DNA of 64,000 nucleotides, taken from Geosiphon pyriformis uo1 (lineage: Eukaryota; Fungi; Glomeromycota). Numbering within the stretch: position 1 is the first letter of the stretch; every line of letters begins with the position of its first letter. Under the pieces are notes generated by a model. That model was given only the letters and a program-made list of their open reading frames with translations. It did not search any database and was not told the DNA's origin. Location of the stretch: positions 79,453 through 143,452 of the forward strand of contig JAAOMT010000235.1 of assembly GCA_016748015.1 (NCBI GenBank). Reading direction: 5' to 3'. Positions 1 to 64,000 of this stretch are shown here, in pieces. A program made the position numbers and the translations under genes.

Positions 1-476
1 TGCTAATTGCCCCTATTAACATTCCACCAAATGCTACAATGCAACAAAAACTACTACTACTTCTTAATGAACAGAACAATGAACACACCCCTATTTATAA
101 ATACTTTCAAATTGGAAAAACACTTTATGAACGAAAACTGGAACTTGAAGCAACAAATCTCACTCCTGAAGTTATACAAAAACAAATCTACAATGAATTC
201 AAAACAGCAGCTGGACCAACAAACACTCGCTACAAACTTAGAGCAGCTTTTAGACTCTATGATTTGTTTAATACTTGTGAAAATGTTCTACAAAATCCAA
301 TACTGCAATCAATAAAAGTCCAATACATTGGCAAATTCACAGAACTGAAATTTTAACAATTTTCAGACCAGATTATTTCAATCATTTTAGATCACTATCT
401 CAATATTACAGATAGTGCTTGGACTTTGATAGAGCTCAGTCTTGAGGAGGAGATTATGTTACCAGTAGAATTTTAG
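1..476 (+). pseudogene. 3' part of accessory ORF (ORF-X) of a second Gypsy family (family B)
   Basis: ORF 39..356 continues in frame past one TAA to TAG 474-476, through the purine tract GAGGAGGAGA (444-453) into TGTTAC. The motif order (KYFQIG..., RAAFRLYDLF, IKVQYIGKF...F, ELSL) parallels family-A ORF-X. Confidence 0.55.
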
Positions 477-1234
477 CTATTAATTAGCATGAAATTACCC
501 TTATAATTCCTATAATTCATTAGTATATTAATATCATTTCAAATTATCATTTATTATTTAATCAATTATCACATATCACGATTCAAGTAAAATAATCTAA
601 TTAGTATAACAGAAAGTAAGATGATCAAATTACACAATACCCTGAACTTTGTAACATTCAAAAATTTGCTGAAATTTACAGAAATTCGCTGAAATTATGA
701 ATAGTTCATCCAAATNNNNNNNNNNNNNNNNNNNNNNNNNNNNNNNNNNNNNNNNNNNNNNNNNNNNNNNNNNNNNNNNNNNNNNNNNNNNNNNNNNNNN
801 NNNNNNNNNNNNNNNNNNNNNNNNNNNNNNNNNNNNNNNNNNNNNNNNNNNNNNNNNNNNNNNNNNNNNNNNNNNNNNNNNNNNNNNNNNNNNNNNNNNN
901 NNNNNNNNNNNNNNNNNNNNNNNNTCATTAGAGTAGCCTACAGACAAGATTCCTGTAGAAGAGTTGACTTTTACAGCAAAGTAACTACACATTTTTAGTG
1001 AGCTTCCAGACGAGCAATTCCTGGGAAAGAGTTGACATTTACTACAACATAACTACATAAAGTAACTGGCAAAGAATTGGCCATTCCACTTATAAGCCCA
1101 GCAGTTCAAATTATAAAAGATAATTTGAAGATAAATTCAGTTATTGGAGGTTCAACTACTTCCTGAAAACGTGAATTCACAGCAAATCAACATTATCAAC
1201 ATTTAAGAAAAGAGACCAAAAACCTCCGGTAACA
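457..1234 (+). mobile_element. Probable 3' LTR of Gypsy family B (gap inside; end could instead be ...TATAACA at 1405)
   Basis: Starts TGTTACCAG right after a polypurine tract; inverted terminus CCGGTAACA ends at 1234; LINE sequence resumes at about 1406. Confidence 0.45.
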
Positions 1235-1405
1235 CCGGGAGACTACTGAGAAGATAACAATTAAATTTCTGTTCATTATACAAAGAACTCCACAACAAAA
1301 CCTTCAGATCAACAAGATCTTCAGAAACCAATATTGATATAACAATTGAGCACCAAGTTACAGGTTTGTTATTTGATTTGAGACCCCAAATAATCACCTA
1401 TAACA

Positions 1406-4400
1406 ACATCTTTAGAACCAGCTTTTACCAGTAATCTGTCTGTTGATATTTCAATTTTTTTTTTAAGCCTCAACTTATTACATACCCTTCTCCATTGTGG
1501 TAATAAAGTGTCAGAAATTTGTATGTAAATAGTATTCCTTTGCATTGTTTCTATGTTATCTGGTATTAAGTTAGTTATTTTGTGCATCCTTAATGCTTCA
1601 CATTAAACTAGATCAATTTTTTTGCACTCATCTATAGTAAGTGTGGCTTCTAGTGTCTTAAACCATCTGGGAATTCTACTACCATCACTTTGTCTGTACT
1701 TCTTTGTAAAGTCTATCTATGTTATTAGTGATCCATCTTTGTTCTGTACTTGATACAAATACAACATGTTTTCTTTCCTTAATAAGTTTCTAACTTTAGT
1801 GTAGGTTGCAAATGAAGCTAAAACAGTCTCAATTAAGTGTGCTTGTGGTCTTAAAGACTTAGATACCCCATATGTATTATCAGAGTTTTTGAATGAGATG
1901 CCTCTTTTTTTCATTATCTGTATGATGTTTGCTATAAGATTAATCTCTGACTTAGATTGTTTATAAGTGGGATATTCAAGTATATTATGAGCTGACCATT
2001 TTTGAAACTGCAAATTGGCTAATCTAATTTTTGTAGCCATTTCAGCAATATTATTACTGTTCAGTCTAACCAACAAATCTGTAATCTTGTTTTTTGTTTG
2101 TATATCATCAACTCTAAACAAATTGTACAAGGATGAGTAATGCATGGCACTGGCTGAAAAATCTACTGAGAGTTTTGCTTTTTTTTTTACAGTAACTGAG
2201 ATCTTTGAGGTCCATCTCTTGGCCCAACTGTTTGGTATATGGGTCAATTGAGATCTAAATTCTATTGTCAGACTGAGTACACTGTTGAAAATATAAATTA
2301 CCTGTTTTTTAGTGATGTGTTTCTTTCTAATAACCCCATATACTGCTTTAATGTCAGAACCTATCATCTTCAGCACAGTCTCATTTTTTTCATCTGCTCT
2401 AATCCACACCCCCAAATATCAAGTGCATGTAGACAGATCCAACAATTTCAAGATTTGTTTGTTTGGACCAAACTTTAGTGGCTTAATCAATACTGACTTC
2501 CTTTTAGAGAGTCTAATTATTATTGTTTCAGTCTTATCTAAATTGATTTTAATATCCACTATTCTAAAGAAGGAGCTGGCTGTATCCAGAATACTCTGCA
2601 TTCCTAGTCTTAAGTTAGCTATCCACACTGTGTTATCAACAAAGGCCAGGTGGTTTACTAATGCTATTAAGGATTGTATGTTTGTTTGATTGTCCCACTT
2701 TTTCCATTCAGTTTTTAATTTATATCCTTGGCTGTAATTGGTTTGTTTTACTTTACACAATAAGAGATCATAGAAAATCCTCCACATAATAGGTGAGCTT
2801 GTTCCTTCCTGATTCAGTTTATTCTGTACATGATATTTATCACTTAGCCCAAACTCAGTAATGATCCTATTGCTTTTATTGTTGTGCATCAAGCAAAATA
2901 GCTTAGTAAACCTATTGTTCATTTTGATTCTCTTTAGTGCAGCTTCTATGGGTTTCCATCCCACTGAGTTATATGCTTTTTTTATGTCCTGAAATGTAAA
3001 CCAAGTCTTATTACCAAATTCTCTTACATGCTCAACAACAGCATTAATCACATAAATTGGCACTGCTGTAGAAGTATTCTTTAAAACTGAGGTGTTATAA
3101 CTTTTTAGAACATTGTGGAGCTTACATGCTTTTGATATTCTTGCAGTAAGAATCTTTGTTAAGATCTTTCTAGTGCTTTCAATGAGTGTGATCGGCCTGG
3201 TAATGTTAATATTGCCACCCCATTCTTTTGGCTTTGGAATTAGTATGACTTGTGCTATTCTCAACTCCTCAGGCATGTTTGCTGCTTTTATGCAAGCATT
3301 AAGCAATGTTCTTAGTTTAGACTTAGTATTAGGCCCAGTTTTCCTCCAAAGTTCAGCTTGTATGTCTGATGGGCCAAGGGTTTTGTTATGAGGTGTGTGG
3401 CTTAATATGTATTCAAATTCCTCATTTGTTATTTCAGCCATCACATTATCAAAGACATGGTCTGAAATGCTCTCAATTGGCTTAAACCTGTATTCCCAAC
3501 TTTTCCATAGTTCAGGTTCAAGAATTTTTGTTCTAGTCTACTCTTGAGCTTTCTTGTTTACTAGCTTTTTGATTTCATCAGGATCATCATAGAATTTGCC
3601 TTCTTCAATGATATGGTCTAGTACTATTCTTTGTCTTTTTCTGTTTATAATACTTTTGATCATTGATTCTTTGCTTAGTTCAAAGTTCTGTTGTCTTTTG
3701 ATGATATTGTCCATTATCTGCCTCTGCTGTTGTAGCCTGATCCTAACATACAGTGTAGATCTGTATTCTTTTTTAATGCTTAATAATTTTATAATAAGCT
3801 TATCTTTTGGAAGAGTCATTAGATATGCATTAACTATTTCAGATTTCAACTGTTTCCATTTGGCCAGTAGCTGCATAATATTGTTATCATGCATATTTGT
3901 ATTGTTTACTCTTATTTGTTTGATTATATCAGCAACAATCTTAACAAGCTTGTAATCCATGCATTTATTCTTTGTGTGTACAGATCAGGCTTCCACTTTC
4001 CTTTTTAGGCATTCAGCAGCTTGTAACACAATCTCTTTGATTGTAAGCCACATCTAGTTTAGATCATCATTTCTGTTATCTATTGATTTTTTTTGTGCTT
4101 TATCTGTTAGTCAATCAGTTTCTCTTGCATAGATCTCCTATTGAACTCCAGATGTTTTTTTAACATCAATCATAGTTATGCTACACTTCTTCCTTCCAGA
4201 TCTAGATTTTTTAGTACCTGCCAAGATTCTATTAGATCAGATAATTGTTACCACTGCTTTGTGATCAGTGCTAAATAATTCATTAACATTAATTACCCCA
4301 ATATTTGTGACTAATAAGGCTGTAATAACATCAGTAAACACATAATCTAATTTTCTTTGTACTCCATTTGATGCCCATGTATTATCTAGATTGTTTACTG

Positions 4401-4926
4401 TATACATTCTATGTATATCTACCAGGTTCATGTATTGTAACAATGTTGCAATAGAACATTTTTTTTTTTGTTTGTGGCAAATGTTTCTTCAAGTGATTTG
4501 GATGCCAGATCTTCATTCAAATTGCCTGTCACTATAACAATTTCTTTGTTTTGCTAAAAGCTTTTTGATCTCTTTTGCCACTGCTTTTTCAGTAGTTGAT
4601 TTAGAAGCAGGCATATACAACCCAACTATATGTACACTTATTCTACACATAAATTTCAATACCAGGTGCAATAGTCTCTCATAATAACCTCTAATTACCT
4701 CCACATAATAAGTCCAACATTTTTTAACCAGTATACCCACCACAGTTTCCATTTGTTTCTCATTGCTTGACTTCCAAAAAGTGTAATATTCCTCAGTACC
4801 AAAAAACACCTCTTTTTTTTTGAGTGGAGTTAGTTTAATTTCTGTAATGACCACAAAATCAAACTGTTTGTCCTTAATCCATTGTAATATCTCATCAGTT
4901 TTGCCAGGATTGTTAAGTTCTCTAAC
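1406..4926 (-). mobile_element. LINE copy 1: decayed ORF2 fragment (APE endonuclease, RT, start of RNase H)
   Basis: Motifs VRELNNPGK, TWASNGVQRKLDYVF, TDHKAV, LIPKPKEW, QDIKKAYNSV, LAFVDNT, ISTD; many stops. Confidence 0.9.
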
Positions 4927-4934
4927 AAAAAAAA

Positions 4935-6859
4935 AAACTTTTTCTCTCCTAAATTTCATGACCACAAATAGAGCTAAAAGTAAAAAAGTTGTAAACATTA
5001 CTTTTCCTATGATGACTAATAAAGTTTCAACATAAGAAGGTCTCTCTGTTATTGAAGCAGCTAGACAAAACGTTCTGACAACATTTCCTTTAAAAAATAA
5101 TAGTAATAAGCTGTCTTTAGCAGCTTCTGGTTCATTTTCTTTATCTTTGGCTGGTAGTTCTTCTCCAGTCAAAGTTCCTTCAAAAAGACACACTTGGGTT
5201 AGTCTCAGTGTTGTCTTCACTACTTCAAAAAGCCCAAAGATTTTTAATAACAGACCAGTTAACAAGTTGGTCTTTTCTGCTCTCATCACTCCCACTATTA
5301 CTTCTACTACTACTGCTTCACAAATGGCCGCGAAAGCCAAAAATTCCAGAAAACAGCAGCAGACAGTCACAACTGCTATGGTCACACTGAACCTCTTTGT
5401 GGTTCCAGATGAGATCTTTGGTAAGATTTCCACAGCAGCAGCCAGCCCTCTTCCTGATATGAATGGCAACAGCAGCAGCACATCTCCCAAGATGGGCCAA
5501 GATCAACCACTGGCTGTGTTGTTTAATGTGGTAATCTCCAGCAGATTATCACCAATCCCAGTAGCAAAACAGTCCATCAATCCAGATGATCTCAAAGATT
5601 GGGCTGATTAGATGGAAATGGAATCAACTGTCTCTTCCTCAGTTTCTGGTGCTGTTGATAGTAGTGCTTGGGAAAATGTGAATGGTCATTAGAGGTTCTC
5701 TGGTTGGATGGCCTCCAATCTAATACCTGGAGCTACATTCAAGATTAAAATGGTCCTGCTTGGTTTCTTGTTCCAGTTACTGCCTGGTTGTATTGGGCTT
5801 AAGTCAGTTTTATAAAATACTGTTAAGTTGTTCTGTGTGGAATTTGCATCTTAGGAGTATCTAAATGGTGCTACCAAAGTGGTCATTAGTAATGAGGTGT
5901 TTTTGACCACTCTTAAGATTGCATGGTCTTCTGGTGTGGCCTCTGTTTCTTTTCTTTTCTTGTCAGTTGCACTGCATAACATATCTTTGGGTACCTTTTC
6001 TAATGACATCAAAACTGCTCTTGGCATTTTTGGTGTTGTCACTTCTGTTAAGTTAAAGTCTGTTGGCTTATGGCAATATGCTGTGGTTAATTTTAAAAAC
6101 ATTTCTTCTGCTGCTGTTGCTCTCTTTAACTGGTCTGTATTGGTCAGAAAAGATAGTGTTAGAATTCTGCCTGTTGTCAACTAAAAGGAGATTATTTCCT
6201 CAAGAGATGCATTTAAAGCTAAGTTGGTCAATCTTCCATTTGGCTATACTGCCTTTGAGATAAGTAATTTGGTCTCCCAAGTTGGTGGCCATACGTGTTT
6301 CATTCCTTGCTTCCCTGAATCTTATTAACGTCAATGCTTTGCTGTAATTACCTTTGATTCTTTGAAATCTCTAAATGTTGCTGTGTCAAAAACTAGTACC
6401 TTGTGTGGTTGTCACATCTGGTGGGAAACTCTTGGGTGTCACTGCTGCTACAAGTGTCATGACTTGAATCATTTGACTGTGAACTGCAAAAAATTGCCTC
6501 CTCTCTCACCTAAACTCCCTTCCAACATCTTTGGTGGCCCCAAAAATTTCAAATCTTCATTTGTTAGATCTAAATCTTATGCCAAGACTGCTGCTATTGT
6601 GGTTTCTCCTGGTGCTGCTGCTGCTGATATGGAATTGGATCTTAGTGGTTCTCCCAAAACTGCAACACCTGTGTTGCCTGCTGTTTTTTCTGTTTCCAAT
6701 ACTGCTGTTAAATCTAGGTTGGCTTCTCTTGAATCCCACCTTAGTGAACTATCTGTGTTGATTAAAATCTTGGTTGAACCTATTGGTGTTCTGGTTGCAT
6801 TGGTTATCAAATTGCTGTTTACTCCATCTGCCATAGATGTGTCAGTTAAGGAATGTATA
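4935..6859 (+). mobile_element. ORF1-only non-autonomous retroelement (HAL-like) copy 1, 3' end missing
   Basis: Family 5' end AAACTTTTTCTCTCCTAAATTTC-ATG (ATG 4958); RRM-like segments and CYKCHDLNHLTVNC knuckle; broken at 6859 by copy 2. Confidence 0.85.
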
Positions 6860-6879
6860 AAGGTAACTATAGAGTTAAA

Positions 6880-9300
6880 AAAAACTTTTTCTCTTCTAAA
6901 TTTCATGACCACGAATAGAGCTAAGAGTAAAAAAGTTGCAAATGTTACTTTTCCTATAGTAACTAATAAAGTTTCAACACGAAAGGGTCTCTCTGTTATT
7001 GAAGCAGCTAGACAAAATGTTCTGGCAACATTTCCTTTAAAAAATAATAGTAATAAGCTGCCTTTAGTGGCTTCTGGTTCATTTTCTTCACCTTTGGCTG
7101 GTAGTTCTTCTTCAGTCAAAGTTCTTTTAAAAAGACACACTTGGATTAGTCCCAGTGTTGTCTCCACTACTTCAAAAAGCCCAAAGATTTTTAATAACAG
7201 ACCAGTTAACAAGTTGGTCTTTCCTGCTCTCACTGCTCCCACTACTACTTTTACTACTACTGCTTCACAAATGGCTGTAAAAGTGAAAAATCCCAAAAAA
7301 CAGCAGTAGGCAGTCGCAACTGCTATGGTCACACTGAACCTCTTTGTGGTTCCAGATAAGATCTTCAGTAAGATCTCCACAGCAGCAGCCAGCCCTATTT
7401 CTGATATGGATGGCAACAGCAGCAGCATATCTCCAAGATCAATTATTGGCTGTATTGCCTGATGTGATATTCTCCGGCAGATCATCACCAATCCCAGTAG
7501 CAAAACAGTCTATCAATCCAAATAATCTCAAAGATTGGGCTGATCAGATAGAAATGGAAACAACTGTCCCCTCTTCAGTTTCTGGTGCAGCTGATGCTGG
7601 TGCTTAGAAGAATGTGAATGGACGTCAAAAGTTCTCTGGTTGGGTGGCCTTCAATCTTGTACTTGGTGCTACATTTAAGATCAAGATGGCTTTGCTCAGT
7701 TCTTTGTTTCAGTTGCTGCCTGGTTATATTGGGCTTAAATCTGTTTTACGAGATGCTATTAAGTTGTTCTGTGTGGAATTTACATCTCAGGAGTGTCTAA
7801 ATGGTGCTACCAAAGTGGCCATTGGTGATGAGGTTTTTTTGACTACTCTTAAGATTGCACGGTCTTCAAAAGTGACCTTTGTTTCTTCCTCTTCTTTGTC
7901 AGTTGCACTGCACGATGTACTCTTGGGTACTTTTTCTGATGACATCAAATCTGCTCTTGGCATTTTTGGTGTTGTCACTTTTGTTAAGTTGAAGCCTGCT
8001 GGCTTATGGCAATATGCTGTGGTTAACTTTAAGGACATTTTTTCTGCTGCTGCTGCTCTCTCTAACTGGTCTGTATTGGTCAGAAAAGATAGTGTTAGGA
8101 TCTTTTCCATTGCCAACCAAAAGGAGGTTATCTTCTCAAGAGATGTATTCAAAGCTAAGTTGGTCAATCTTCCGTTTGGCTGTATTGCCTTTGAGATAAG
8201 TGATTTGGTCTCCCAAGTTGGTGGCTGTATGTGTTTCATTCTTCGCTCTCCTGAATCTTATTGATGTTAATGCTTTGCTGTGGTTACCTTTGATTCTTTG
8301 GAATCTCTGAATGTTGCTGTGTCAAACACTGGTACCTTGCATGATTGTCGCATCTGGTGGGAAACTCCTGGATGTCACCGCTGCTACAGGTGTCAAGACT
8401 TGAATCATTTGGCTGTGAACTGCAAGAAGTTGCCTCTTCTCTTACCTAAACTCTCTTTCAACACCTTTGGTGGCCCCAAAAATTTCAAATCTTCATTTGT
8501 TGGATCTAAATCTTATGCCAAGGCTGTTGCTTTTGTGGTTCCTTCTGGTGCTGCTGCTGCTGATATGGAATTGGATTTTGGTGGTTCTCCTGAAACTGCA
8601 ACACCTGTGTTGCCTGCTGTCCTTCTGTTCCCACTACTGCTGTTGAATCTAGGTTGGCTTCTCTTAAATCCCACCTTAGTGAACTATTTGTGTTGATTAA
8701 ATTTTTGGTTGAACCAGTCGGTGCTCTGGTTGCATTGGTTACCAAATTGCTGTCTATTCTATCTGCCATGGATGTGTCAGTTAAGAAATGTGTAGATGGG
8801 TTGGCTAAGCAAAATAAAGGCTTGGCTGCTGTTGTCACTGTGATGCAGAAAAAATTAACACGTCTTGAAACAATAAGTGAATGGATTTGCTTGGAGAATG
8901 GATCAGATGTTGATGACATGGTTGATGATGTTGATAAGGATGATAATGAAGATAAAGACATTTCAGTTTATGATAACACCTTCAATGTCATAATGCATCT
9001 ATGAGAAGATCAGCCTTTAAGAATCAAATCCAGTCCTGATCAGACTGCTAAGTAGATAAGTGGTATGGTTAAGAATAGTCATGAGCTTGTTAGCATTATA
9101 GGTAAGATGTATAAATTAGATATGTTTGATACATTAGGTAGCAAAGGTAGTACTAGCATGTAGTTAGGGCTTTCTACTAAGTGGTTAGCCGTATTTTGTA
9201 AACTTTGTATTATTGGGTAAGCTGGCTTTATGAAAGCACCACATTACTGTGAACATAACTAATAAATGATCAGCGTGGCTACATGTTAGCAAAAAAAAAA
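6880..9300 (+). mobile_element. ORF1-only element copy 2, full length with poly(A)
   Basis: ATG 6905 to TAG 9161-9163 (about 750 codons, disrupted), ~140-nt tail, poly(A) 9290-9300; no EN or RT motifs. Confidence 0.9.
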
Positions 9301-10482
9301 TTCTATAATAAGCTTATCTTTTGGAAGAGTCATCAGATATGTACTATTTGTTTCAGGTTTCAATTGTTTCCATTAAGCCAAGAGCTGCATAACATTGTTA
9401 TTATGCATATTTGTATTGTTTGCTCTTATTTGTTTGATTATATTGGCAACAACCTTAAAAAGTTTGTGATCCATGCATTTTTTCTTTGTGTGTGTAAATT
9501 GGGCTCTCACTTTCCTTTTTGGTAGGCAGTTAGCAGCTTGTAATACAGTCTTCTTGATTGTAAGCCACATCTGGTTTAGCTGTTATCTATCAATTTTCTT
9601 TGTGCTTCATTTGTTAGTCGATCAGTTTTTTTAGCATAGATTTCCCATTAGACTCCAGATGCTTTTTTAACATCAATTATAGTTGTGCTACACTTCTTAC
9701 TTCCAGATCTAGATTTTTTAGTGCCTGCCAAGATTCTATCAGATCAGATGATAGTTATCACTGCTTTGTGATCAGTGCTAAATGATTCATTAACATCAAT
9801 TACCCCAATATTTGTGACCAGTAAGGCTGTAAAAACATCAGTAAACACATAGTCTAATCTTCTTTGTACTCTATTTGATGCCCATGTATTGTTTAAATTG
9901 TTTATTGCATACATTCTATGTATATCCACCAGATTCATCTGTTGCAGCAATGTTGCAGTGAAACATTTTTTTTCTTTGTTTGTGGCAATTGTCTTTTTAA
10001 GTGATTTGAATGTCAAATTTTCATTCAAATCACCTGCCACTAACAATTTCTTTGTTTTGCACAATGTCTGCTAAAAGCTTTCTGATCTCTTTTGTCACTG
10101 CCTTTTTAGTAGATGATTTTGATGTAAGCATATACAACCCAACTATGTGTACACTTATTTTACTCCTAAATTTTAATACCAGATACAATAATCTTTCATG
10201 ATAACTGCTGATTACCTCCACATGGTGAGTCCAACATTTTTTTACCAGTATGTCCACCCCAGTTTCCATTTGTTTTTCAGTGCTTGACTTCCAAAAGATG
10301 TGATAATTCCCAGTGCCAAAAAACACCCCTTTTTCTTTGAGTAGGGTCAGTTTGATTTCTGTAATGACCATAAAATCAAACTGTTTATTTTTAATCCATT
10401 GTAGTACTTCCTCAGCTTTGCCAGAATTGTTAAGTCCTCTAACATTAATAGTTCCTATTTTTTAAGTATTATTATCTGCAAT
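9301..10482 (-). mobile_element. LINE copy 2, ORF2 endonuclease part (continues from 46055-48455)
   Basis: GTINVRGLNN, VITEIKL, VAGDLN, RRLDYVF, TDHKAV; linked to 46055 onward by a 19-bp TSD. Confidence 0.9.
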
Positions 10483-11967
10483 AAGCAAAGAAAAAAAATA
10501 TTTTTCCTTCTTTGTCTGTTACCACAAAATTTACTACATCTCAAATTTGGAAAAATAGTTTTTTGCTAAAAGATACCTTTAGTTAAAAGTATACTTTATT
10601 ATTATAACAGACTTCAAAGTATCTGACAACAACACTAATAGTGAAGTGACAATAGTCACGAACAGAAATACTAACAAAGATACCATTAAGTATAAAGACC
10701 AAGTAGAAAGAAATTCTACTGTCAATACAGAGAAAAAAGAAAATAACACAATCATATCAAACCAAATACCAGTTGAGAATACAAGACCTACAACACCTCC
10801 ATTCAGATTTTAACATAGCAGTGGAACAATTGGAAGTGTAAAAACAAGCAGTGAGACAACACACTCTTCAGAATTGCTAATACATTAAAAAGAACAGCTC
10901 CATATTGAAGAGTGGCTGACTTTTCTCCACTAACAGGCAACAGACTAGAAGAAAAGCCCAATAAAAAATACAGACACTTGGGAAAAATAATAAGTGTAAA
11001 AGGCCTAACAAAGAAATTTAACCAGGTCATTGAAGAGAAACTTACTGACAAGACAACAGACCAGACCAACAATTTTGTCTTGTGACCAATGTTCAACAAA
11101 GAAGGAAACAGTAATAAGTTTCAAATAGAAGCTTGAACTGGTGAAAAGGGAGCATCAAAGTCCCTGAAAAAATTGGATACACTATCCAAATTATCTAGTA
11201 AAGAGGTTGAAAGAGCAGTGCAAATTGAAGCAGCTCTAAGAAAATGCAATTTTGAGATTTTGGACAAGATCAACAAAGGAAAATCTGCAGAGAAATTTGA
11301 TGAACAAATGGACAATCCATTTGAAACAAACAAAGATATTGCCAATTTAAAAAGGACTGCAAAGGACATAGAAGACTCCGAATTGGGTCTATTGAGCAGA
11401 ATGCCAAACCCAAGTCCAGGCCAAAAGAGTAGCAAAGTATTTGAGAAAAATGCCATGTCTATGGAAGCAAATCAAGAAGAAGAGTGAAAAACTATTGTTC
11501 ATGGCACCAAGAGACATGTTCTGTTCATGCAGATATTAGACATACCAGAAAAGAACATGGGAAAGAAGATGGGGTGGATTTACAACTTGTTGGGGGATAT
11601 TAGTTACCATTTGGGAGCTGTGATAGTGAGAAACCAAGAAGTCAGAATAGACTTCTCCGAAATTGCTGGAAGGGATCAAGCTAGAAAAATCCTAGCAGAT
11701 GTGGAAATTGAGTCATTTTTGATGGCAACTGATGGCATTGCCAACCAAATTGCTGGTTAAAAGAAGGTTCTAGTTAGAGATATCCTCTTGGGTATTTCTG
11801 ACAGAAAAGTTGGAGCTGCCTTGAAAGAATTTGGGAGGTTAAAAAAGTCCAAATCAAAGTGACTGGAAAATGGCAGTTGGCAGTAGTTGAATTCAACAAT
11901 CAAGAAAAGGCAACAAGAGCTGTGGACCAATGGTTGACCCTGATCAAGAAAGATGCAGTTAGAATTT

Positions 11968-14512
<2,545 letters not shown>

Positions 14513-14534
14513 GTTAGAATTTATCCAATGATAG

Positions 14535-15178
14535 TGTTACAGGTTGGAGTAACAAGCTAACGGATAGCAAGGAAGAACAGGATTGTAAGGTGATGAAAGG
14601 AATCAAAGAGAATTCAACTTTTAAAGAGTGAATTGAATAAGTATGGATTCAATGTGTGAGATCAGTCTCATAAAATATCTCAGTTGCTATACTTTTCAAA
14701 GATAACCAGGGAATCTGAAAGTAGAAAAATAGTCCGTACTGTCAACAAATGATCACACTTGGTATAATTCTATGCTTCACATCAGCGCTCTTAGAATTCA
14801 ATATCAAGTATCAGATGTGCTCTTCAGTCATGTTTTATTCAATAATCTCCAAATGTTGCAATTACACAATTCAGGAAAAGAGTAAGGAATAACCAACAAG
14901 TAATCTTTTATCTTTAAGATGTTCAGATACTTGAAAGTAGGGAAAGAGAAATTAGTGATAAGAGAAGGATTGAGATGAAGATGTTATTTTATTTCTTTAT
15001 TTCTTTGATTTCTTCATGCCTTTCTACAGTTAAGAGATTCATTGCTTATATAGCTATCAAAAGTGGTCAATAATCAGATCAACAACTAGGTCAATGATCA
15101 GGTCAATGATTACTTACTAAAAATAGAGTGGCTAATACATGTGATAATTAATAAGAAGTATAAGTTTCAACTGTAACA
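14535..15178 (-). mobile_element. Solo LTR of Gypsy family A
   Basis: TGTTAC...GTAACA termini; 4-bp TSD ATAG (14531-14534 / 15179-15182); homologous to the other LTRs. Confidence 0.92.
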
Positions 15179-16094
15179 ATAGGTACCCAGAAGATCATTG
15201 AGCAGAGGAAAACCTGGGAAGCTAAGCTTGTTGGCCTACCACAGAACTGTACTGCACACTATCTGAGTAACACTCTGGATCAAATCAAAGCCTGATCTTG
15301 CTTTATTCCAAGAACTAGCAGAAACTATACTAGAATGGGATGTGCTTACATAGGGTTTGATAGTAAAGCCAGTCACCACAATGCTACCAATAAGCCCTTG
15401 GTAATTGGGGACACTTTGGTTTACTGGGTGCCTACTAATGCTAAAGAGTGTCATTTTTGTTATCAGATAAGACACTTGGTCTCAAATTGCCCTACTTTAC
15501 TTAAAAAAAAGGAGAGGAATACCAAGAAAGCTACCAACAACATATGGTTAGCCAAATTGTATGTTAAAAAGAATGTACCAAAAGAACATATCAAGGCCTT
15601 TGAAGGAAGATCATATGCTGAAATGGTGGCACTAAATCCATCTAATAATAGGTACAATGCAAACCCAAGTGGGTCTCAAAAAGCTGGCTTACATGTGAAC
15701 AACCAAGAGGGCCAACAGAAAAAAGGAACAAACCAGCCATGGAGATTTGAAATTGATAAATTGAGACAACAGGTGAATGAAATGGCTAAACTACTAAATG
15801 CTGTGGCTTTAAAGCTTGGAGTAACAGTGGAAAAAAAAGATGAAGGCAAAGTGGTAAATCAACCACCAAGTCATATATCAGAGAAAAAGAAAGAAGGGAA
15901 TAATAAAAAAGCAAAACAGTATATGTCTTCCAAACATACCTTAGAGGAAAAAAAAGAGGCATACAACCCAGAGAAAAAAATAAATGATATTAAAAAAGCC
16001 CTGGAACCTATTATAATACTGCTAAAACAAGTAGAGAAACAGAGTAACTGGAATGGTGCTACAGCTGGGGAATCTAAATCTATGGAAACAGATG

Positions 16095-19000
16095 ATGTAT
16101 AATACATCCAACTTCAATTTAGAACAAAACATTGCTGATAATAATATCAGGAAAATAGGAACTATTAATGTTAGAGGACTTAACAATCCTGGCAAAGCTG
16201 AGGAAGTACTACAATGAATTAAAGATAAACAGTTTGATTTTGTGGTCATTACAGAAACTAAACTAATCTCACTCAAAGAAAAAGAGGTGTTTTTTGATAC
16301 TGAGGAATTTCATGTTTTTTGAGAGTCAAGCACTGAGAAACAAATAGGAACTGGGGTGGGCATACTGGTCAGAAAATGTTGGACTTACCATGTAGAGGTA
16401 ATCAGAGGTTATCATAGGAGACTATTGCATCTGGTACTGAAATTTAAGGGTAAAATAAGTGTACACATAGTTGGGTTGTACATGCCTGTATTGAAATCAC
16501 CTACTAAAAAGGCAGTTGCAAAAGAGATCAGAAAGCTTTTAGCAGACATTGTGCAAAACAAAGAAATTGTCTTAGTGGCAGGCGATTTGAATGAAGATCT
16601 GGCAGTTAAATCACTTGAAAAGACAATTGCCACAAACAAAGAAAAAAAATGTCCCATTGCAACATTGCTGCAACAGATGAATCTCATGAATATACATGGA
16701 ATGTATGTAGTAAACAATCCAGATAATACATGGGCATCAAATGGAGTACAAAAGAGATTGGATTATGTGTTTACTGATGTTATTACAGCCTTACTGGTCA
16801 CAAATATTGGGGTGATTAACATTAATGAATTATTTAACACTGATTACAAAGCAGTAGTAATGATCATCCAATCTGATAGAATCTTGGCAGGCACTAAAAA
16901 ATTTAAATCTGGAAGAAAGAAGTGTAGCACAACTATAATTGATGTTAAAAAAGCATCTGGAGTCTAATAGAAGATCTATGCTAGAGAAACTGATTAACTA
17001 AGAGATAAAGCACAAAGAAAATTGATAGATAACAACAATGATGATCTAAATCAGATGTGGCTTACAATCAAGGAGACTGTGTTACAAGCTGCTGAGTGCC
17101 TACCAAAAAAGAAAGTAGGAGTCTGATCTGCACACACAAAGAAAGAATGCATGGATCACAAGCTTGTTAAGATTGTTGCTGATATAATCAAACAAATAAG
17201 AGTAAACAATGCAGATATGCATAATAACAATGTTATGCAGCTACTGGCCAAATGGAAACAATTGAAACCTGAAACAGTTAATGCATATCTAATGACTCTC
17301 CCAAAAGATAAGCTTATTATAGAATTACTAAGCATCAAAAAAGAATACAGATCTACACTGCATGCTAGGATCAGACTACAACAGCAAAGACAAATAGTAA
17401 ACAATATTATTAAAAGACAACAAAACTTTGAGTTAAGCAAAGAATCAATGATCAAAAGCATTCTGAACAGAAAAAGACAAAGGATAGTATTGGATCATGT
17501 TATAGAAGAAGGCAAATTTCATGATGATCCTGATGAAATCAAAAAGCTAATAAACAAAAAAGCTCAAAGGTGGACTAGAACAAGAATTTTTGAACCTGAA
17601 CTATGGAAAAGTTGGAAACACAGGTTTAGGCCAATTGAAAGCATCCCAGATCATGCCTTTGATGGTGTGATGGCTGAAATAATAATTGAAAAATTTGAAC
17701 ACACATTAAGCCACACACCTTATAACAAAGCTCTTGGCCCATCAGGCATACAAGCTGAACTTTGGAGGAAGTCTGGGCCTAATACCAAGTCTAAACTGAG
17801 AACATTGCTTAATGCTTGCCTGAGAAGTGGAGAATAGCACAGGTTATACTAATTCCAAAGCCAAAAGAATGGGGTGGCAATATTGACATCACCAGACTGA
17901 TTACACTCATTGAAAGCACTAGAAAGATCTTAACAAAGATTCTTACTGCAAGAATATCAAAAGCATGTAAGCTCCACAATGTTCTAAAAGGTTATAACAC
18001 CTCAGTTCTGAAGAATACATCTATAGCAGTGCTAATTCATGTGATTAATGCTGTTGCTAAGCATGCAAGAGAATTTGATAATAAGGCTTGGTTCACATTT
18101 CAGGACATGAAAAAAGCATATGACTCAGTGGGATGGAAATCCATGGAAGCTGCACTAAAGAGGATCAAAATGAACAATAGGTTTACTGAGCTATTTGGCT
18201 TGATGCACAACAATAAAAGCAATAGAATCCTAACTGAGTTTGGGTTAAGTGATAAATATTAAGTACAGGATGGATTAGATCAAGGGGAAACAAGCTCACC
18301 CATCATGTGGAGGATCTTCTATGACCTCTTACTGTGTGAAATAAAACAAGCAAATTACCACCAGGAATACTAATTAACAGCTAAATGGAAAAAGTGGGAC
18401 AATCAAGCAAACACACAATCCATACTGGCATCAGTAAACCACCTTACCTTTGTCAATGACACAGTGTGAATAGCTAACTCAAGACAAGGAATGCAGAGTA
18501 TTCTGAACACAGCCAGCTCCTTCTTTAGAATGGTAGATATTGAGATCAACTTAGATAAGACTGAAACAATAGTAGTTAGACTCTCCAAAAAGAAGTCAGT
18601 ATTGATTAAGCCACTAAAGTTTGGTCCAAACAAACAAATCTTGAAATTGTTGGATCTGTCTACATGCACTTGATATTTGGGGGTGTGGATTAGAGCAGAT
18701 GGAAAAAATGAGACTGTGCTGAATATAATAGAATCTGATATTGAAGCAGTGTGTGGAGTTATTAGGAAAAAACACATCACAGAAAAACAGGTGATTTACA
18801 TTTTCAACAGTGTACTCAGTCCAGCAATAGAATTTAGATCACAGTTAACCCATATACCAAACAGTTGGACCAAAAGATGGAACTCAAAAATCTCAGCCAT
18901 TGTAAAGAAAAAAGCAAACCCCTTAGTAGATTTTCCAGCCAGTGCCATGCATCATTCATCTTTGTACAACTTATTCAAAATTGATGACATATAGGCGAAA

Positions 19001-19238
19001 AGCAAGATCACAGATTTGTTGGTTAGATTGAACAGTAATGATATTGCTGGAATGACTACAAAAATCAGACTAGCCAACTTGCAAGCACAGAGATGGTCAG
19101 CTTATAGTATACTTGAATATTCCACAAATGAACAATCTAAGCCAGGAGTTAATCTAATAGCAAACATCATGCAGATAATGAATGAAAGAGGCATCTTATT
19201 CAAAAGCTCTGGTAACACATATGGGGTGCCTGAATTCT
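16095..19238 (+). pseudogene. LINE copy 3 ORF2, APE and RT part (RNase H at 24250-24940 and 42484-43027; C-terminus 45413-45917)
   Basis: IGTINVRGLNNPGK, VAGDLN, QDMKKAYDSV, GLDQGETSSP; later ISTDGSL, KTEAKAVLLALE, NEMANKLAK. Confidence 0.9.
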
Positions 19239-22200
19239 TTTTTTTTGTTAACGTGTAGCCATACTGGTCTTTTATTAGTTTAGCCACACTTACAAAACAT
19301 GACCTTTTCATAAAGCCAACTCACCCAATAATCTAAATTACAAGATATGGCTAACCACTAAGTAGTTACGCCTAACTACATGCTAGTATAACCAAATTTA
19401 TGGGGTATTACACTATCACACATAGTACTCCTACCACAAAAAACATCAGTCAGTATACCATTACACTGTGTAGAAACATCATCTACTTTGACTATGGGTT
19501 TACCACTAACTTTATCACTATTCCTTGAAATGCTATCTACACTGAAGCCACCAGTTGGATTTCTCTTGACCCTATTATCAATACCCATTGTTTTTTTCCA
19601 TTCAGTTTGCAGTTTGCAACATTCTCCCCACAATCTATTCCTTGCTTAAGTAACTGCCCATTTACACACCTTAATCAATACTTTATTGCTAGTCCTTAGG
19701 TCGATGTCAGAAAAGGTATTGATCCTTCCAAATTGCTTATTGACCAGTCCTTTACATAGTAGATCTACATTAGACATTGACATAATGTATTCCTTAGACA
19801 GTACAATCTTCTCATCAGTATTTTGGGCTTTGCATCCCCCTCTCACAGCCTTTGAAAGGCACTGTATCCACTTATTTTTTACATCATCAATCAGTGTCTT
19901 GCCCTTTTGGGTATTCAAAGAGCATTCCCAAAAGTGCCACTTCCCTGTGACATGTCTTGCAAAGATTATTCAAGTATACATGGGAACGTCTGTTGTATAG
20001 CACCTCTGCTGTTGGCAGCATGTTGTGAAATGATTTCATAATAAATGTGCACATTGCTGAGGAATTAGCTGAGGTGAAGCCTGATGACATTTTATCATCC
20101 CAGTTCCAAATCTTGGTTGTACATATTCAGTCTATATCTTGGTCTAAAGATCTTATCGTTTCTTGTACTTTGTTGTTGCCTATCCAGTCTAAAGCTGATT
20201 GAAGACTAGCTTGTTTATTCAGAAAATGCCTGATGTTTAGATCCAATTCAACTCCTCTACAAACGAGAATGTATGCAGTCTTCTTAGCATTGTAGGCCCA
20301 CCTCATTGTATCAAGAGCAGTAGATTCTTTGGCTAGTTTGTCAGCCTTCTCATTTTTGAATATACCAGCATGTGCAGCCACTTTGTTCATGCTGAGGTCA
20401 ATCTTTTTTTCCCTTATTATCACTCTGATTGCATTCCATGTGCACCAGTTTGAGGTTTTGAGCTGATTTCTAATAGACAGAGGAGAATCTTTGGACAACC
20501 ATCTTTGAGCCATTGCCATCACCGCTTGACTATCCATGTTTATTGTTAGTTTACATCTGTAAGGCACTACTTCCAAAGCTAGCAATACAGCCTTTGCCTC
20601 TGCTTTTGTTGATGACAATGTTCCATCAATTGCTATACCAAATTCAGTCTCTATCCCATGTGTTATGAAGGCAGCTGCTCCTTTTACATCCTCAAAACCA
20701 GTCTTTACCAGTGAGCCATCTGTTGACATTTCTATCTCTTTCCTAAGTTTTAACTTCTCTCGTACACTCTTCCATTGTGATAGTAAAGTGTCAGGGATAT
20801 GGATGTAAATAGTGTCTCTTTGCATCGTCTCTAAATCATCTGGTATTTGGTTAGTCAGTATGTGCATACCCAATGTCTTACATTGTGCTACATCAATGTT
20901 TCTGTACTCATCCATAATGATTGTAGATTCTAAAATCTTAAACCATCTGGGAATTCTACCACTATCGTTTTGTCTGTACTTCCTTGTGAAGTCCATCCAT
21001 GTCATCAACGACTCATCATTGTTCTGTATCTGATGCAAGTACAACAAGTTTTTCTTTCTTAGTAAGCTTCTAATTTTAATGTAGGTTTCATTTGAAGGTA
21101 AGATAAATTCAATTAAATACGCCTGTGGTCTTGAAGATTCAGGTATCCCATGTGTGTTACCATTGCTCTTAAATGAGATTTCTCTTTTTTCTATCATCTG
21201 TATAATGTTTGTTATAAGATTAACCCCTGGCTTGGATTGTTCATTGGTGAGATATTCAATTATACTATGAGCTGACTATCTCTGTGCCTGCAAGTTGGCT
21301 AGTCTGATTTTTGTAGCCAATTCAGCAATATCAGCACTGTTCAATCTAACTAACAAATCTGTGATCTTGCTTTTTGCTTGTATATCATCAATTTTGAACA
21401 GGTTATACAAGGATGAGTGATGCATGGCACTGGCTGGAAAGTCTACTGAGAGTTTTGCTTTTTTTTTCACAGTGGCTGAAATCTTTGAATTCCATTTTTT
21501 AGCCCAGCTATTAGGAATATGAGTCAACTGAGATCTGAATTCAATAGCTGGACTGAGTACACTGTTAAAAATGTAAATGGCCTGTTTTTCAGTTATGTGT
21601 TTTTTCCTAATGACTGCACACACTGCTTCAATGTCAGATCCTATCATTTTTAGAACAGTCTCATTTTTACCATCTGCTCTAATCCATACTCCCAAATATT
21701 GGGTACATGTAGATGGATCCAACAATTTCAAGATTTGTTTGTCTGGACCAAATTTTAGTGGCTTCACCATCAAAGATCTCTCTTTGGAGGGTCTGACCAC
21801 TATTGTCTCAGTCTTTCCTAAGTTGATCTCAATATCTACCATTCTAAAAAAGGAGCTGGCTGTGTTCAAAATACTTTGCATTCCTTGTCTTGAGTTAGCT
21901 ATCCACACTGTGTCATTGACAAAGGCAAGGTGATTCACTGACACCAACAGAGATTGTGTATCTGCTTGATTATCTCACTTTTTCTATGCTGCTGTCAGTT
22001 TGTATCCCTGACTATAATTGGCTTGTTTTACTTCACACAGTAAGAGGTCATAGAAAATTCTCCACATGATGGATGAGCTTGTTTCCCCCTGATCCAGTCC
22101 ATCCTGTACTTGATATTCATCACTCAGTTATTATCCTGTTGCTTCTATTGTTGTGCATCAAGCCAAACAGCTCAGTAAACTTATTGTTCATCTTAATCCT

Positions 22201-24249
22201 CTTTAGTGCGGCTTCCATGGGTTTCCATCCCACTGAATCATATGCCTTTTTCATGTCCTGAAATGTAAACCAAGCCTCCTTATCAAATTCTCTTGTATGT
22301 TCAGCTACAGCATTAATCACATGAATAGGCACTGCTGTGGAAGTATTCTTTAATACTGAGGTGTTGTAACCTTTTAGGACATTGTGAAGTTCACACGCTT
22401 TTGATATTCTCACAGTTAGAATCTTTGTTAAGATTTTTCTGGTGCTTTCAATAAGTGTGATCAGCCTGGTGATGTCAATATTGCCACCCCATTCTTTTGG
22501 CTTTGGAATCAGTATGACTTGTGCTACTCTCCACTTCTCAGGCATGTTTGCTGCTTTAATGCAAGTGTTGAGCAATGTTTTCAGTTTAGACTTGGTATTA
22601 GACCCAGCCTTCCTCCAGAGTTCAGCTTGAATGCCTGATAGACCAGGGGCTTTGTTATGGGGTATGTGGCTCAATATGTGTTCAAATTCTTCATTTGTTA
22701 ATTCATCCATTACACCATTAAAGGCATGGTCTGGAATGCTTTCGATCGGTTCAAATCTGTGTTCCCAACTTTTCCATAGGTCAGGCTCAATGCTTCTTGT
22801 TCTGGTCCATCCTTGGGCTTTTTTGTTTACTAGCTTTTTAATTTCATCAGGATCATCATGAAATTCACCTTTTTCAATTACATGGTCTAATACAATTCTT
22901 TGTCTTTTTCTGTTCATGATGCTTTTGATCATAGCTCCTTTGTTTAGATCAAAGTTTTGTTGTCTTCTAATGATATTGTCCACTATCTGTCTCTGCTGTT
23001 GTAGCCTGATCCTAGCTCGCAGAGTTGATTTGTATTCTTTCTTAATATTGAGTAGTTCCACAATTAGCTTATCTCTTGAGAGAGTCATCAGATATGCATT
23101 AACTGCCTCAGGTTTTAGCTGTTTCCATTTGGCCAACAACTGCATAACATTGTTATCGTGCATATCTGCATTGTTTACTCTTATTTGTTTGATTATATCA
23201 GCAACAATCTTAACAAGCTTGTGATCTATGCATTCTTTCTTTGTGTGTGCAGATCGGGCTCCCACTTTCCTTTTCGGTAGGCACTCAGCAGCTTGTAATA
23301 CAGTCTCCTTGATTGTAAGCCACATCTGGTTTAGATCATCCTTGCTGTTATCTATCGATTTTCTTTGTGCTTTATCTGTTAGTTGATCAGATTCTCTAGC
23401 ATAAATTTCTCATTGGACTCCAGATGCCTTTTTAACATCAATCATAGTTGTGCTACACTTTTTTCTTCCAGATTTAGATTTTTTAGTGCCTGCCAATATT
23501 CTGTCAGATCAGATGATTGTCACCACAGCTTTGTGATCAGTGCTAAAGGATTCATTAACATCAATCACCCCAATGTTTGTGACCAGTGAGGCTGTAACTG
23601 CATCAGTAAATACATAGTTCAATCTTCTTTGTACCCCATTTGATGCCTATGTCTTTTCTGGATTGTTTGTTGCATATGCCCCATGTGTATCCACTAAATT
23701 CATATATTGTAATGTTGCAATAGTTGGCCTTATTTGTAGCATATGTTTCCTCAAATGACTTGGATGACAGATCTTCATTCAAATCACCTGCTACTATGAT
23801 AATCTCTTTGTTCTGTACAATGTCTCCCAAAAGTTTCTTAATTTCTTTAGCTACTGCTCTCTCAGTAGGTGATTTGGAAGCAGGCATGTACAGTCCTACT
23901 ATGTGCACATTTATTCTTCCTCTAAATTTCAACCCCAAATGCAACAATCTCTCATGAAACCTCCTGATTGTTTCTATATGGTGTACCCAACATTTTTTGA
24001 CCAGTATACCAACACCAGTTCCCATTTGTTTCTCTGTACTTGATTCCCAAAAGGCATGATATTCATCAGAACCAAAAAATACACACTTTTTTTTTGTTGG
24101 AGTCATTTTAGTTTCCATAACAATCACAAAATCAAATTGTTCCTCAATAACCCATTATAGCACCTCTTCAGCTTTACCAGAATTATTAAGTCCCTAACAT
24201 TAACAGTACCAATTTTCCAAGTGTTGTTATTGGAGTAGTTCTGTTCTAT
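19239..24249 (-). mobile_element. LINE copy 4, 5'-truncated (near-complete ORF2 plus 3' tail and poly(A)), inserted in copy 3
   Basis: TSD GTGCCTGAAT(T/C)CT 19226-19238 / 24250-24262; T-run 19238-19246; EN, RT, RNase H (STDGSL, KAEAKA, DSQA, KVAAHAG..NEKADKLAK), CKTC zinc finger; ends FGYTSM*. Confidence 0.92.
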
Positions 24250-27054
24250 GTGCCTGAATCCTCAAGACCACATGCACATTTAATTGAGACAGTCATAGCT
24301 CCAGGTGTAGCCTACACTAAAGTTAGAGGTTTACTAAGGAAAGAAAACATTTTGTATTTACATCAGGTTTAAAACAAGGATAGATTGTTAATAAAATGGA
24401 TGGACTTCACAAGGAAGTACAGACAAAATGACAGTGGTAGAATTCCCAAATGGTTTAAGATTTTAGAGTCTACAATCATTATAGATGAACACAGGAACAT
24501 TAATGTAACCCAATGTGAAGCAGTGGGGATACACAAAATAGATAACCAAATACCAGATAACCTAAATACAATACAAAAGAACTCTATTTACATCCAAATT
24601 CTTGATGCTCTATTACCACAATGGAGAGATGTGCAAGATAAGTTGAGGCTCAGAAAAGAAATAGAAATATCAACAGATGGATCACTGGTAAAAGCTGGTT
24701 TTGAGAATGCTAGAGGAGCAGCCACTTTTGTGACTCATGAAATAGAGGCCAACTTTGGTATAGCAGTTAATGGAACTTTATTATCAACAAAGACTGAAGC
24801 AAAAGCTGTATTATTGGCTTTAGAAGCAGTGCCTTATAAATGCAAACTGACATTGAACACAGATAGTTAGGCAGTAGTGTCAACAGCTCAAAAATGGTTG
24901 TCCAAAAATTCTCCCTTGTCTATTAGGAATCAGCTCAAAAAAAAAAAAAGATCATTGAATACTCTTTCTCTCCTAAATTTCATGACCACAAATAGAGCTA
25001 AGAGTAAAAAAGTTGCAAATGTTACTTTTCCTATAGTGACTAATAAAGTTTCAACACGAAAGGGTCTCTCTGTTATTGAAGCAGCTAGACAAAATGTTCT
25101 GGCAACATTTCCTTTAAAAAATAATAGTAATAAGCTGCCTTTAGTGGCTTCTGGTTCATTTTCTTCACCTTTGGCTGGTAGTTCTTCTTCAGTCAAAGTT
25201 CCTTCAAAAAAGCCCAAAGATTTTTAATAACAGACCAGTCAACAAGTTGGTCTTTCCTGCTCTCACCACTCCCACTATTACTTCTACTATTACTGCTTCA
25301 CAAATGGCCGTGAAAGCCAAAAATTCCAAAAAACAGTAGCAGGCAGTCACAACTGCTATGGTCATACTGAACTCCTTTGTGGTTCCAAATGAGATCTTCA
25401 GTAAGATCTTCACAGCAGCAGCCAGTCCACTTCCTGATATGGATGGCAACAGCAGTGGCCCATCTCCCAAGATGGGCCAAGATCAACCACTGGCTGTGTT
25501 GCCTGATGTGGTAATCTCTGGCAGATCATTGCCAATCCCAGTAGCAAAACAGTCTATCAATCCAGATGATCTCAAAAATTGGGCTGATCAGATGGAAATG
25601 GAATTAACTGTCTCTCCCCCAGTTTCTGGTGCTGCTGATGGTGGTGCTTAGAAAAATGTGAATGGTTGTCAGAGGTTCTCTGGTTGGGTGGCCTCCAATC
25701 TAGTACCTGGAGCTACATTCAAGATCAAAATGGCCCTGCTTGGTTTCTTGTTCCAGTTACTGCCTGGTTGTATTGGGCTTAAATCAGTTTCACAAGATGC
25801 TGTTAAGTTGTTCTGTGTGGAATTTGCATCTCAGGAGTGTTTAAATGGTGCCACCAAAATGGCCATCAGTAATGAGGTGTTTTTGACCACTCTTAAGATT
25901 GTATGGTTTTCTGATGTGGCCTCTGTTTCTTTCCCTTCCTTGTCAGTTGCACTGCACGATGTACTTTTGGGTACCTCTTCTGATGACATCAAAACTGCTT
26001 TTGGCATTTTTGGTGTTGTCACTTCTGTTAAGTTGAAGCCTGCTGGCTTATGGCAATATGCTGTGGTTAATTTTAAGGACATTTCTTCTGCTACTGCTGC
26101 TCTCTTTAACTGGTTTGTATTGGTCAGAAAAGATAGTGTTAGGATTCTTTCTGTTGCCAACCAAAAGGAGGTTATTTCCTCAAGAGATGCATTCAAAGCT
26201 AAGTTGGTCAATCTTCCATTTGGCTGTACTGCCTTTGAGATAAGTGATTTGGTCTTCCAAGTTGGTGGCCGTACATGTTTCATTCTTCACTCCCCTGAAT
26301 CTTATTGATGTCAACACTTTGCTGTGGTTACATTTGATTCTTTGGAATCTCTAAATGTTGCTGTGTCAAAAACTGGTACCTTGCATGGTTGTCGCATCTG
26401 GTGGGAAACTTCACTGCTACAGGTGTCAAGACTTGAATCATTTGGCTGTGAACTGCAAGAAGTTGCCTCCTCTCCCATCTAAACTCCCTTCCAACACCTT
26501 TGGTGGCCCCAAAAATTTCAAATCTTCATTTGTTGGATCTAAATCTTATGCCAAGACTGCTGCTTTTGTGGTTCCTCCTGGTGCTGCTGCTGCTGATATG
26601 GAGTTGGATCTTGGTGATTCTCCCAAAACTACAACACCTGTGTTGCCTGCTGTCTCTTATGTTCCCAATACTGCTGTTGAATCTAGGTTAATGAACTATC
26701 TGTGTTGATTAAATCCTTGGTTGAACCTGTTGGTGCTCTGGTTGCTATAGATGTGTCAGTTAAGGAATGTATAGATGGGTTGGCTAAGCAAAATAAAGGC
26801 TTGGCTGCTGTTGCCATCATGATGCAGAAAAGATTAACACGTCTTGAGACAATAAGTGAATGGATTTGCTTGGAGAATGGATCAGATGTTGATGACATGG
26901 TTGATGATGTTGATCATGATGATGATGAAGATAGAGATTTTTCAGTTTATGATAACACTTTTGATGTCATTGTTACAGTTGAAACCCATAATTTTATTAG
27001 TTATCACATGTATTAGTCACTAATGTCATAATTAGCCATTCTATTTTTAGATAG

Positions 27055-27138
27055 TGATCATTGACCTGATCAATAACCTGACCATTGACTTGATTATTGA
27101 CCTGATCATTGACCTAGTCATTGACCTGGTCATTGACT
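27055..27138 (+). repeat. Tandem 12-mer (TGATCATTGACC)n in the LTR, upstream of the TATA box
   Basis: About 7 degenerate units here; unit number differs among LTR copies. Confidence 0.85.
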
Positions 27139-27150
27139 ACTTTCAATAGC

Positions 27151-27210
27151 TATATAAGTGATAAGTCTCTTAGCTGTAGAAAATCATCTTTCAGACAAGA
27201 ATCAAATAAA
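27151..27210 (+). promoter_or_regulatory. Putative LTR TATA box (TATATAA 27151-27157) and poly(A) signal (AATAAA 27205-27210)
   Basis: Motifs in the expected order after the repeat array; GCTATATAAG-like box in most LTR copies. Confidence 0.5.
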
Positions 27211-27665
27211 TAAAAATAACAACTTTCATCTCAATCACTCTTTTATTACTAATTTCCCTTTCCCTACCTTTAAGTATCCGAACATCTTAGGATAAAAGAT
27301 TACTTGTTGGCCTTTTCCTGTTTGAATAATTGTAGTATTTGAAGACTATTTGTATAAACGTGACTGAAGAGCACAAGTTGATACCTGATATTGAATTCTA
27401 AGAGTGCTGACATAAAGGCATAGAATTAATATCAGCAGTGATCAATTGTTGACAGTATGGACTATTCCTCTACCTTCAGATTCCCTTGTTACCTTTTGAA
27501 AAGAATAGTGACTGAGATATTTTATGAGACTGATCTCATACATTGAATCCATACTCATTCAATTTGTTCATTGAAGTTGAATCCCCTTTGATTATTTCCA
27601 TCACTCTACAATCCTGTTCTCCCTTGCTATCCATTAGCTTGTTACTCCAACCCATAACATAAAAG

Positions 27666-27684
27666 TGGTGCTCTCTGTGAGGTT
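27666..27684 (+). promoter_or_regulatory. Primer-binding site, probably for elongator tRNA-Met
   Basis: TGGTGCTC(C/T)CTGTGAGGTT 6 nt after the LTR; also at 39833-39851 (-) and 49835-49853. Complement AACCTCACAGGGAGCACCA resembles the eukaryotic elongator tRNA-Met 3' end. Confidence 0.7.
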
Positions 27685-27711
27685 GTCAAAATTCACTTAT
27701 TTTCTCATTGT

Positions 27712-29256
27712 ATGGGTGATTACTCATATCTGCCACAGCAATCAGAAGAACACTATGCAGTACACAACAGAAACAACCTAGATTTCATTGAACTTAATTC
27801 TCTGCCCTCCTCCTTGATCTGCTTTCCCATTGAAGAACAATCCAGCAGACAATTCCAAGACTTTTGGAACTGGTTCCTGAATATGCATTCAGCTAAAACC
27901 TACACAACTTATACAATCTATTACTTTGATCAAGCTTATTTTGAAGATAACTTTAAAGAAAGAAACAACAGTATCAATCAGCTCTTATATTCTACAACCT
28001 TTGAACAACAGCCCCCTGATTTCGAATATCTGAATCATCAAATCCACATTTGGATTGTTGCCCATCAATCAACAGTAACTCCCCTTGAAACAGAAGAAGA
28101 AAGCTACCAAACAGTCCCTATTTTTGATCTCTTCTTAAGTGAATCAGAGCACTCCACACAAACAGTAACTCCTGAACCAATGGCCCAAGATCCAATGCAA
28201 GTAAACATCCTGGCTGCCCTCCAAGGCATACAAACTGCTTTGGGACAAAGAAACAACACCCCACTACTCCTATTCAGAGGTGATGCCCAAGATCTAATTG
28301 AATGGTTGGACAATTTTGAAAGAGCAGCCACTGCAAACCAGTATGATGATGAATATAAGTTCCAAATCGTTGGTGGCTACCTCCAAGGCTCCCCTGCTAC
28401 CTGGTTTTCACAAGAAACCAATGCTGGTGCTCAACAAAGAATTGTTAAATGGACCCCAGCAAATATTGGAGAAAACAACACCTCTTTCACTACCCGGTTT
28501 GAAAACAAATTTAGAACCCCCATCTTAATATCCAAATGGTGCATGGAATTAGAAAGAAGAACCCAAGGTCCTGGTGAAATTGTGACCAAATATGCCAAAG
28601 CAATTAGAAAACTCATCAAGCGTGTAGACTCTGGTAGAAACTGGACTAAAGAGCAAAAGATCCACTCCTTCACAAAAGGATTGAGAACTGATTTATCATA
28701 TGCTTTTTGGCCTCTCTTGGCTTTAAAAGATAATCCCACCATGGATATGGCCATTGAACTCGCCCAAAGAATTGAAGACAATCAAAGAATGCATTTGAGA
28801 TCCACACTTCTAGTTTTTGCTCCTGCTCCTGTTATGGCTCCTACTCCTCAAATAGCCACTACTTCTTTTGCTGCCCAGACACAAGATCCAAATGAACAAT
28901 TAATAGATAGACTTACAGCAAATCTTGCTTGGCTATTAGAACCATTAGCCCAAGCAGTCAGAGATAACTAGCAACCACAAAGACCCAGATTTGAAAACCG
29001 TTTTAATTAGCCCCAGCAACCCCCTTACCAAAGACAGCAAAATCGTGGCCCTCCTGTGTGTTATAGATGTGGATTAACTGGACATTTTTCCAGAGATTGC
29101 AACAATCCTCCACTGCCTCCTCCAGCTCCCAGAAACAATGACAACCAAAACAACAGACCCAACAACAACAACAATGTTCCCAATCATGCCAACATCAATT
29201 TCTTTGGAGAGGATCCCCTAGTTGAAGCCACTGTTTATCAGCCTTTAAACTGGTAG
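27712..29256 (+). pseudogene. gag: Gypsy gag (N-terminal extension, capsid domain, CCHC knuckle)
   Basis: LFRGDAQDLIEWLDNFERAA, YLQGSPATWF, QGPGEIVTKYA, CYRCGLTGHFSRDC; internal stops from C>T. Confidence 0.9.
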
Positions 29257-29290
29257 GCACACCTCCAAAGGGTGAGAGTGCAAGCCAACC
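29244..29290 (+). promoter_or_regulatory. -1 ribosomal frameshift signal (T TTA AAC plus downstream stem-loop)
   Basis: Heptamer is in the gag frame just before TGG TAG; the -1 frame is continuous with the protease ORF; conserved at 38336-38342 (-) and 51411-51417. Confidence 0.75.
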
Positions 29291-31913
29291 AGAAGAAAAC
29301 CTCTTTTATGCTTTTAACTTAACTGATGATGACCATGACATGGATGAACTAGTAATCAACACCTCAGAACCAACCAGAAAGAAGAAAAAAGCCAAGGTTG
29401 ATTTTGTTCTAGACCCCAACAAAGCCTCAACTTCTGCCACTGATAACAATGAGCCACCAAAGGCTAAAGTTTTTAAGAATCCTTCAAAGTTGGAACCCCC
29501 AGAAATTGTACAAAAATCTGGACCCTATTCCTTTGTTAAAGATCTCATGGAAACCCCAGCACATATTACCTTTGGCCAGTTAATGACCCACCTACAGTTC
29601 AGAAAGGATCTTCACAAATCCTTGATTCCAAAGAAAAAGACACCAAAAACCAACAAGTGTCCTCACCAAGCTGTACTTGCTGACAACAGCAATGTCACCC
29701 CTCTGATTTGTAAAGCCCAAGTGGCTGGATACTTCATTGACTTAATTCTGGACAGTGGATCATCTGTTAGTGTCATTGCCAAACACTTCTTGGAAGCAAT
29801 TGGTAGAAAGATTGATGAACCTTTCACCAGACCAATGACCAATGTACATGGTGACAAAAAGAAAGGACTGGGTATTGCCAAAGCTGTTCCTGTCTGCATC
29901 AATGGAATCAGCATTGAAACTGACATGGAAGTTTCTGAAGCCAAAGAATACACCATCATTGTTGGCAATAAATGGCTCAAGAAAGCAAAAGCTTTGCTTG
30001 ATTATGAACTTTGTGAATTAACCATCAGATGTGGTGAGAAACCCATTGTGGTTAAGTGTCACCATTGGAGAACTCCCCCAGTACCCAAACAAAACCAAAA
30101 AGAAGAACAATCAGATGAATCAGATGATGAAGAGAGCGATAAAGAAGAAGAACAAGAAGAGCAAGAAGAAACTACTGAACTCGCTTATACCACCTTCACC
30201 AGCAATGGCAAACCACTGGACAATGTTAAAGCAGACAAAGAAAGAATCATTGTAAATGGCAAGCTAATCTGCTGGCCTTATTATGATATTCTTAGAAGAA
30301 CCTTTGAAAGAAAACCTGGCAAGAAAGCCAAATACAGTTTTTGGTGACATGGTCCTTGTGCCCAGTGTTGGTGCAACAAACTCTTGTATTCTCCAAGTGA
30401 TGAATGTAAATCATGCCTGATCTATTACAGAGATTGGAAACCAATCAGTTTGATACCCAGAGAAGAATTGAAAGAAGTACAGAATTCCTTTGAGAATGAA
30501 CCACCTGAGATTCAATCACTGGTTGTAGAACAAAAAGAACCCTCCCCAGAAGAAAGAAAAATAAACATTGAAAATTTGCTGGCTAAAAATAGCCAAAAAA
30601 GGTGATACCCCTGGACATACTCATGTAATACAACACACCATCACCACCAGAGAAACTTGACCCATCTATTTGAAGCCTTATCAATCCAATCAGCACAATG
30701 ATGAGTTAATCAAGAAAGAGATAAACTGGATGAAAGAACTTGGATTCATACAAGAAACCAAGAGTGAATGGGCTTTCCCAGTTGTAGTAGTATCCAAGAA
30801 AGATGGAATACTATGCTTCTGTGTTGACTACTGCCAATTAAATGCCATCACTGAAAGAGACATGTACCCACTTTTCAAGATTGATGCAATGTTAGACCAA
30901 TTCAAAGATGCTGCTTTCTTCTCAACCATTGACTTAACTGCTGGATTCTGGCAAGTAGAGATGGATCCAGAAAGCAGAAAGAAAACTGCCTTCATCACCA
31001 AGTATGGCATCTATGAATTCACAGTCATGCCTTTTGGTCTCACCAACACCCCTCCCATCTTTCAATGCTTAATGGATAAAGTATTTGAATCAGTCAAGGA
31101 AAACTTTGTTCTAGTCTATTTGGACGACATAATAGTATACTCAAAAACCTGGGATGAACACCTGGAACATTTGCAAAAGGTTTTTGACCTGGCCTCAAGA
31201 TCAACCCAATCAAATCTTTCTTTGAAAGACAATCCACCCAATTTCTTGGTCATCTTATCACAAAAAATGGAATTTTTCCTGACCCAGCCAAAGTTGAAAA
31301 AGTCCAAAACATCAAACAACCAATGAACATTTATGAACTACACTCTTTTCTTGGTTTGGCCTCTTATTATTGCAAATTTGTCAAGAATTTCTCCAAAATC
31401 GCCTCTTCTCTCAATCAGCTACTCAGGAAAAATGTCAATTACCATTGGAAAACACATCAGCAAAAAGCCTTTGAAACTTTAAAGGAAAAACTGGTTACAG
31501 AACTTATCCTCAAGCAACCTGATCTAGATCAACTCTTTATCCTCCATACTGATGCATCTGGTTTTGGACTTGGTGCTGTTCTCTTCCAGAAAGATAAAGA
31601 TGGCAAAAAACATGCCATAGTTTATGCCAGTAGAACCCTTTCCCTAGCAGAACAGAACTATTCAGTCACTGAACAAGAATGCTTAGCAGTAGTATGGTCC
31701 ACCAGTTACTGAAGTAAGTATCTTCTTGGTGTGAAGTTTTTGGTAGTAACAGATCACCAAGCTTTGGTTTGGCTGCACAACAAAAAGAGGCTAGAACACA
31801 AACAGATAACTCACTGGATACTCCACTTGGATGAATTTGACTATGATATTCAACATCACAAAGAAGCTAATCATCAAAATGCTGATGCTCTTTCCAGACT
31901 TACCATCCAGTGA
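29250..31913 (+). pseudogene. pol: Gypsy pol: protease, RT, RNase H (ends at a stop after NADALSRLTIQ)
   Basis: LILDSGSS, FCVDY, IDLTAGFWQV, KTAF, MPFGL, VYLDD, TDASG, EQECLAVV, VTDHQAL, NADALSR. Confidence 0.92.
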
Positions 31914-31980
31914 CAGAACAAACCTCTCAAACCAAACCAACTTAATTATTAATAATTCCCACTTTTTGACAAACACGATA

Positions 31981-34900
31981 ATGAACTTGGACAACTACTC
32001 TGCCTTAATAGAATTTTTGGGTAAAGAACAATACCCACCGAAATACACATGACAACAAAGAGAACATTTGCGCAAACAATCAAATTTCTATTTAATTCAC
32101 TAGAACCAACTTTATAAAAAAAATAGAAAAGATCCTAACCACCCCCAGAGAGTCATCAGATTTGAAGAAAGAGAAATTGTGATCTACAATATGCACACTA
32201 ATCTATTAGCTGGACACTTTGGGAAAACAAAAACAATTCAGAAAACTCTAACTCACTATTATTGGCCTACCTTGGGAAAAGACATTGCTGAATACATCAA
32301 AACCTGTAATATCTGCCAAAGAAGAAGAAAACCCAATCACAAAGAAGATATCCATCCAATCTCTGTTGGTCAACCCTTTAACAGAATTGGTATAGATGTT
32401 GTTGGATCTTTAACAATAACTCCTGATGGCAACAGATACATTATCACAGCTACTGACTATTTTACAAAGTGGGTAGAAGCAAGAGCCACCCCAGACCAAA
32501 CAGCAGTTTCAATAGCCAATTTCATTTATAAAGATATCATTTGTTGCCATGGCTGCCCCAAAGAACTTTTATCTGACAGAGGAAGAGCTTTTCTTAGTAC
32601 ACTTGTTAAAGAACTTTGCAGAAAAATGGGAATACATCACAAACTTTCCTCTCCTTATTACCCCTAAACAAATGGCCTAGTGGAACATTTCAATAGAACA
32701 CTACGTGAAACCCTAGCCAAAACCAGCAAAGAAACAAACTTATGGGACAAAGTACTGCCTTCAGCCTTGTTTGCTTATAGAACTGTGAATTATGACATAA
32801 TAAGTTATGAACCCTTTTATCTATTCTATGGATGAATGGCAATCCTACCAATAGAAACTGACATTGAAACAATACCCTTTGAACAAATAACAATAAGAAA
32901 TTACAAAGACACTTTGCAAAGAAGACTTGGTACTATTCTTGACTCATTAGTAGAAGCACAGATAATTGTCTTTGAAAAGATAAAACAATTCCAAGAGAAG
33001 CTTAAAAAAAAGAAAACATATTGTTATGGGTTGGAGTAACAAGCTAACAGATAGCAAGGAAGAACAGGATTGTAGGGTGATGGAATTAATCAAAAGGGGA
33101 ATTCAACTTTAAAGAGTGAATTGAATGAGTATGGATTCAATGTGTGAGATCAGTCTTATAAAATATCTCAGTTGCTATTCTTTTCAAAGGTAACTGGGGA
33201 ATTTGAAGGTAGAGGGATAGTCCGTACTGTCAACAATTGATCACCACTGGTATAATTCTATGCTTCATGTCGGCACTCTTAGAATTCAATATCAGGTATC
33301 AACTTGTGCTTTTCAGTCACATTTATTCAAATAATCTTCAAATGCTACAATTATATACATCAGGAAAAGGCCAACAAGTAATCTTTTATTCAAAAGATGT
33401 TTAGATACTTGAAGGTAGAGAAAGGGAAATTAGCAATAAGAAAATGTTTGAAATGAAAGTTTGTTATTTTATTTCTTTGATTGTCTTGATTCCTTACATT
33501 GATCATGTCTTTCTACAGCTAAGGAAATCATCACTTATATAGTTATCTAAAGTGGTCAACGATCACTATCTAAAAATAGGGTGGCTAATTATATAACATC
33601 AGTGGCTAATACATGTGATAACTAATAAAAACTATGGGTTTCAACCATAACATCATCCTCTCCAAAGAGATTAAGCTCCGGTGAAATCAAGCTATTTATG
33701 AGATAGTCTATGTGAAGGGTTTTGTCTAACTCAAAACTAACTAATTTGTTGAAGTCTTTTGTGGATAAGGTATATAATACTTGAGATGAAATAAGTTTTG
33801 TATCCAAGAGACCAAATCTTTGTATAAGAGTTCTGGCTCTTCTAGCAATAGTCAAAACTCTTGGAACATCTAATCGTATAATGCCCAAATTTCCACTTGT
33901 ATTTCTGAAGTTGTTTTCTTCATGAGCTTCATGTCTTCTATGATTTCACCAAGACAACCATAGAGTTTTAGTTGTCTTCCATATGACAAGTTTTTGTCTA
34001 TGGGCAAGATTTCTTGTATCATTTTTCCAATTGTGCTAGAAGGTGAAAGTATTGCTGCTGTTATGCTTTTTAGCAGGTATTTATCCATTTTGCCACCAAT
34101 TCTTTCCCTTCTGGTAGTTGTTTTCTTTGGTCTGATAACAGTGTGAGTTCCACTGTTGTCTGTTATAGTGGTTTGTTTTCTGATAGTCAGAGTAGCATTT
34201 GGATAGTTCTTGATCCAATACTCATGGAGAGTATAGAAAGCATTTTGAATGTTTTGATCCAGGAAGATACCTCTGTTTTGGGAATGGTGCATTTATTTAT
34301 ATCTGATTTTTACTGATCATTTGGGTTGGTATTACCACAACAGGTAACCAATCAGATTGTTTGTGATATTTCTTGAGTCACGTGCCATGAACAGGGCAAT
34401 CACTGAATATTGTTCCATATTGATCTTGTAGAATATATGAACCATTGTTCAAAACTTTGTTGACTAAAAAAGGTCCTTTCCAGCAGCTGGAGAATTTATC
34501 ACCATAGACATTGTCTCTGTCTGAATGGTATTCCAAAACTAAGTCACCAATACTTAAGGAAAGTGTTTTATAGGTCTTTTTCTTTTTGAGCTTCTCTTGG
34601 AACTGTTTTATCTTTTCAAAGGCAATTATCCGTGCTTCTACCAATGAGTCAAGAATGGTACCAAGTCTTCTTTGCAAAATGTTTTTGTAATCTCCTATTG
34701 TTATTTCTTCAAAAAGTATTGTTTCTATTGGTAGAGTTGCCATTCATCCATAGAGCAGATAAAAGGGTTCATAACTTGTTATGTCATGATTTACAGTTCT
34801 GTAGACAAACAAAGCTGAAGGCAATACTTTGTCCCAGAGGTTGGTTTTTTTACTGGTTTTGGCTAAAGTTTCACATAATGTTCTATTGAATGTTCCACTA

Positions 34901-37900
34901 GGCCATTTGTTTGAGGGTGGTAAGGGGAGGAAAGTTTATGACGTATTTCCATTTTCCTACAAAGTTCTTCAACCAGTATACTAAAAAAAGCTCTTCCTCT
35001 ATCAGATAAAGGTTTTTTGGGGCAGCCGTGACAACAGATAATATCATCATAAATAAAATTGGCAATTGAGACTGCTGTTTGATCTGGGGTGGCTCTTGCT
35101 TCTACCCACTTTGTAAAATAGTCGGTAGCTGTGATAATGTATCTGTTGCCATCAGGAGTTACTGTTAAAGGTCCAACAACATCTATACCAATTCTGTCAA
35201 ATGGTTGACCAACAGAGATCAGATGGATATCTTCCTTGTGATTGGGTTTTCCTCTTCTTTGGCAGGTATCACAGGTTTTGATGTATTCAGCAATGTCTTT
35301 TCCCAAGGTAGGCCAATAATAGTGAGCTAAAGTTTTCTGAATTGTTTTTGTTTTTCCAAAGTGTCCAGCTAATGGATTAGTGTGCATATTGTAGATCACA
35401 ATTTCTCTTTCTTCAAATCTGATAACTCTTTAGGGGCGGTCAGGATCTTTTTTATTTCTTTTATATAACTGGTTCTGGCAAATCAAATAGAAATTTGATT
35501 GTTTGCACAAATGTTCTCTTTGCTGTCGATTATAGTCCAGCGGGTATTGTCCTTTACTCAAAAATTCCATTAAGGCAGAGTAGTTGTCCAAGTCCATTAT
35601 CATGTTTGTTTGTGGGGGAGTTACAAATAATTAAGTTGGTTTGGTTTGAGAGGGTTTTACTATTACTAGATGGTAAGTCTGGAGAGAGCGTCGGCGTTTT
35701 GATAATTAGCTCCTTTGTGGTGTTGAATGTCATAGTTGAATTCATCCAAGTGGAGTATCCAGTGAGTTATCCATTTATGTTCCAGGTTTCTTTTGTTGTG
35801 TAGCCAAACCAAAGCTTGGTGATCTGTTACCACCAAAAATTTTACACCCTTAAGATATTTGTCCCAGTAGCTGGTAGCCCAAACTACTGCTAAGCATTCT
35901 TGCTCAGTGACTGAGTAGTTCCTTTCTGCTGGTGTGAGAATTCTACTGGCATATGCTACGGCATGTTCCCTGCCATCTTCGTCTTTCTGGAAAAAAACAG
36001 CACCAAGTCCATAGCCAGATGCATCAGTATGGAGGATAAAAGGTTGATCCAGATTAGGTTGCATGAAGATGGGTTCTGTAACCAGTTTTTCTTTCAGAAT
36101 TTCAAATGCTTTTTGTTGATGAGTGCCCCAGTGATAATTGATGTTTTTCCTAAGTAGCTGATTAAGAGGAGCAGCAATTTTGGAGAAATCTTTGACAAAC
36201 TTGCAATAATAAGAGGCCAAACCAAGAAAAGAGCGTAGTTTATAAACATTCATTGGTTGTCTAATGTTTTGAACTTTTTCAATTTTGGCTGGATCAGGGA
36301 AGATTCCATCTTTTGTAATAAGATGGCCAAAGAACTGGATGAATTGACATCCAAAGAATGATTTGATTAGATTGATCTTGAGACCAGCATTTCTAAGGAG
36401 GTCAAAAACCTTTTGCAAATGTTTAAGGTGTTCATCCCAGGTTTTTGAGTATACCATTATGTCGTTCAAGTAGACTAGAACAAAGTTTTCTTTTACTGAT
36501 TCAAATACTTTGTCCATTAAGCATTGAAAGGTGGGAGGAGCATTTGTGAGACCAAAAGGCATGACTGTGAATTTGTAGATGCCATACTTGGTGATGAAGG
36601 CAGTTTTCTTTCTGCTTTCTGGATCCATCTCTACTTGCCAGAATCCAGCAGTTAAGTCAATGGTTGAGAAGAAAGCGGCACCATAGAATTGGTCTAGTAT
36701 TGCATCAATCTTGGGAAGTGGGTACATGTCTCTTTCAGTAATGGCATTTAATTGGTGATAGTCAACACAAAAGCGTAGGGTTCCTCCTTTCTTGGATATC
36801 ACTACAACCGGGAATGCCCATTCACTCTTGGTTTCCTGTATGAATCCAAGGTTTTTCATTTGGGTTATTTCCTTTTTGATAAATTCATCATTGCACTGGT
36901 TGGATTGATAGGGCTTCAAATGGATGGGGCAAGTTTCTCTGGTAATGATGGTGTGTTGTATCACATGTGTACATCCAGGAGTTTCATCTTCTTTTGAGAT
37001 AACTGGGTTGTTTCTAGCCAGCAGGTTTTCAATGTCTATCTTTCTTTCTTCTGGAGAGAGTTCTCTTTGTTCTACAACCAGTGATTGGATTTCAGATGGT
37101 TCGTTTTCAAAGGACTTTTGGACTTCTTTTATTTCCTCTTGGGGTATCAAGCTGATTGGTTCCCAATCTTTGTAATAGATCAGACAGGACATGCATTTAT
37201 TGTTAGAAGAATACAATGGTTTGTCGCACCAGCACCAGGCACAAGGACCATGCCACCAATAACTGTATTTGGCTTTCTTGCCTGGCTTTCTGTTAAAAGT
37301 TCTTCTGAGCATGTCATAATAAGGCCAGCAGATCAGCTTGCCATTGACAATAATTCCTTCTTTATCTGCCTTGACATTATCCAGTGGTTTGCCATTACTG
37401 GTAAAGATGGTATAGGCGAGTTTAGCAGTTTCTTTTTGTTCTTCTTGTTTTTCTTCTTCCTCACTTTCTTCATTATCTGATTTGTCTAATTCATTTTCTT
37501 CTGGGCTCTGCTTGGGTACTGGGGGAGTTGTCCAATGGCAATATTTAACCACAATGGGTTTCTCATCACATCTGATGGTTAGTTCACAAAGTTCATAATC
37601 AAGCTTTCTTGAGCCATTCATTGTCAACAATGATGATGTATTCTTTCACTTCAGATACTTCCATATCAGTTTCAATGCTGATGCCATTGATGCGGACAGG
37701 AATAGCTTTGGCTATGCCAAGCCCTTTCTTCTTATCACTATGCACATTGGTCATTGGTCGTGTGGATGGTTCATCAATTTTTCTGCCAATTGCTTCAAGA
37801 AAGTGTTTAACAATAACACTAACAGATGATCCACTGTCTAGGATCAAATTGATGAAGTAGCCAGCCACTTGGGCTTTGCAAATTAGAGGAGTGACATTGC

Positions 37901-40789
37901 TATTGTCAGCAAGTTCAGCTTGGCAAGAGCGTTTGTTGGTTTTGGGTGTCTTTTTCTTTGGAATCAGAGATTTGTGAAGATCTTTTCTGAATTGTGGATG
38001 GGTCATCAATTGGCCAAAGGTTATATGTGCTGGGGTTTCCATGAGGTCTTTGACAACAGAATAGGGGCCGGATTTTTGTACTATTTCTGGGGGTTCCAAC
38101 TTTGGAGGGTTTTTGAAAACTTTAGCTTTTGGTGGTTCATTGTTGTCAGCAGTTGATGTAGAAGCTTTATTGGGGTCCAGAATGAAATCAACTTTGGCTT
38201 TCTTCTTTCTTGTGGATTCAGAGGGGTTGATTGCTAATTCATCCATGTCATGGTCATCATCAGTTAAGTTAAAAGCGTAAAAGGGGTTTTCTTCTGGTTG
38301 GCTTGCACTCTCATCCTTTGGAGGTGTGCCTACCAGTTTAAAGGCTGATAAACAGTGGCTTCAACTAGGGGATCCTCTCCAAAGAAATTGATGTTGGTAT
38401 GATTGGGCATCATTGTTTCTGGGAACTGGTGGAGGCAGTAGAGGATTGTTGCAATTTCTTGAAAAGTGTCCAGTTAATACACAGCGATAGCATACAGGTG
38501 GGCCACAATTTTGTTGTCTTTGATAAGATGGTTGCTGGGACTGATTGAAGCATGGTTCAAATCTGGGTCTTTGTGGTTGTTGATTTTCTCTCTAATAACC
38601 AGGCAAGATTTGCTGTAAGTCTGTCTATTAACTGTTCATTTGAATCTTGAGTGTGAGTGGCAAAAGAAGTAGCAGCCATTTGAGGGGCAGGAGCAGGAGC
38701 AAAAACTGGTAGTGTGGATCCCAAGTGCATCCTTTGGTTATCTTCAATTCTTTGTGCTAATTCAATGACCATATCCATGGTGGGGTTATCTTTCAGGGCC
38801 AGGAGGAGCCAGAGCATACAATAGATCAGTTTTCAATCCTTTTGTGAAGGAGTGAATTTTCTGCTCTTCTGTCCAATTTCTCCCAGAGTCTACACGTTTG
38901 ATTAGCTTTCTAATAGCTTTGGCATATTCAGTCACTACTTCTCCAGGGCCTTGGGTTCTTCTTTCCAATTTCATGTACCATTTGGATATTAATATTGGGG
39001 TTCTGAACTTGGCCTCAAATTGGGTAGTGAAAGAGGTATTTTCTTCTCCAGCATTAATTGGTGTCCATCTGATTATTCTGTGTTGAGCATTGGCATCTGT
39101 TTCTTGTGAGAACCAGGTAGCAGAAGAGCCTTGGAGGTAGCCACCAACAATTTGGAACTTGTATTCTTCATTATACTGGTTGGCTGTGGCAGCTCTCTCA
39201 AAATCATCCAACCATTCAATTGGATCTTGTGCATCACCTCTAAATAGTGGTAGTGGGGTATTGTTTCTTCTTTCTAGAGCAGTTTGTATACCTTGGAGGG
39301 TGGCCAGAATGTTTGCTTGCATGGGGTCATTAGCCATTGGTTCAGGGGTAACTGTTTGTGTATACGAGTCTGATTCACTTGATAAAAGATCAAAAACAGG
39401 GGCAGTTTGGTAGCTTTCTTCTTCTGTTTCAAAGAGAGTTTCAGTTACTTGATGGGCAGCAATCCAGATGTGGATTTGATGATTCAGATATTCGAAATCA
39501 GGAGGCTGTTGTTCAAAGGTTGCAGAATATAAGAGCTGATTGATACTGTTGTTTCTTTCTTCAAAGTCGTTTTCAAAATAAGCTTGGTCAAAGTAATAGG
39601 TTGTATAAGCTGTGTAGGTTTTAGCTGAATACTCGTTCATGAACCAGTTCCAAAAGTCTTGGAATTGTCTACTGGATTGTTCTTCAAGGGGGAAGCAGAT
39701 CAAGCAGGAGGGCAGAAGATTAAGTTCAATAAAATCTAGGTCATTTCTGTTGTGTGCTACAAAGTGTTCTTCTGATTGCTGTGGCAGATATGAGTAATCA
39801 CCCATACAATGAGGGAATAAGTGAATTTTGACAACCTCACAGGGAGCACCACTTTTATGTTATGGATTGGAGTAACAAGCTAACAGATAGCAAGAGAGAA
39901 CAGAATTGTAGGGTGATGGAATTAATCAAAAGGGGAATTCAACTTTAAAGAGCAAATTGAATGAGTATGGATTCAATGTGTGAGATCAGTCTCATAAAAT
40001 ATTTCAGTTGCTATTCTTTTCAAAGGTAACTGAGGAATCTGAAGGTAGAGGGATAGTCTGTACTGTCAACAATTGATCACCACTGGTATAATTCTATGCC
40101 TCACATCGGTGCTCTTAAAATTTAATATCAGGTATCAACTTGTGCTTTTCAGTCACGTTTATTCAAATAATCTTCAAATGCTACAATTATATATGTCAGG
40201 AAAAGGCCAACAAGTAATTTTTTATCCAAAAGATGTTCAGATACTTGAAAGTAGGGAAAGGGAAATTAGCGATAAGAGAATGTCTGAGATGGAAGTTTGT
40301 TATTTTATTTCTTTGATTGTCTTGATTCCTTACATTGATCATGTCTTTCAACAGCTAAGGGAATCATCGCTTATATAGTTATCTAAAGTGGTCAATGACC
40401 AGGTCAATGATCAGGTCAATGATCACTATCTAAAAATAGGGTGGCTAATTATATGACATCAGTGTCTAATACATGTAATAACTAATAAAAACTATGGGTT
40501 TCAACCATAACAATATAAAACACTTTCCTTAAGTGTTGGTGACTTAGTTTTAGAATACCGTTCAGACAGAGACAATGTCTATGGTGATAAATTCTCTAGC
40601 TGGTGAAAAAGACTCTTTATAGTCAACAAAGTTTTGAACAATGGTTCTTATATCTTACAAGATCAATATGGAACAATCTTCAATGATCACTCTGTTCATG
40701 GCACACAACTCAAGAAATATTACAAACGACCTGATTGGTTATCTGTTGTAGTAATACTGACCCAAATGATCAACAAAAATCAGATATAA
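31981..40789 (+). pseudogene. Gypsy integrase as a separate ORF (31981-33021 plus 40517-40789)
   Basis: HTN..AGHFG / CNIC zinc finger, GIDVVG, DYFTKW, SDRG, TNGLVEHFN, VHGTQLKKY; no chromodomain. Confidence 0.88.
33022..40512 (-). mobile_element. Ty3/Gypsy family A copy 2, complete (5' LTR 39858-40512, 3' LTR 33022-33652)
   Basis: TSD ATAT 33018-33021 / 40513-40516; gag from 39805; pol ORFs 37599-38246 and 35666-37630; IN 35603-34297; ORF-X 34292-33622. Confidence 0.95.
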
Positions 40790-40830
40790 ATAAATGCACC
40801 ATTCCCAAAACAGAGGTATTTTCAATCGAC

Positions 40831-41487
40831 ATGAACAATTATTTCCTAGATCAAAACATTTAAAATGCTTTCTACACTCTCCATGAGTACTGGATCAAAA
40901 ATTATCCAAATGCTACTCTGACCATTGGAAAACAAACCACCATAACTGATAACAGTGGAACACATACTGTTATTAGACCAAAGAAAACCACTACCAGAAG
41001 AGAAAGAATTGGTAGCAAAATGGATAAGTATTTGCTAAAAAGCATAACAGCAGCAATACTTATATCTTCCATGACAATTGGAAAAACGATTAAGGAAATC
41101 TTGCCCATAGACAAAAACTTGTCATATGAAAGGCAAGTAAAACTCTATGGTCATCTTGGTGAAATCATAGAAGAAATGAAGTTCATAAAGAAAACAACTT
41201 CAGAGATACAAGTGGAAATTTTGGGCATTATACGTTTAGATGTCCCAAAAGTTTTGACCATTGCAAGAAGAGCCAAAACTCTTATACAAAGATTTGGTCT
41301 CTTGGATACAAAGCTTATTTCGCCTCAAGTACTATACACTCTATCCACAAAAGACTTCAACAAACTAGTTAGTTTTGAGTTAAACAAAACACTTCAATTA
41401 GAATACCTTATAAATAGCTTGATTTTGCTGGAGCTCAATCTCTTTGGAGAGGATGATGTTATGGTTGAAATCCATAATTTTTATTAG
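40831..41487 (+). pseudogene. Gypsy accessory ORF-X (about 218 aa, function unknown), overlapping the PPT and 3' LTR
   Basis: ATG 40831 (MNNYFLDQNI...), one internal TAA, ends ELNLFGEDDVMVEIHNFY* inside the LTR; homologues at 33622-34292, 58351-58985 and 59623-60280. Confidence 0.75.
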
Positions 41488-43027
41488 TTATCACATGTAT
41501 TAGTCACTGATGTCATATAATTAGCCACTCTATTTTTAGATAGTGATTATTGACCTGATCAATGACCTGACTGTTGACCTGATTATTGACCTGATCATTG
41601 ACCTGATCAATGATCTGATCATTGACCTAGTCGTTGACCTGGTCGTTGACCACTTTCAATAGCTATATAAGCAATGAGTCTCTTAGCTGTAGAAAATCAT
41701 CTTTCAAATAAATAAAAATAACAACTTTCATCTCAATTACTCTCTTATTACTAATTTTTCTTTCTCTACCTTCAAGTATCTGAACATCTTAGGATAAAAG
41801 ATTACTTGTTGGCCTTTTTCTGTTTGAATAATTGTAGTATTTGAAGACTATTTGTATAAACGTGACTGAAGAACACAAGTTGATACCTGATATTGAATTC
41901 TAAAAGCGCTGATATGAAGGCATAGAATTAATACCAGTGGTGATCAATTGTTGACAGTATGGACTATCCCTCTACCTTTAGATTCCCTTGTTACCTTTTG
42001 AAAAGAATAGCAACTAAGATATTTTATGAGACTGATCTCGCACATTGAATCCATACTCATTCAATTTGCTCATTGAAGTTGAATCCCCTTTGATTATTTC
42101 CATCACCCTACAATCCTGTTCTCCCTTGCTATCTGTTAGCTTGTTACTCCAACTCGTAACATCATGATGCACCTATGAGAAGATCAGTTTCCAAGAATCA
42201 AATCCAGTCCTGATCAGACTGCTAAGTGGATGAGTAATATGGTTAAGAATAGTCATAAGCTTGTTAGCATTATGAGTAAGATGTACAAATTAGAAATGTT
42301 TGATACATTGAGTAGCAAAAGTAGTACTAGTATGTAGTTAGAGCTTTCCACTAAGTGGTTAGCTGCATTTTGTAAACTTTGTATTATTGGATGAACTGAC
42401 TTTATGAAAGCACCAACTTTATTGTTTGACAAAACTAATAAACAATCATTGTGGCTACACGTTAACATAAAAAAAAAAAAAAACAGCTCAAAACTCCTAA
42501 TTGACACACATAAAATGCAATTAAAGCAGTGATAGGAGAAAAAAGAATTGATCTTAACATAAACAAAGTGGCTGCACATACTGGTATATCTTAAAAATGA
42601 GATGGCTAACAAACTAGCCAAAGAAGCTACTACTTTTGACACAGTGGTGTGGACTTACAATGCTAAGAACATCAGTTATATCCCTTCTTGCAGAGGAGTT
42701 GAATTAGATCTGAATATCAGACATTTTCTGAGCCAACAGACTGGAATTCAAGGAGCCTTGGATTGGATTAGCAATAACAAAGTACAAAAGACAGTAGGGT
42801 CTTTGGACCAGAGAGTAGACTGGAAAAGCACAACCAAAGTGTAGAACTAGGATGGTAAAATGTCATCAGGCTTCATCTCAGCTGGTTTTTCAGTAATGCA
42901 TACATTTATTATGAAATCATTCCACAATATGTTGCCAATGGCAGAGGTGCTATACAACAGATGTTTTTTAGTGTATATGAACAATCTGTGCAAAGTGTGT
43001 TACACAGAAGTTGAAACCAACCAAAAC

Positions 43028-45412
43028 TTTTTTTTTTTTTTATGTTAACATGTAATTATGTTGATCATTTATTAGTTTTGTCTAACAATAAAGTTGGCAC
43101 TTTCATAAAGCCAGCTCACCCAATAATACAAAGTTTACAAGATGTGGTTAACCACTTAGTGAAAAGTCCTAACTACATGCTAGTACTACTTTTGCTACCT
43201 AATGTATCAAATATTTCTAATTTGTATATCTTACCCATAATGCTAACAAGCTTATGACTATTCTTAACCATACTACTTATCCACTTAGCAGTCTGATCAG
43301 GACTGGATTTGATACTAGAAGGCTGATCTTCCCATAGGTGCATCATGACATCGAAGGTGTTATCATAAACTGAAAAATCTTTATCTTTATCATCATCATC
43401 ATCAACATCATCAACCATGTCATCCATTCTCCAAGCAAATCCGTTCACTTATTGTCTCAAGACGTGTTAATCTTTTCTGCATCACAGTGGCAACAGCAGC
43501 CAAGCCTTTATTTTGCTTAGCCAACCCATCTATACATTCTTTAACTGACACATCTACAGCAACCAGAGCACCAACAGGTTCAACCAAGGATTTAATTAAC
43601 ACAGATAGTTCATTAAGGTGGGATTCAAGAAAAGCCAACCTAGATTCAACAGCAGTATTGGGAACAGAGGAGACAGCAGGCAACACAGGTGTTGTAGTTT
43701 TGGGAGAACCACCAAGATCCAACTCCATATTAGCAGCAGCAGCACCAGAAGGAACCACAAAAACAGCAGCCTTGGCATAAGATTTAGATTCAACAAATGA
43801 AGATTTGAAATTTTTGGGGCCATCAAAGGTGTTGGAAGAGAGTTTAGGTGGAAGAGGAGGCAACTTCTTGTAGTCCACAGCCAAATAATTCAAGTCTTGA
43901 CACCTGTAGCAGCAGCGACACCCAGGAGTTTCCCACCAGATGCAACAACCATGCAAGGTACCAGTTTTTGACACAGCAACATTCAGAGATTCCAAAGAAT
44001 CAAAGGTAACCACAGCAAAGTGTTGACATTGATAAGATTCAGGAGAGTAAAGAATAAAACATGTACGGCCACCAACTTAAGAGACCAAATCACTTATCTC
44101 AAAGGCAGTACAGCCAAATGAAAGATTGACCAACTTAGCTTTGAATGCATCTCTTAAGGAAATAACCTCTTTTTGGTTGGCAACAGGAAAAATCCTAACA
44201 CTATCTTTTCTAACCAATACAGACCAGTTAAAGAGAGCAGCAGCAGCAGAAGAAATGTCCTTAAAATTAACCACAGCATATTGCCATAAGCCAGCAGGCT
44301 TCAACTTAACAGAAGTGACAACACCAAAAATGCCAAAAGCAGTTTTGATGTCATTAGAAGAAGTACCCAAAGATATGTTGCACAATGCAACTGACAAGGA
44401 AGGGAAAGAAACAGAGACCACATCAGAAGACCGTGCAATCTTAAGAGTGGTCAAAAACACCTCATCACTGATGGCCACTTTGGTGGCACTATTTAGACAC
44501 TCCTGAGATGCAAATTCCACACAGAACAACTTAACAGCATCTCATGAAACTGACTTAAGCCCAATACAACCAGGCAGTAACTGAAACAAGGAACCAAGCA
44601 GGGCCATTTTGATCTTGAATGTAGCTCCAGGTACTAAATTGGAGGCCACCCAACCAGAGAACCTCTGATGACCATTCACATTTTCCCAAGCACCATCATT
44701 AGCAGCACCAGAAACTGGGGGAGGGACAGTTGATTCCATTTCTATCTAATCAGCCCAATCTTTGAGATCATCTGGATTGATGGACTGTTTTGCTACTGGG
44801 ATTGGTGATGATCTGCCAGAGATTACCACTCAGGCAACACAGCCAGTGGTTGATCTTGGCCCATCTTGGGAGATGTGTTGCTGCTGTTGCTGTCCATATT
44901 AGAAAGAGGGCTGGCTGCTGCTGTGGAGATCTTACCGAAGATTTCATCTGGGATTCAGTGTGATGAAAGCAGTTGTGACTGCCTGCTGCTGTTTTTTGGA
45001 ATTTTTGGCTTTCATGGCCATTTGTGAAGCAGTAATAGTAGAAGTAATAGTGGAAGTGATGAGAGCAGGAAAAACCAACTTGTTGACTGGTCTGTTATTA
45101 AAAATCTTTGGGCTTTTTGAAGTAGTGGAGACAACACTGGGACTAATCCAAGTGTGTCTTTTTGAAAGAACTTTGACTGGAGAAGAACTACCAGCCAAAG
45201 GTGAAAAAAATGAACCAGAAGCTGCTAAAAGCAGCTTATTACTATTATTTTTTAAAGGAAATGTAGCCAAAACGTTTTGTCTAGCTGTTTCAATAACAGA
45301 GAGACTTTCTTGTGTTGAAACTTTATTAGTTATTATAGGAAAAGTAATGTTTGCAGCTTTTTTATTCTTAGCTCTATTTGTGGTCATGAAATTTAGGAGA
45401 GAAAGAGTTTTT
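43028..45412 (-). mobile_element. ORF1-only element copy 5, full length, in LINE copy 3 (no TSD; small target deletion)
   Basis: T-run 43028-43041, ATG 45387, stop 43173, CYRCQDLNYLAVDY knuckle remnant. Confidence 0.9.
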
Positions 45413-45903
45413 AAGATGCTGATAGATGATGTAAGGAATGAGTGGATGTGGTGCTTATCAAAGGCTGTGAGAGGGAAACATAAAATCTTGGACCCTGGTG
45501 AGAGGGTTGTTCTGTCTAATGAGTACATCAGGACAATGCCCAACATAGATCTGCTATGAAAAGACTGATCAATGAGCAATTTGAAAGAATCAGAGGATTA
45601 ATAATAATGTCTTAATTAAGGTGTGTAAATAGGCTGTGACTCAAGCAAGGAATAGACTATGGAGAGAACATTGTAGGCTACAAACTAAGTGGGAAAAAAT
45701 GATAGATATTGATAACAGAATTAAGAAAAACCTATCACAGGTGACCAGTATATACAAATCGCCTAAAAATAATGGTAATAGTGGTGGTAACTCCAATAGT
45801 AAAATGAATGATGGATTCCAACATTGTAATAAGATATTGACTGATGTTTTGGGTAGTAGAATTACTTTAAGTAATAGTGTAATACCTCTTAGATTTTCTG
45901 GTT

Positions 45904-46056
45904 ATACTAGTGTGTAGTTAGGCATAACCACTTTGTGGTTAGCCACATCTTGTAACTTAGATTATTGGGTGAGTTGGCTTTATGAAAAAGCCGTGCTTTT
46001 TGAGTATGGCTAAACTAATAAAAGACCAGTGTGACTACACATTAACAAAAAAAAAA
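45904..46056 (+). promoter_or_regulatory. LINE 3' tail shared with the ORF1-only elements
   Basis: TACTAG.GTGTAGTTAGG...GTGGTTAGCC...TATTGGGTGAG.TGGCTTTATGAAA...CTAATAAA...CTACAC.TTAAC(A)n matches 9151-9300, 12110-12245, 42325-42483, 55472-55620. Confidence 0.85.
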
Positions 46057-48455
46057 GTATTATTATCTGCAATGTTCTGTTCTAAATTGAAGTTGGATGT
46101 ACTATACATTATTTGTTTTCATAGATTTAGATTTTTCAGCCATAGCACTATTCCAGTTATCCTGTTTTTCCACTTGTTTTAGCAGTATCATAATAAATTC
46201 CAGGGTCTTTTTCCTCTGAGGTATGTTTGGAGAACATATCCTGTTTCGCTTTTTTATTACCCTCTTCTTTCTTTTCCTCTGATATGTGACTTGGTGGTTG
46301 ATTCACCACTCTGCCTTCATTTTTTTCTTCTACTGTTACTCCAAGTTTTAAAACTACAGCATTCAGTAGTTTAGTCATTTCATTTACCTGTTGTCTCAAT
46401 TCATTAATTTCAATTTTTCATGGCTGGTCTGCTTCTTTTTTTTGTTGGCCCTCTTTATTGTTTGCTTGTGAGCCAGCTTTTTGAGACCCACTTGGTTTTG
46501 TATTATTCCTATTATTAGATGGGTTTAGTGCCACCATTTTAGCATATGATCTTCCTCCAAAAACCTTAATGGGTTCTTCTGGTACATTTTTTTTAACATA
46601 CAATTTGGCCAATCATATGTTGTTGGTAACTTTCTTGGTATTTCCCTCCTTTTTCTTAAGTAAAGTAGAACAATTTGAGACCAAATGTCTTATCTGATAA
46701 CAAAAATAACACTCTTTAGCATCAGTAGGCATCCAGTAAACCAAAGTGTCTCCAATTACCAAGGGCTTATTGATAGCATTGTAATAACTAGTTTCACTAT
46801 CAAACCCTATGTAAGCACAGCCCATTTTGGTGTAGTTTCTGCTAGTTCTTGGAATAAAGCAAGATTGGGCTTTGATTTGATCCAGAGTGGTACTCAGATA
46901 GTGGGCAGTACAGTTCTGTGGTAGGCCAACAAGCTTAGCTTCCCAGGTTTTCCTCTGCTCAATGATCTTTTGAGTACTTATTATTGGATAAATTCTGACT
47001 ACATCTTTTCTGATCAGGGTCGACCATTGGTCCACAGCTCTGGTTGCTTTCTCTTGGTTGTTAAATTCAATTACTGCTGACTGCCATTTTCCAGCTACTT
47101 TGATTTGAACTTTTTTAATCTCTCCAAATTCTTTCATGGTGGCTCCAACTTCTCTGTTAGAAATACCCAAAGGAATATTTCTAACTAGAACCTTCTTTTG
47201 ACCAGCTATTTGGTTGGCAATGCCATTAGTTGCCATCAAGAATGACTCAATTTTCACATCTGCTAAGATTTTTCTAGCTTGATCCCTTTTAACAATTTGA
47301 GAGAAGTCTATTTGGATTTCTTGGTTTCTCACCATCACAGCCCCCAAAAGGTAACTGACATCTCCCAACAGGTTGTAAATTCACCTCACCTTCTTTTCCA
47401 TGTTTTTTTCTAGTATGTCCAATATCTGCATGAACAGAACATGTCTCTTGGCACCATAAACAACAATTTTCCACCCTTCTTCTTGATTTGCTTCTATAGA
47501 CATGGCATTTTTCTCAAATAGTTTGCTATTCTTTTGGCCCAGACTTGGGCTTAGCATTCTGCTAGATAGACCTGATTTAAAGTCTTCTATGTCCTCTACA
47601 GTCTCTTCCAAATTGACAATATTTTTGTTTATTTTAAATGGATTGTCTATTTGCACATCAAATTTTTCTACAAATTTTCCTTTGTTGATCTTGTCCAAAA
47701 TCTCAGGATTGTATTTTCTTAGAGCTGTTTCAATCTGCACTGCTCTCTTAACCTCTTCACTAGGCAATTTGAATGGTCTATCTAATTTCTTCAGGGACTT
47801 TGATGCCCCCTTTTCACTAGTCCAAACTTCCATTTAAAACTTATTAATGTTTCCTCCTTTGTTGAACATTGGTCACAAGACAAAATTGTTGGTCTGGTTT
47901 GTTGTTTTATCAGTAAGTTTCTTTTCAATAATCTGGTTAAATCTCTCTGTTAGGCCTTTTACACTTATTTTTCCCAAGTGTCTGTATTTTTATTGGGTTT
48001 TTCTTCTAGTCTGTTGTCTGTTAGTAGAGAAAAGTCAGCCACTCTTCGATGTGAAGCTGTTCTTTTTGAAGTATTAGCAATTCTAAAGGATGTGTTGTCT
48101 CTACTGCTTGTGTTTACACTTCCAATTGTTCTACTGCTATGTTCAAATCTAAATAGAGGTGTCATAGGTCTCATATTCTCAATCAGTGTTAGGTTTTATA
48201 AGATTGTGTTATTTTCTTCTTTCTCTGTATTGACAGTAGAATTTCCTTCTACTTGATTTTTATACTTAATGGTATCTTTGCTAGTACTTCTGTTTGTGAC
48301 TATTATCACTTTACTATTAGTGTTGTTTTCAGACATTTTGAAGTCTGTTATAATAATAAAGTGTACTTTTAACTAAAAATATCTTTTGGCAAAAAACTAT
48401 TTTTCTAAATTTAAGGTGTAGTAAATTTTGTGGTAGCAAACAAAGAAAAAAAAAA
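46055..48455 (-). mobile_element. LINE copy 2, 5' part: short 5' UTR, ORF1 (48336-46102, disrupted), ORF2 ATG at 46109
   Basis: Colinear with 10500-16140; ORF 46613..47368 holds the RRM motifs and CYFCYQIRHLVSNC. Confidence 0.9.
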
Positions 48456-48475
48456 GGTTTGTGTTGATCTGTCAA

Positions 48476-48924
48476 CTAATTATTTATACCTGCCACAACA
48501 ATCAAAAGAACACTTTGAAGCACACAACAAAAATGATCTAGACTTATTAAACTCAATCTTTTGCCCTCCTGCTTGATTTGCTTCCCCATTGAAAAACAAT
48601 CTAGTAGACAATTCCAAAGACTTTTGGAACTGGTTTCTGAACAAGCATTCAGCTGAAATCTACATAGCCTATACAACTTATTACTTTAACCAAGCTTATT
48701 TTGAAGACAACTTTGAAGAAAAAAATAACAGCATTAATCAGCTTTTATATTTCACAACCTTTGAACAACAGCCCCCTGATTCTGAATACCTGAATCATCA
48801 AATTTACATTTGGATTGCTGCCTATTAGCTAGCTAAAACACCCTTTGAAACAGAAGAAGAAAGCTATTAAACTGCTCTTGTTTTTGACCCCTTTTCAAGT
48901 GAATCAGAACATTCCACACAAACA
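48476..48924 (+). mobile_element. Gypsy gag 5' fragment, near-identical to 49886-50333, ending at a gap
   Basis: Direct sequence comparison. Confidence 0.75.
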
Positions 48925-49137
48925 NNNNNNNNNNNNNNNNNNNNCTCTTAAGATTGCATGGTCTTCTGGTATAGTCTCTGTTTTTTTTTCCTCTCTGTCA
49001 ATTATACTGCACAATGTACTCTTGGATATCTCTTTTGATGACATCAAAACTGCTCTTGGTATTTTTGGTGTTGTCACTTCTGTTAAGTTGAAGCCTGCTG
49101 GCTTATAGCAATATGCTGTAGTTTATTTTAAAGATAT

Positions 49138-51750
49138 TGTTATGGTTGAAACTTATACTTCTTATTAATTATTACATATATTAGCCACTGATGTCATATA
49201 ATTAACCACTCTATTTTTAGAAAGTGATTATTGATCTGATCAATAACTTGACCATTGACCTGATCATTGACCTGATTATTGACCTGATTATTGACCTGAT
49301 CATTGACCTAATCATTGACCACTTTTGATAGCTATATAAGCAATAAATCTCTTAGTTGTAGAAATACATGTAATAAAATAACAACTTTCATCTCAATCAT
49401 TCTCTTATCACTAATTTCTCTTTCCCTACCTTCAAGTATCTGAACATCTTGGGATAAAAATTACTTGTTGGCATTTACCTACCCTTTTCCTGACTTGTAT
49501 AATTGTAGTATTTGAAGATTATTAAATAAAACATGACTGAAGAGTACATCTAATACCTGATATTAAATTCTAAGAGCACCAATGTGAGGCATAGAATTAT
49601 ACCAAGTGTGATTATTTGTTGACAGTATGGACTATTCTTCTACCTTCAGATTTCCTGGTTATTTTTGAAAAGTATAGCAACTGAGATATTTTATGAGACT
49701 GATCTCACACATTGAATTCATACTTATTCAATTTGTTCTTTGAAGTTGAAATCCTTTTGATTTTTTTCATCACTCTACTATCTTGTTCTCTCTTGCTATC
49801 TGTTAGCTTGTTATTCCAACTTGTAACATAAAAGTGGTGCTCCCTGTAAGATTGTCAAAATCCACTTTGTTTTTTATTGTATGGGTAATTATTTATACCT
49901 GCCACAACAATCAGAAGAACACTTTGAAGCACACAACAAAAATGATCTAAACTTTATTGAACTCAATTTTTTGCCCTCCTGCTTGATTTGCTTCCCCATT
50001 GAAAAACAATCTAGTAGACAATTCCAAGACTTTTGGAACTGGTTTCTGAACAAGCATTCAGCTGAAATCTACATAGCCTATACAACTTATTACTTTAACC
50101 AAGCTTATTTTGAAGACAACTTTAAAGAAAAAAATAACAGCATCAATCAGCTTTTATATTTCACAACCTTTGAACAACAGCCCCCTGATTCTGAATACCT
50201 GAATCATCAAATTTACATTTGGATTGCTGCCTATTAACTAGCTAAAACACCCTTTGAAACAGAAGAAGAAAGCTATTAAACTGCTCTTGTTTTTGACCCC
50301 TTTTCAAGTGAATCAGAACATTCCACACAAACAGTTACTCCTGAACCAATGGCTTAAGACCCTATGCAACAAAACATTTTGGTCACTCTTTAAGGCATAC
50401 AAACTGCTTTAGAACAAAGAAACAATACTCCATTACCATTATTCAGAGGTAATGTCCAAGATCCTATTAAATGGTTGGATGATTTTGAAAGAGCTGCTAC
50501 AGCCAACCAATATAATAATGAATACAAGTTCCAAATTGTTGGTGGCTATCTTCAGGGCTCTTCTGCTACTTGGTTCTTACAAAAAACCAATGCCAATGCT
50601 TAGCAAAAAATCATTAGATAAACACTGGCAAATGCTGAAGAAGATTATACATATTTTACTATCCAGTTTGAAATAAAATTTAAAACTCCTATCTTAATAT
50701 TCAAATGGTGTATGGAATAAAAAAGAAAAACTCAAGGCCTTGGTGAAGTTGTGATTGAATATGCCAAAGCTATTAGAAAACTAATCAAATGAGTAGACTT
50801 TGAAAGAAAAACAGAAAATTCACTCCTTTACAAAAAAATTGAAAACTGATCTCTCATATGCTCTTTGGCTTCTTTTGGCCCTGAAAAATAATCCCACAAT
50901 GGACATGGCCATTGAACTTGCCCAATGAATTAAGGATAACTAAAGGATGGATTTAGAATTCACACTACCAGTTTTTGCTCCTGCTCCTGTTATGGCCCTT
51001 GCTTCTCAAATGGCTGCTACTTCTTTCACTGTTCAGACTCCAGATCCCAATGAACAATTGATAGATAGGCTTATAGCTAATTTTGCCTAGTTATTAGAAC
51101 TCTTAGCCCAAGCAGTCAGAGATAATCAGCAACTACAAAGACACTGATTTGAACCCCATTTTAATCAGCCCCAGCAACTTTCTTATCAAAGACAGCAAAA
51201 TCATAGCCCACCTGTGTGCTATTATTGTGAATTAACTGGACACTTTTCTAGAGATTGCAACAATCCTCTATTGCCTTCTCTAGTTTCTAGAAACAATGAC
51301 AATTAAACTAACAGAACCATTAACAACAATGCCCCCAATTAAAGACCCAATCATGCCAACATTAATTTCTTTGGAGAGGATTTCTTAGTTGAAGCCACTG
51401 TTTATTAGCTTTTAAACTGGTAGGTGCATCTTCAAAGGGTAAGAGTACAAGCCAACCAGAAAAAAACCCCTTTTATGCTTTTAATCTAACTAATGATGTC
51501 CATAATATAGATGAATTAGCAATCAACACCTCTGAATCAACAAGAAAAAAGAAAAAAGCCAAGGTTGATTTTGTTCTGGACCCAAACAAAGCATTCAAAT
51601 CAACTGCTGATAACAATAAGCCACCAAAGGCTAAAGTTTTTAAAAATCTTCCAAAGTTGGAACTCCCAGAAATAGTACAAAAATCTGGCACCTATTTTGT
51701 TGTTAAAAATCTCATGGAAATCCCAGCACACATTATATTTGGCCAACTAA
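49138..51750 (+). mobile_element. Gypsy family A copy 3, 5' part: LTR 49138-49828, PBS, heavily decayed gag and start of pol
   Basis: Inserted after ATAT in an ORF1-only fragment (48945-49137); gag from 49881; TTTAAAC at 51411. Confidence 0.85.
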
Positions 51751-51777
51751 CAGTTTAGAAAAACAGTTCTATAAAAC

Positions 51778-52916
51778 TAAAAAACTCTTTCTCTCTTAAT
51801 TTTCATGACCATAACTAAAGCTAAGAATAAAAAAGTTCCAAACAGTACTTTTCTTATAGTAACTAATAAAGTTTTAACATGAGAGGGCCTTTCTGTTATT
51901 GAAGCAGCTAGACAAAACATTCTGGCTACATTTCCATTAAAAAATATTAGTGAAAAGCTGCTTTTAGCAGCTTCTGGTTTATTTTCTTCTCTAGTTAAAG
52001 TTTCTTCAAAAAACACACTTGGGTTAGTTCCAGTGTAGTCTCTACTATTTCTAAAAACCCAAAGATTTTTAATAACAGACCAGTCAACAAATTGGTTTTT
52101 CCTGCTCTTACAATTTCCACTACTGCTACCACTACTTCTGCTTCCTAAATGGCCATAAAAGCCAAAAATTCCAAAAAACAGCAGCAGGCAGTTGCAACTA
52201 CTATGGTCATACCAAACTTCTTTGTGGTTCCAGATGAGATCTTGGATAAGATTTTCACAGCAGCAGCCAGTCCTCTTTCTGATATAGATGGCAATAGCTC
52301 CTAATATGAAGCAAGATCAACCACTGGCTGTGTTGTCTGATATGGTAATCTCTGACAGATCATTTTCTGTCATAGAAGCAAAACAGTTCATCATTTTAGA
52401 TGATCTTAAAGATTGAGCTGATCAGATGGAAATAGAATCATCTGTTTCTCCCCCAGTTTCTGATGTTGCTGATGATGGTGCTTGGATAAATATAAATGGT
52501 CAACAAAGATTCTCTGAGTGGGTGGCCTCCACTCTTGTGTCTGGTGTCACATTCAAGATAAAGATGGCTCTTCTCAGTTCTTTGTTTTAGCTGCTGCCTG
52601 GTTGTATTGGGCTTAAGTCAGTTTCACAAGATGCTGTTAAGTTGTTTTGTGTGGAATTTGCATCTCAGAAGTGCCTAACTGGTGCCACCAAAAGGACCAT
52701 TAGTGATGAGATTTTTTTGACCACTCTTAAGATTGCATGGTCTTCTGGTATAGTCTCTGTTTTTTTTTCCTCTCTGTCAATTATACTGCACAATGTACTC
52801 TTGGATATCTCTTTTGATGACATCAAAACTGCTCTTGGTATTTTTGGTGTTGTCACTTCTGTTAAGTTGAAGCCTGCTGGCTTATAGCAATATGCTGTAG
52901 TTTATTTTAAAGATAT
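51778..52916 (+). mobile_element. ORF1-only element 5' fragment, interrupted by a Gypsy LTR (52917-53092, then gap)
   Basis: Family 5' end and ATG; LTR TGTTATGG after ATAT. Confidence 0.8.
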
Positions 52917-53217
52917 TGTTATGGTTGAAACTTATACTTCTTATTAATTATTACATATATTAGCCACTGATGTCATATAATTAACCACTCTATTTTTAGA
53001 AAGTGATTATTGATCTGATCAATAACTTGACCATTGACCTGATCATTGACCTGATTATTGACCTGATTATTGACCTGATCATTGACCTAATCNNNNNNNN
53101 NNNNNNNNNNNNTAGTACAAAAATCTGGCACCTATTTTGTTGTTAAAAATCTCATGGAAATCCCAGCACACATTATATTTGGCCAACTAACAGTTTAGAA
53201 AAACAGTTCTATAAAAC

Positions 53218-55631
53218 TAAAAAACTCTTTCTCTCTTAATTTTCATGACCATAACTAAAGCTAAGAATAAAAAAGTTCCAAACAGTACTTTTTTTATAGT
53301 AACTAATAAAGTTTTAACATGAGAGGGCCTTTCTGTTATTGAAGCAGCTAGACAAAACATTCTGGCTACATTTCCATTAAAAAATATTAGTGAAAAGCTG
53401 CTTTTAGCAGCTTCTGGTTTATTTTCTTCTCTAGTCAAAGTTTCTTCAAAAAAACACACTTGGGTTAGTTCCAGTGTAGTCTCTACTATTTCTAAAAACC
53501 CAAAGATTTTTAATAACAGGCCAGTCAACAAGTTGGTCTTTCCTGCTTTTACCACTCCCACTATTACTTCTACTGTTACTGCTTCATAAATGGCTGTGAA
53601 AGCCAAAAATTCCAAAAAACAGCAGCAGGCAGTCACAACTGCTATGGTCACACCAAACCCCTTTGTGGTTCCAGATGAGATCTTCAGTAAAATCTCTACA
53701 GCAGCAGCCAGCCCTATTCCTGATATGGATGGCAACAGCAGCAGCACATCTCCCAAGATGGGCCAAGATTAACCACTGGCTGTGTTGCCTGATGTGGTAC
53801 TCTTTGGCAGATCATTGTCAATCCCAGTAGCAAAACAGTCCATCAATCTAGATAATCTCAAAGATTGGGCTGATCAAATGGAAATGGAATCAACTGTCCC
53901 CCCCCAGTTTCTGGTGTATCTGATGCTGGTGCTTGGGTGAATGTGAGTGGACATCAAAGATTCTCTGGTTGGGTGGCCTCCAATCTTGTACCTGGTACTA
54001 TGTTTAAAATCAAGATGGCTTTGCTCAGTTCTTTGTTTCAGTTGCTGCCTGGTTGTATTGGGCTTAAATCTGTTTCACGAGATGCTGTCAAGTTGTTCTG
54101 TATGGAATTTGCATTTCAGGAGTGTCTAAATGGTGCTACCAAAGTGGCCATTGGTGATAAGATTTTTTTGACCACTCTTAAGATTGCACAGTCTTCAGGA
54201 GTGACCTCTGTTTCTTCCCCTTCTTTGTCAGTTGCACTGCGCAATGTACCCTTGAGTACCTCTTCTGATGACATCAAATCTGCTCTTGGCATTTTTGGTG
54301 TTATCACTTCTGTTAAGTTGAAGCCTGTTGGCTTATGGCAATATGCTGTGGTTAACTTTAAGGACATTTTTTCTGCTGCTGCTGCTTTCTCTAACTGGTC
54401 TGTGTTGGTCAGAAAAGTTAATGTTAAGATTCTTCCCATTGCCAACCAAAAGGAGGTTATCTCCTCAAGAGATGCTTTCAAAGCTAAACTGGTTAATCTT
54501 CCATTTGGCTGCACTGCATTTGAGATAAGTGATCTGGTCTTCCAAGTTGGTGGCCGTATGTGCTTTATTCCCCGCTCTCCTGATTCCTATTAACATCAAT
54601 GCTTTGCTGTGGTGACTTTTAATTCCTTAGAATCTTTAAATACTGCTGTTTCAAAAACTGGTATTTTACGTGGCTGCCGCATCTAGTGAGAAACTCCTGA
54701 ATGTTGTCACTGCTATAGATGTCAAAGTTTAGATCATTTGGCTGTGAACTACAAGGTGTTGCCACCTTTCTCTCCCAAACTCTCTTCTAATTCTGCTGGT
54801 GGTCCCGTCTTTCTCAAGTTGTCTCTTGTTGAAGCTAAATCCTATGCCAAAGCTGCCACCTCTGTGGTTCTTTCAGTTGCTGCTGTTGCTAATATGGGTC
54901 TGGCTTTCAGTACATTTCCCAAAGTTGTGGGGCCGCTGTTGCCGGTTGCCTCCTCTGGTTCAGATGTTGCTGTTAATACTAGATTGGCTTCTCTGGAAAC
55001 CCAACTTAGTGAACTGTCTTTGTTGATCAAATCTATAGTTGAGCCTGTGGGTTCTTTGGTTGCATTGGTTACTACGTTATTGTCTACTCCACCAGTTATG
55101 ACTAAGGCAATGAAGGAAAGTGTGATTGGATTGGGAAACCAAATTAAGGCTGTTCATGCTGTGGCTTCTGTGCTGCAAAAGGAAGTGGAGATTCTCAAGT
55201 TAAGGAGTGAGAAGGTACAATATAACATATCTGATGATAAAGACATAGATGATGATGATGATGATGATGATGCTAAAAATTTTTCGGTCTATGATGATAC
55301 ATTTGATGCAATGATAGAGTTATGGGAAGTTCAATCCTCTAATATCAAGTCCGATCCAGATCAGACAGCTAAGTGGATGAGCAGTCTTGTTAAAAGTAGT
55401 CATGAACTGGTATGCATTATGGGTAAGATGTATGAATTAGATATGTTTAATACATTAGGTAGCAAAGATAGTACTAGCGTGTAGTTAGAGCTTTCTGCTT
55501 GTGGTTAGCTGCATCTTGTAATATGTATTATTGGGTGAGCTGGCTTTATGAAACCACCATATTACTGTGGACTAACTAATAAACAACCAGTATGGCTACA
55601 TGTTAACAAAAAAAAAAAAACAAAAAAAAAA
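53218..55631 (+). mobile_element. ORF1-only element copy 6 (subfamily b), full length, lying within Gypsy pol
   Basis: ATG 53245, stop at 55484, shared tail, poly(A) from 55608; Gypsy sequence on both sides. Confidence 0.9.
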
Positions 55632-58600
55632 CAAAGAGAACCTTCTCTTGAAAAAAGAAAAATAGACATTTAAAATCTGTTGGCTAGAAATAGCCCAGTT
55701 ATTTTAAAAGAAAATAATACCCCTGGACAAATCCATATAATACAACATATTATTACCACAAAAGAAACTTGTCTTATCTATTTGAAGCCTTATTAATCCA
55801 ATTGATGCAATAATGAGTTTATCAAGAAAGAGATAAACCAGATGAAAGATCTTGGATTCATACAAAAAACCAAGAGTAAATGAGCTTTCTCAGTTGTAGT
55901 GGTATCTAAAAAAAGTAAAACCCTATGCTTCTGCATTGATTACTGCCATTACTATAAGAGACATGTACCCACTCCTTAAAATTGATGCAATGCTAGATAA
56001 ATTTAATAGTGCTGCTTTCTTTTCAATTATTAACTTAACTGCTAGATTCTGGCAAGTAGAGATGGATCCAGAAAACAGAAAGAAAACTGCCTTCATCACC
56101 AAGTATAACACCTATGAATTCACAGTCATGCCTTTTGGTCTTATCAATGCTCCTCCCACTTTTCAACACCTAATGAATAAAGTGTTTAAATCAGTAAAAA
56201 AAAACTTTGTTCTGGTTTATTTGGATGATATAATGATATATTCAAAAACCTGGAATAAACATCTTGAACATTTACAAAAGGTTTTTGACCTGCTCAAAAA
56301 TGCTGGTTTCAAGATCAATCCAATCAAATCTTTCTTTGGATGCCAATCCACCCAGTTCTTTGGTCATCTTATTACAAAAGATGAAATCTTCTCTGACTTA
56401 GCTAAAGTTGAAAAAGTTCAGAACATTAAACAACCAATGAATGTTCCTGAACTACACTCTTTCTTTGGTTTGGCCTTTTACTATTGCAAATTTATTAAAA
56501 ATTTCTCCAAAATTGCCTTTCCTCTCAATCAGCTACTCAGAAAAAATGTCAATTATCACTGGGACACTCATTAACAAAAAGCTTTTGAAATTTTGAAGGA
56601 AAAACTTGTTACTGAACCAATTTTCAAGCAACTTGATTTGGACCAACCTTTTATCCTCTACACTGATACATCCAGCTATGGACTTGGTGCTGTTCTTTTA
56701 CAGAAAGATGAAAATGGCAGAGAACATGCCATAGCATATACCAGTAGATCCCTCACACCAGCAGAAAAGAACTATTCAGTTATTAAACAAGAATGTTTAG
56801 CAGTAGTTTGGGCTATTAGTTACTGGGATCAATATCTTCTTGGTGCAAAATTCTTAGTGGTAACAGATCATCAAGCCTTGGTTTGGCTGCACAATAAAAA
56901 GAAGCTGGAACACAAATGAATAATTTACTGGATACTCCACTTGGATGAATTTGACTATGATATTCAACACTACAAAAGAGCAAATCATCAAAATGCTGAT
57001 GTTCTCTCTAGACTTACCATTCAATGATAGTACAATCTCTCAAACCAAATCAACTTAATTATTAGTAACTTTTTCACAAACAAACATGATAATGGACTTG
57101 GACAACTATTCTGCCTTAATAGAATTTTTGGATAAAGGACAATACCCACTAGAATACACTTGATAGCAAAAAGAACATTTGTGCAAACAATCAAATTTCT
57201 ATTTGATTTGCCAAAACCAACTATATAAAAGAAATAGAAAAGATCTTGACCACCTCCAGAGAGTCATCAGATTTAAAGAAAGAGAAATTGTAATATACAA
57301 CATGTACACTGACCTATTAGCTGAACACTTTGGAAAAACAAAAACAATTCAGAAAACTTTAGCTCACTATTATTGGCCTATCTTGGGAAAGGACATTACT
57401 GAATACATCAAAACTTGTGACATCTGTCAAAGAAAATGCAAACCCAATCGCAAAAAAAATATCCATCCAATCTCTGTTGGTCAACCCTTTGACAGAATTG
57501 GTATAGATGTTGTTGGATCTTTAACAATAACTCCAGATGGCAACAGATATATTATTACAGTTATTGACTATCTTATAAAGTGGATAGAAGCAAGAGCCAC
57601 TTTAGACCAAACAGCAGTCTCAATAGCCAATTTCATTTATAAAGATATCATCTGCCATTATGGCTGCCCCAAAAAACTTTTATCTAATAGAGGAAGAGCT
57701 TTTTACAGTACACTGGTTGAAAAACTTTGTAGAAAAATAGAAATATGTTATAAATTTCCCTTCTCTTATCACCTCCAAACAAATGACCTAGTAAAATGTT
57801 TCAATAGAACACTATGTGAAACCCTAACCAAAACCAGCAAAGAAACAAACTTATGAAACAAAGTACTGCCTTCAGCTTTGTTTGCTTATAGAACTATAAA
57901 TCATAACATAACAAGTTATGAACCTTTTTATCTGCTCTATGAACACATGGCAACATTACTAATAGAAACTGATATTAAAACAATATTCTTTGAAGAAATC
58001 ACAATAGGGAATTACAAAGACATTTTGCAAAGAAGACTTGGTATCATTCTTAACTCATTAGTAGAAGCACAAATAATTGCCTTTGAAAAGATAAAACAAT
58101 TCCAAGAGAAGCTTAAGAAAAAGAAAACATATAAAACACTTTCTTTAAGTGTTGGTGACTTGGTACTAGAATACCATTCTGACAGACACAATGTCTATGG
58201 TGATAAATTCTCTAGCTGGTGGAAAGGACTCTTTATAGTCAACAAAGTTTTGAACAATGGTTCTTATATCTTACAAGATCAATATGGAACAATCTTCAAT
58301 GATTGTCCTGTTCATGGCACACGACTCAAGAAATATCATAAATGATTTAATTGGCTGCCTTTTGTGGTAATACCAACTCAAATAATCAGCAAAAATTAAA
58401 TATTAATAAATGCACCATTCCCAAAACAGAGGTATCTTCAATTGACATGAACAATTATTTTCTGGATCAAAACATTCAAAACATCTTTTATACTCTTCAT
58501 AAGTATTGGATCAAAAACTATCCAAATGCTATTCTGACCATTGGAAAACAAACCACCATAACTGATAATAGTGGAACACATACTGTTATTAAACCAAAGA

Positions 58601-58985
58601 AAACTACTACCAGAAGAGAAAGAATTGGTAGTAAAATGGATAAATATCTGTTAGAAAGTATAATAGCAGCTATACTCACACCTTCCAACACAATTGGAAA
58701 AACACTTCAAAAAATCTTACCTATAGACAAAAACTTGTCATATAGAAGACAATTAGAACTCTATGGTCACCTTGGTGAAATTATAGAGAATATAAAACTC
58801 ATGAAAAAAACAACTTCAGAGATACAAGCAAAAATTTTGGGCATTATACAGTTAGATGTCTCAAGAGTTTTAACTATTGCTAAAAGAGCCCAAAACTCTA
58901 ATACAAAGATTTAGTCTCTTGAATACAAAACTTATTTTGCCTTAAGTATTATATATCTTATCCATAAAAAACTTCAACAAACTAG
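55632..58985 (+). mobile_element. pol: Gypsy family A internal region: RT-RH, separate IN (ATG 57086), ORF-X; truncated by copy 4
   Basis: VYLDD, TDHQAL, stop TGA 57025-57027, GIDVVG, VHGTRLKKY, ORF 58351..58914. Confidence 0.9.
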
Positions 58986-61900
58986 TATTACGGGTTGGAG
59001 TAACAAGCTAATGGATAGCAAGGGAGAACAAGATTGTAGGGTGATAGAAATAATCAAATAGAAATTCAACTTTAAAGAGCGAATTGAATGAGTATGGATT
59101 CAATATGCAAGATCAGTCTCATAAAATATCTCAGTCGCTATTCTTTTCAAAGGTAACAAGGGAATTTGAAGGTAGAGGGATAGTCTGTACTATCAAACAA
59201 TTAATCACCACTGGTATAATTTTATGCCTCACGTCGGTGCTCTTAGAATTCAATATCAGGTATCAACTTGTGCTTTTCAGTCATGTTTATTCAAATAATC
59301 TTCAAATGTTACAATTATATACGTCAGGAAAAGGCCAACAAGTAATCTTTTATCCTAAGATGTTCAAATACTTGAAGGTAAGGAAAAAGAAATTTAGCAA
59401 TAAGAAAGTGATTAAGATGAAAGTTGTTATTTTTATTTATTTGATTTTTGTCTGAAAGATGATTTTCTACAGCTAAGAGACTTATTGCTTATATAGCTAT
59501 TGAAAGTGGTCAATGACCAGGTCAACGGTCAGGTCAACGGTCAGGTCATTGATCAGGTCAATGATCACTATCTAAAAATAGAGTGGCTAATTATATGACA
59601 TTAGTGGCTAATACATGTGATAATTAATAAAAATTATGAGTTTCAACCATAACATCATCCTCTCTAAAGAGATTAAGCTCCAGTAAAATCAAGCTATTTA
59701 TAGGGTATTTTAATTGAAGGGTTTTGTCTAACTCAAAACTAACTGGTTTGTTGAAGTCTTTTGTGGATAAAGTATATAGTACTTAAGACAAAATAAGCTT
59801 TGTATCCAAGAGACCAAATCTTTGTATAAGAGTTTTGGCTCTTTTTGCAATGGTCAAAACTCTTGAAACATCTAAATATATAATGCCCAAAATTTTCATT
59901 TGTATCTCTAAAGTTGTTTTCTTCATGAGCTTTATTTCTTCTATGATTTCACCAAGACAACCATAGAGTTTTAGTTGTCTTCCATATGACAAGTTTTTGT
60001 CTATGGGCAAGATTTCCTTAATCGTTTTTCTAATTGTCATGGAAGGTATTAGTATTGCTGCTGTTATGCTTTCTAGCAAATACTTATCCATTTTGCTACC
60101 AATTCTTTTTCTTTGGTAGTGGTTTTCTTTGGTCTAATAACAGTATGTGTTCCACTGTTATCAGTTATGGTAATTTGTTTTCTAATGGTCAGAGTAGCAT
60201 TTAGATAATTTTTGATTCAGTACTCATGGAGAGTATAGAAAGTGTTTTGAATGTTTTGATCTAGAAAATAATTGTTCATGTTAATTGAAGATACCTCTGT
60301 TTTGGGAATGATGCATTTATTTATATCTGATTTTTGTTGATCATTTGGGTCGGTATTATCACAACAGGTAACCAATCAGATCATTTGTAATATTTCTTGA
60401 GTCGTGTGCCATGAACAGGGCAATCATTGAAGATTGTTCCATATTGATCTTGTAAGATATAAGAACCATTGTTCAAAACTTTGTTGACTATAAAGAGTCC
60501 TTTCCACCAGCTAGAGAATTTATCACCATAGACATTGTCTCTGTCTGAATGGTATTCTAAAACTAAGTTACCAACACTTAAGGAAAGTGTTTTATATGTT
60601 TTTTTTTTCTTAAGTTTCTCTTGGAATTGTTTTATCTTTTCAAAAACAATTATTTGTGCTTCTACTAATGAGTCAAAAATAGTACCAAGTCTTCTTTGCA
60701 AAGTGTTTTTGTAATTCCCTATTGTTATTTCTTCAAAGGATATTGTCTCAATGTTAGTTTTTATTGGTAGAGTTGCCATTTGTCTATAGAGTAAATAAAA
60801 GGATTCATAACTTGTTATGTCATGATTCACAGTTCTATAAGCGAACAAAGCTGAAAGCAGTACTTTGTTCTATAAGTTTGTTTTTTTGCTGGTTTTGGCT
60901 AGGGTTTCACATAGTATTTTATTGAAACATTCTACTAGGCCATTTGTTTGGGGGTGATAAGGAAAAGAAAGTTTGTGATGTATTCCCATTTTTCTGCAAA
61001 GTTCTTCAACAAGTATACTGAGAAAAGCTTTTCCTCTGTCAGATAAAAGTTCTTTGGAACAGCCATGGCGACAAATAATATCTTTATAAATGAAATTGGC
61101 TATTGAGACTGCTGTTTGGTTTGGAGTAGCTCTTGCTTCTACTTACTTTGTAAGATAGTCGGTAGCTGTGATAATGTATTTGTTGCCATCAAGAGTTATT
61201 GTTAAAGGTCCAACAACATCTATACCAATTCTGTCAAAGAGTTGACCAACAGAGATTGGATGGATATCTTATTTGTGATTGGGTTTTCCTCTTCTTTGGC
61301 AGATATTACAGGTTTTGATGTATTCAGCAATGTCTTTTCCCAAGGTAGGCCAATAATAATGAGCTAGAGTTTTCTGAATTGTTTTTGTTTTTCCAAAGTG
61401 TCCAGCTAATGGATCAGTGTGCATATTGTAGATCACAATTTCTTTTTCTTCAAATCTGATGACTCTTTGAGGGTGGTTAGGATTTTTTCTATTTTTTTTA
61501 TAAAGTTGGTTTTGGTAAATCAAATAGAAATTTGATTGTTTGCGCAAATGTTCTCTTTGTTGTTGTGTGTATTTCAGTGGGTATTGTCCTTTACCCAAAA
61601 ATTCTATTAAGACAGAATAGTTGTCTAAGTCTATTATCATGTTTGTCAAAAAGGAAAAATTACTAATAATTAAGTTGGTTTGGTTTGAGAGGGTTGTTCT
61701 GTTACTAGATGATAAGTCTGGAGAGAGCATCAGCATTTTGATGATTAGCTCCTTTGTGATGTTGAATATCATAGTTGAATTCATCCAAGTAGAGTATCCA
61801 GTAAGTTATCCGTTTGTGTTCTAGCCTCTTTTTGTTGTGCAGCCAAACCAAAGCTTGGTGATCTGTTATCACCAAAAACTTCACACCAAGAAGATACTTA

Positions 61901-64000
61901 CTCCAGTAACTGGTGGACCATACTACTGCTAAGCATTCTTGTTCAGTGACTGAATAGTTCTGTTCTGCTGGGGAAAGGGTTCTATTGGCATAGGCTATGG
62001 CATGTTCTTTGCCATTTTCATCTTTCTGGGAGAGAACAGCACCAAGTCCAAAGCCAGATGTATCAGTGTGGAAGATAAAGGGTCGATTTAGATCAGATTG
62101 CTTGAGAATGGGTTCTGTAACCAGTTTTTCTTTTAAAGTTTCAAAGGCTTTTTGCTGATGTGTTCCCCAATGGTAATTGACATTTTTCCTGAGTAGCTGA
62201 TTGAGAGGAAAGGCAATTTTGGAGAAATCCTTGACAAATTTGTGATAATAAGAGGCCAAACCAAAAAAAGAGCATAGTTCATAAATGTTCATTGGTTGTT
62301 TGATGTTTTGGACTTTTTCGACTTTGGCTGGGTCAGGAAAGATTCCATCTTTTGTGATAAGATGACCAAGAAACTGGGTGGATTGTCTTCCAAAGAAAAA
62401 TTTGATTGGGTTGATCTTGAGGCCAGCATTTCTAAAGAGGTCAAAAACCTTTTGCAAATGTTCCAAGTGTTCATCCCAGGTTTTTGAGTATACTATTATG
62501 TTGTCCAAATAGACTAGAACAAAGTTTTCCTTGACTGATTCAAATACTTTATCCATTAAGCATTGAAAGGTGGGAGGGGCATTGGTGAGACCAAAAGGCA
62601 TGACTGTGAATTCATAGGTGCCATACTTGGTAATGAAGGCAGTTTTCTTTTTGCTTTCTGAATTCATCTCTACTTGCCAAAATCCAGCAGTTAAGTCAAT
62701 GGTTGAGAAGAAAACAGCATCTTTGAATTGATCTAACATTGCATCAATCTTGAGAAATGGATACATGTCTCTTTTAGTAATGGAATTTAATTGGTGGTAG
62801 TCAACACAGAAGCGTAGTGTTCCACCTTTCTTGGATATCACTACAACTGGGAAAGCCCATTCACTCTTGGTTTCTTGTATGAATCCAAGTTCTTTCATCC
62901 GGTTTATCTCTTTCTTGATAAACTCATCATTGTGCCAATTGGATTGATAAGGCTTCAAATAGATGGGTCGAGTTTTTCTGGTGGTGATAGTGTGTTGTAT
63001 TACATGAGTATGTCCAAAAGTATTACCTTTTTTGAAGATAACTGGGCTATTTCTAGCCAGCAAATTTTCAATGTCTATTTTTTTTTCTTCTGGAAAGGGT
63101 TCTTTTTGTTCCACAACTAGTGATTGGATCTCAAGTGGTTCATTCTCAAAGGACTTCTGTATTTCTTTCAATTCTTCTCTGGGTATCAAACTGATTGGTT
63201 CCCAATCTCTGTAATAGATCAGGCATGATTTGCATTCATTGCTTGGAGAATACAAGAGTTTGTTGCATTAACACTGGGCACAAGAACCATGCCACCAAAA
63301 ACTGTATTTGGCTTTCTTGCCAGGTTTTCTTTTAAAGGTTCTTCTAAGAATATCATAATAAGGCCAGCAGATCAGCTTGCCATTTACAATGATTCCTTCT
63401 TTGTCTGCTTTAATATTGTCCAGTGGTTTGCTATTGTTGCTAAAGGTGGTATAGGCGAGTTCAGCAGTTTCTTCTTGCTCTTCTTGTTCTTCTTTTTCAT
63501 CACTCTCTTCATCATCTGATTCATCTGATTGTTCTTCTTCTTGGTTTTGTTTGGATACTGGGAGAGTTGTCCAATGGTGACACTTAATCACAATGGGTTT
63601 CTCACCACATCTGATGGTTAATTCACAAAGTTCATAATCAAGCAAAGCTTTTGCTTTCTTGAGCCATTCATTGCCAACAATAATGGTGTATTCCTTGGCT
63701 TCAGAAACTTCCATGTCAGTTTCAATGCTAATTCCATTGATGTGGACAGGAACAGCTTTGGCAATACCCAGTTCTTTTTTTTTGTTACTATGTACGTTGG
63801 TCATTGATCTGGTAGAAGATTCATCAATCTTTCTACCAATTGCTTCCAAGAAGTGTTTGGCAATGACACTAACAGATGATCTACTGTCCAGAATTAAGTC
63901 AATAAAGTATCCAGCCACTTGGGCTTTACAAATCAGAGGGGTGATATTGCTGTTGTCAGCAAGTCCAGCTTGGCGAGGGTGCTTGTTGGTTTTTGGTGTC
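58986..64000 (-). mobile_element. pol: Gypsy family A copy 4 (3' LTR 58986-59654, ORF-X, IN, RH-RT, PR), running off the window
   Basis: ORFs 63268..63918 (PR), 61705..63255 (RT-RH), 61269..61784 and 60381..60848 (IN), 59783..60091 (ORF-X). Confidence 0.93.

What the first reader, a model, noticed from the sequence alone, without database searches (positions are those of the whole stretch)
27472..27533. LTR hides a split complement of the primer tRNA-Met anticodon arm around a hairpin
Seen: the LTR sense strand has ACCTTCAGATT (27472-27482) and TTATGAGACTGA (27522-27533). In minus-strand copy 2 the + strand reads TCAGTCTCATAA (39986-39997)...AATCTGAAGGT (40036-40046), and the ~39-nt spacer can form a stem (CTCAGTTGC/GTAACTGAG in the consensus). 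Known (recalled; the host tRNA is not in the window): eukaryotic elongator tRNA-Met contains UCAGUCUCAUAAUCUGAAGGU (anticodon arm plus variable loop), and the PBS 130 nt downstream points to the same tRNA. The break falls at positions 37/38, the canonical tRNA intron site. Precedents are the Ty1/Ty3 extended primer contacts and the tRNA-Lys3-gene-like sequence reported in HIV-1 U3/R. Inference: a multipartite primer-binding or strand-transfer element, or the relic of a captured intron-containing tRNA gene.
Basis: partly seen in the sequence, partly recalled or inferred. Interest (0 to 1): 0.8.

Follow-up and report, generated by a model that had tools for sequence, protein, structure and literature searches.

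The report
Retrotransposon LTR matches its primer's anticodon
A fungal jumping gene carries, inside its terminal repeat, two short boxes that together match the whole anticodon arm of a methionine tRNA, likely the one that starts its copying, and they are predicted to give that primer a second grip, a new variant of a trick known from yeast elements and HIV.

Summary
Seven LTR copies of a decayed Ty3/gypsy family (closest proteins are from Geosiphon pyriformis) carry two boxes, 38-39 nt apart, that together complement positions 27-47 of elongator-type tRNA-Met. [quoted passage not shown] A match this good arose in 6 of 179,723 LTR shuffles and in 0 of 1,720 real-sequence tiles.

The break is ambiguous (36/37 to 38/39). 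The spacer hairpin is weak and shows no covariation. Nothing else of a tRNA gene is present.

Promoter and poly(A)-like motifs place the boxes most likely in U5, so an auxiliary primer-docking site is the best reading (about 0.5). A functionless captured piece of the primer is the main rival. Preferential conservation was not shown (p 0.08-0.20), the host tRNA was not available, and no other species' LTR with the boxes was found.

Extra primer contacts are known in Ty1, Ty3, Gypsy and HIV-1. The scan noted a similar U5 match (tRNA-Trp) in another genome. Verdict: a new variant of a known kind.

The parts
26971..27659 (+). 5' LTR of element 1 (copy c1), TG...CA ends
   Evidence: paired with copy c3 by a shared 4-bp target-site duplication
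27151..27157 (+). TATA-like motif, present in 7 of 7 copies 309-331 nt upstream of box 1; predicted end of U3
27205..27210 (+). AATAAA motif, present in 7 of 7 copies 263-279 nt upstream of box 1; no AATAAA downstream of the boxes; predicted R region
27472..27482 (+). Box 1, complement of tRNA-Met(e) positions 37-47
27483..27521 (+). 38-39 nt spacer; weak hairpin, looped out when the tRNA arm is modelled on both boxes
27522..27533 (+). Box 2, complement of tRNA-Met(e) positions 27-38, including the anticodon
27660..27665 (+). 6-nt gap between LTR end and PBS, identical in 3 of 3 PBS-bearing copies
27666..27682 (+). Primer-binding site, best fit among tRNAs tested: elongator-type tRNA-Met 3' end
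27658..28971 (+). gag frame (Retrotrans_gag)
29226..32667 (+). broken pol pieces in the order protease, RT, RNase H, integrase
33022..40512 (-). Element 2, a full-length copy nested in element 1; LTRs c2 (boxes 40036-40046 and 39986-39997, PBS ending at 39851) and c6 (boxes 33200-33210 and 33150-33161)
41457..42161 (+). 3' LTR of element 1 (c3), preceded by a purine tract; boxes at 41974-41984 and 42024-42035
49138..49828 (+). LTR c4 with PBS; boxes at 49642-49652 and 49691-49702
58986..59654 (-). 3' LTR c5; boxes at 59163-59173 and 59113-59124
14535..15178 (-). solo LTR c7 with 4-bp target-site duplication; boxes at 14712-14722 and 14662-14673

Best explanation
Two boxes in this Ty3/gypsy LTR complement the whole anticodon arm of elongator-type tRNA-Met and likely act as an auxiliary primer-docking site in U5, so that the tRNA whose 3' end likely pairs with the PBS 132 nt downstream would also be held by its anticodon arm. 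Shown: the complementarity, its rarity by chance, its presence in all seven copies, and the PBS fit to non-host tRNA-Met. Inferred: the boxes are in U5 and so in the 5' leader only; the arm opens and forms about 20 base pairs in two helices with the spacer looped out as a three-way junction; this would stabilise selection of an elongator tRNA and the initiation complex, and RT would later displace the arm as it copies U5. The boxes may have arisen by templated capture from the primer; origin and present use are separate questions.
For: Chance 6 of 179,723 shuffles, 0 of 1,720 real tiles; 20 other tRNA genes reach at most 16 nt. PBS fits eukaryote-type tRNA-Met at 12 of 14 (copy c2) and 11 of 14 (c1) for three genes, 13 of 14 with G-U, and the human tRNA-Met(e) primer at 12 of 14 for c2 (read by eye). 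The match is antisense to the tRNA on the genomic-RNA strand and stops at the arm plus variable loop. Modelled binding of the isolated 21-nt arm gains 13-23 kcal/mol in all 7 copies. TATA-like and AATAAA motifs lie upstream in 7 of 7. No transversion or indel in 161 box sites. Spurious antisense Geosiphon gene models keep the residues over box 2 in 4 of 4 and over box 1 in 3 of 3 further copies. Precedent: HIV-1 keeps a tRNA-Met PBS stably only with U5 changes complementary to the anticodon (PMC1797187 passages).
Against: Box columns are not significantly more conserved than the rest of U5: 19 of 23 invariant against 282 of 406, Fisher p 0.13; transversion/indel p 0.20; shared minor alleles p 0.08. 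Copies c5 and c6 share a pair-breaking change in box 1. The host tRNA set was not available, so the PBS could belong to another isotype, and c4 fits only 9-10 of 14. None of 87 related loci (26-52% identity) has a Met PBS with boxes, though none is a close relative. The U3/R/U5 map rests on motifs only. The energies use an unmodified arm outside the tRNA fold. In Drosophila Gypsy a second site anneals in vitro yet is dispensable for cDNA synthesis. The scan reads very many LTRs, so a 3e-5 event is not impossible.
Confidence: 0.5

Rival explanations
1. A functionless fossil: RT once switched onto or ran along its tRNA primer and left a copy of positions 27-47 in U5, later split by a 38-39 nt insertion and inherited by the family.
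For: The match is perfect, as templated capture would give; the 2-nt overlap of the boxes resembles a short duplication around an insertion; conservation is not above background; the spacer has no conserved structure.
Against: A run-on along the primer should also copy 48-58 next to the PBS, which is absent, and the piece lies upstream of the PBS, not after it. The boxes show no transversion or indel among copies that are 84-93% alike.
Confidence: 0.25
2. The boxes lie in R rather than U5, are present at both RNA ends, and let the primer bridge the ends or help minus-strand transfer, as described for Ty3, the Gypsy 3' site and HIV-1 U3-R.
For: Such bridges exist in Ty3 and Gypsy; fungal poly(A) signals can be degenerate (recalled); no RNA data locate the ends.
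Against: All AATAAA motifs are 117 nt or more upstream of box 1 in 7 of 7 copies.
Confidence: 0.1
3. Chance resemblance in a founder LTR, multiplied by transposition.
For: All copies descend from one family; the scan examines very many LTRs; the PBS isotype is not proven; no second species shows it.
Against: p about 3e-5 under a lenient definition, 0 of 1,720 real tiles; the match covers exactly the anticodon arm of the tRNA kind that the PBS fits.
Confidence: 0.1
4. Relic of a captured intron-containing tRNA-Met gene, or a Helenus-like tRNA-derived Pol III promoter.
For: An intron at 37/38 exists in one eukaryote-type tRNA-Met gene fetched here (L111, 17 nt), and 37/38 is one of three possible break registers.
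Against: No tRNA by ARAGORN or Rfam, no B box, no D-arm or T-arm match in gene order, tRNA sense lies on the minus strand, and the element is autonomous with a TATA-like promoter.
Confidence: 0.05

Closest known systems
HIV-1 U5 A-loop / anticodon contact, including engineered HIV-1 primed by tRNA-Met(e) (PMC1797187, passages read; Kang et al. 1997, title seen in its reference list)
   Same: U5 sequence complementary to the primer's anticodon, upstream of a full PBS; the same tRNA kind in the engineered virus, where U5 changes stabilise its use.
   Different: Here it is natural, in a fungal Ty3/gypsy element, covers 21 nt in two boxes and lies 130-190 nt from the PBS; function untested.
Drosophila Gypsy second tRNA-Lys,2 site (PMC1635307, passages read)
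   Same: [quoted passage not shown]
   Different: That site is near the RNA 3' end in env, bridges the ends in vitro and is dispensable for cDNA synthesis; here two boxes in the LTR, likely at the 5' end only.
Ty1 and Ty3 bipartite PBS (PMC5371799, PMC4974528, passages read)
   Same: Extra segments pair with inner parts of a Met tRNA primer.
   Different: They use initiator tRNA-Met, a short PBS and the T and D arms; here elongator-type, a 17-nt PBS and the anticodon arm.
tRNA-Lys3-gene-like sequence in HIV-1 U3-R (Piekna-Przybylska 2010, PMC2802660; title seen in reference lists only, details recalled)
   Same: Primer-related sequence embedded in the LTR.
   Different: It lies in U3-R and promotes strand transfer; here likely U5, and no gene-length similarity.
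Helenus TRIMs (PMC10886601, parts 1-2 of 6 and passages read)
   Same: tRNA-related sequence inside fungal LTRs.
   Different: Helenus are short, non-autonomous and keep A and B boxes; this element is autonomous and has no B box.
Half-tRNA priming of copia and Ty5 (PMC10886601, PMC5371799 passages)
   Same: Box 2 resembles a site for the anticodon stem-loop.
   Different: There the site replaces the PBS right after the LTR; here it is inside the LTR and a normal 3'-end PBS is present.

Membership tests
Ty3/gypsy LTR retrotransposon | gag, then protease-RT-RNase H-integrase | tested here: met
Ty3/gypsy LTR retrotransposon | paired LTRs with TG...CA ends, PBS, purine tract, target-site duplication | tested here: met
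   (4-bp duplications in 3 of 3 insertions checked)
Multipartite primer-binding site (Ty1, Ty3, Gypsy, HIV-1 A-loop) | extra segment complementary to an inner part of a tRNA, beyond chance | tested here: met
Multipartite primer-binding site (Ty1, Ty3, Gypsy, HIV-1 A-loop) | the extra segment and the PBS match the same host tRNA | tested here: inconclusive
   fits non-host tRNA-Met genes at 9-12 of 14; host genome not held
Multipartite primer-binding site (Ty1, Ty3, Gypsy, HIV-1 A-loop) | segment under purifying selection | tested here: inconclusive
   Fisher p 0.08-0.20 on 7 copies
Multipartite primer-binding site (Ty1, Ty3, Gypsy, HIV-1 A-loop) | tRNA anneals there and priming or packaging depends on it | not testable with these tools
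   needs annealing, probing and mutants
5'-3' tRNA bridge / strand-transfer element (Ty3, HIV-1 U3-R) | segment present at the RNA 3' end (U3 or R) | tested here: inconclusive
   motif positions point to U5; no transcript ends available
Helenus / TRIMp3 or captured tRNA gene | A and B boxes or gene-length tRNA similarity | tested here: not met
   (B-box pattern recalled)
Helenus / TRIMp3 or captured tRNA gene | short non-autonomous element | tested here: not met
   about 7.5 kb with gag and pol
Half-tRNA priming (copia, Ty5) | anticodon-arm site directly after the 5' LTR in place of a 3'-end PBS | tested here: not met
   a TGG-starting PBS follows the LTR in 3 of 3 5' LTRs

The most novel reading that the evidence does not exclude
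A natural retroelement has evolved a U5 clamp that opens and binds the entire anticodon arm of an elongator tRNA-Met through a three-way junction, with the helix break at the modified base 37, to pull its primer out of the translation pool: the wild counterpart of the U5 anticodon match that had to be engineered into HIV-1 to keep tRNA-Met(e) as primer.
Probability: 0.35. Interest if true: 0.65.

Novelty: new variant of a known kind. Interest (0 to 1): 0.45.

Why it matters
Contacts between a primer tRNA and the element outside the PBS have been worked out in only a few model elements. A 21-nt, two-box match to the anticodon arm in a high-copy fungal family is a longer and cleaner case, and it is easy to test by genome-wide conservation and in vitro annealing. 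It suggests that LTRs should be screened for complements of their own primer to learn how primers are chosen and switched. If it is only a fossil, it still records RT copying its primer into U5.

Tried and rejected
Host genome: not held, so no host tRNA scan and no genome-wide LTR set. A PBS-derived tRNA pattern found 0 matches in genome contigs; laying the sequencing contigs on a tRNA-Met gene gave no result; six PBS-derived terms found 0 papers.

Relatives: viral contigs gave 0 loci for the single protein and 9 distant loci for the alignment. The metagenome scan read only 3 of 64 parts and returned 78 loci at 34-52% identity. None of these 87 has a Met PBS with boxes; most lack a full LTR with PBS, so this is no test of conservation. 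The split pattern in viral contigs gave 16 loci (8 tRNA-Met-type arms without a gap, 8 gapped non-tRNA matches) and 23 loci with long gaps, none a tRNA. LTR-derived protein hits were 6 of 6 from Geosiphon.

Sequencing runs: no RNA holder listed. Contigs of X1 (10,878 laid) showed 40 of 209 variant rows, none in the boxes, and a depth peak over box 2, but the tool warns against reading depth and the rows reflect copy c1's own changes; not used as evidence.

L114 was cut one base out of register (3-4 of 14) and is left out of the PBS counts. The tree was the quick version only. A candidate D-arm-like stretch in the spacer, a 5-nt T-stem match after box 2 and an anti-PBS stretch near 27395 were seen but are short, vary among copies or depend on the host tRNA; not claimed. 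No supplements were opened; those of the AM-fungal TE and small-RNA papers might hold tRNA or LTR sequences.

Full report
Setting. The window is a nest of repeats. The finding lies in the LTR of a Ty3/gypsy element with gag, protease, RT, RNase H and integrase in that order. The closest named proteins are Geosiphon pyriformis gene models (84-87% for pol, up to 89% for gag); other pol relatives are at most 54% identical. A review of transposons in these fungi reports a striking LTR expansion in Geosiphonaceae (PMC11952901, passages). Seven LTR copies cover the region. Copies c1 and c3 bound one element, c2 and c6 a second element nested inside it, and c7 is a solo LTR; each has a 4-bp target-site duplication. 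Copies are 84-93% alike in the 3' part, and most differences among genomic copies are C>T or G>A (147 of 207 listed places). No host genome is held.

Observation. Box 1 is exact in 3 of 7 copies and box 2 in 6 of 7; the 5 changes in 161 sites are all C>T or G>A. Joined, the boxes are the complement of a contiguous 21-nt piece of elongator tRNA-Met: it stands in a published human tRNA-Met(e) primer (PMC1797187) and in 5 intronless eukaryote-type tRNA-Met(CAT) genes from contaminating contigs; a sixth has a 17-nt intron at 37/38. These genes were fetched with the box pattern, so they show what the arm is, not how common it is. By standard numbering box 2 covers 27-38 and box 1 covers 37-47. They overlap by two bases, so the break is not pinned to the intron site.

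Chance. I scored the best collinear two-piece exact complement of a whole tRNA-Met within 150 nt. The LTR scores 21. This was reached in 1 of 20,000 shuffles with a phage tRNA-Met and 6 of 179,723 with a eukaryote-type one, in 0 of 1,536 tiles of other retroelement loci and 0 of 184 tiles of the masked window. The 20 other tRNA genes on hand, mostly phage and bacterial, reach at most 16. The PBS, 132 nt past box 2, fits three eukaryote-type tRNA-Met genes at 12, 11 and 10 of 14 positions after TGG (copies c2, c1, c4) and a fourth at 11, 10 and 9; with G-U pairs c1 and c2 reach 13 of 14. That supports, but does not prove, that PBS and boxes address one tRNA: acceptor ends of some other isotypes are similar (recalled) and the host set is missing.

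Anatomy. A TATA-like motif lies 309-331 nt and an AATAAA 263-279 nt upstream of box 1 in all 7 copies; no AATAAA lies downstream. Short tandem repeats precede the TATA motif. The boxes are therefore most likely in a long U5, present only in the 5' leader. The spacer folds weakly: -1.2 to -5.8 kcal/mol, z below -2 in 2 of 7 copies. When the isolated 21-nt arm is co-folded with each copy, it pairs with both boxes and loops the spacer out, gaining 13-23 kcal/mol; this ignores base modifications and the tRNA's tertiary fold. Position 37 of this tRNA carries a bulky modification in eukaryotes (recalled), which would favour a helix break just here. No tRNA gene is seen: ARAGORN 0, no tRNA among 11 weak Rfam matches, no B box.

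Selection. Box columns are more often invariant than the rest of U5 (19 of 23 against 282 of 406) but not significantly so (p 0.13; 0.20 for transversions and indels; 0.08 for shared alleles). Antisense gene models from other Geosiphon copies keep the residues over box 2 in 4 of 4 and over box 1 in 3 of 3 that span it, but their flanks are also 76-85% identical. No other species gave an LTR hit, and 87 distant loci had no Met PBS with boxes, a weak test.

Mechanism. The best reading is an auxiliary primer site: the tRNA 3' end pairs with the PBS and the opened anticodon arm with the two boxes. HIV-1 can keep several tRNAs, tRNA-Met among them, when U5 is made complementary to the anticodon, and reverts without such changes (PMC1797187, passages). 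Ty1 and Ty3 use extra segments for the T and D arms of initiator tRNA-Met (PMC5371799, PMC4974528, passages). Drosophila Gypsy has a second 11-nt site for the anticodon and T stems that anneals but is dispensable for cDNA synthesis (PMC1635307, passages), a warning that binding need not mean need. The fossil reading (0.25), a role at both RNA ends (0.1), chance (0.1) and a tRNA-gene relic (0.05) are set out under rivals. Helenus (PMC10886601) and half-tRNA priming fail their membership tests. The HIV-1 U3-R paper was seen as a title only.

Novelty. Searches for this feature in a fungal or mycorrhizal Ty3/gypsy element found no description, within a library that lacks most subscription papers. 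The scan's own notes hold one finding of the same kind in another genome (tRNA-Trp in U5) and none on this sequence; these are unchecked leads. Verdict: real, a new variant of known extended primer contacts, function untested; interest 0.45.

Noticed in passing
window 31881-31950 (+), 35640-35695 (-), 61680-61734 (-): A stop codon follows RNase H at nearly the same place in 3 of 3 pol copies, so integrase looks like a separate frame; earlier scan notes on this genome say the same.
   Followed up: partly
window 37170-37260 (-): A Cys-rich CxxCxC...CxxC stretch lies between protease and RT and is partly conserved in metagenomic relatives.
   Followed up: no
window 27660-27665: The PBS starts 6 nt after the LTR end in 3 of 3 copies, longer than the usual 0-3 nt (recalled); the DNA end would need extra trimming.
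   Followed up: no
window 27050-27135: U3 holds a variable array of about 12-nt repeats, from almost none (c6) to several copies (c3).
   Followed up: no
window 4916-6859, 6879-9300, 12082-14501, 24955-26970 with 42162-42482, 43028-45415, 51765-55635: A second repeat family of about 2.4 kb, with no Pfam match in the frames tested; the LTR element has inserted into several of its copies.
   Followed up: no
window 1406-4927, 16150-19240, 19939-24218: LINE-like elements with RT, RNase H and an RRM/zinc-knuckle ORF1-like frame (46613-47380, 15296-16102).
   Followed up: no
window 27712-28179: The gag frame is open for about 155 codons upstream of the likely gag start, also in element 2.
   Followed up: no
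L009:974-1046: A phage contig carries a tRNA-Met whose anticodon and T arms look eukaryote-like.
   Followed up: no

Follow-up and report, generated by a model that had tools for sequence, protein, structure and literature searches.

Where does the integrase (IN) of a retrotransposon come from when the pol frame that normally encodes it stops before reaching it? The question is raised by a 64,000-nt stretch of DNA from Geosiphon pyriformis uo1 (hereafter the window), which holds four copies (c1-c4) of a Gypsy-type element and for which an earlier note had proposed an IN made apart from Pol and packaged independently. In Ty3/Gypsy elements, as described in PMC3248453, the pol polyprotein normally ends with IN. 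The window elements show the Pfam order Retrotrans_gag, RVP_2, RVT_1, RT_RNaseH, Integrase_H2C2 and rve (the last two also matched on IN of c4) and are bounded by direct LTRs (TG..CA) and by a short target site duplication (TSD), LTR identity being 93.4% in c1 and 94.0% in c2. No tRNA gene was found within the window. The features of the four copies are as follows.

26971-27659, plus strand: 5' LTR of c1, with ends TGTT...AACA and the TSD TCAT at 26967-26970
27666-27682, plus strand: primer-binding-site-like TGGTGCTC... of c1, 6 nt past the LTR and starting with TGG
27712-29256, plus strand: gag of c1, with a premature stop, a Pfam Retrotrans_gag match and, at the N-terminus, an HHCC domain that is conserved across the lineage
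29244-29250, plus strand: TTTAAAC slippery heptamer of c1 at the gag/pol overlap, a putative -1 frameshift site; further TTTAAAC heptamers at 51411 (plus) and 38342 (minus)
29244-31913, plus strand: PR-RT-RNase H frame of c1, broken, ending in NADALSRLTIQ-TGA (domains scored on c2)
31914-31974, plus strand: RNase H-IN spacer of c1, 61 nt, G-poor and CA-rich
31950-31952: acceptor-like site in the c1 spacer, TAA in c1 and TAG in c3 and c4
31975-33021, plus strand: 5' part of c1 integrase, with an ACG-ATA-ATG start (ATG at 31981), broken by the insertion of c2
33022-40512, minus strand: c2, full-length, nested in c1 IN, with TSD ATAT, LTRs at 33022-33652 and about 39859-40512, RNase H stop at 35668-66 and IN ATG at 35603
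40513-40790, plus strand: 3' part of c1 integrase, its stop overlapping the GATATAAATAA TATA-like box at 40783
40831-41487, plus strand: ORF-X of c1, with one premature stop, crossing the polypurine tract into the 3' LTR
41457-42161, plus strand: 3' LTR of c1, with the purine tract GGAGAGGATGA before it and TSD TCAT after it
49138-58986, plus strand: c3, in pieces, with 5' LTR and gag at 49138-51746 and a second piece at 55630-58986 holding RT-RH, IN (ATG at 57086) and part of ORF-X, RNase H stop at 57025
58987-64000, minus strand: c4, abutting c3 inside ORF-X of c3 and leaving the window, with RNase H stop at 61707-05, IN ATG at 61640 and 3' LTR at about 58987-59654

In all four copies RNase H is followed by one or more stops at the positions claimed earlier, namely TGA at 31911-13 in c1, TGA at 57025-27 and then TAG in c3, and on the minus strand TAG at 35668-66 followed by TAA TAG TAA in c2 and TAG at 61707-05 followed by TAA in c4. 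Re-measured from the aligned second codon, the spacers were again 61, 59, 58 and 61 nt long in c1-c4, and AAAC-A(T/C)G-ATA-AT(G/A) follows directly in each copy. Those of c2 and c4 fold only weakly, at -0.1 and -0.4 kcal/mol. As had been claimed, IN lies in another frame than RNase H; the offset is +1 in c1, c3 and c4 and +2 in c2. An in-frame TAA stands 33 nt upstream of IN in c2 and c3; c1 and c4 have no stop in the IN frame over the preceding 165-171 nt, a stretch that reaches back past the end of RNase H, so that these two copies alone leave room for a +1 shift. In the family-wide letter table for the junction, the 40 listed of 164 rows include no T-to-C change at 31911, a change that would have suggested that the stop derives from CGA.

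All four window copies are decayed, with premature stops and a CpG observed/expected ratio of 0.099, and the differences between the LTR pairs (93-94% alike) comprise 81 transitions and 2 transversions. Decay thus remains a possible cause as far as the window goes, and the question of a separate IN is decided by intact relatives. Among 49 soil-metagenome loci with RT/RNase H upstream, a Pol stop precedes IN in all 49 and an ATG stands at the conserved IN start in 48, with gaps from -20 to +1600 nt and RNase H-IN frame relations of 0, +1 and +2 in 13, 19 and 17 loci. The lineage loci form 42 clusters at 80% IN identity, and L081, one distant fused locus from viral contigs, was excluded from all counts. 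Both frames are open in 27 loci (of 29 loci with 400 or more open codons ahead of the stop, 27 also have an open IN of 380 aa or more), and one His to Tyr is the only change in the HHCC and DDE columns of 33 INs. The database points the same way: 92 of the 120 IN homologues listed start with a Met at profile position 1-3, and a search of the 120 RT-RH homologues listed, which reach 786 aa, gave no IN match. The first refuting condition set by the earlier note, young intact copies in which RH and IN share an open frame, was looked for among the relatives, and none was found. Further, the RT-RH and IN trees, which are midpoint-rooted and compared with mostly unnamed fused Pols rather than named reference elements, both set the split elements apart from fused Pols.

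The claim that IN is an ATG-started ORF of its own outside Pol is thus strongly supported for the whole lineage, and IN is very probably initiated separately in these elements. What the sequences establish is a Pol stop ahead of IN, a conserved start that belongs to IN itself, an arrangement of four ORFs (gag, PR-RT-RH, IN, ORF-X), and the persistence of this arrangement in intact relatives. Because IN is not within the pol polyprotein in 4/4 copies and 49/49 loci, the element is not a canonical Ty3/Gypsy member; it is a derived variant. Nor does IN end in the chromodomain of chromoviruses, there being no chromo match on P0001 and PF00385 on none of the 120 homologues listed. The literature searched did not describe an IN encoded in an ORF of its own.

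Two readings would make the split only apparent. The stops and frame offsets could reflect dead copies, or the IN ORFs could be Ginger-like DNA transposons lying beside broken retroelements; the decayed, CpG-depleted window copies suit the former, and a YP motif at the start of IN, like the YPYY that PMC2836005 describes for Ginger1 and some Gypsy INs, suits the latter. Both are refuted by the intact relatives, with their paired open frames, near-invariant HHCC and DDE columns and separate placement in both trees, and by the presence of gag, RT-RH, IN and ORF-X within one pair of LTRs and TSDs, which leaves them exceedingly improbable.

Alternatively, a short intron, a frameshift or readthrough could join RNase H to IN, which would then come from a polyprotein. 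The earlier statement that no conserved AG acceptor is visible was too strong: c3 and c4 carry CTTAATTATTAG followed by TAA, c1 and c2 differ by one base, and the acceptor-like TAG is present in the spacer of the window family, G at 31952 making up 132,720 of 145,488 of the summed contig depth (run X1). A 43-nt GT..AG intron ending at this majority base would fuse the two frames in c4, but a 2-nt deletion common to c2 and c3 puts it out of frame there. Across the relatives, such an intron is impossible in 37 of 48 loci, and among the 11 that allow one, 9 have tails of at least 20 aa. Besides the open +1 frame of c1 and c4, a single shift is possible in 12/49 loci and a single readthrough in 3/49, but neither in 34/49, and the recoding sites recognisable elsewhere in the lineage (TTTAAAC; TGA-CTA in 4 loci) are missing from the RNase H-IN junction. 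Upstream domains are joined to IN in three NCBI gene models; against this, neither P0124 nor P0125 has the DxLSR end of RNase H or the N-terminus of IN, little of RT and RNase H is left in P0126, and P0125 and the stand-alone P0042 are almost identical. As no single one of the three devices explains all relatives, the earlier judgement that they fit poorly holds, and a joined RNase H-IN is largely refuted as the mechanism of the lineage and very unlikely overall.

The gag and PR-RT-RH frames overlap at the TTTAAAC slippery site in c1, c2 and c3 and therefore likely yield a Gag-Pol fusion; the proposed four-cistron element keeps its four ORFs but probably comprises about three translation units. 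The N-terminal HHCC domain of Gag (model pLDDT 93) gave no fold match, the best Z being 4.7, and a mimicry of the IN N-terminal domain is unsupported, no integrase zinc domain being among the matches listed. ORF-X is a lineage-wide gene, its c1 copy being homologous to the fourth ORF of the lineage, and a TATA-like box stands at 21/25 ORF-X starts against 5.3 expected, so that an internal promoter seems likely to drive it. Searches with ORF-X returned no consistent Pfam family and no PDB sequence match under E 0.07; its model (pLDDT 96) had no Foldseek match at E 0.001 (best Z 5.2), and an Atlas search with P0003 returned nothing. A RegA-family cluster for ORF4 of L006 (Atlas, 0.93) was not accepted, with only 132/256 features in common.

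The start of IN bears the marks of a true initiation codon, given that A at -3 is found at 40/57 IN ATGs against 100/341 internal ATGs; G at +4 (51/57) is partly forced by a conserved Asp/Glu. Spacers of the relatives are G-poor (339 of 2562 nt) and mostly free of ATG (26/31), with 13 ATGs observed against 36 expected from shuffles or 24 from a Markov model, and GTA is depleted in the same way (10 vs 37). The IN ATG lies within -20 to +2 nt of the Pol stop at 9/49 junctions, twice as TAATG, and L078 has two extra ORFs between RT-RH and IN (NUDIX-dNK; 127 aa), each overlapping the end of the preceding ORF, one as TAATG.

Reinitiation, an IRES and a subgenomic RNA had been left unranked; the sequence evidence modestly favours the first, and translation of IN by reinitiation on the full-length RNA is our best explanation, at about an even chance of being right. 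The ATG-poor spacers fit scanning, the stop-start overlaps and chained ORFs of L078 fit coupling, and TATA boxes, enriched at ORF-X, are not enriched upstream of IN (13/52 vs 10.9 expected). Gag-Pol would be made by a -1 frameshift, and after termination a share of 40S subunits would scan the spacer to the AUG in strong context or, where the frames overlap, back up a few bases to it; ORF-X would be read from its own TATA-driven RNA. The free IN protein would then be packaged separately into the particle, perhaps by binding RT, Gag or genomic RNA, a putative step that follows logically from its place outside Pol. The spacer itself is likely a decayed remnant of an ancestral RNase H-IN linker. 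As precedents for a second ORF, PMC5972666 describes LINE-1, with a 63-nt spacer, and SART1, and in CaMV it describes TAV-driven reinitiation across gaps of a few to 700 nt; according to the same source, a special device is required after a long ORF. This counts against reinitiation, as do four further points: the UGGGA of TURBS-dependent termination-reinitiation is not enriched upstream of the Pol stop (3/49 vs 1.9 expected); long spacers of 192-365 nt exist, that of L037 (365 nt) with 7 ATGs; the Pol stop is reached only by frameshifted ribosomes, so the IN yield would be low; and ATG depletion, which GTA shows to the same degree, is together with a strong start context equally compatible with a capped subgenomic RNA.

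Such an IN mRNA, from a TATA-less internal promoter or by splicing of a 5' leader to an acceptor before the IN ATG, is the main rival, possible but somewhat doubtful. The spacers resemble short 5' leaders, the lineage seems to have an internal promoter for ORF-X, CTTAAT...TTAG stands at most 22 nt before the IN ATG in the window family, and 12 of the IN starts examined, a raw count, have TTGAY(T)nA no more than 25 nt from the ATG; foamy virus Pol, as described in PMC3705302, offers a precedent. Neither TATA nor YAG (18/31 spacers vs 22.5 expected) is enriched, however, and the stop-start overlaps and chained L078 ORFs would be superfluous.

Internal ribosome entry, independent of upstream translation, could use the A/C-rich unstructured spacers in some clades and, in a sister clade, a covarying RNA structure of 38 nt. 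This structure appears to be uncatalogued: when 8 loci, 6 with the motif, were compared with the Rfam covariance models, no match reached E 1, and its pattern had no exact match in viral contigs or prokaryote genomes. It occurs in 24/82 sources (21 of the 24 matches trained the model), each time on the sense strand and immediately ahead of the IN ATG, with no occurrence elsewhere, ending 0-13 nt from the ATG in the 19 loci measured and 3-4 nt in 14; 97.2% of alignment cells pair, with double changes in 8/12 pairs. Of 7 motif loci having an RT/RH match, 6 have tails of 230-345 aa after RNase H. SECIS, hammerhead and K-turn readings were dropped, as the covarying stem does not fit. Its position and covariation, and the tails that accompany it, speak for internal entry; its absence from the window and 57 other loci and its apparent loss in L057, L063 and L027 within the motif clade speak against it. 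At 38 nt it is very small for an IRES, and it could instead be a site loading IN onto RNA. We consider internal entry unlikely.

The elements resemble canonical Ty3/Gypsy (Metaviridae) in their TG..CA LTRs, 4-bp TSD, PBS-like site, candidate PPT, gag, PR-RT-RH-IN order and likely -1 gag-pol frameshift, and differ in the Pol stop after RNase H, the ATG-started IN, the fourth ORF and the HHCC domain of Gag. In foamy viruses (Spumaretrovirinae), the 3' accessory genes have an internal promoter. The enzyme of these viruses is made apart from Gag and packaged via RNA and Gag contacts, but, as PMC3705302 describes it, the whole Pol including IN is made separately through splicing and enters the particle only as the precursor, whereas here RT-RH likely stays on Gag, only IN is free and there is no env. 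The last ORF of CaMV has its own RNA (19S RNA); caulimoviruses have, to our knowledge, no IN and no LTRs. Tight or overlapping ORFs on one RNA are common to CaMV, described as gap-length tolerant in PMC5972666, and to these elements. No likeness of ORF-X to TAV was detected, and a transactivator role is only a hypothesis by analogy. LINE-1, SART1 and the hypovirus CHV1, with its UAAUG stop-start overlap (PMC2699510), likewise read a second ORF after a stop, via a spacer or an overlap, but they are non-LTR elements and an RNA virus, and their upstream ORF is the abundant structural one rather than a frameshift-limited pol. An enzyme domain outside pol (PMC10508981) and an extra ORF with its own promoter (PMC7264820) are known; in the cases these sources describe, the domains are additional to a complete Pol and gene23 is antisense, whereas here the essential IN itself has moved out and ORF-X is sense. 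Ginger1 likewise carries a Gypsy-like IN that stands alone, at about 400 aa, and has TGT ends and a 4-bp TSD (PMC2836005), but also terminal inverted repeats and extra C-terminal protease domains, in contrast to the direct LTRs, gag and RT found here.

Taken jointly, the observations might describe a pararetrovirus-like plan, which we offer tentatively and think rather improbable as a whole: a polycistronic RNA with reinitiated downstream ORFs (IN, and cargo such as NUDIX-dNK), ORF-X as a switch, and the 38-nt RNA placing the ribosome or loading free integrase for packaging. In it, ORF-X would be a small helical protein of unmatched fold, as modelled, with its own TATA promoter.

The accepted route of LTR retrotransposon enzymes into particles is fusion to Gag; a free integrase in a diverse lineage that includes intact members implies that enzymes can be packaged by a different route and that fungi have a further means of translating a long downstream ORF. 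New here are ORF-X as a lineage-wide gene with a TATA-like box and the 38-nt covarying RNA structure; the analysis yielded one apparently uncatalogued structured RNA and two protein domains without a fold match. Further, the split layout accounts for the stand-alone 'integrase core domain' genes in these fungal annotations and for their false fusions, and a stand-alone IN offers a path from Gypsy IN to Ginger-like transposases.

The window is AT-rich DNA of nested transposons (CpG observed/expected 0.099), and its four copies of the Ty3/Gypsy-type element all carry premature stops, with LTR pairs that are 93-94% identical and differ nearly exclusively by transitions. The features used here, including one from a soil-metagenome locus (L numbers), are:

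33022-40512, minus strand: copy 2 (TSD ATAT), nested within the integrase (IN) of copy 1
from 40513: second piece of copy 1 IN, resuming 3' of copy 2
41457-42161: terminal LTR (TSD TCAT) at the end of copy 1
copy 4, minus strand: adjoins copy 3 inside ORF-X
27712-28100, and L006:3046-3426: Gag N-terminal domain

Re-reading the window bore out the stops, spacer lengths (61, 59, 58 and 61 nt) and IN starts of the earlier note. Relative to RNase H (RH), IN lies in frame +1 in copies 1, 3 and 4 and +2 in copy 2; CTTAATTATTAG is present in the spacers of copies 3 and 4, and G at 31952 makes up 91% of summed depth across 4368 contigs of sequencing run X1 aligned to the junction. Since the copies are decayed, the +1 frame is open across the RNase H end in copies 1 and 4, and a 43-nt intron would join both frames in copy 4 (not in copies 2 or 3; copy 1 is without its AG), the window by itself is suggestive of a separate IN and not decisive. 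A solo LTR of the same family (14535-15180, TSD ATAG) is inserted into other repeats, and many decayed LINE-like copies, assigned by eye from endonuclease, RT and RNase H-like frames, are nested with Gypsy copies at 1717-5500, 15300-19200, 20127-24870 and 43300-47900. A PBS-like site (27660-27682) is separated from the end of the LTR by 6 nt; the usual gap is shorter.

Across relatives, the split layout, in which Pol stops before a separate IN ORF, is real and lineage-wide. Of 566 metagenome loci, the 80 best include 49 with an RT/RH match upstream (42 clusters at 80% IN identity); all 49 have a Pol stop ahead of IN, 48 have an IN ATG (L048 is without one in frame), and IN is open in 27 of 29 loci having at least 400 open codons before the Pol stop. 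The frame of IN relative to Pol (0/+1/+2) is distributed 13/19/17 across the 49, with gaps of -20 to +1600 nt. For the remaining 31 loci, the IN start is outside the contig in 5, and an in-frame stop lies 6-60 nt upstream of the ATG in 26/26 others. Catalytic columns are invariant across 33 INs except for one His. One branch divides split elements from fused Pols in both the IN tree (SH-aLRT 82; 84 vs 42 rows) and the RT-RH tree (97; 31 vs 40 rows), these being quick, midpoint-rooted trees with no clade test and with short or very broken rows excluded. We class the element as a derived form of Ty3/Gypsy and not as a canonical member, and consider separate initiation of IN highly probable.

A search with copy 4 IN (stops written as X) returned 677 proteins at E <= 1e-20, the best named matches being gene models of Geosiphon pyriformis, at 68-70% across portions of IN. 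Rhizophagus irregularis, R. clarus, Entrophospora and Cetraspora supply further named relatives. These matches point to a host in Glomeromycotina, probably in Archaeosporales, for which large LTR expansions are described (PMC11952901). Among the 120 homologues listed, the first residue is a Met at profile position 1-3 in 92; another 24 begin inside IN and four are extended at the N-terminus. An RNase H motif occurs within the first 60 residues in none of the 120. Of 113 longer matches, only P0124-P0126 reach at least 42% over most of IN, and P0208 matches 27% of IN; these four proteins are eukaryote gene models from NCBI. P0124 and P0125 were rejected as real fusions because they skip the end of RNase H (DxLSR) and the start of IN, and P0126 because most of RT and RNase H is missing. 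The search for longer matches yielded no close genuine RH-IN fusion, which is weak evidence, and a query made from stand-alone INs could bias the sample towards split elements. Several RT-RH relatives (P0437, P0441, P0386) carry dUTPase (PF00692) or PF03539 annotations.

Readthrough, a fixed frameshift and an intron, which the earlier note judged poor fits, fare no better here: neither a single frameshift nor a single readthrough is possible in 34/49 loci, a shift being possible in 12 others and a readthrough in 3, and a GT-AG intron keeping the RNase H end and fusing IN is possible in only 11/48. The lineage has recoding sites elsewhere, with TTTAAAC at gag/pol (copies 1-3, L012, L016) and an in-frame TGA followed by CTA (L041, 3290-3295; L045, L051, L075) or by CCA (L078). 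This TGA lies ahead of RT, and in L075 it precedes PR. It would stand in a readthrough-type context, sister elements having TTTAAAC or a single gag-pol ORF; the RH-IN junction holds nothing comparable. Because the DxLSR-to-IN-start distance (median 87.5 nt, n=52) is close to the RH-IN linker of fused relatives (median 38 codons; 70 rows, one spurious), the spacer is likely a decayed ancestral linker.

As to how IN is started, A stands at -3 in 40/57 IN starts vs 100/341 internal ATGs; 26/31 spacers are without ATG (13 observed vs 36 or 24 expected), with GTA depleted to the same degree; and Pol stop and IN start overlap or abut in 9/49 junctions, as TAATG in two. At L078, RT-RH, a NUDIX-deoxynucleoside kinase ORF (NUDIX-dNK, 427 aa), a 127-aa ORF (together 6969-8635) and IN are chained by overlapping stops and starts; a NUDIX ORF also lies 3' of IN at L053:1945-2886. 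Neither YAG in spacers (18/31 vs 22.5 expected), TATA ahead of IN (13/52 vs 10.9 expected) nor UGGGA (3/49) is enriched. The start context, ATG-poor spacers, overlaps and absent YAG and TATA enrichment favour reinitiation, whereby ribosomes terminating on Pol would scan on to the IN ATG, resembling the downstream ORFs of LINE-1, for which reinitiation is proposed, and of TAV-driven CaMV, for which it is demonstrated (PMC5972666). Since a capped subgenomic RNA predicts largely the same leader features, we give reinitiation only an even chance and regard such an RNA as possible, if rather doubtful.

Directly before the IN ATG, 24 of 82 sources (19 IN clusters, with 21 of the matches having served to train the model; e.g. 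L019:4464-4500) carry a 38-nt motif, GGUGAAAGCGAAAGUG-stem-CANNGUGA-stem-CAGCC, on the sense strand only; it occurs nowhere else in the 82 sources, nor in the window. In 21 rows, 97.2% of cells pair and 8/12 pairs show double changes, against 0/500 shuffles equalling this and 27-52% in slid controls, the tested structure being derived from the same sequences; RNAalifold gave the same stems, and eight loci gave no Rfam match. Judging from where it sits, the motif may help initiation or load IN onto the RNA.

The ORF after IN forms one homologous family (33 sequences in one network; 602 clusters at E <= 0.001), to which window ORF-X is tied weakly, through L031 (E 6e-7). Many loci lack a family member or yielded none, and L012 and L053 have other ORFs in its place; the one at L012:6546-6941 has a C-terminal helix-turn-helix (HTH_24, E 8.5e-6) and is unlinked to ORF-X. 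A TATA-like box lies 34-126 nt 5' of ORF-X in 21/25 (5.3 expected), sometimes inside IN codons and in the window overlapping the IN stop. Window ORF-X (40831-41487) crosses the polypurine tract and ends within the 3' LTR. The Gag N-terminal domain (125 aa, FxxFWxW) has invariant H, H, C and C in 16 sequences; predicted models of it and of ORF-X are confident, and the Gag model has no fold match. In L019 (3494-4438), L030, L033, L044, L057 and L068, Pol runs 230-345 aa beyond RNase H, and this tail contains an acidic stretch as well as a conserved domain rich in Cys and His; four tails scanned gave no Pfam match.

The layout is apparently undescribed in the open literature, where searches turned up no LTR retrotransposon with its IN outside pol; it may have been annotated before in Repbase, GyDB or subscription journals. 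Passages on a 'separate ORF' in 10.1101/2021.03.30.436303, PMC11952901, PMC7264820, PMC10508981, PMC3248453, PMC2836005, PMC2582038, PMC5911963, PMC6431247 and PMC13465315 concern gag/pol, env or aRH. Foamy virus Pol demonstrates that packaging dependent on RNA and Gag is possible (PMC3705302); if free, IN would have to bind RT, Gag, ORF-X or RNA to be packaged.
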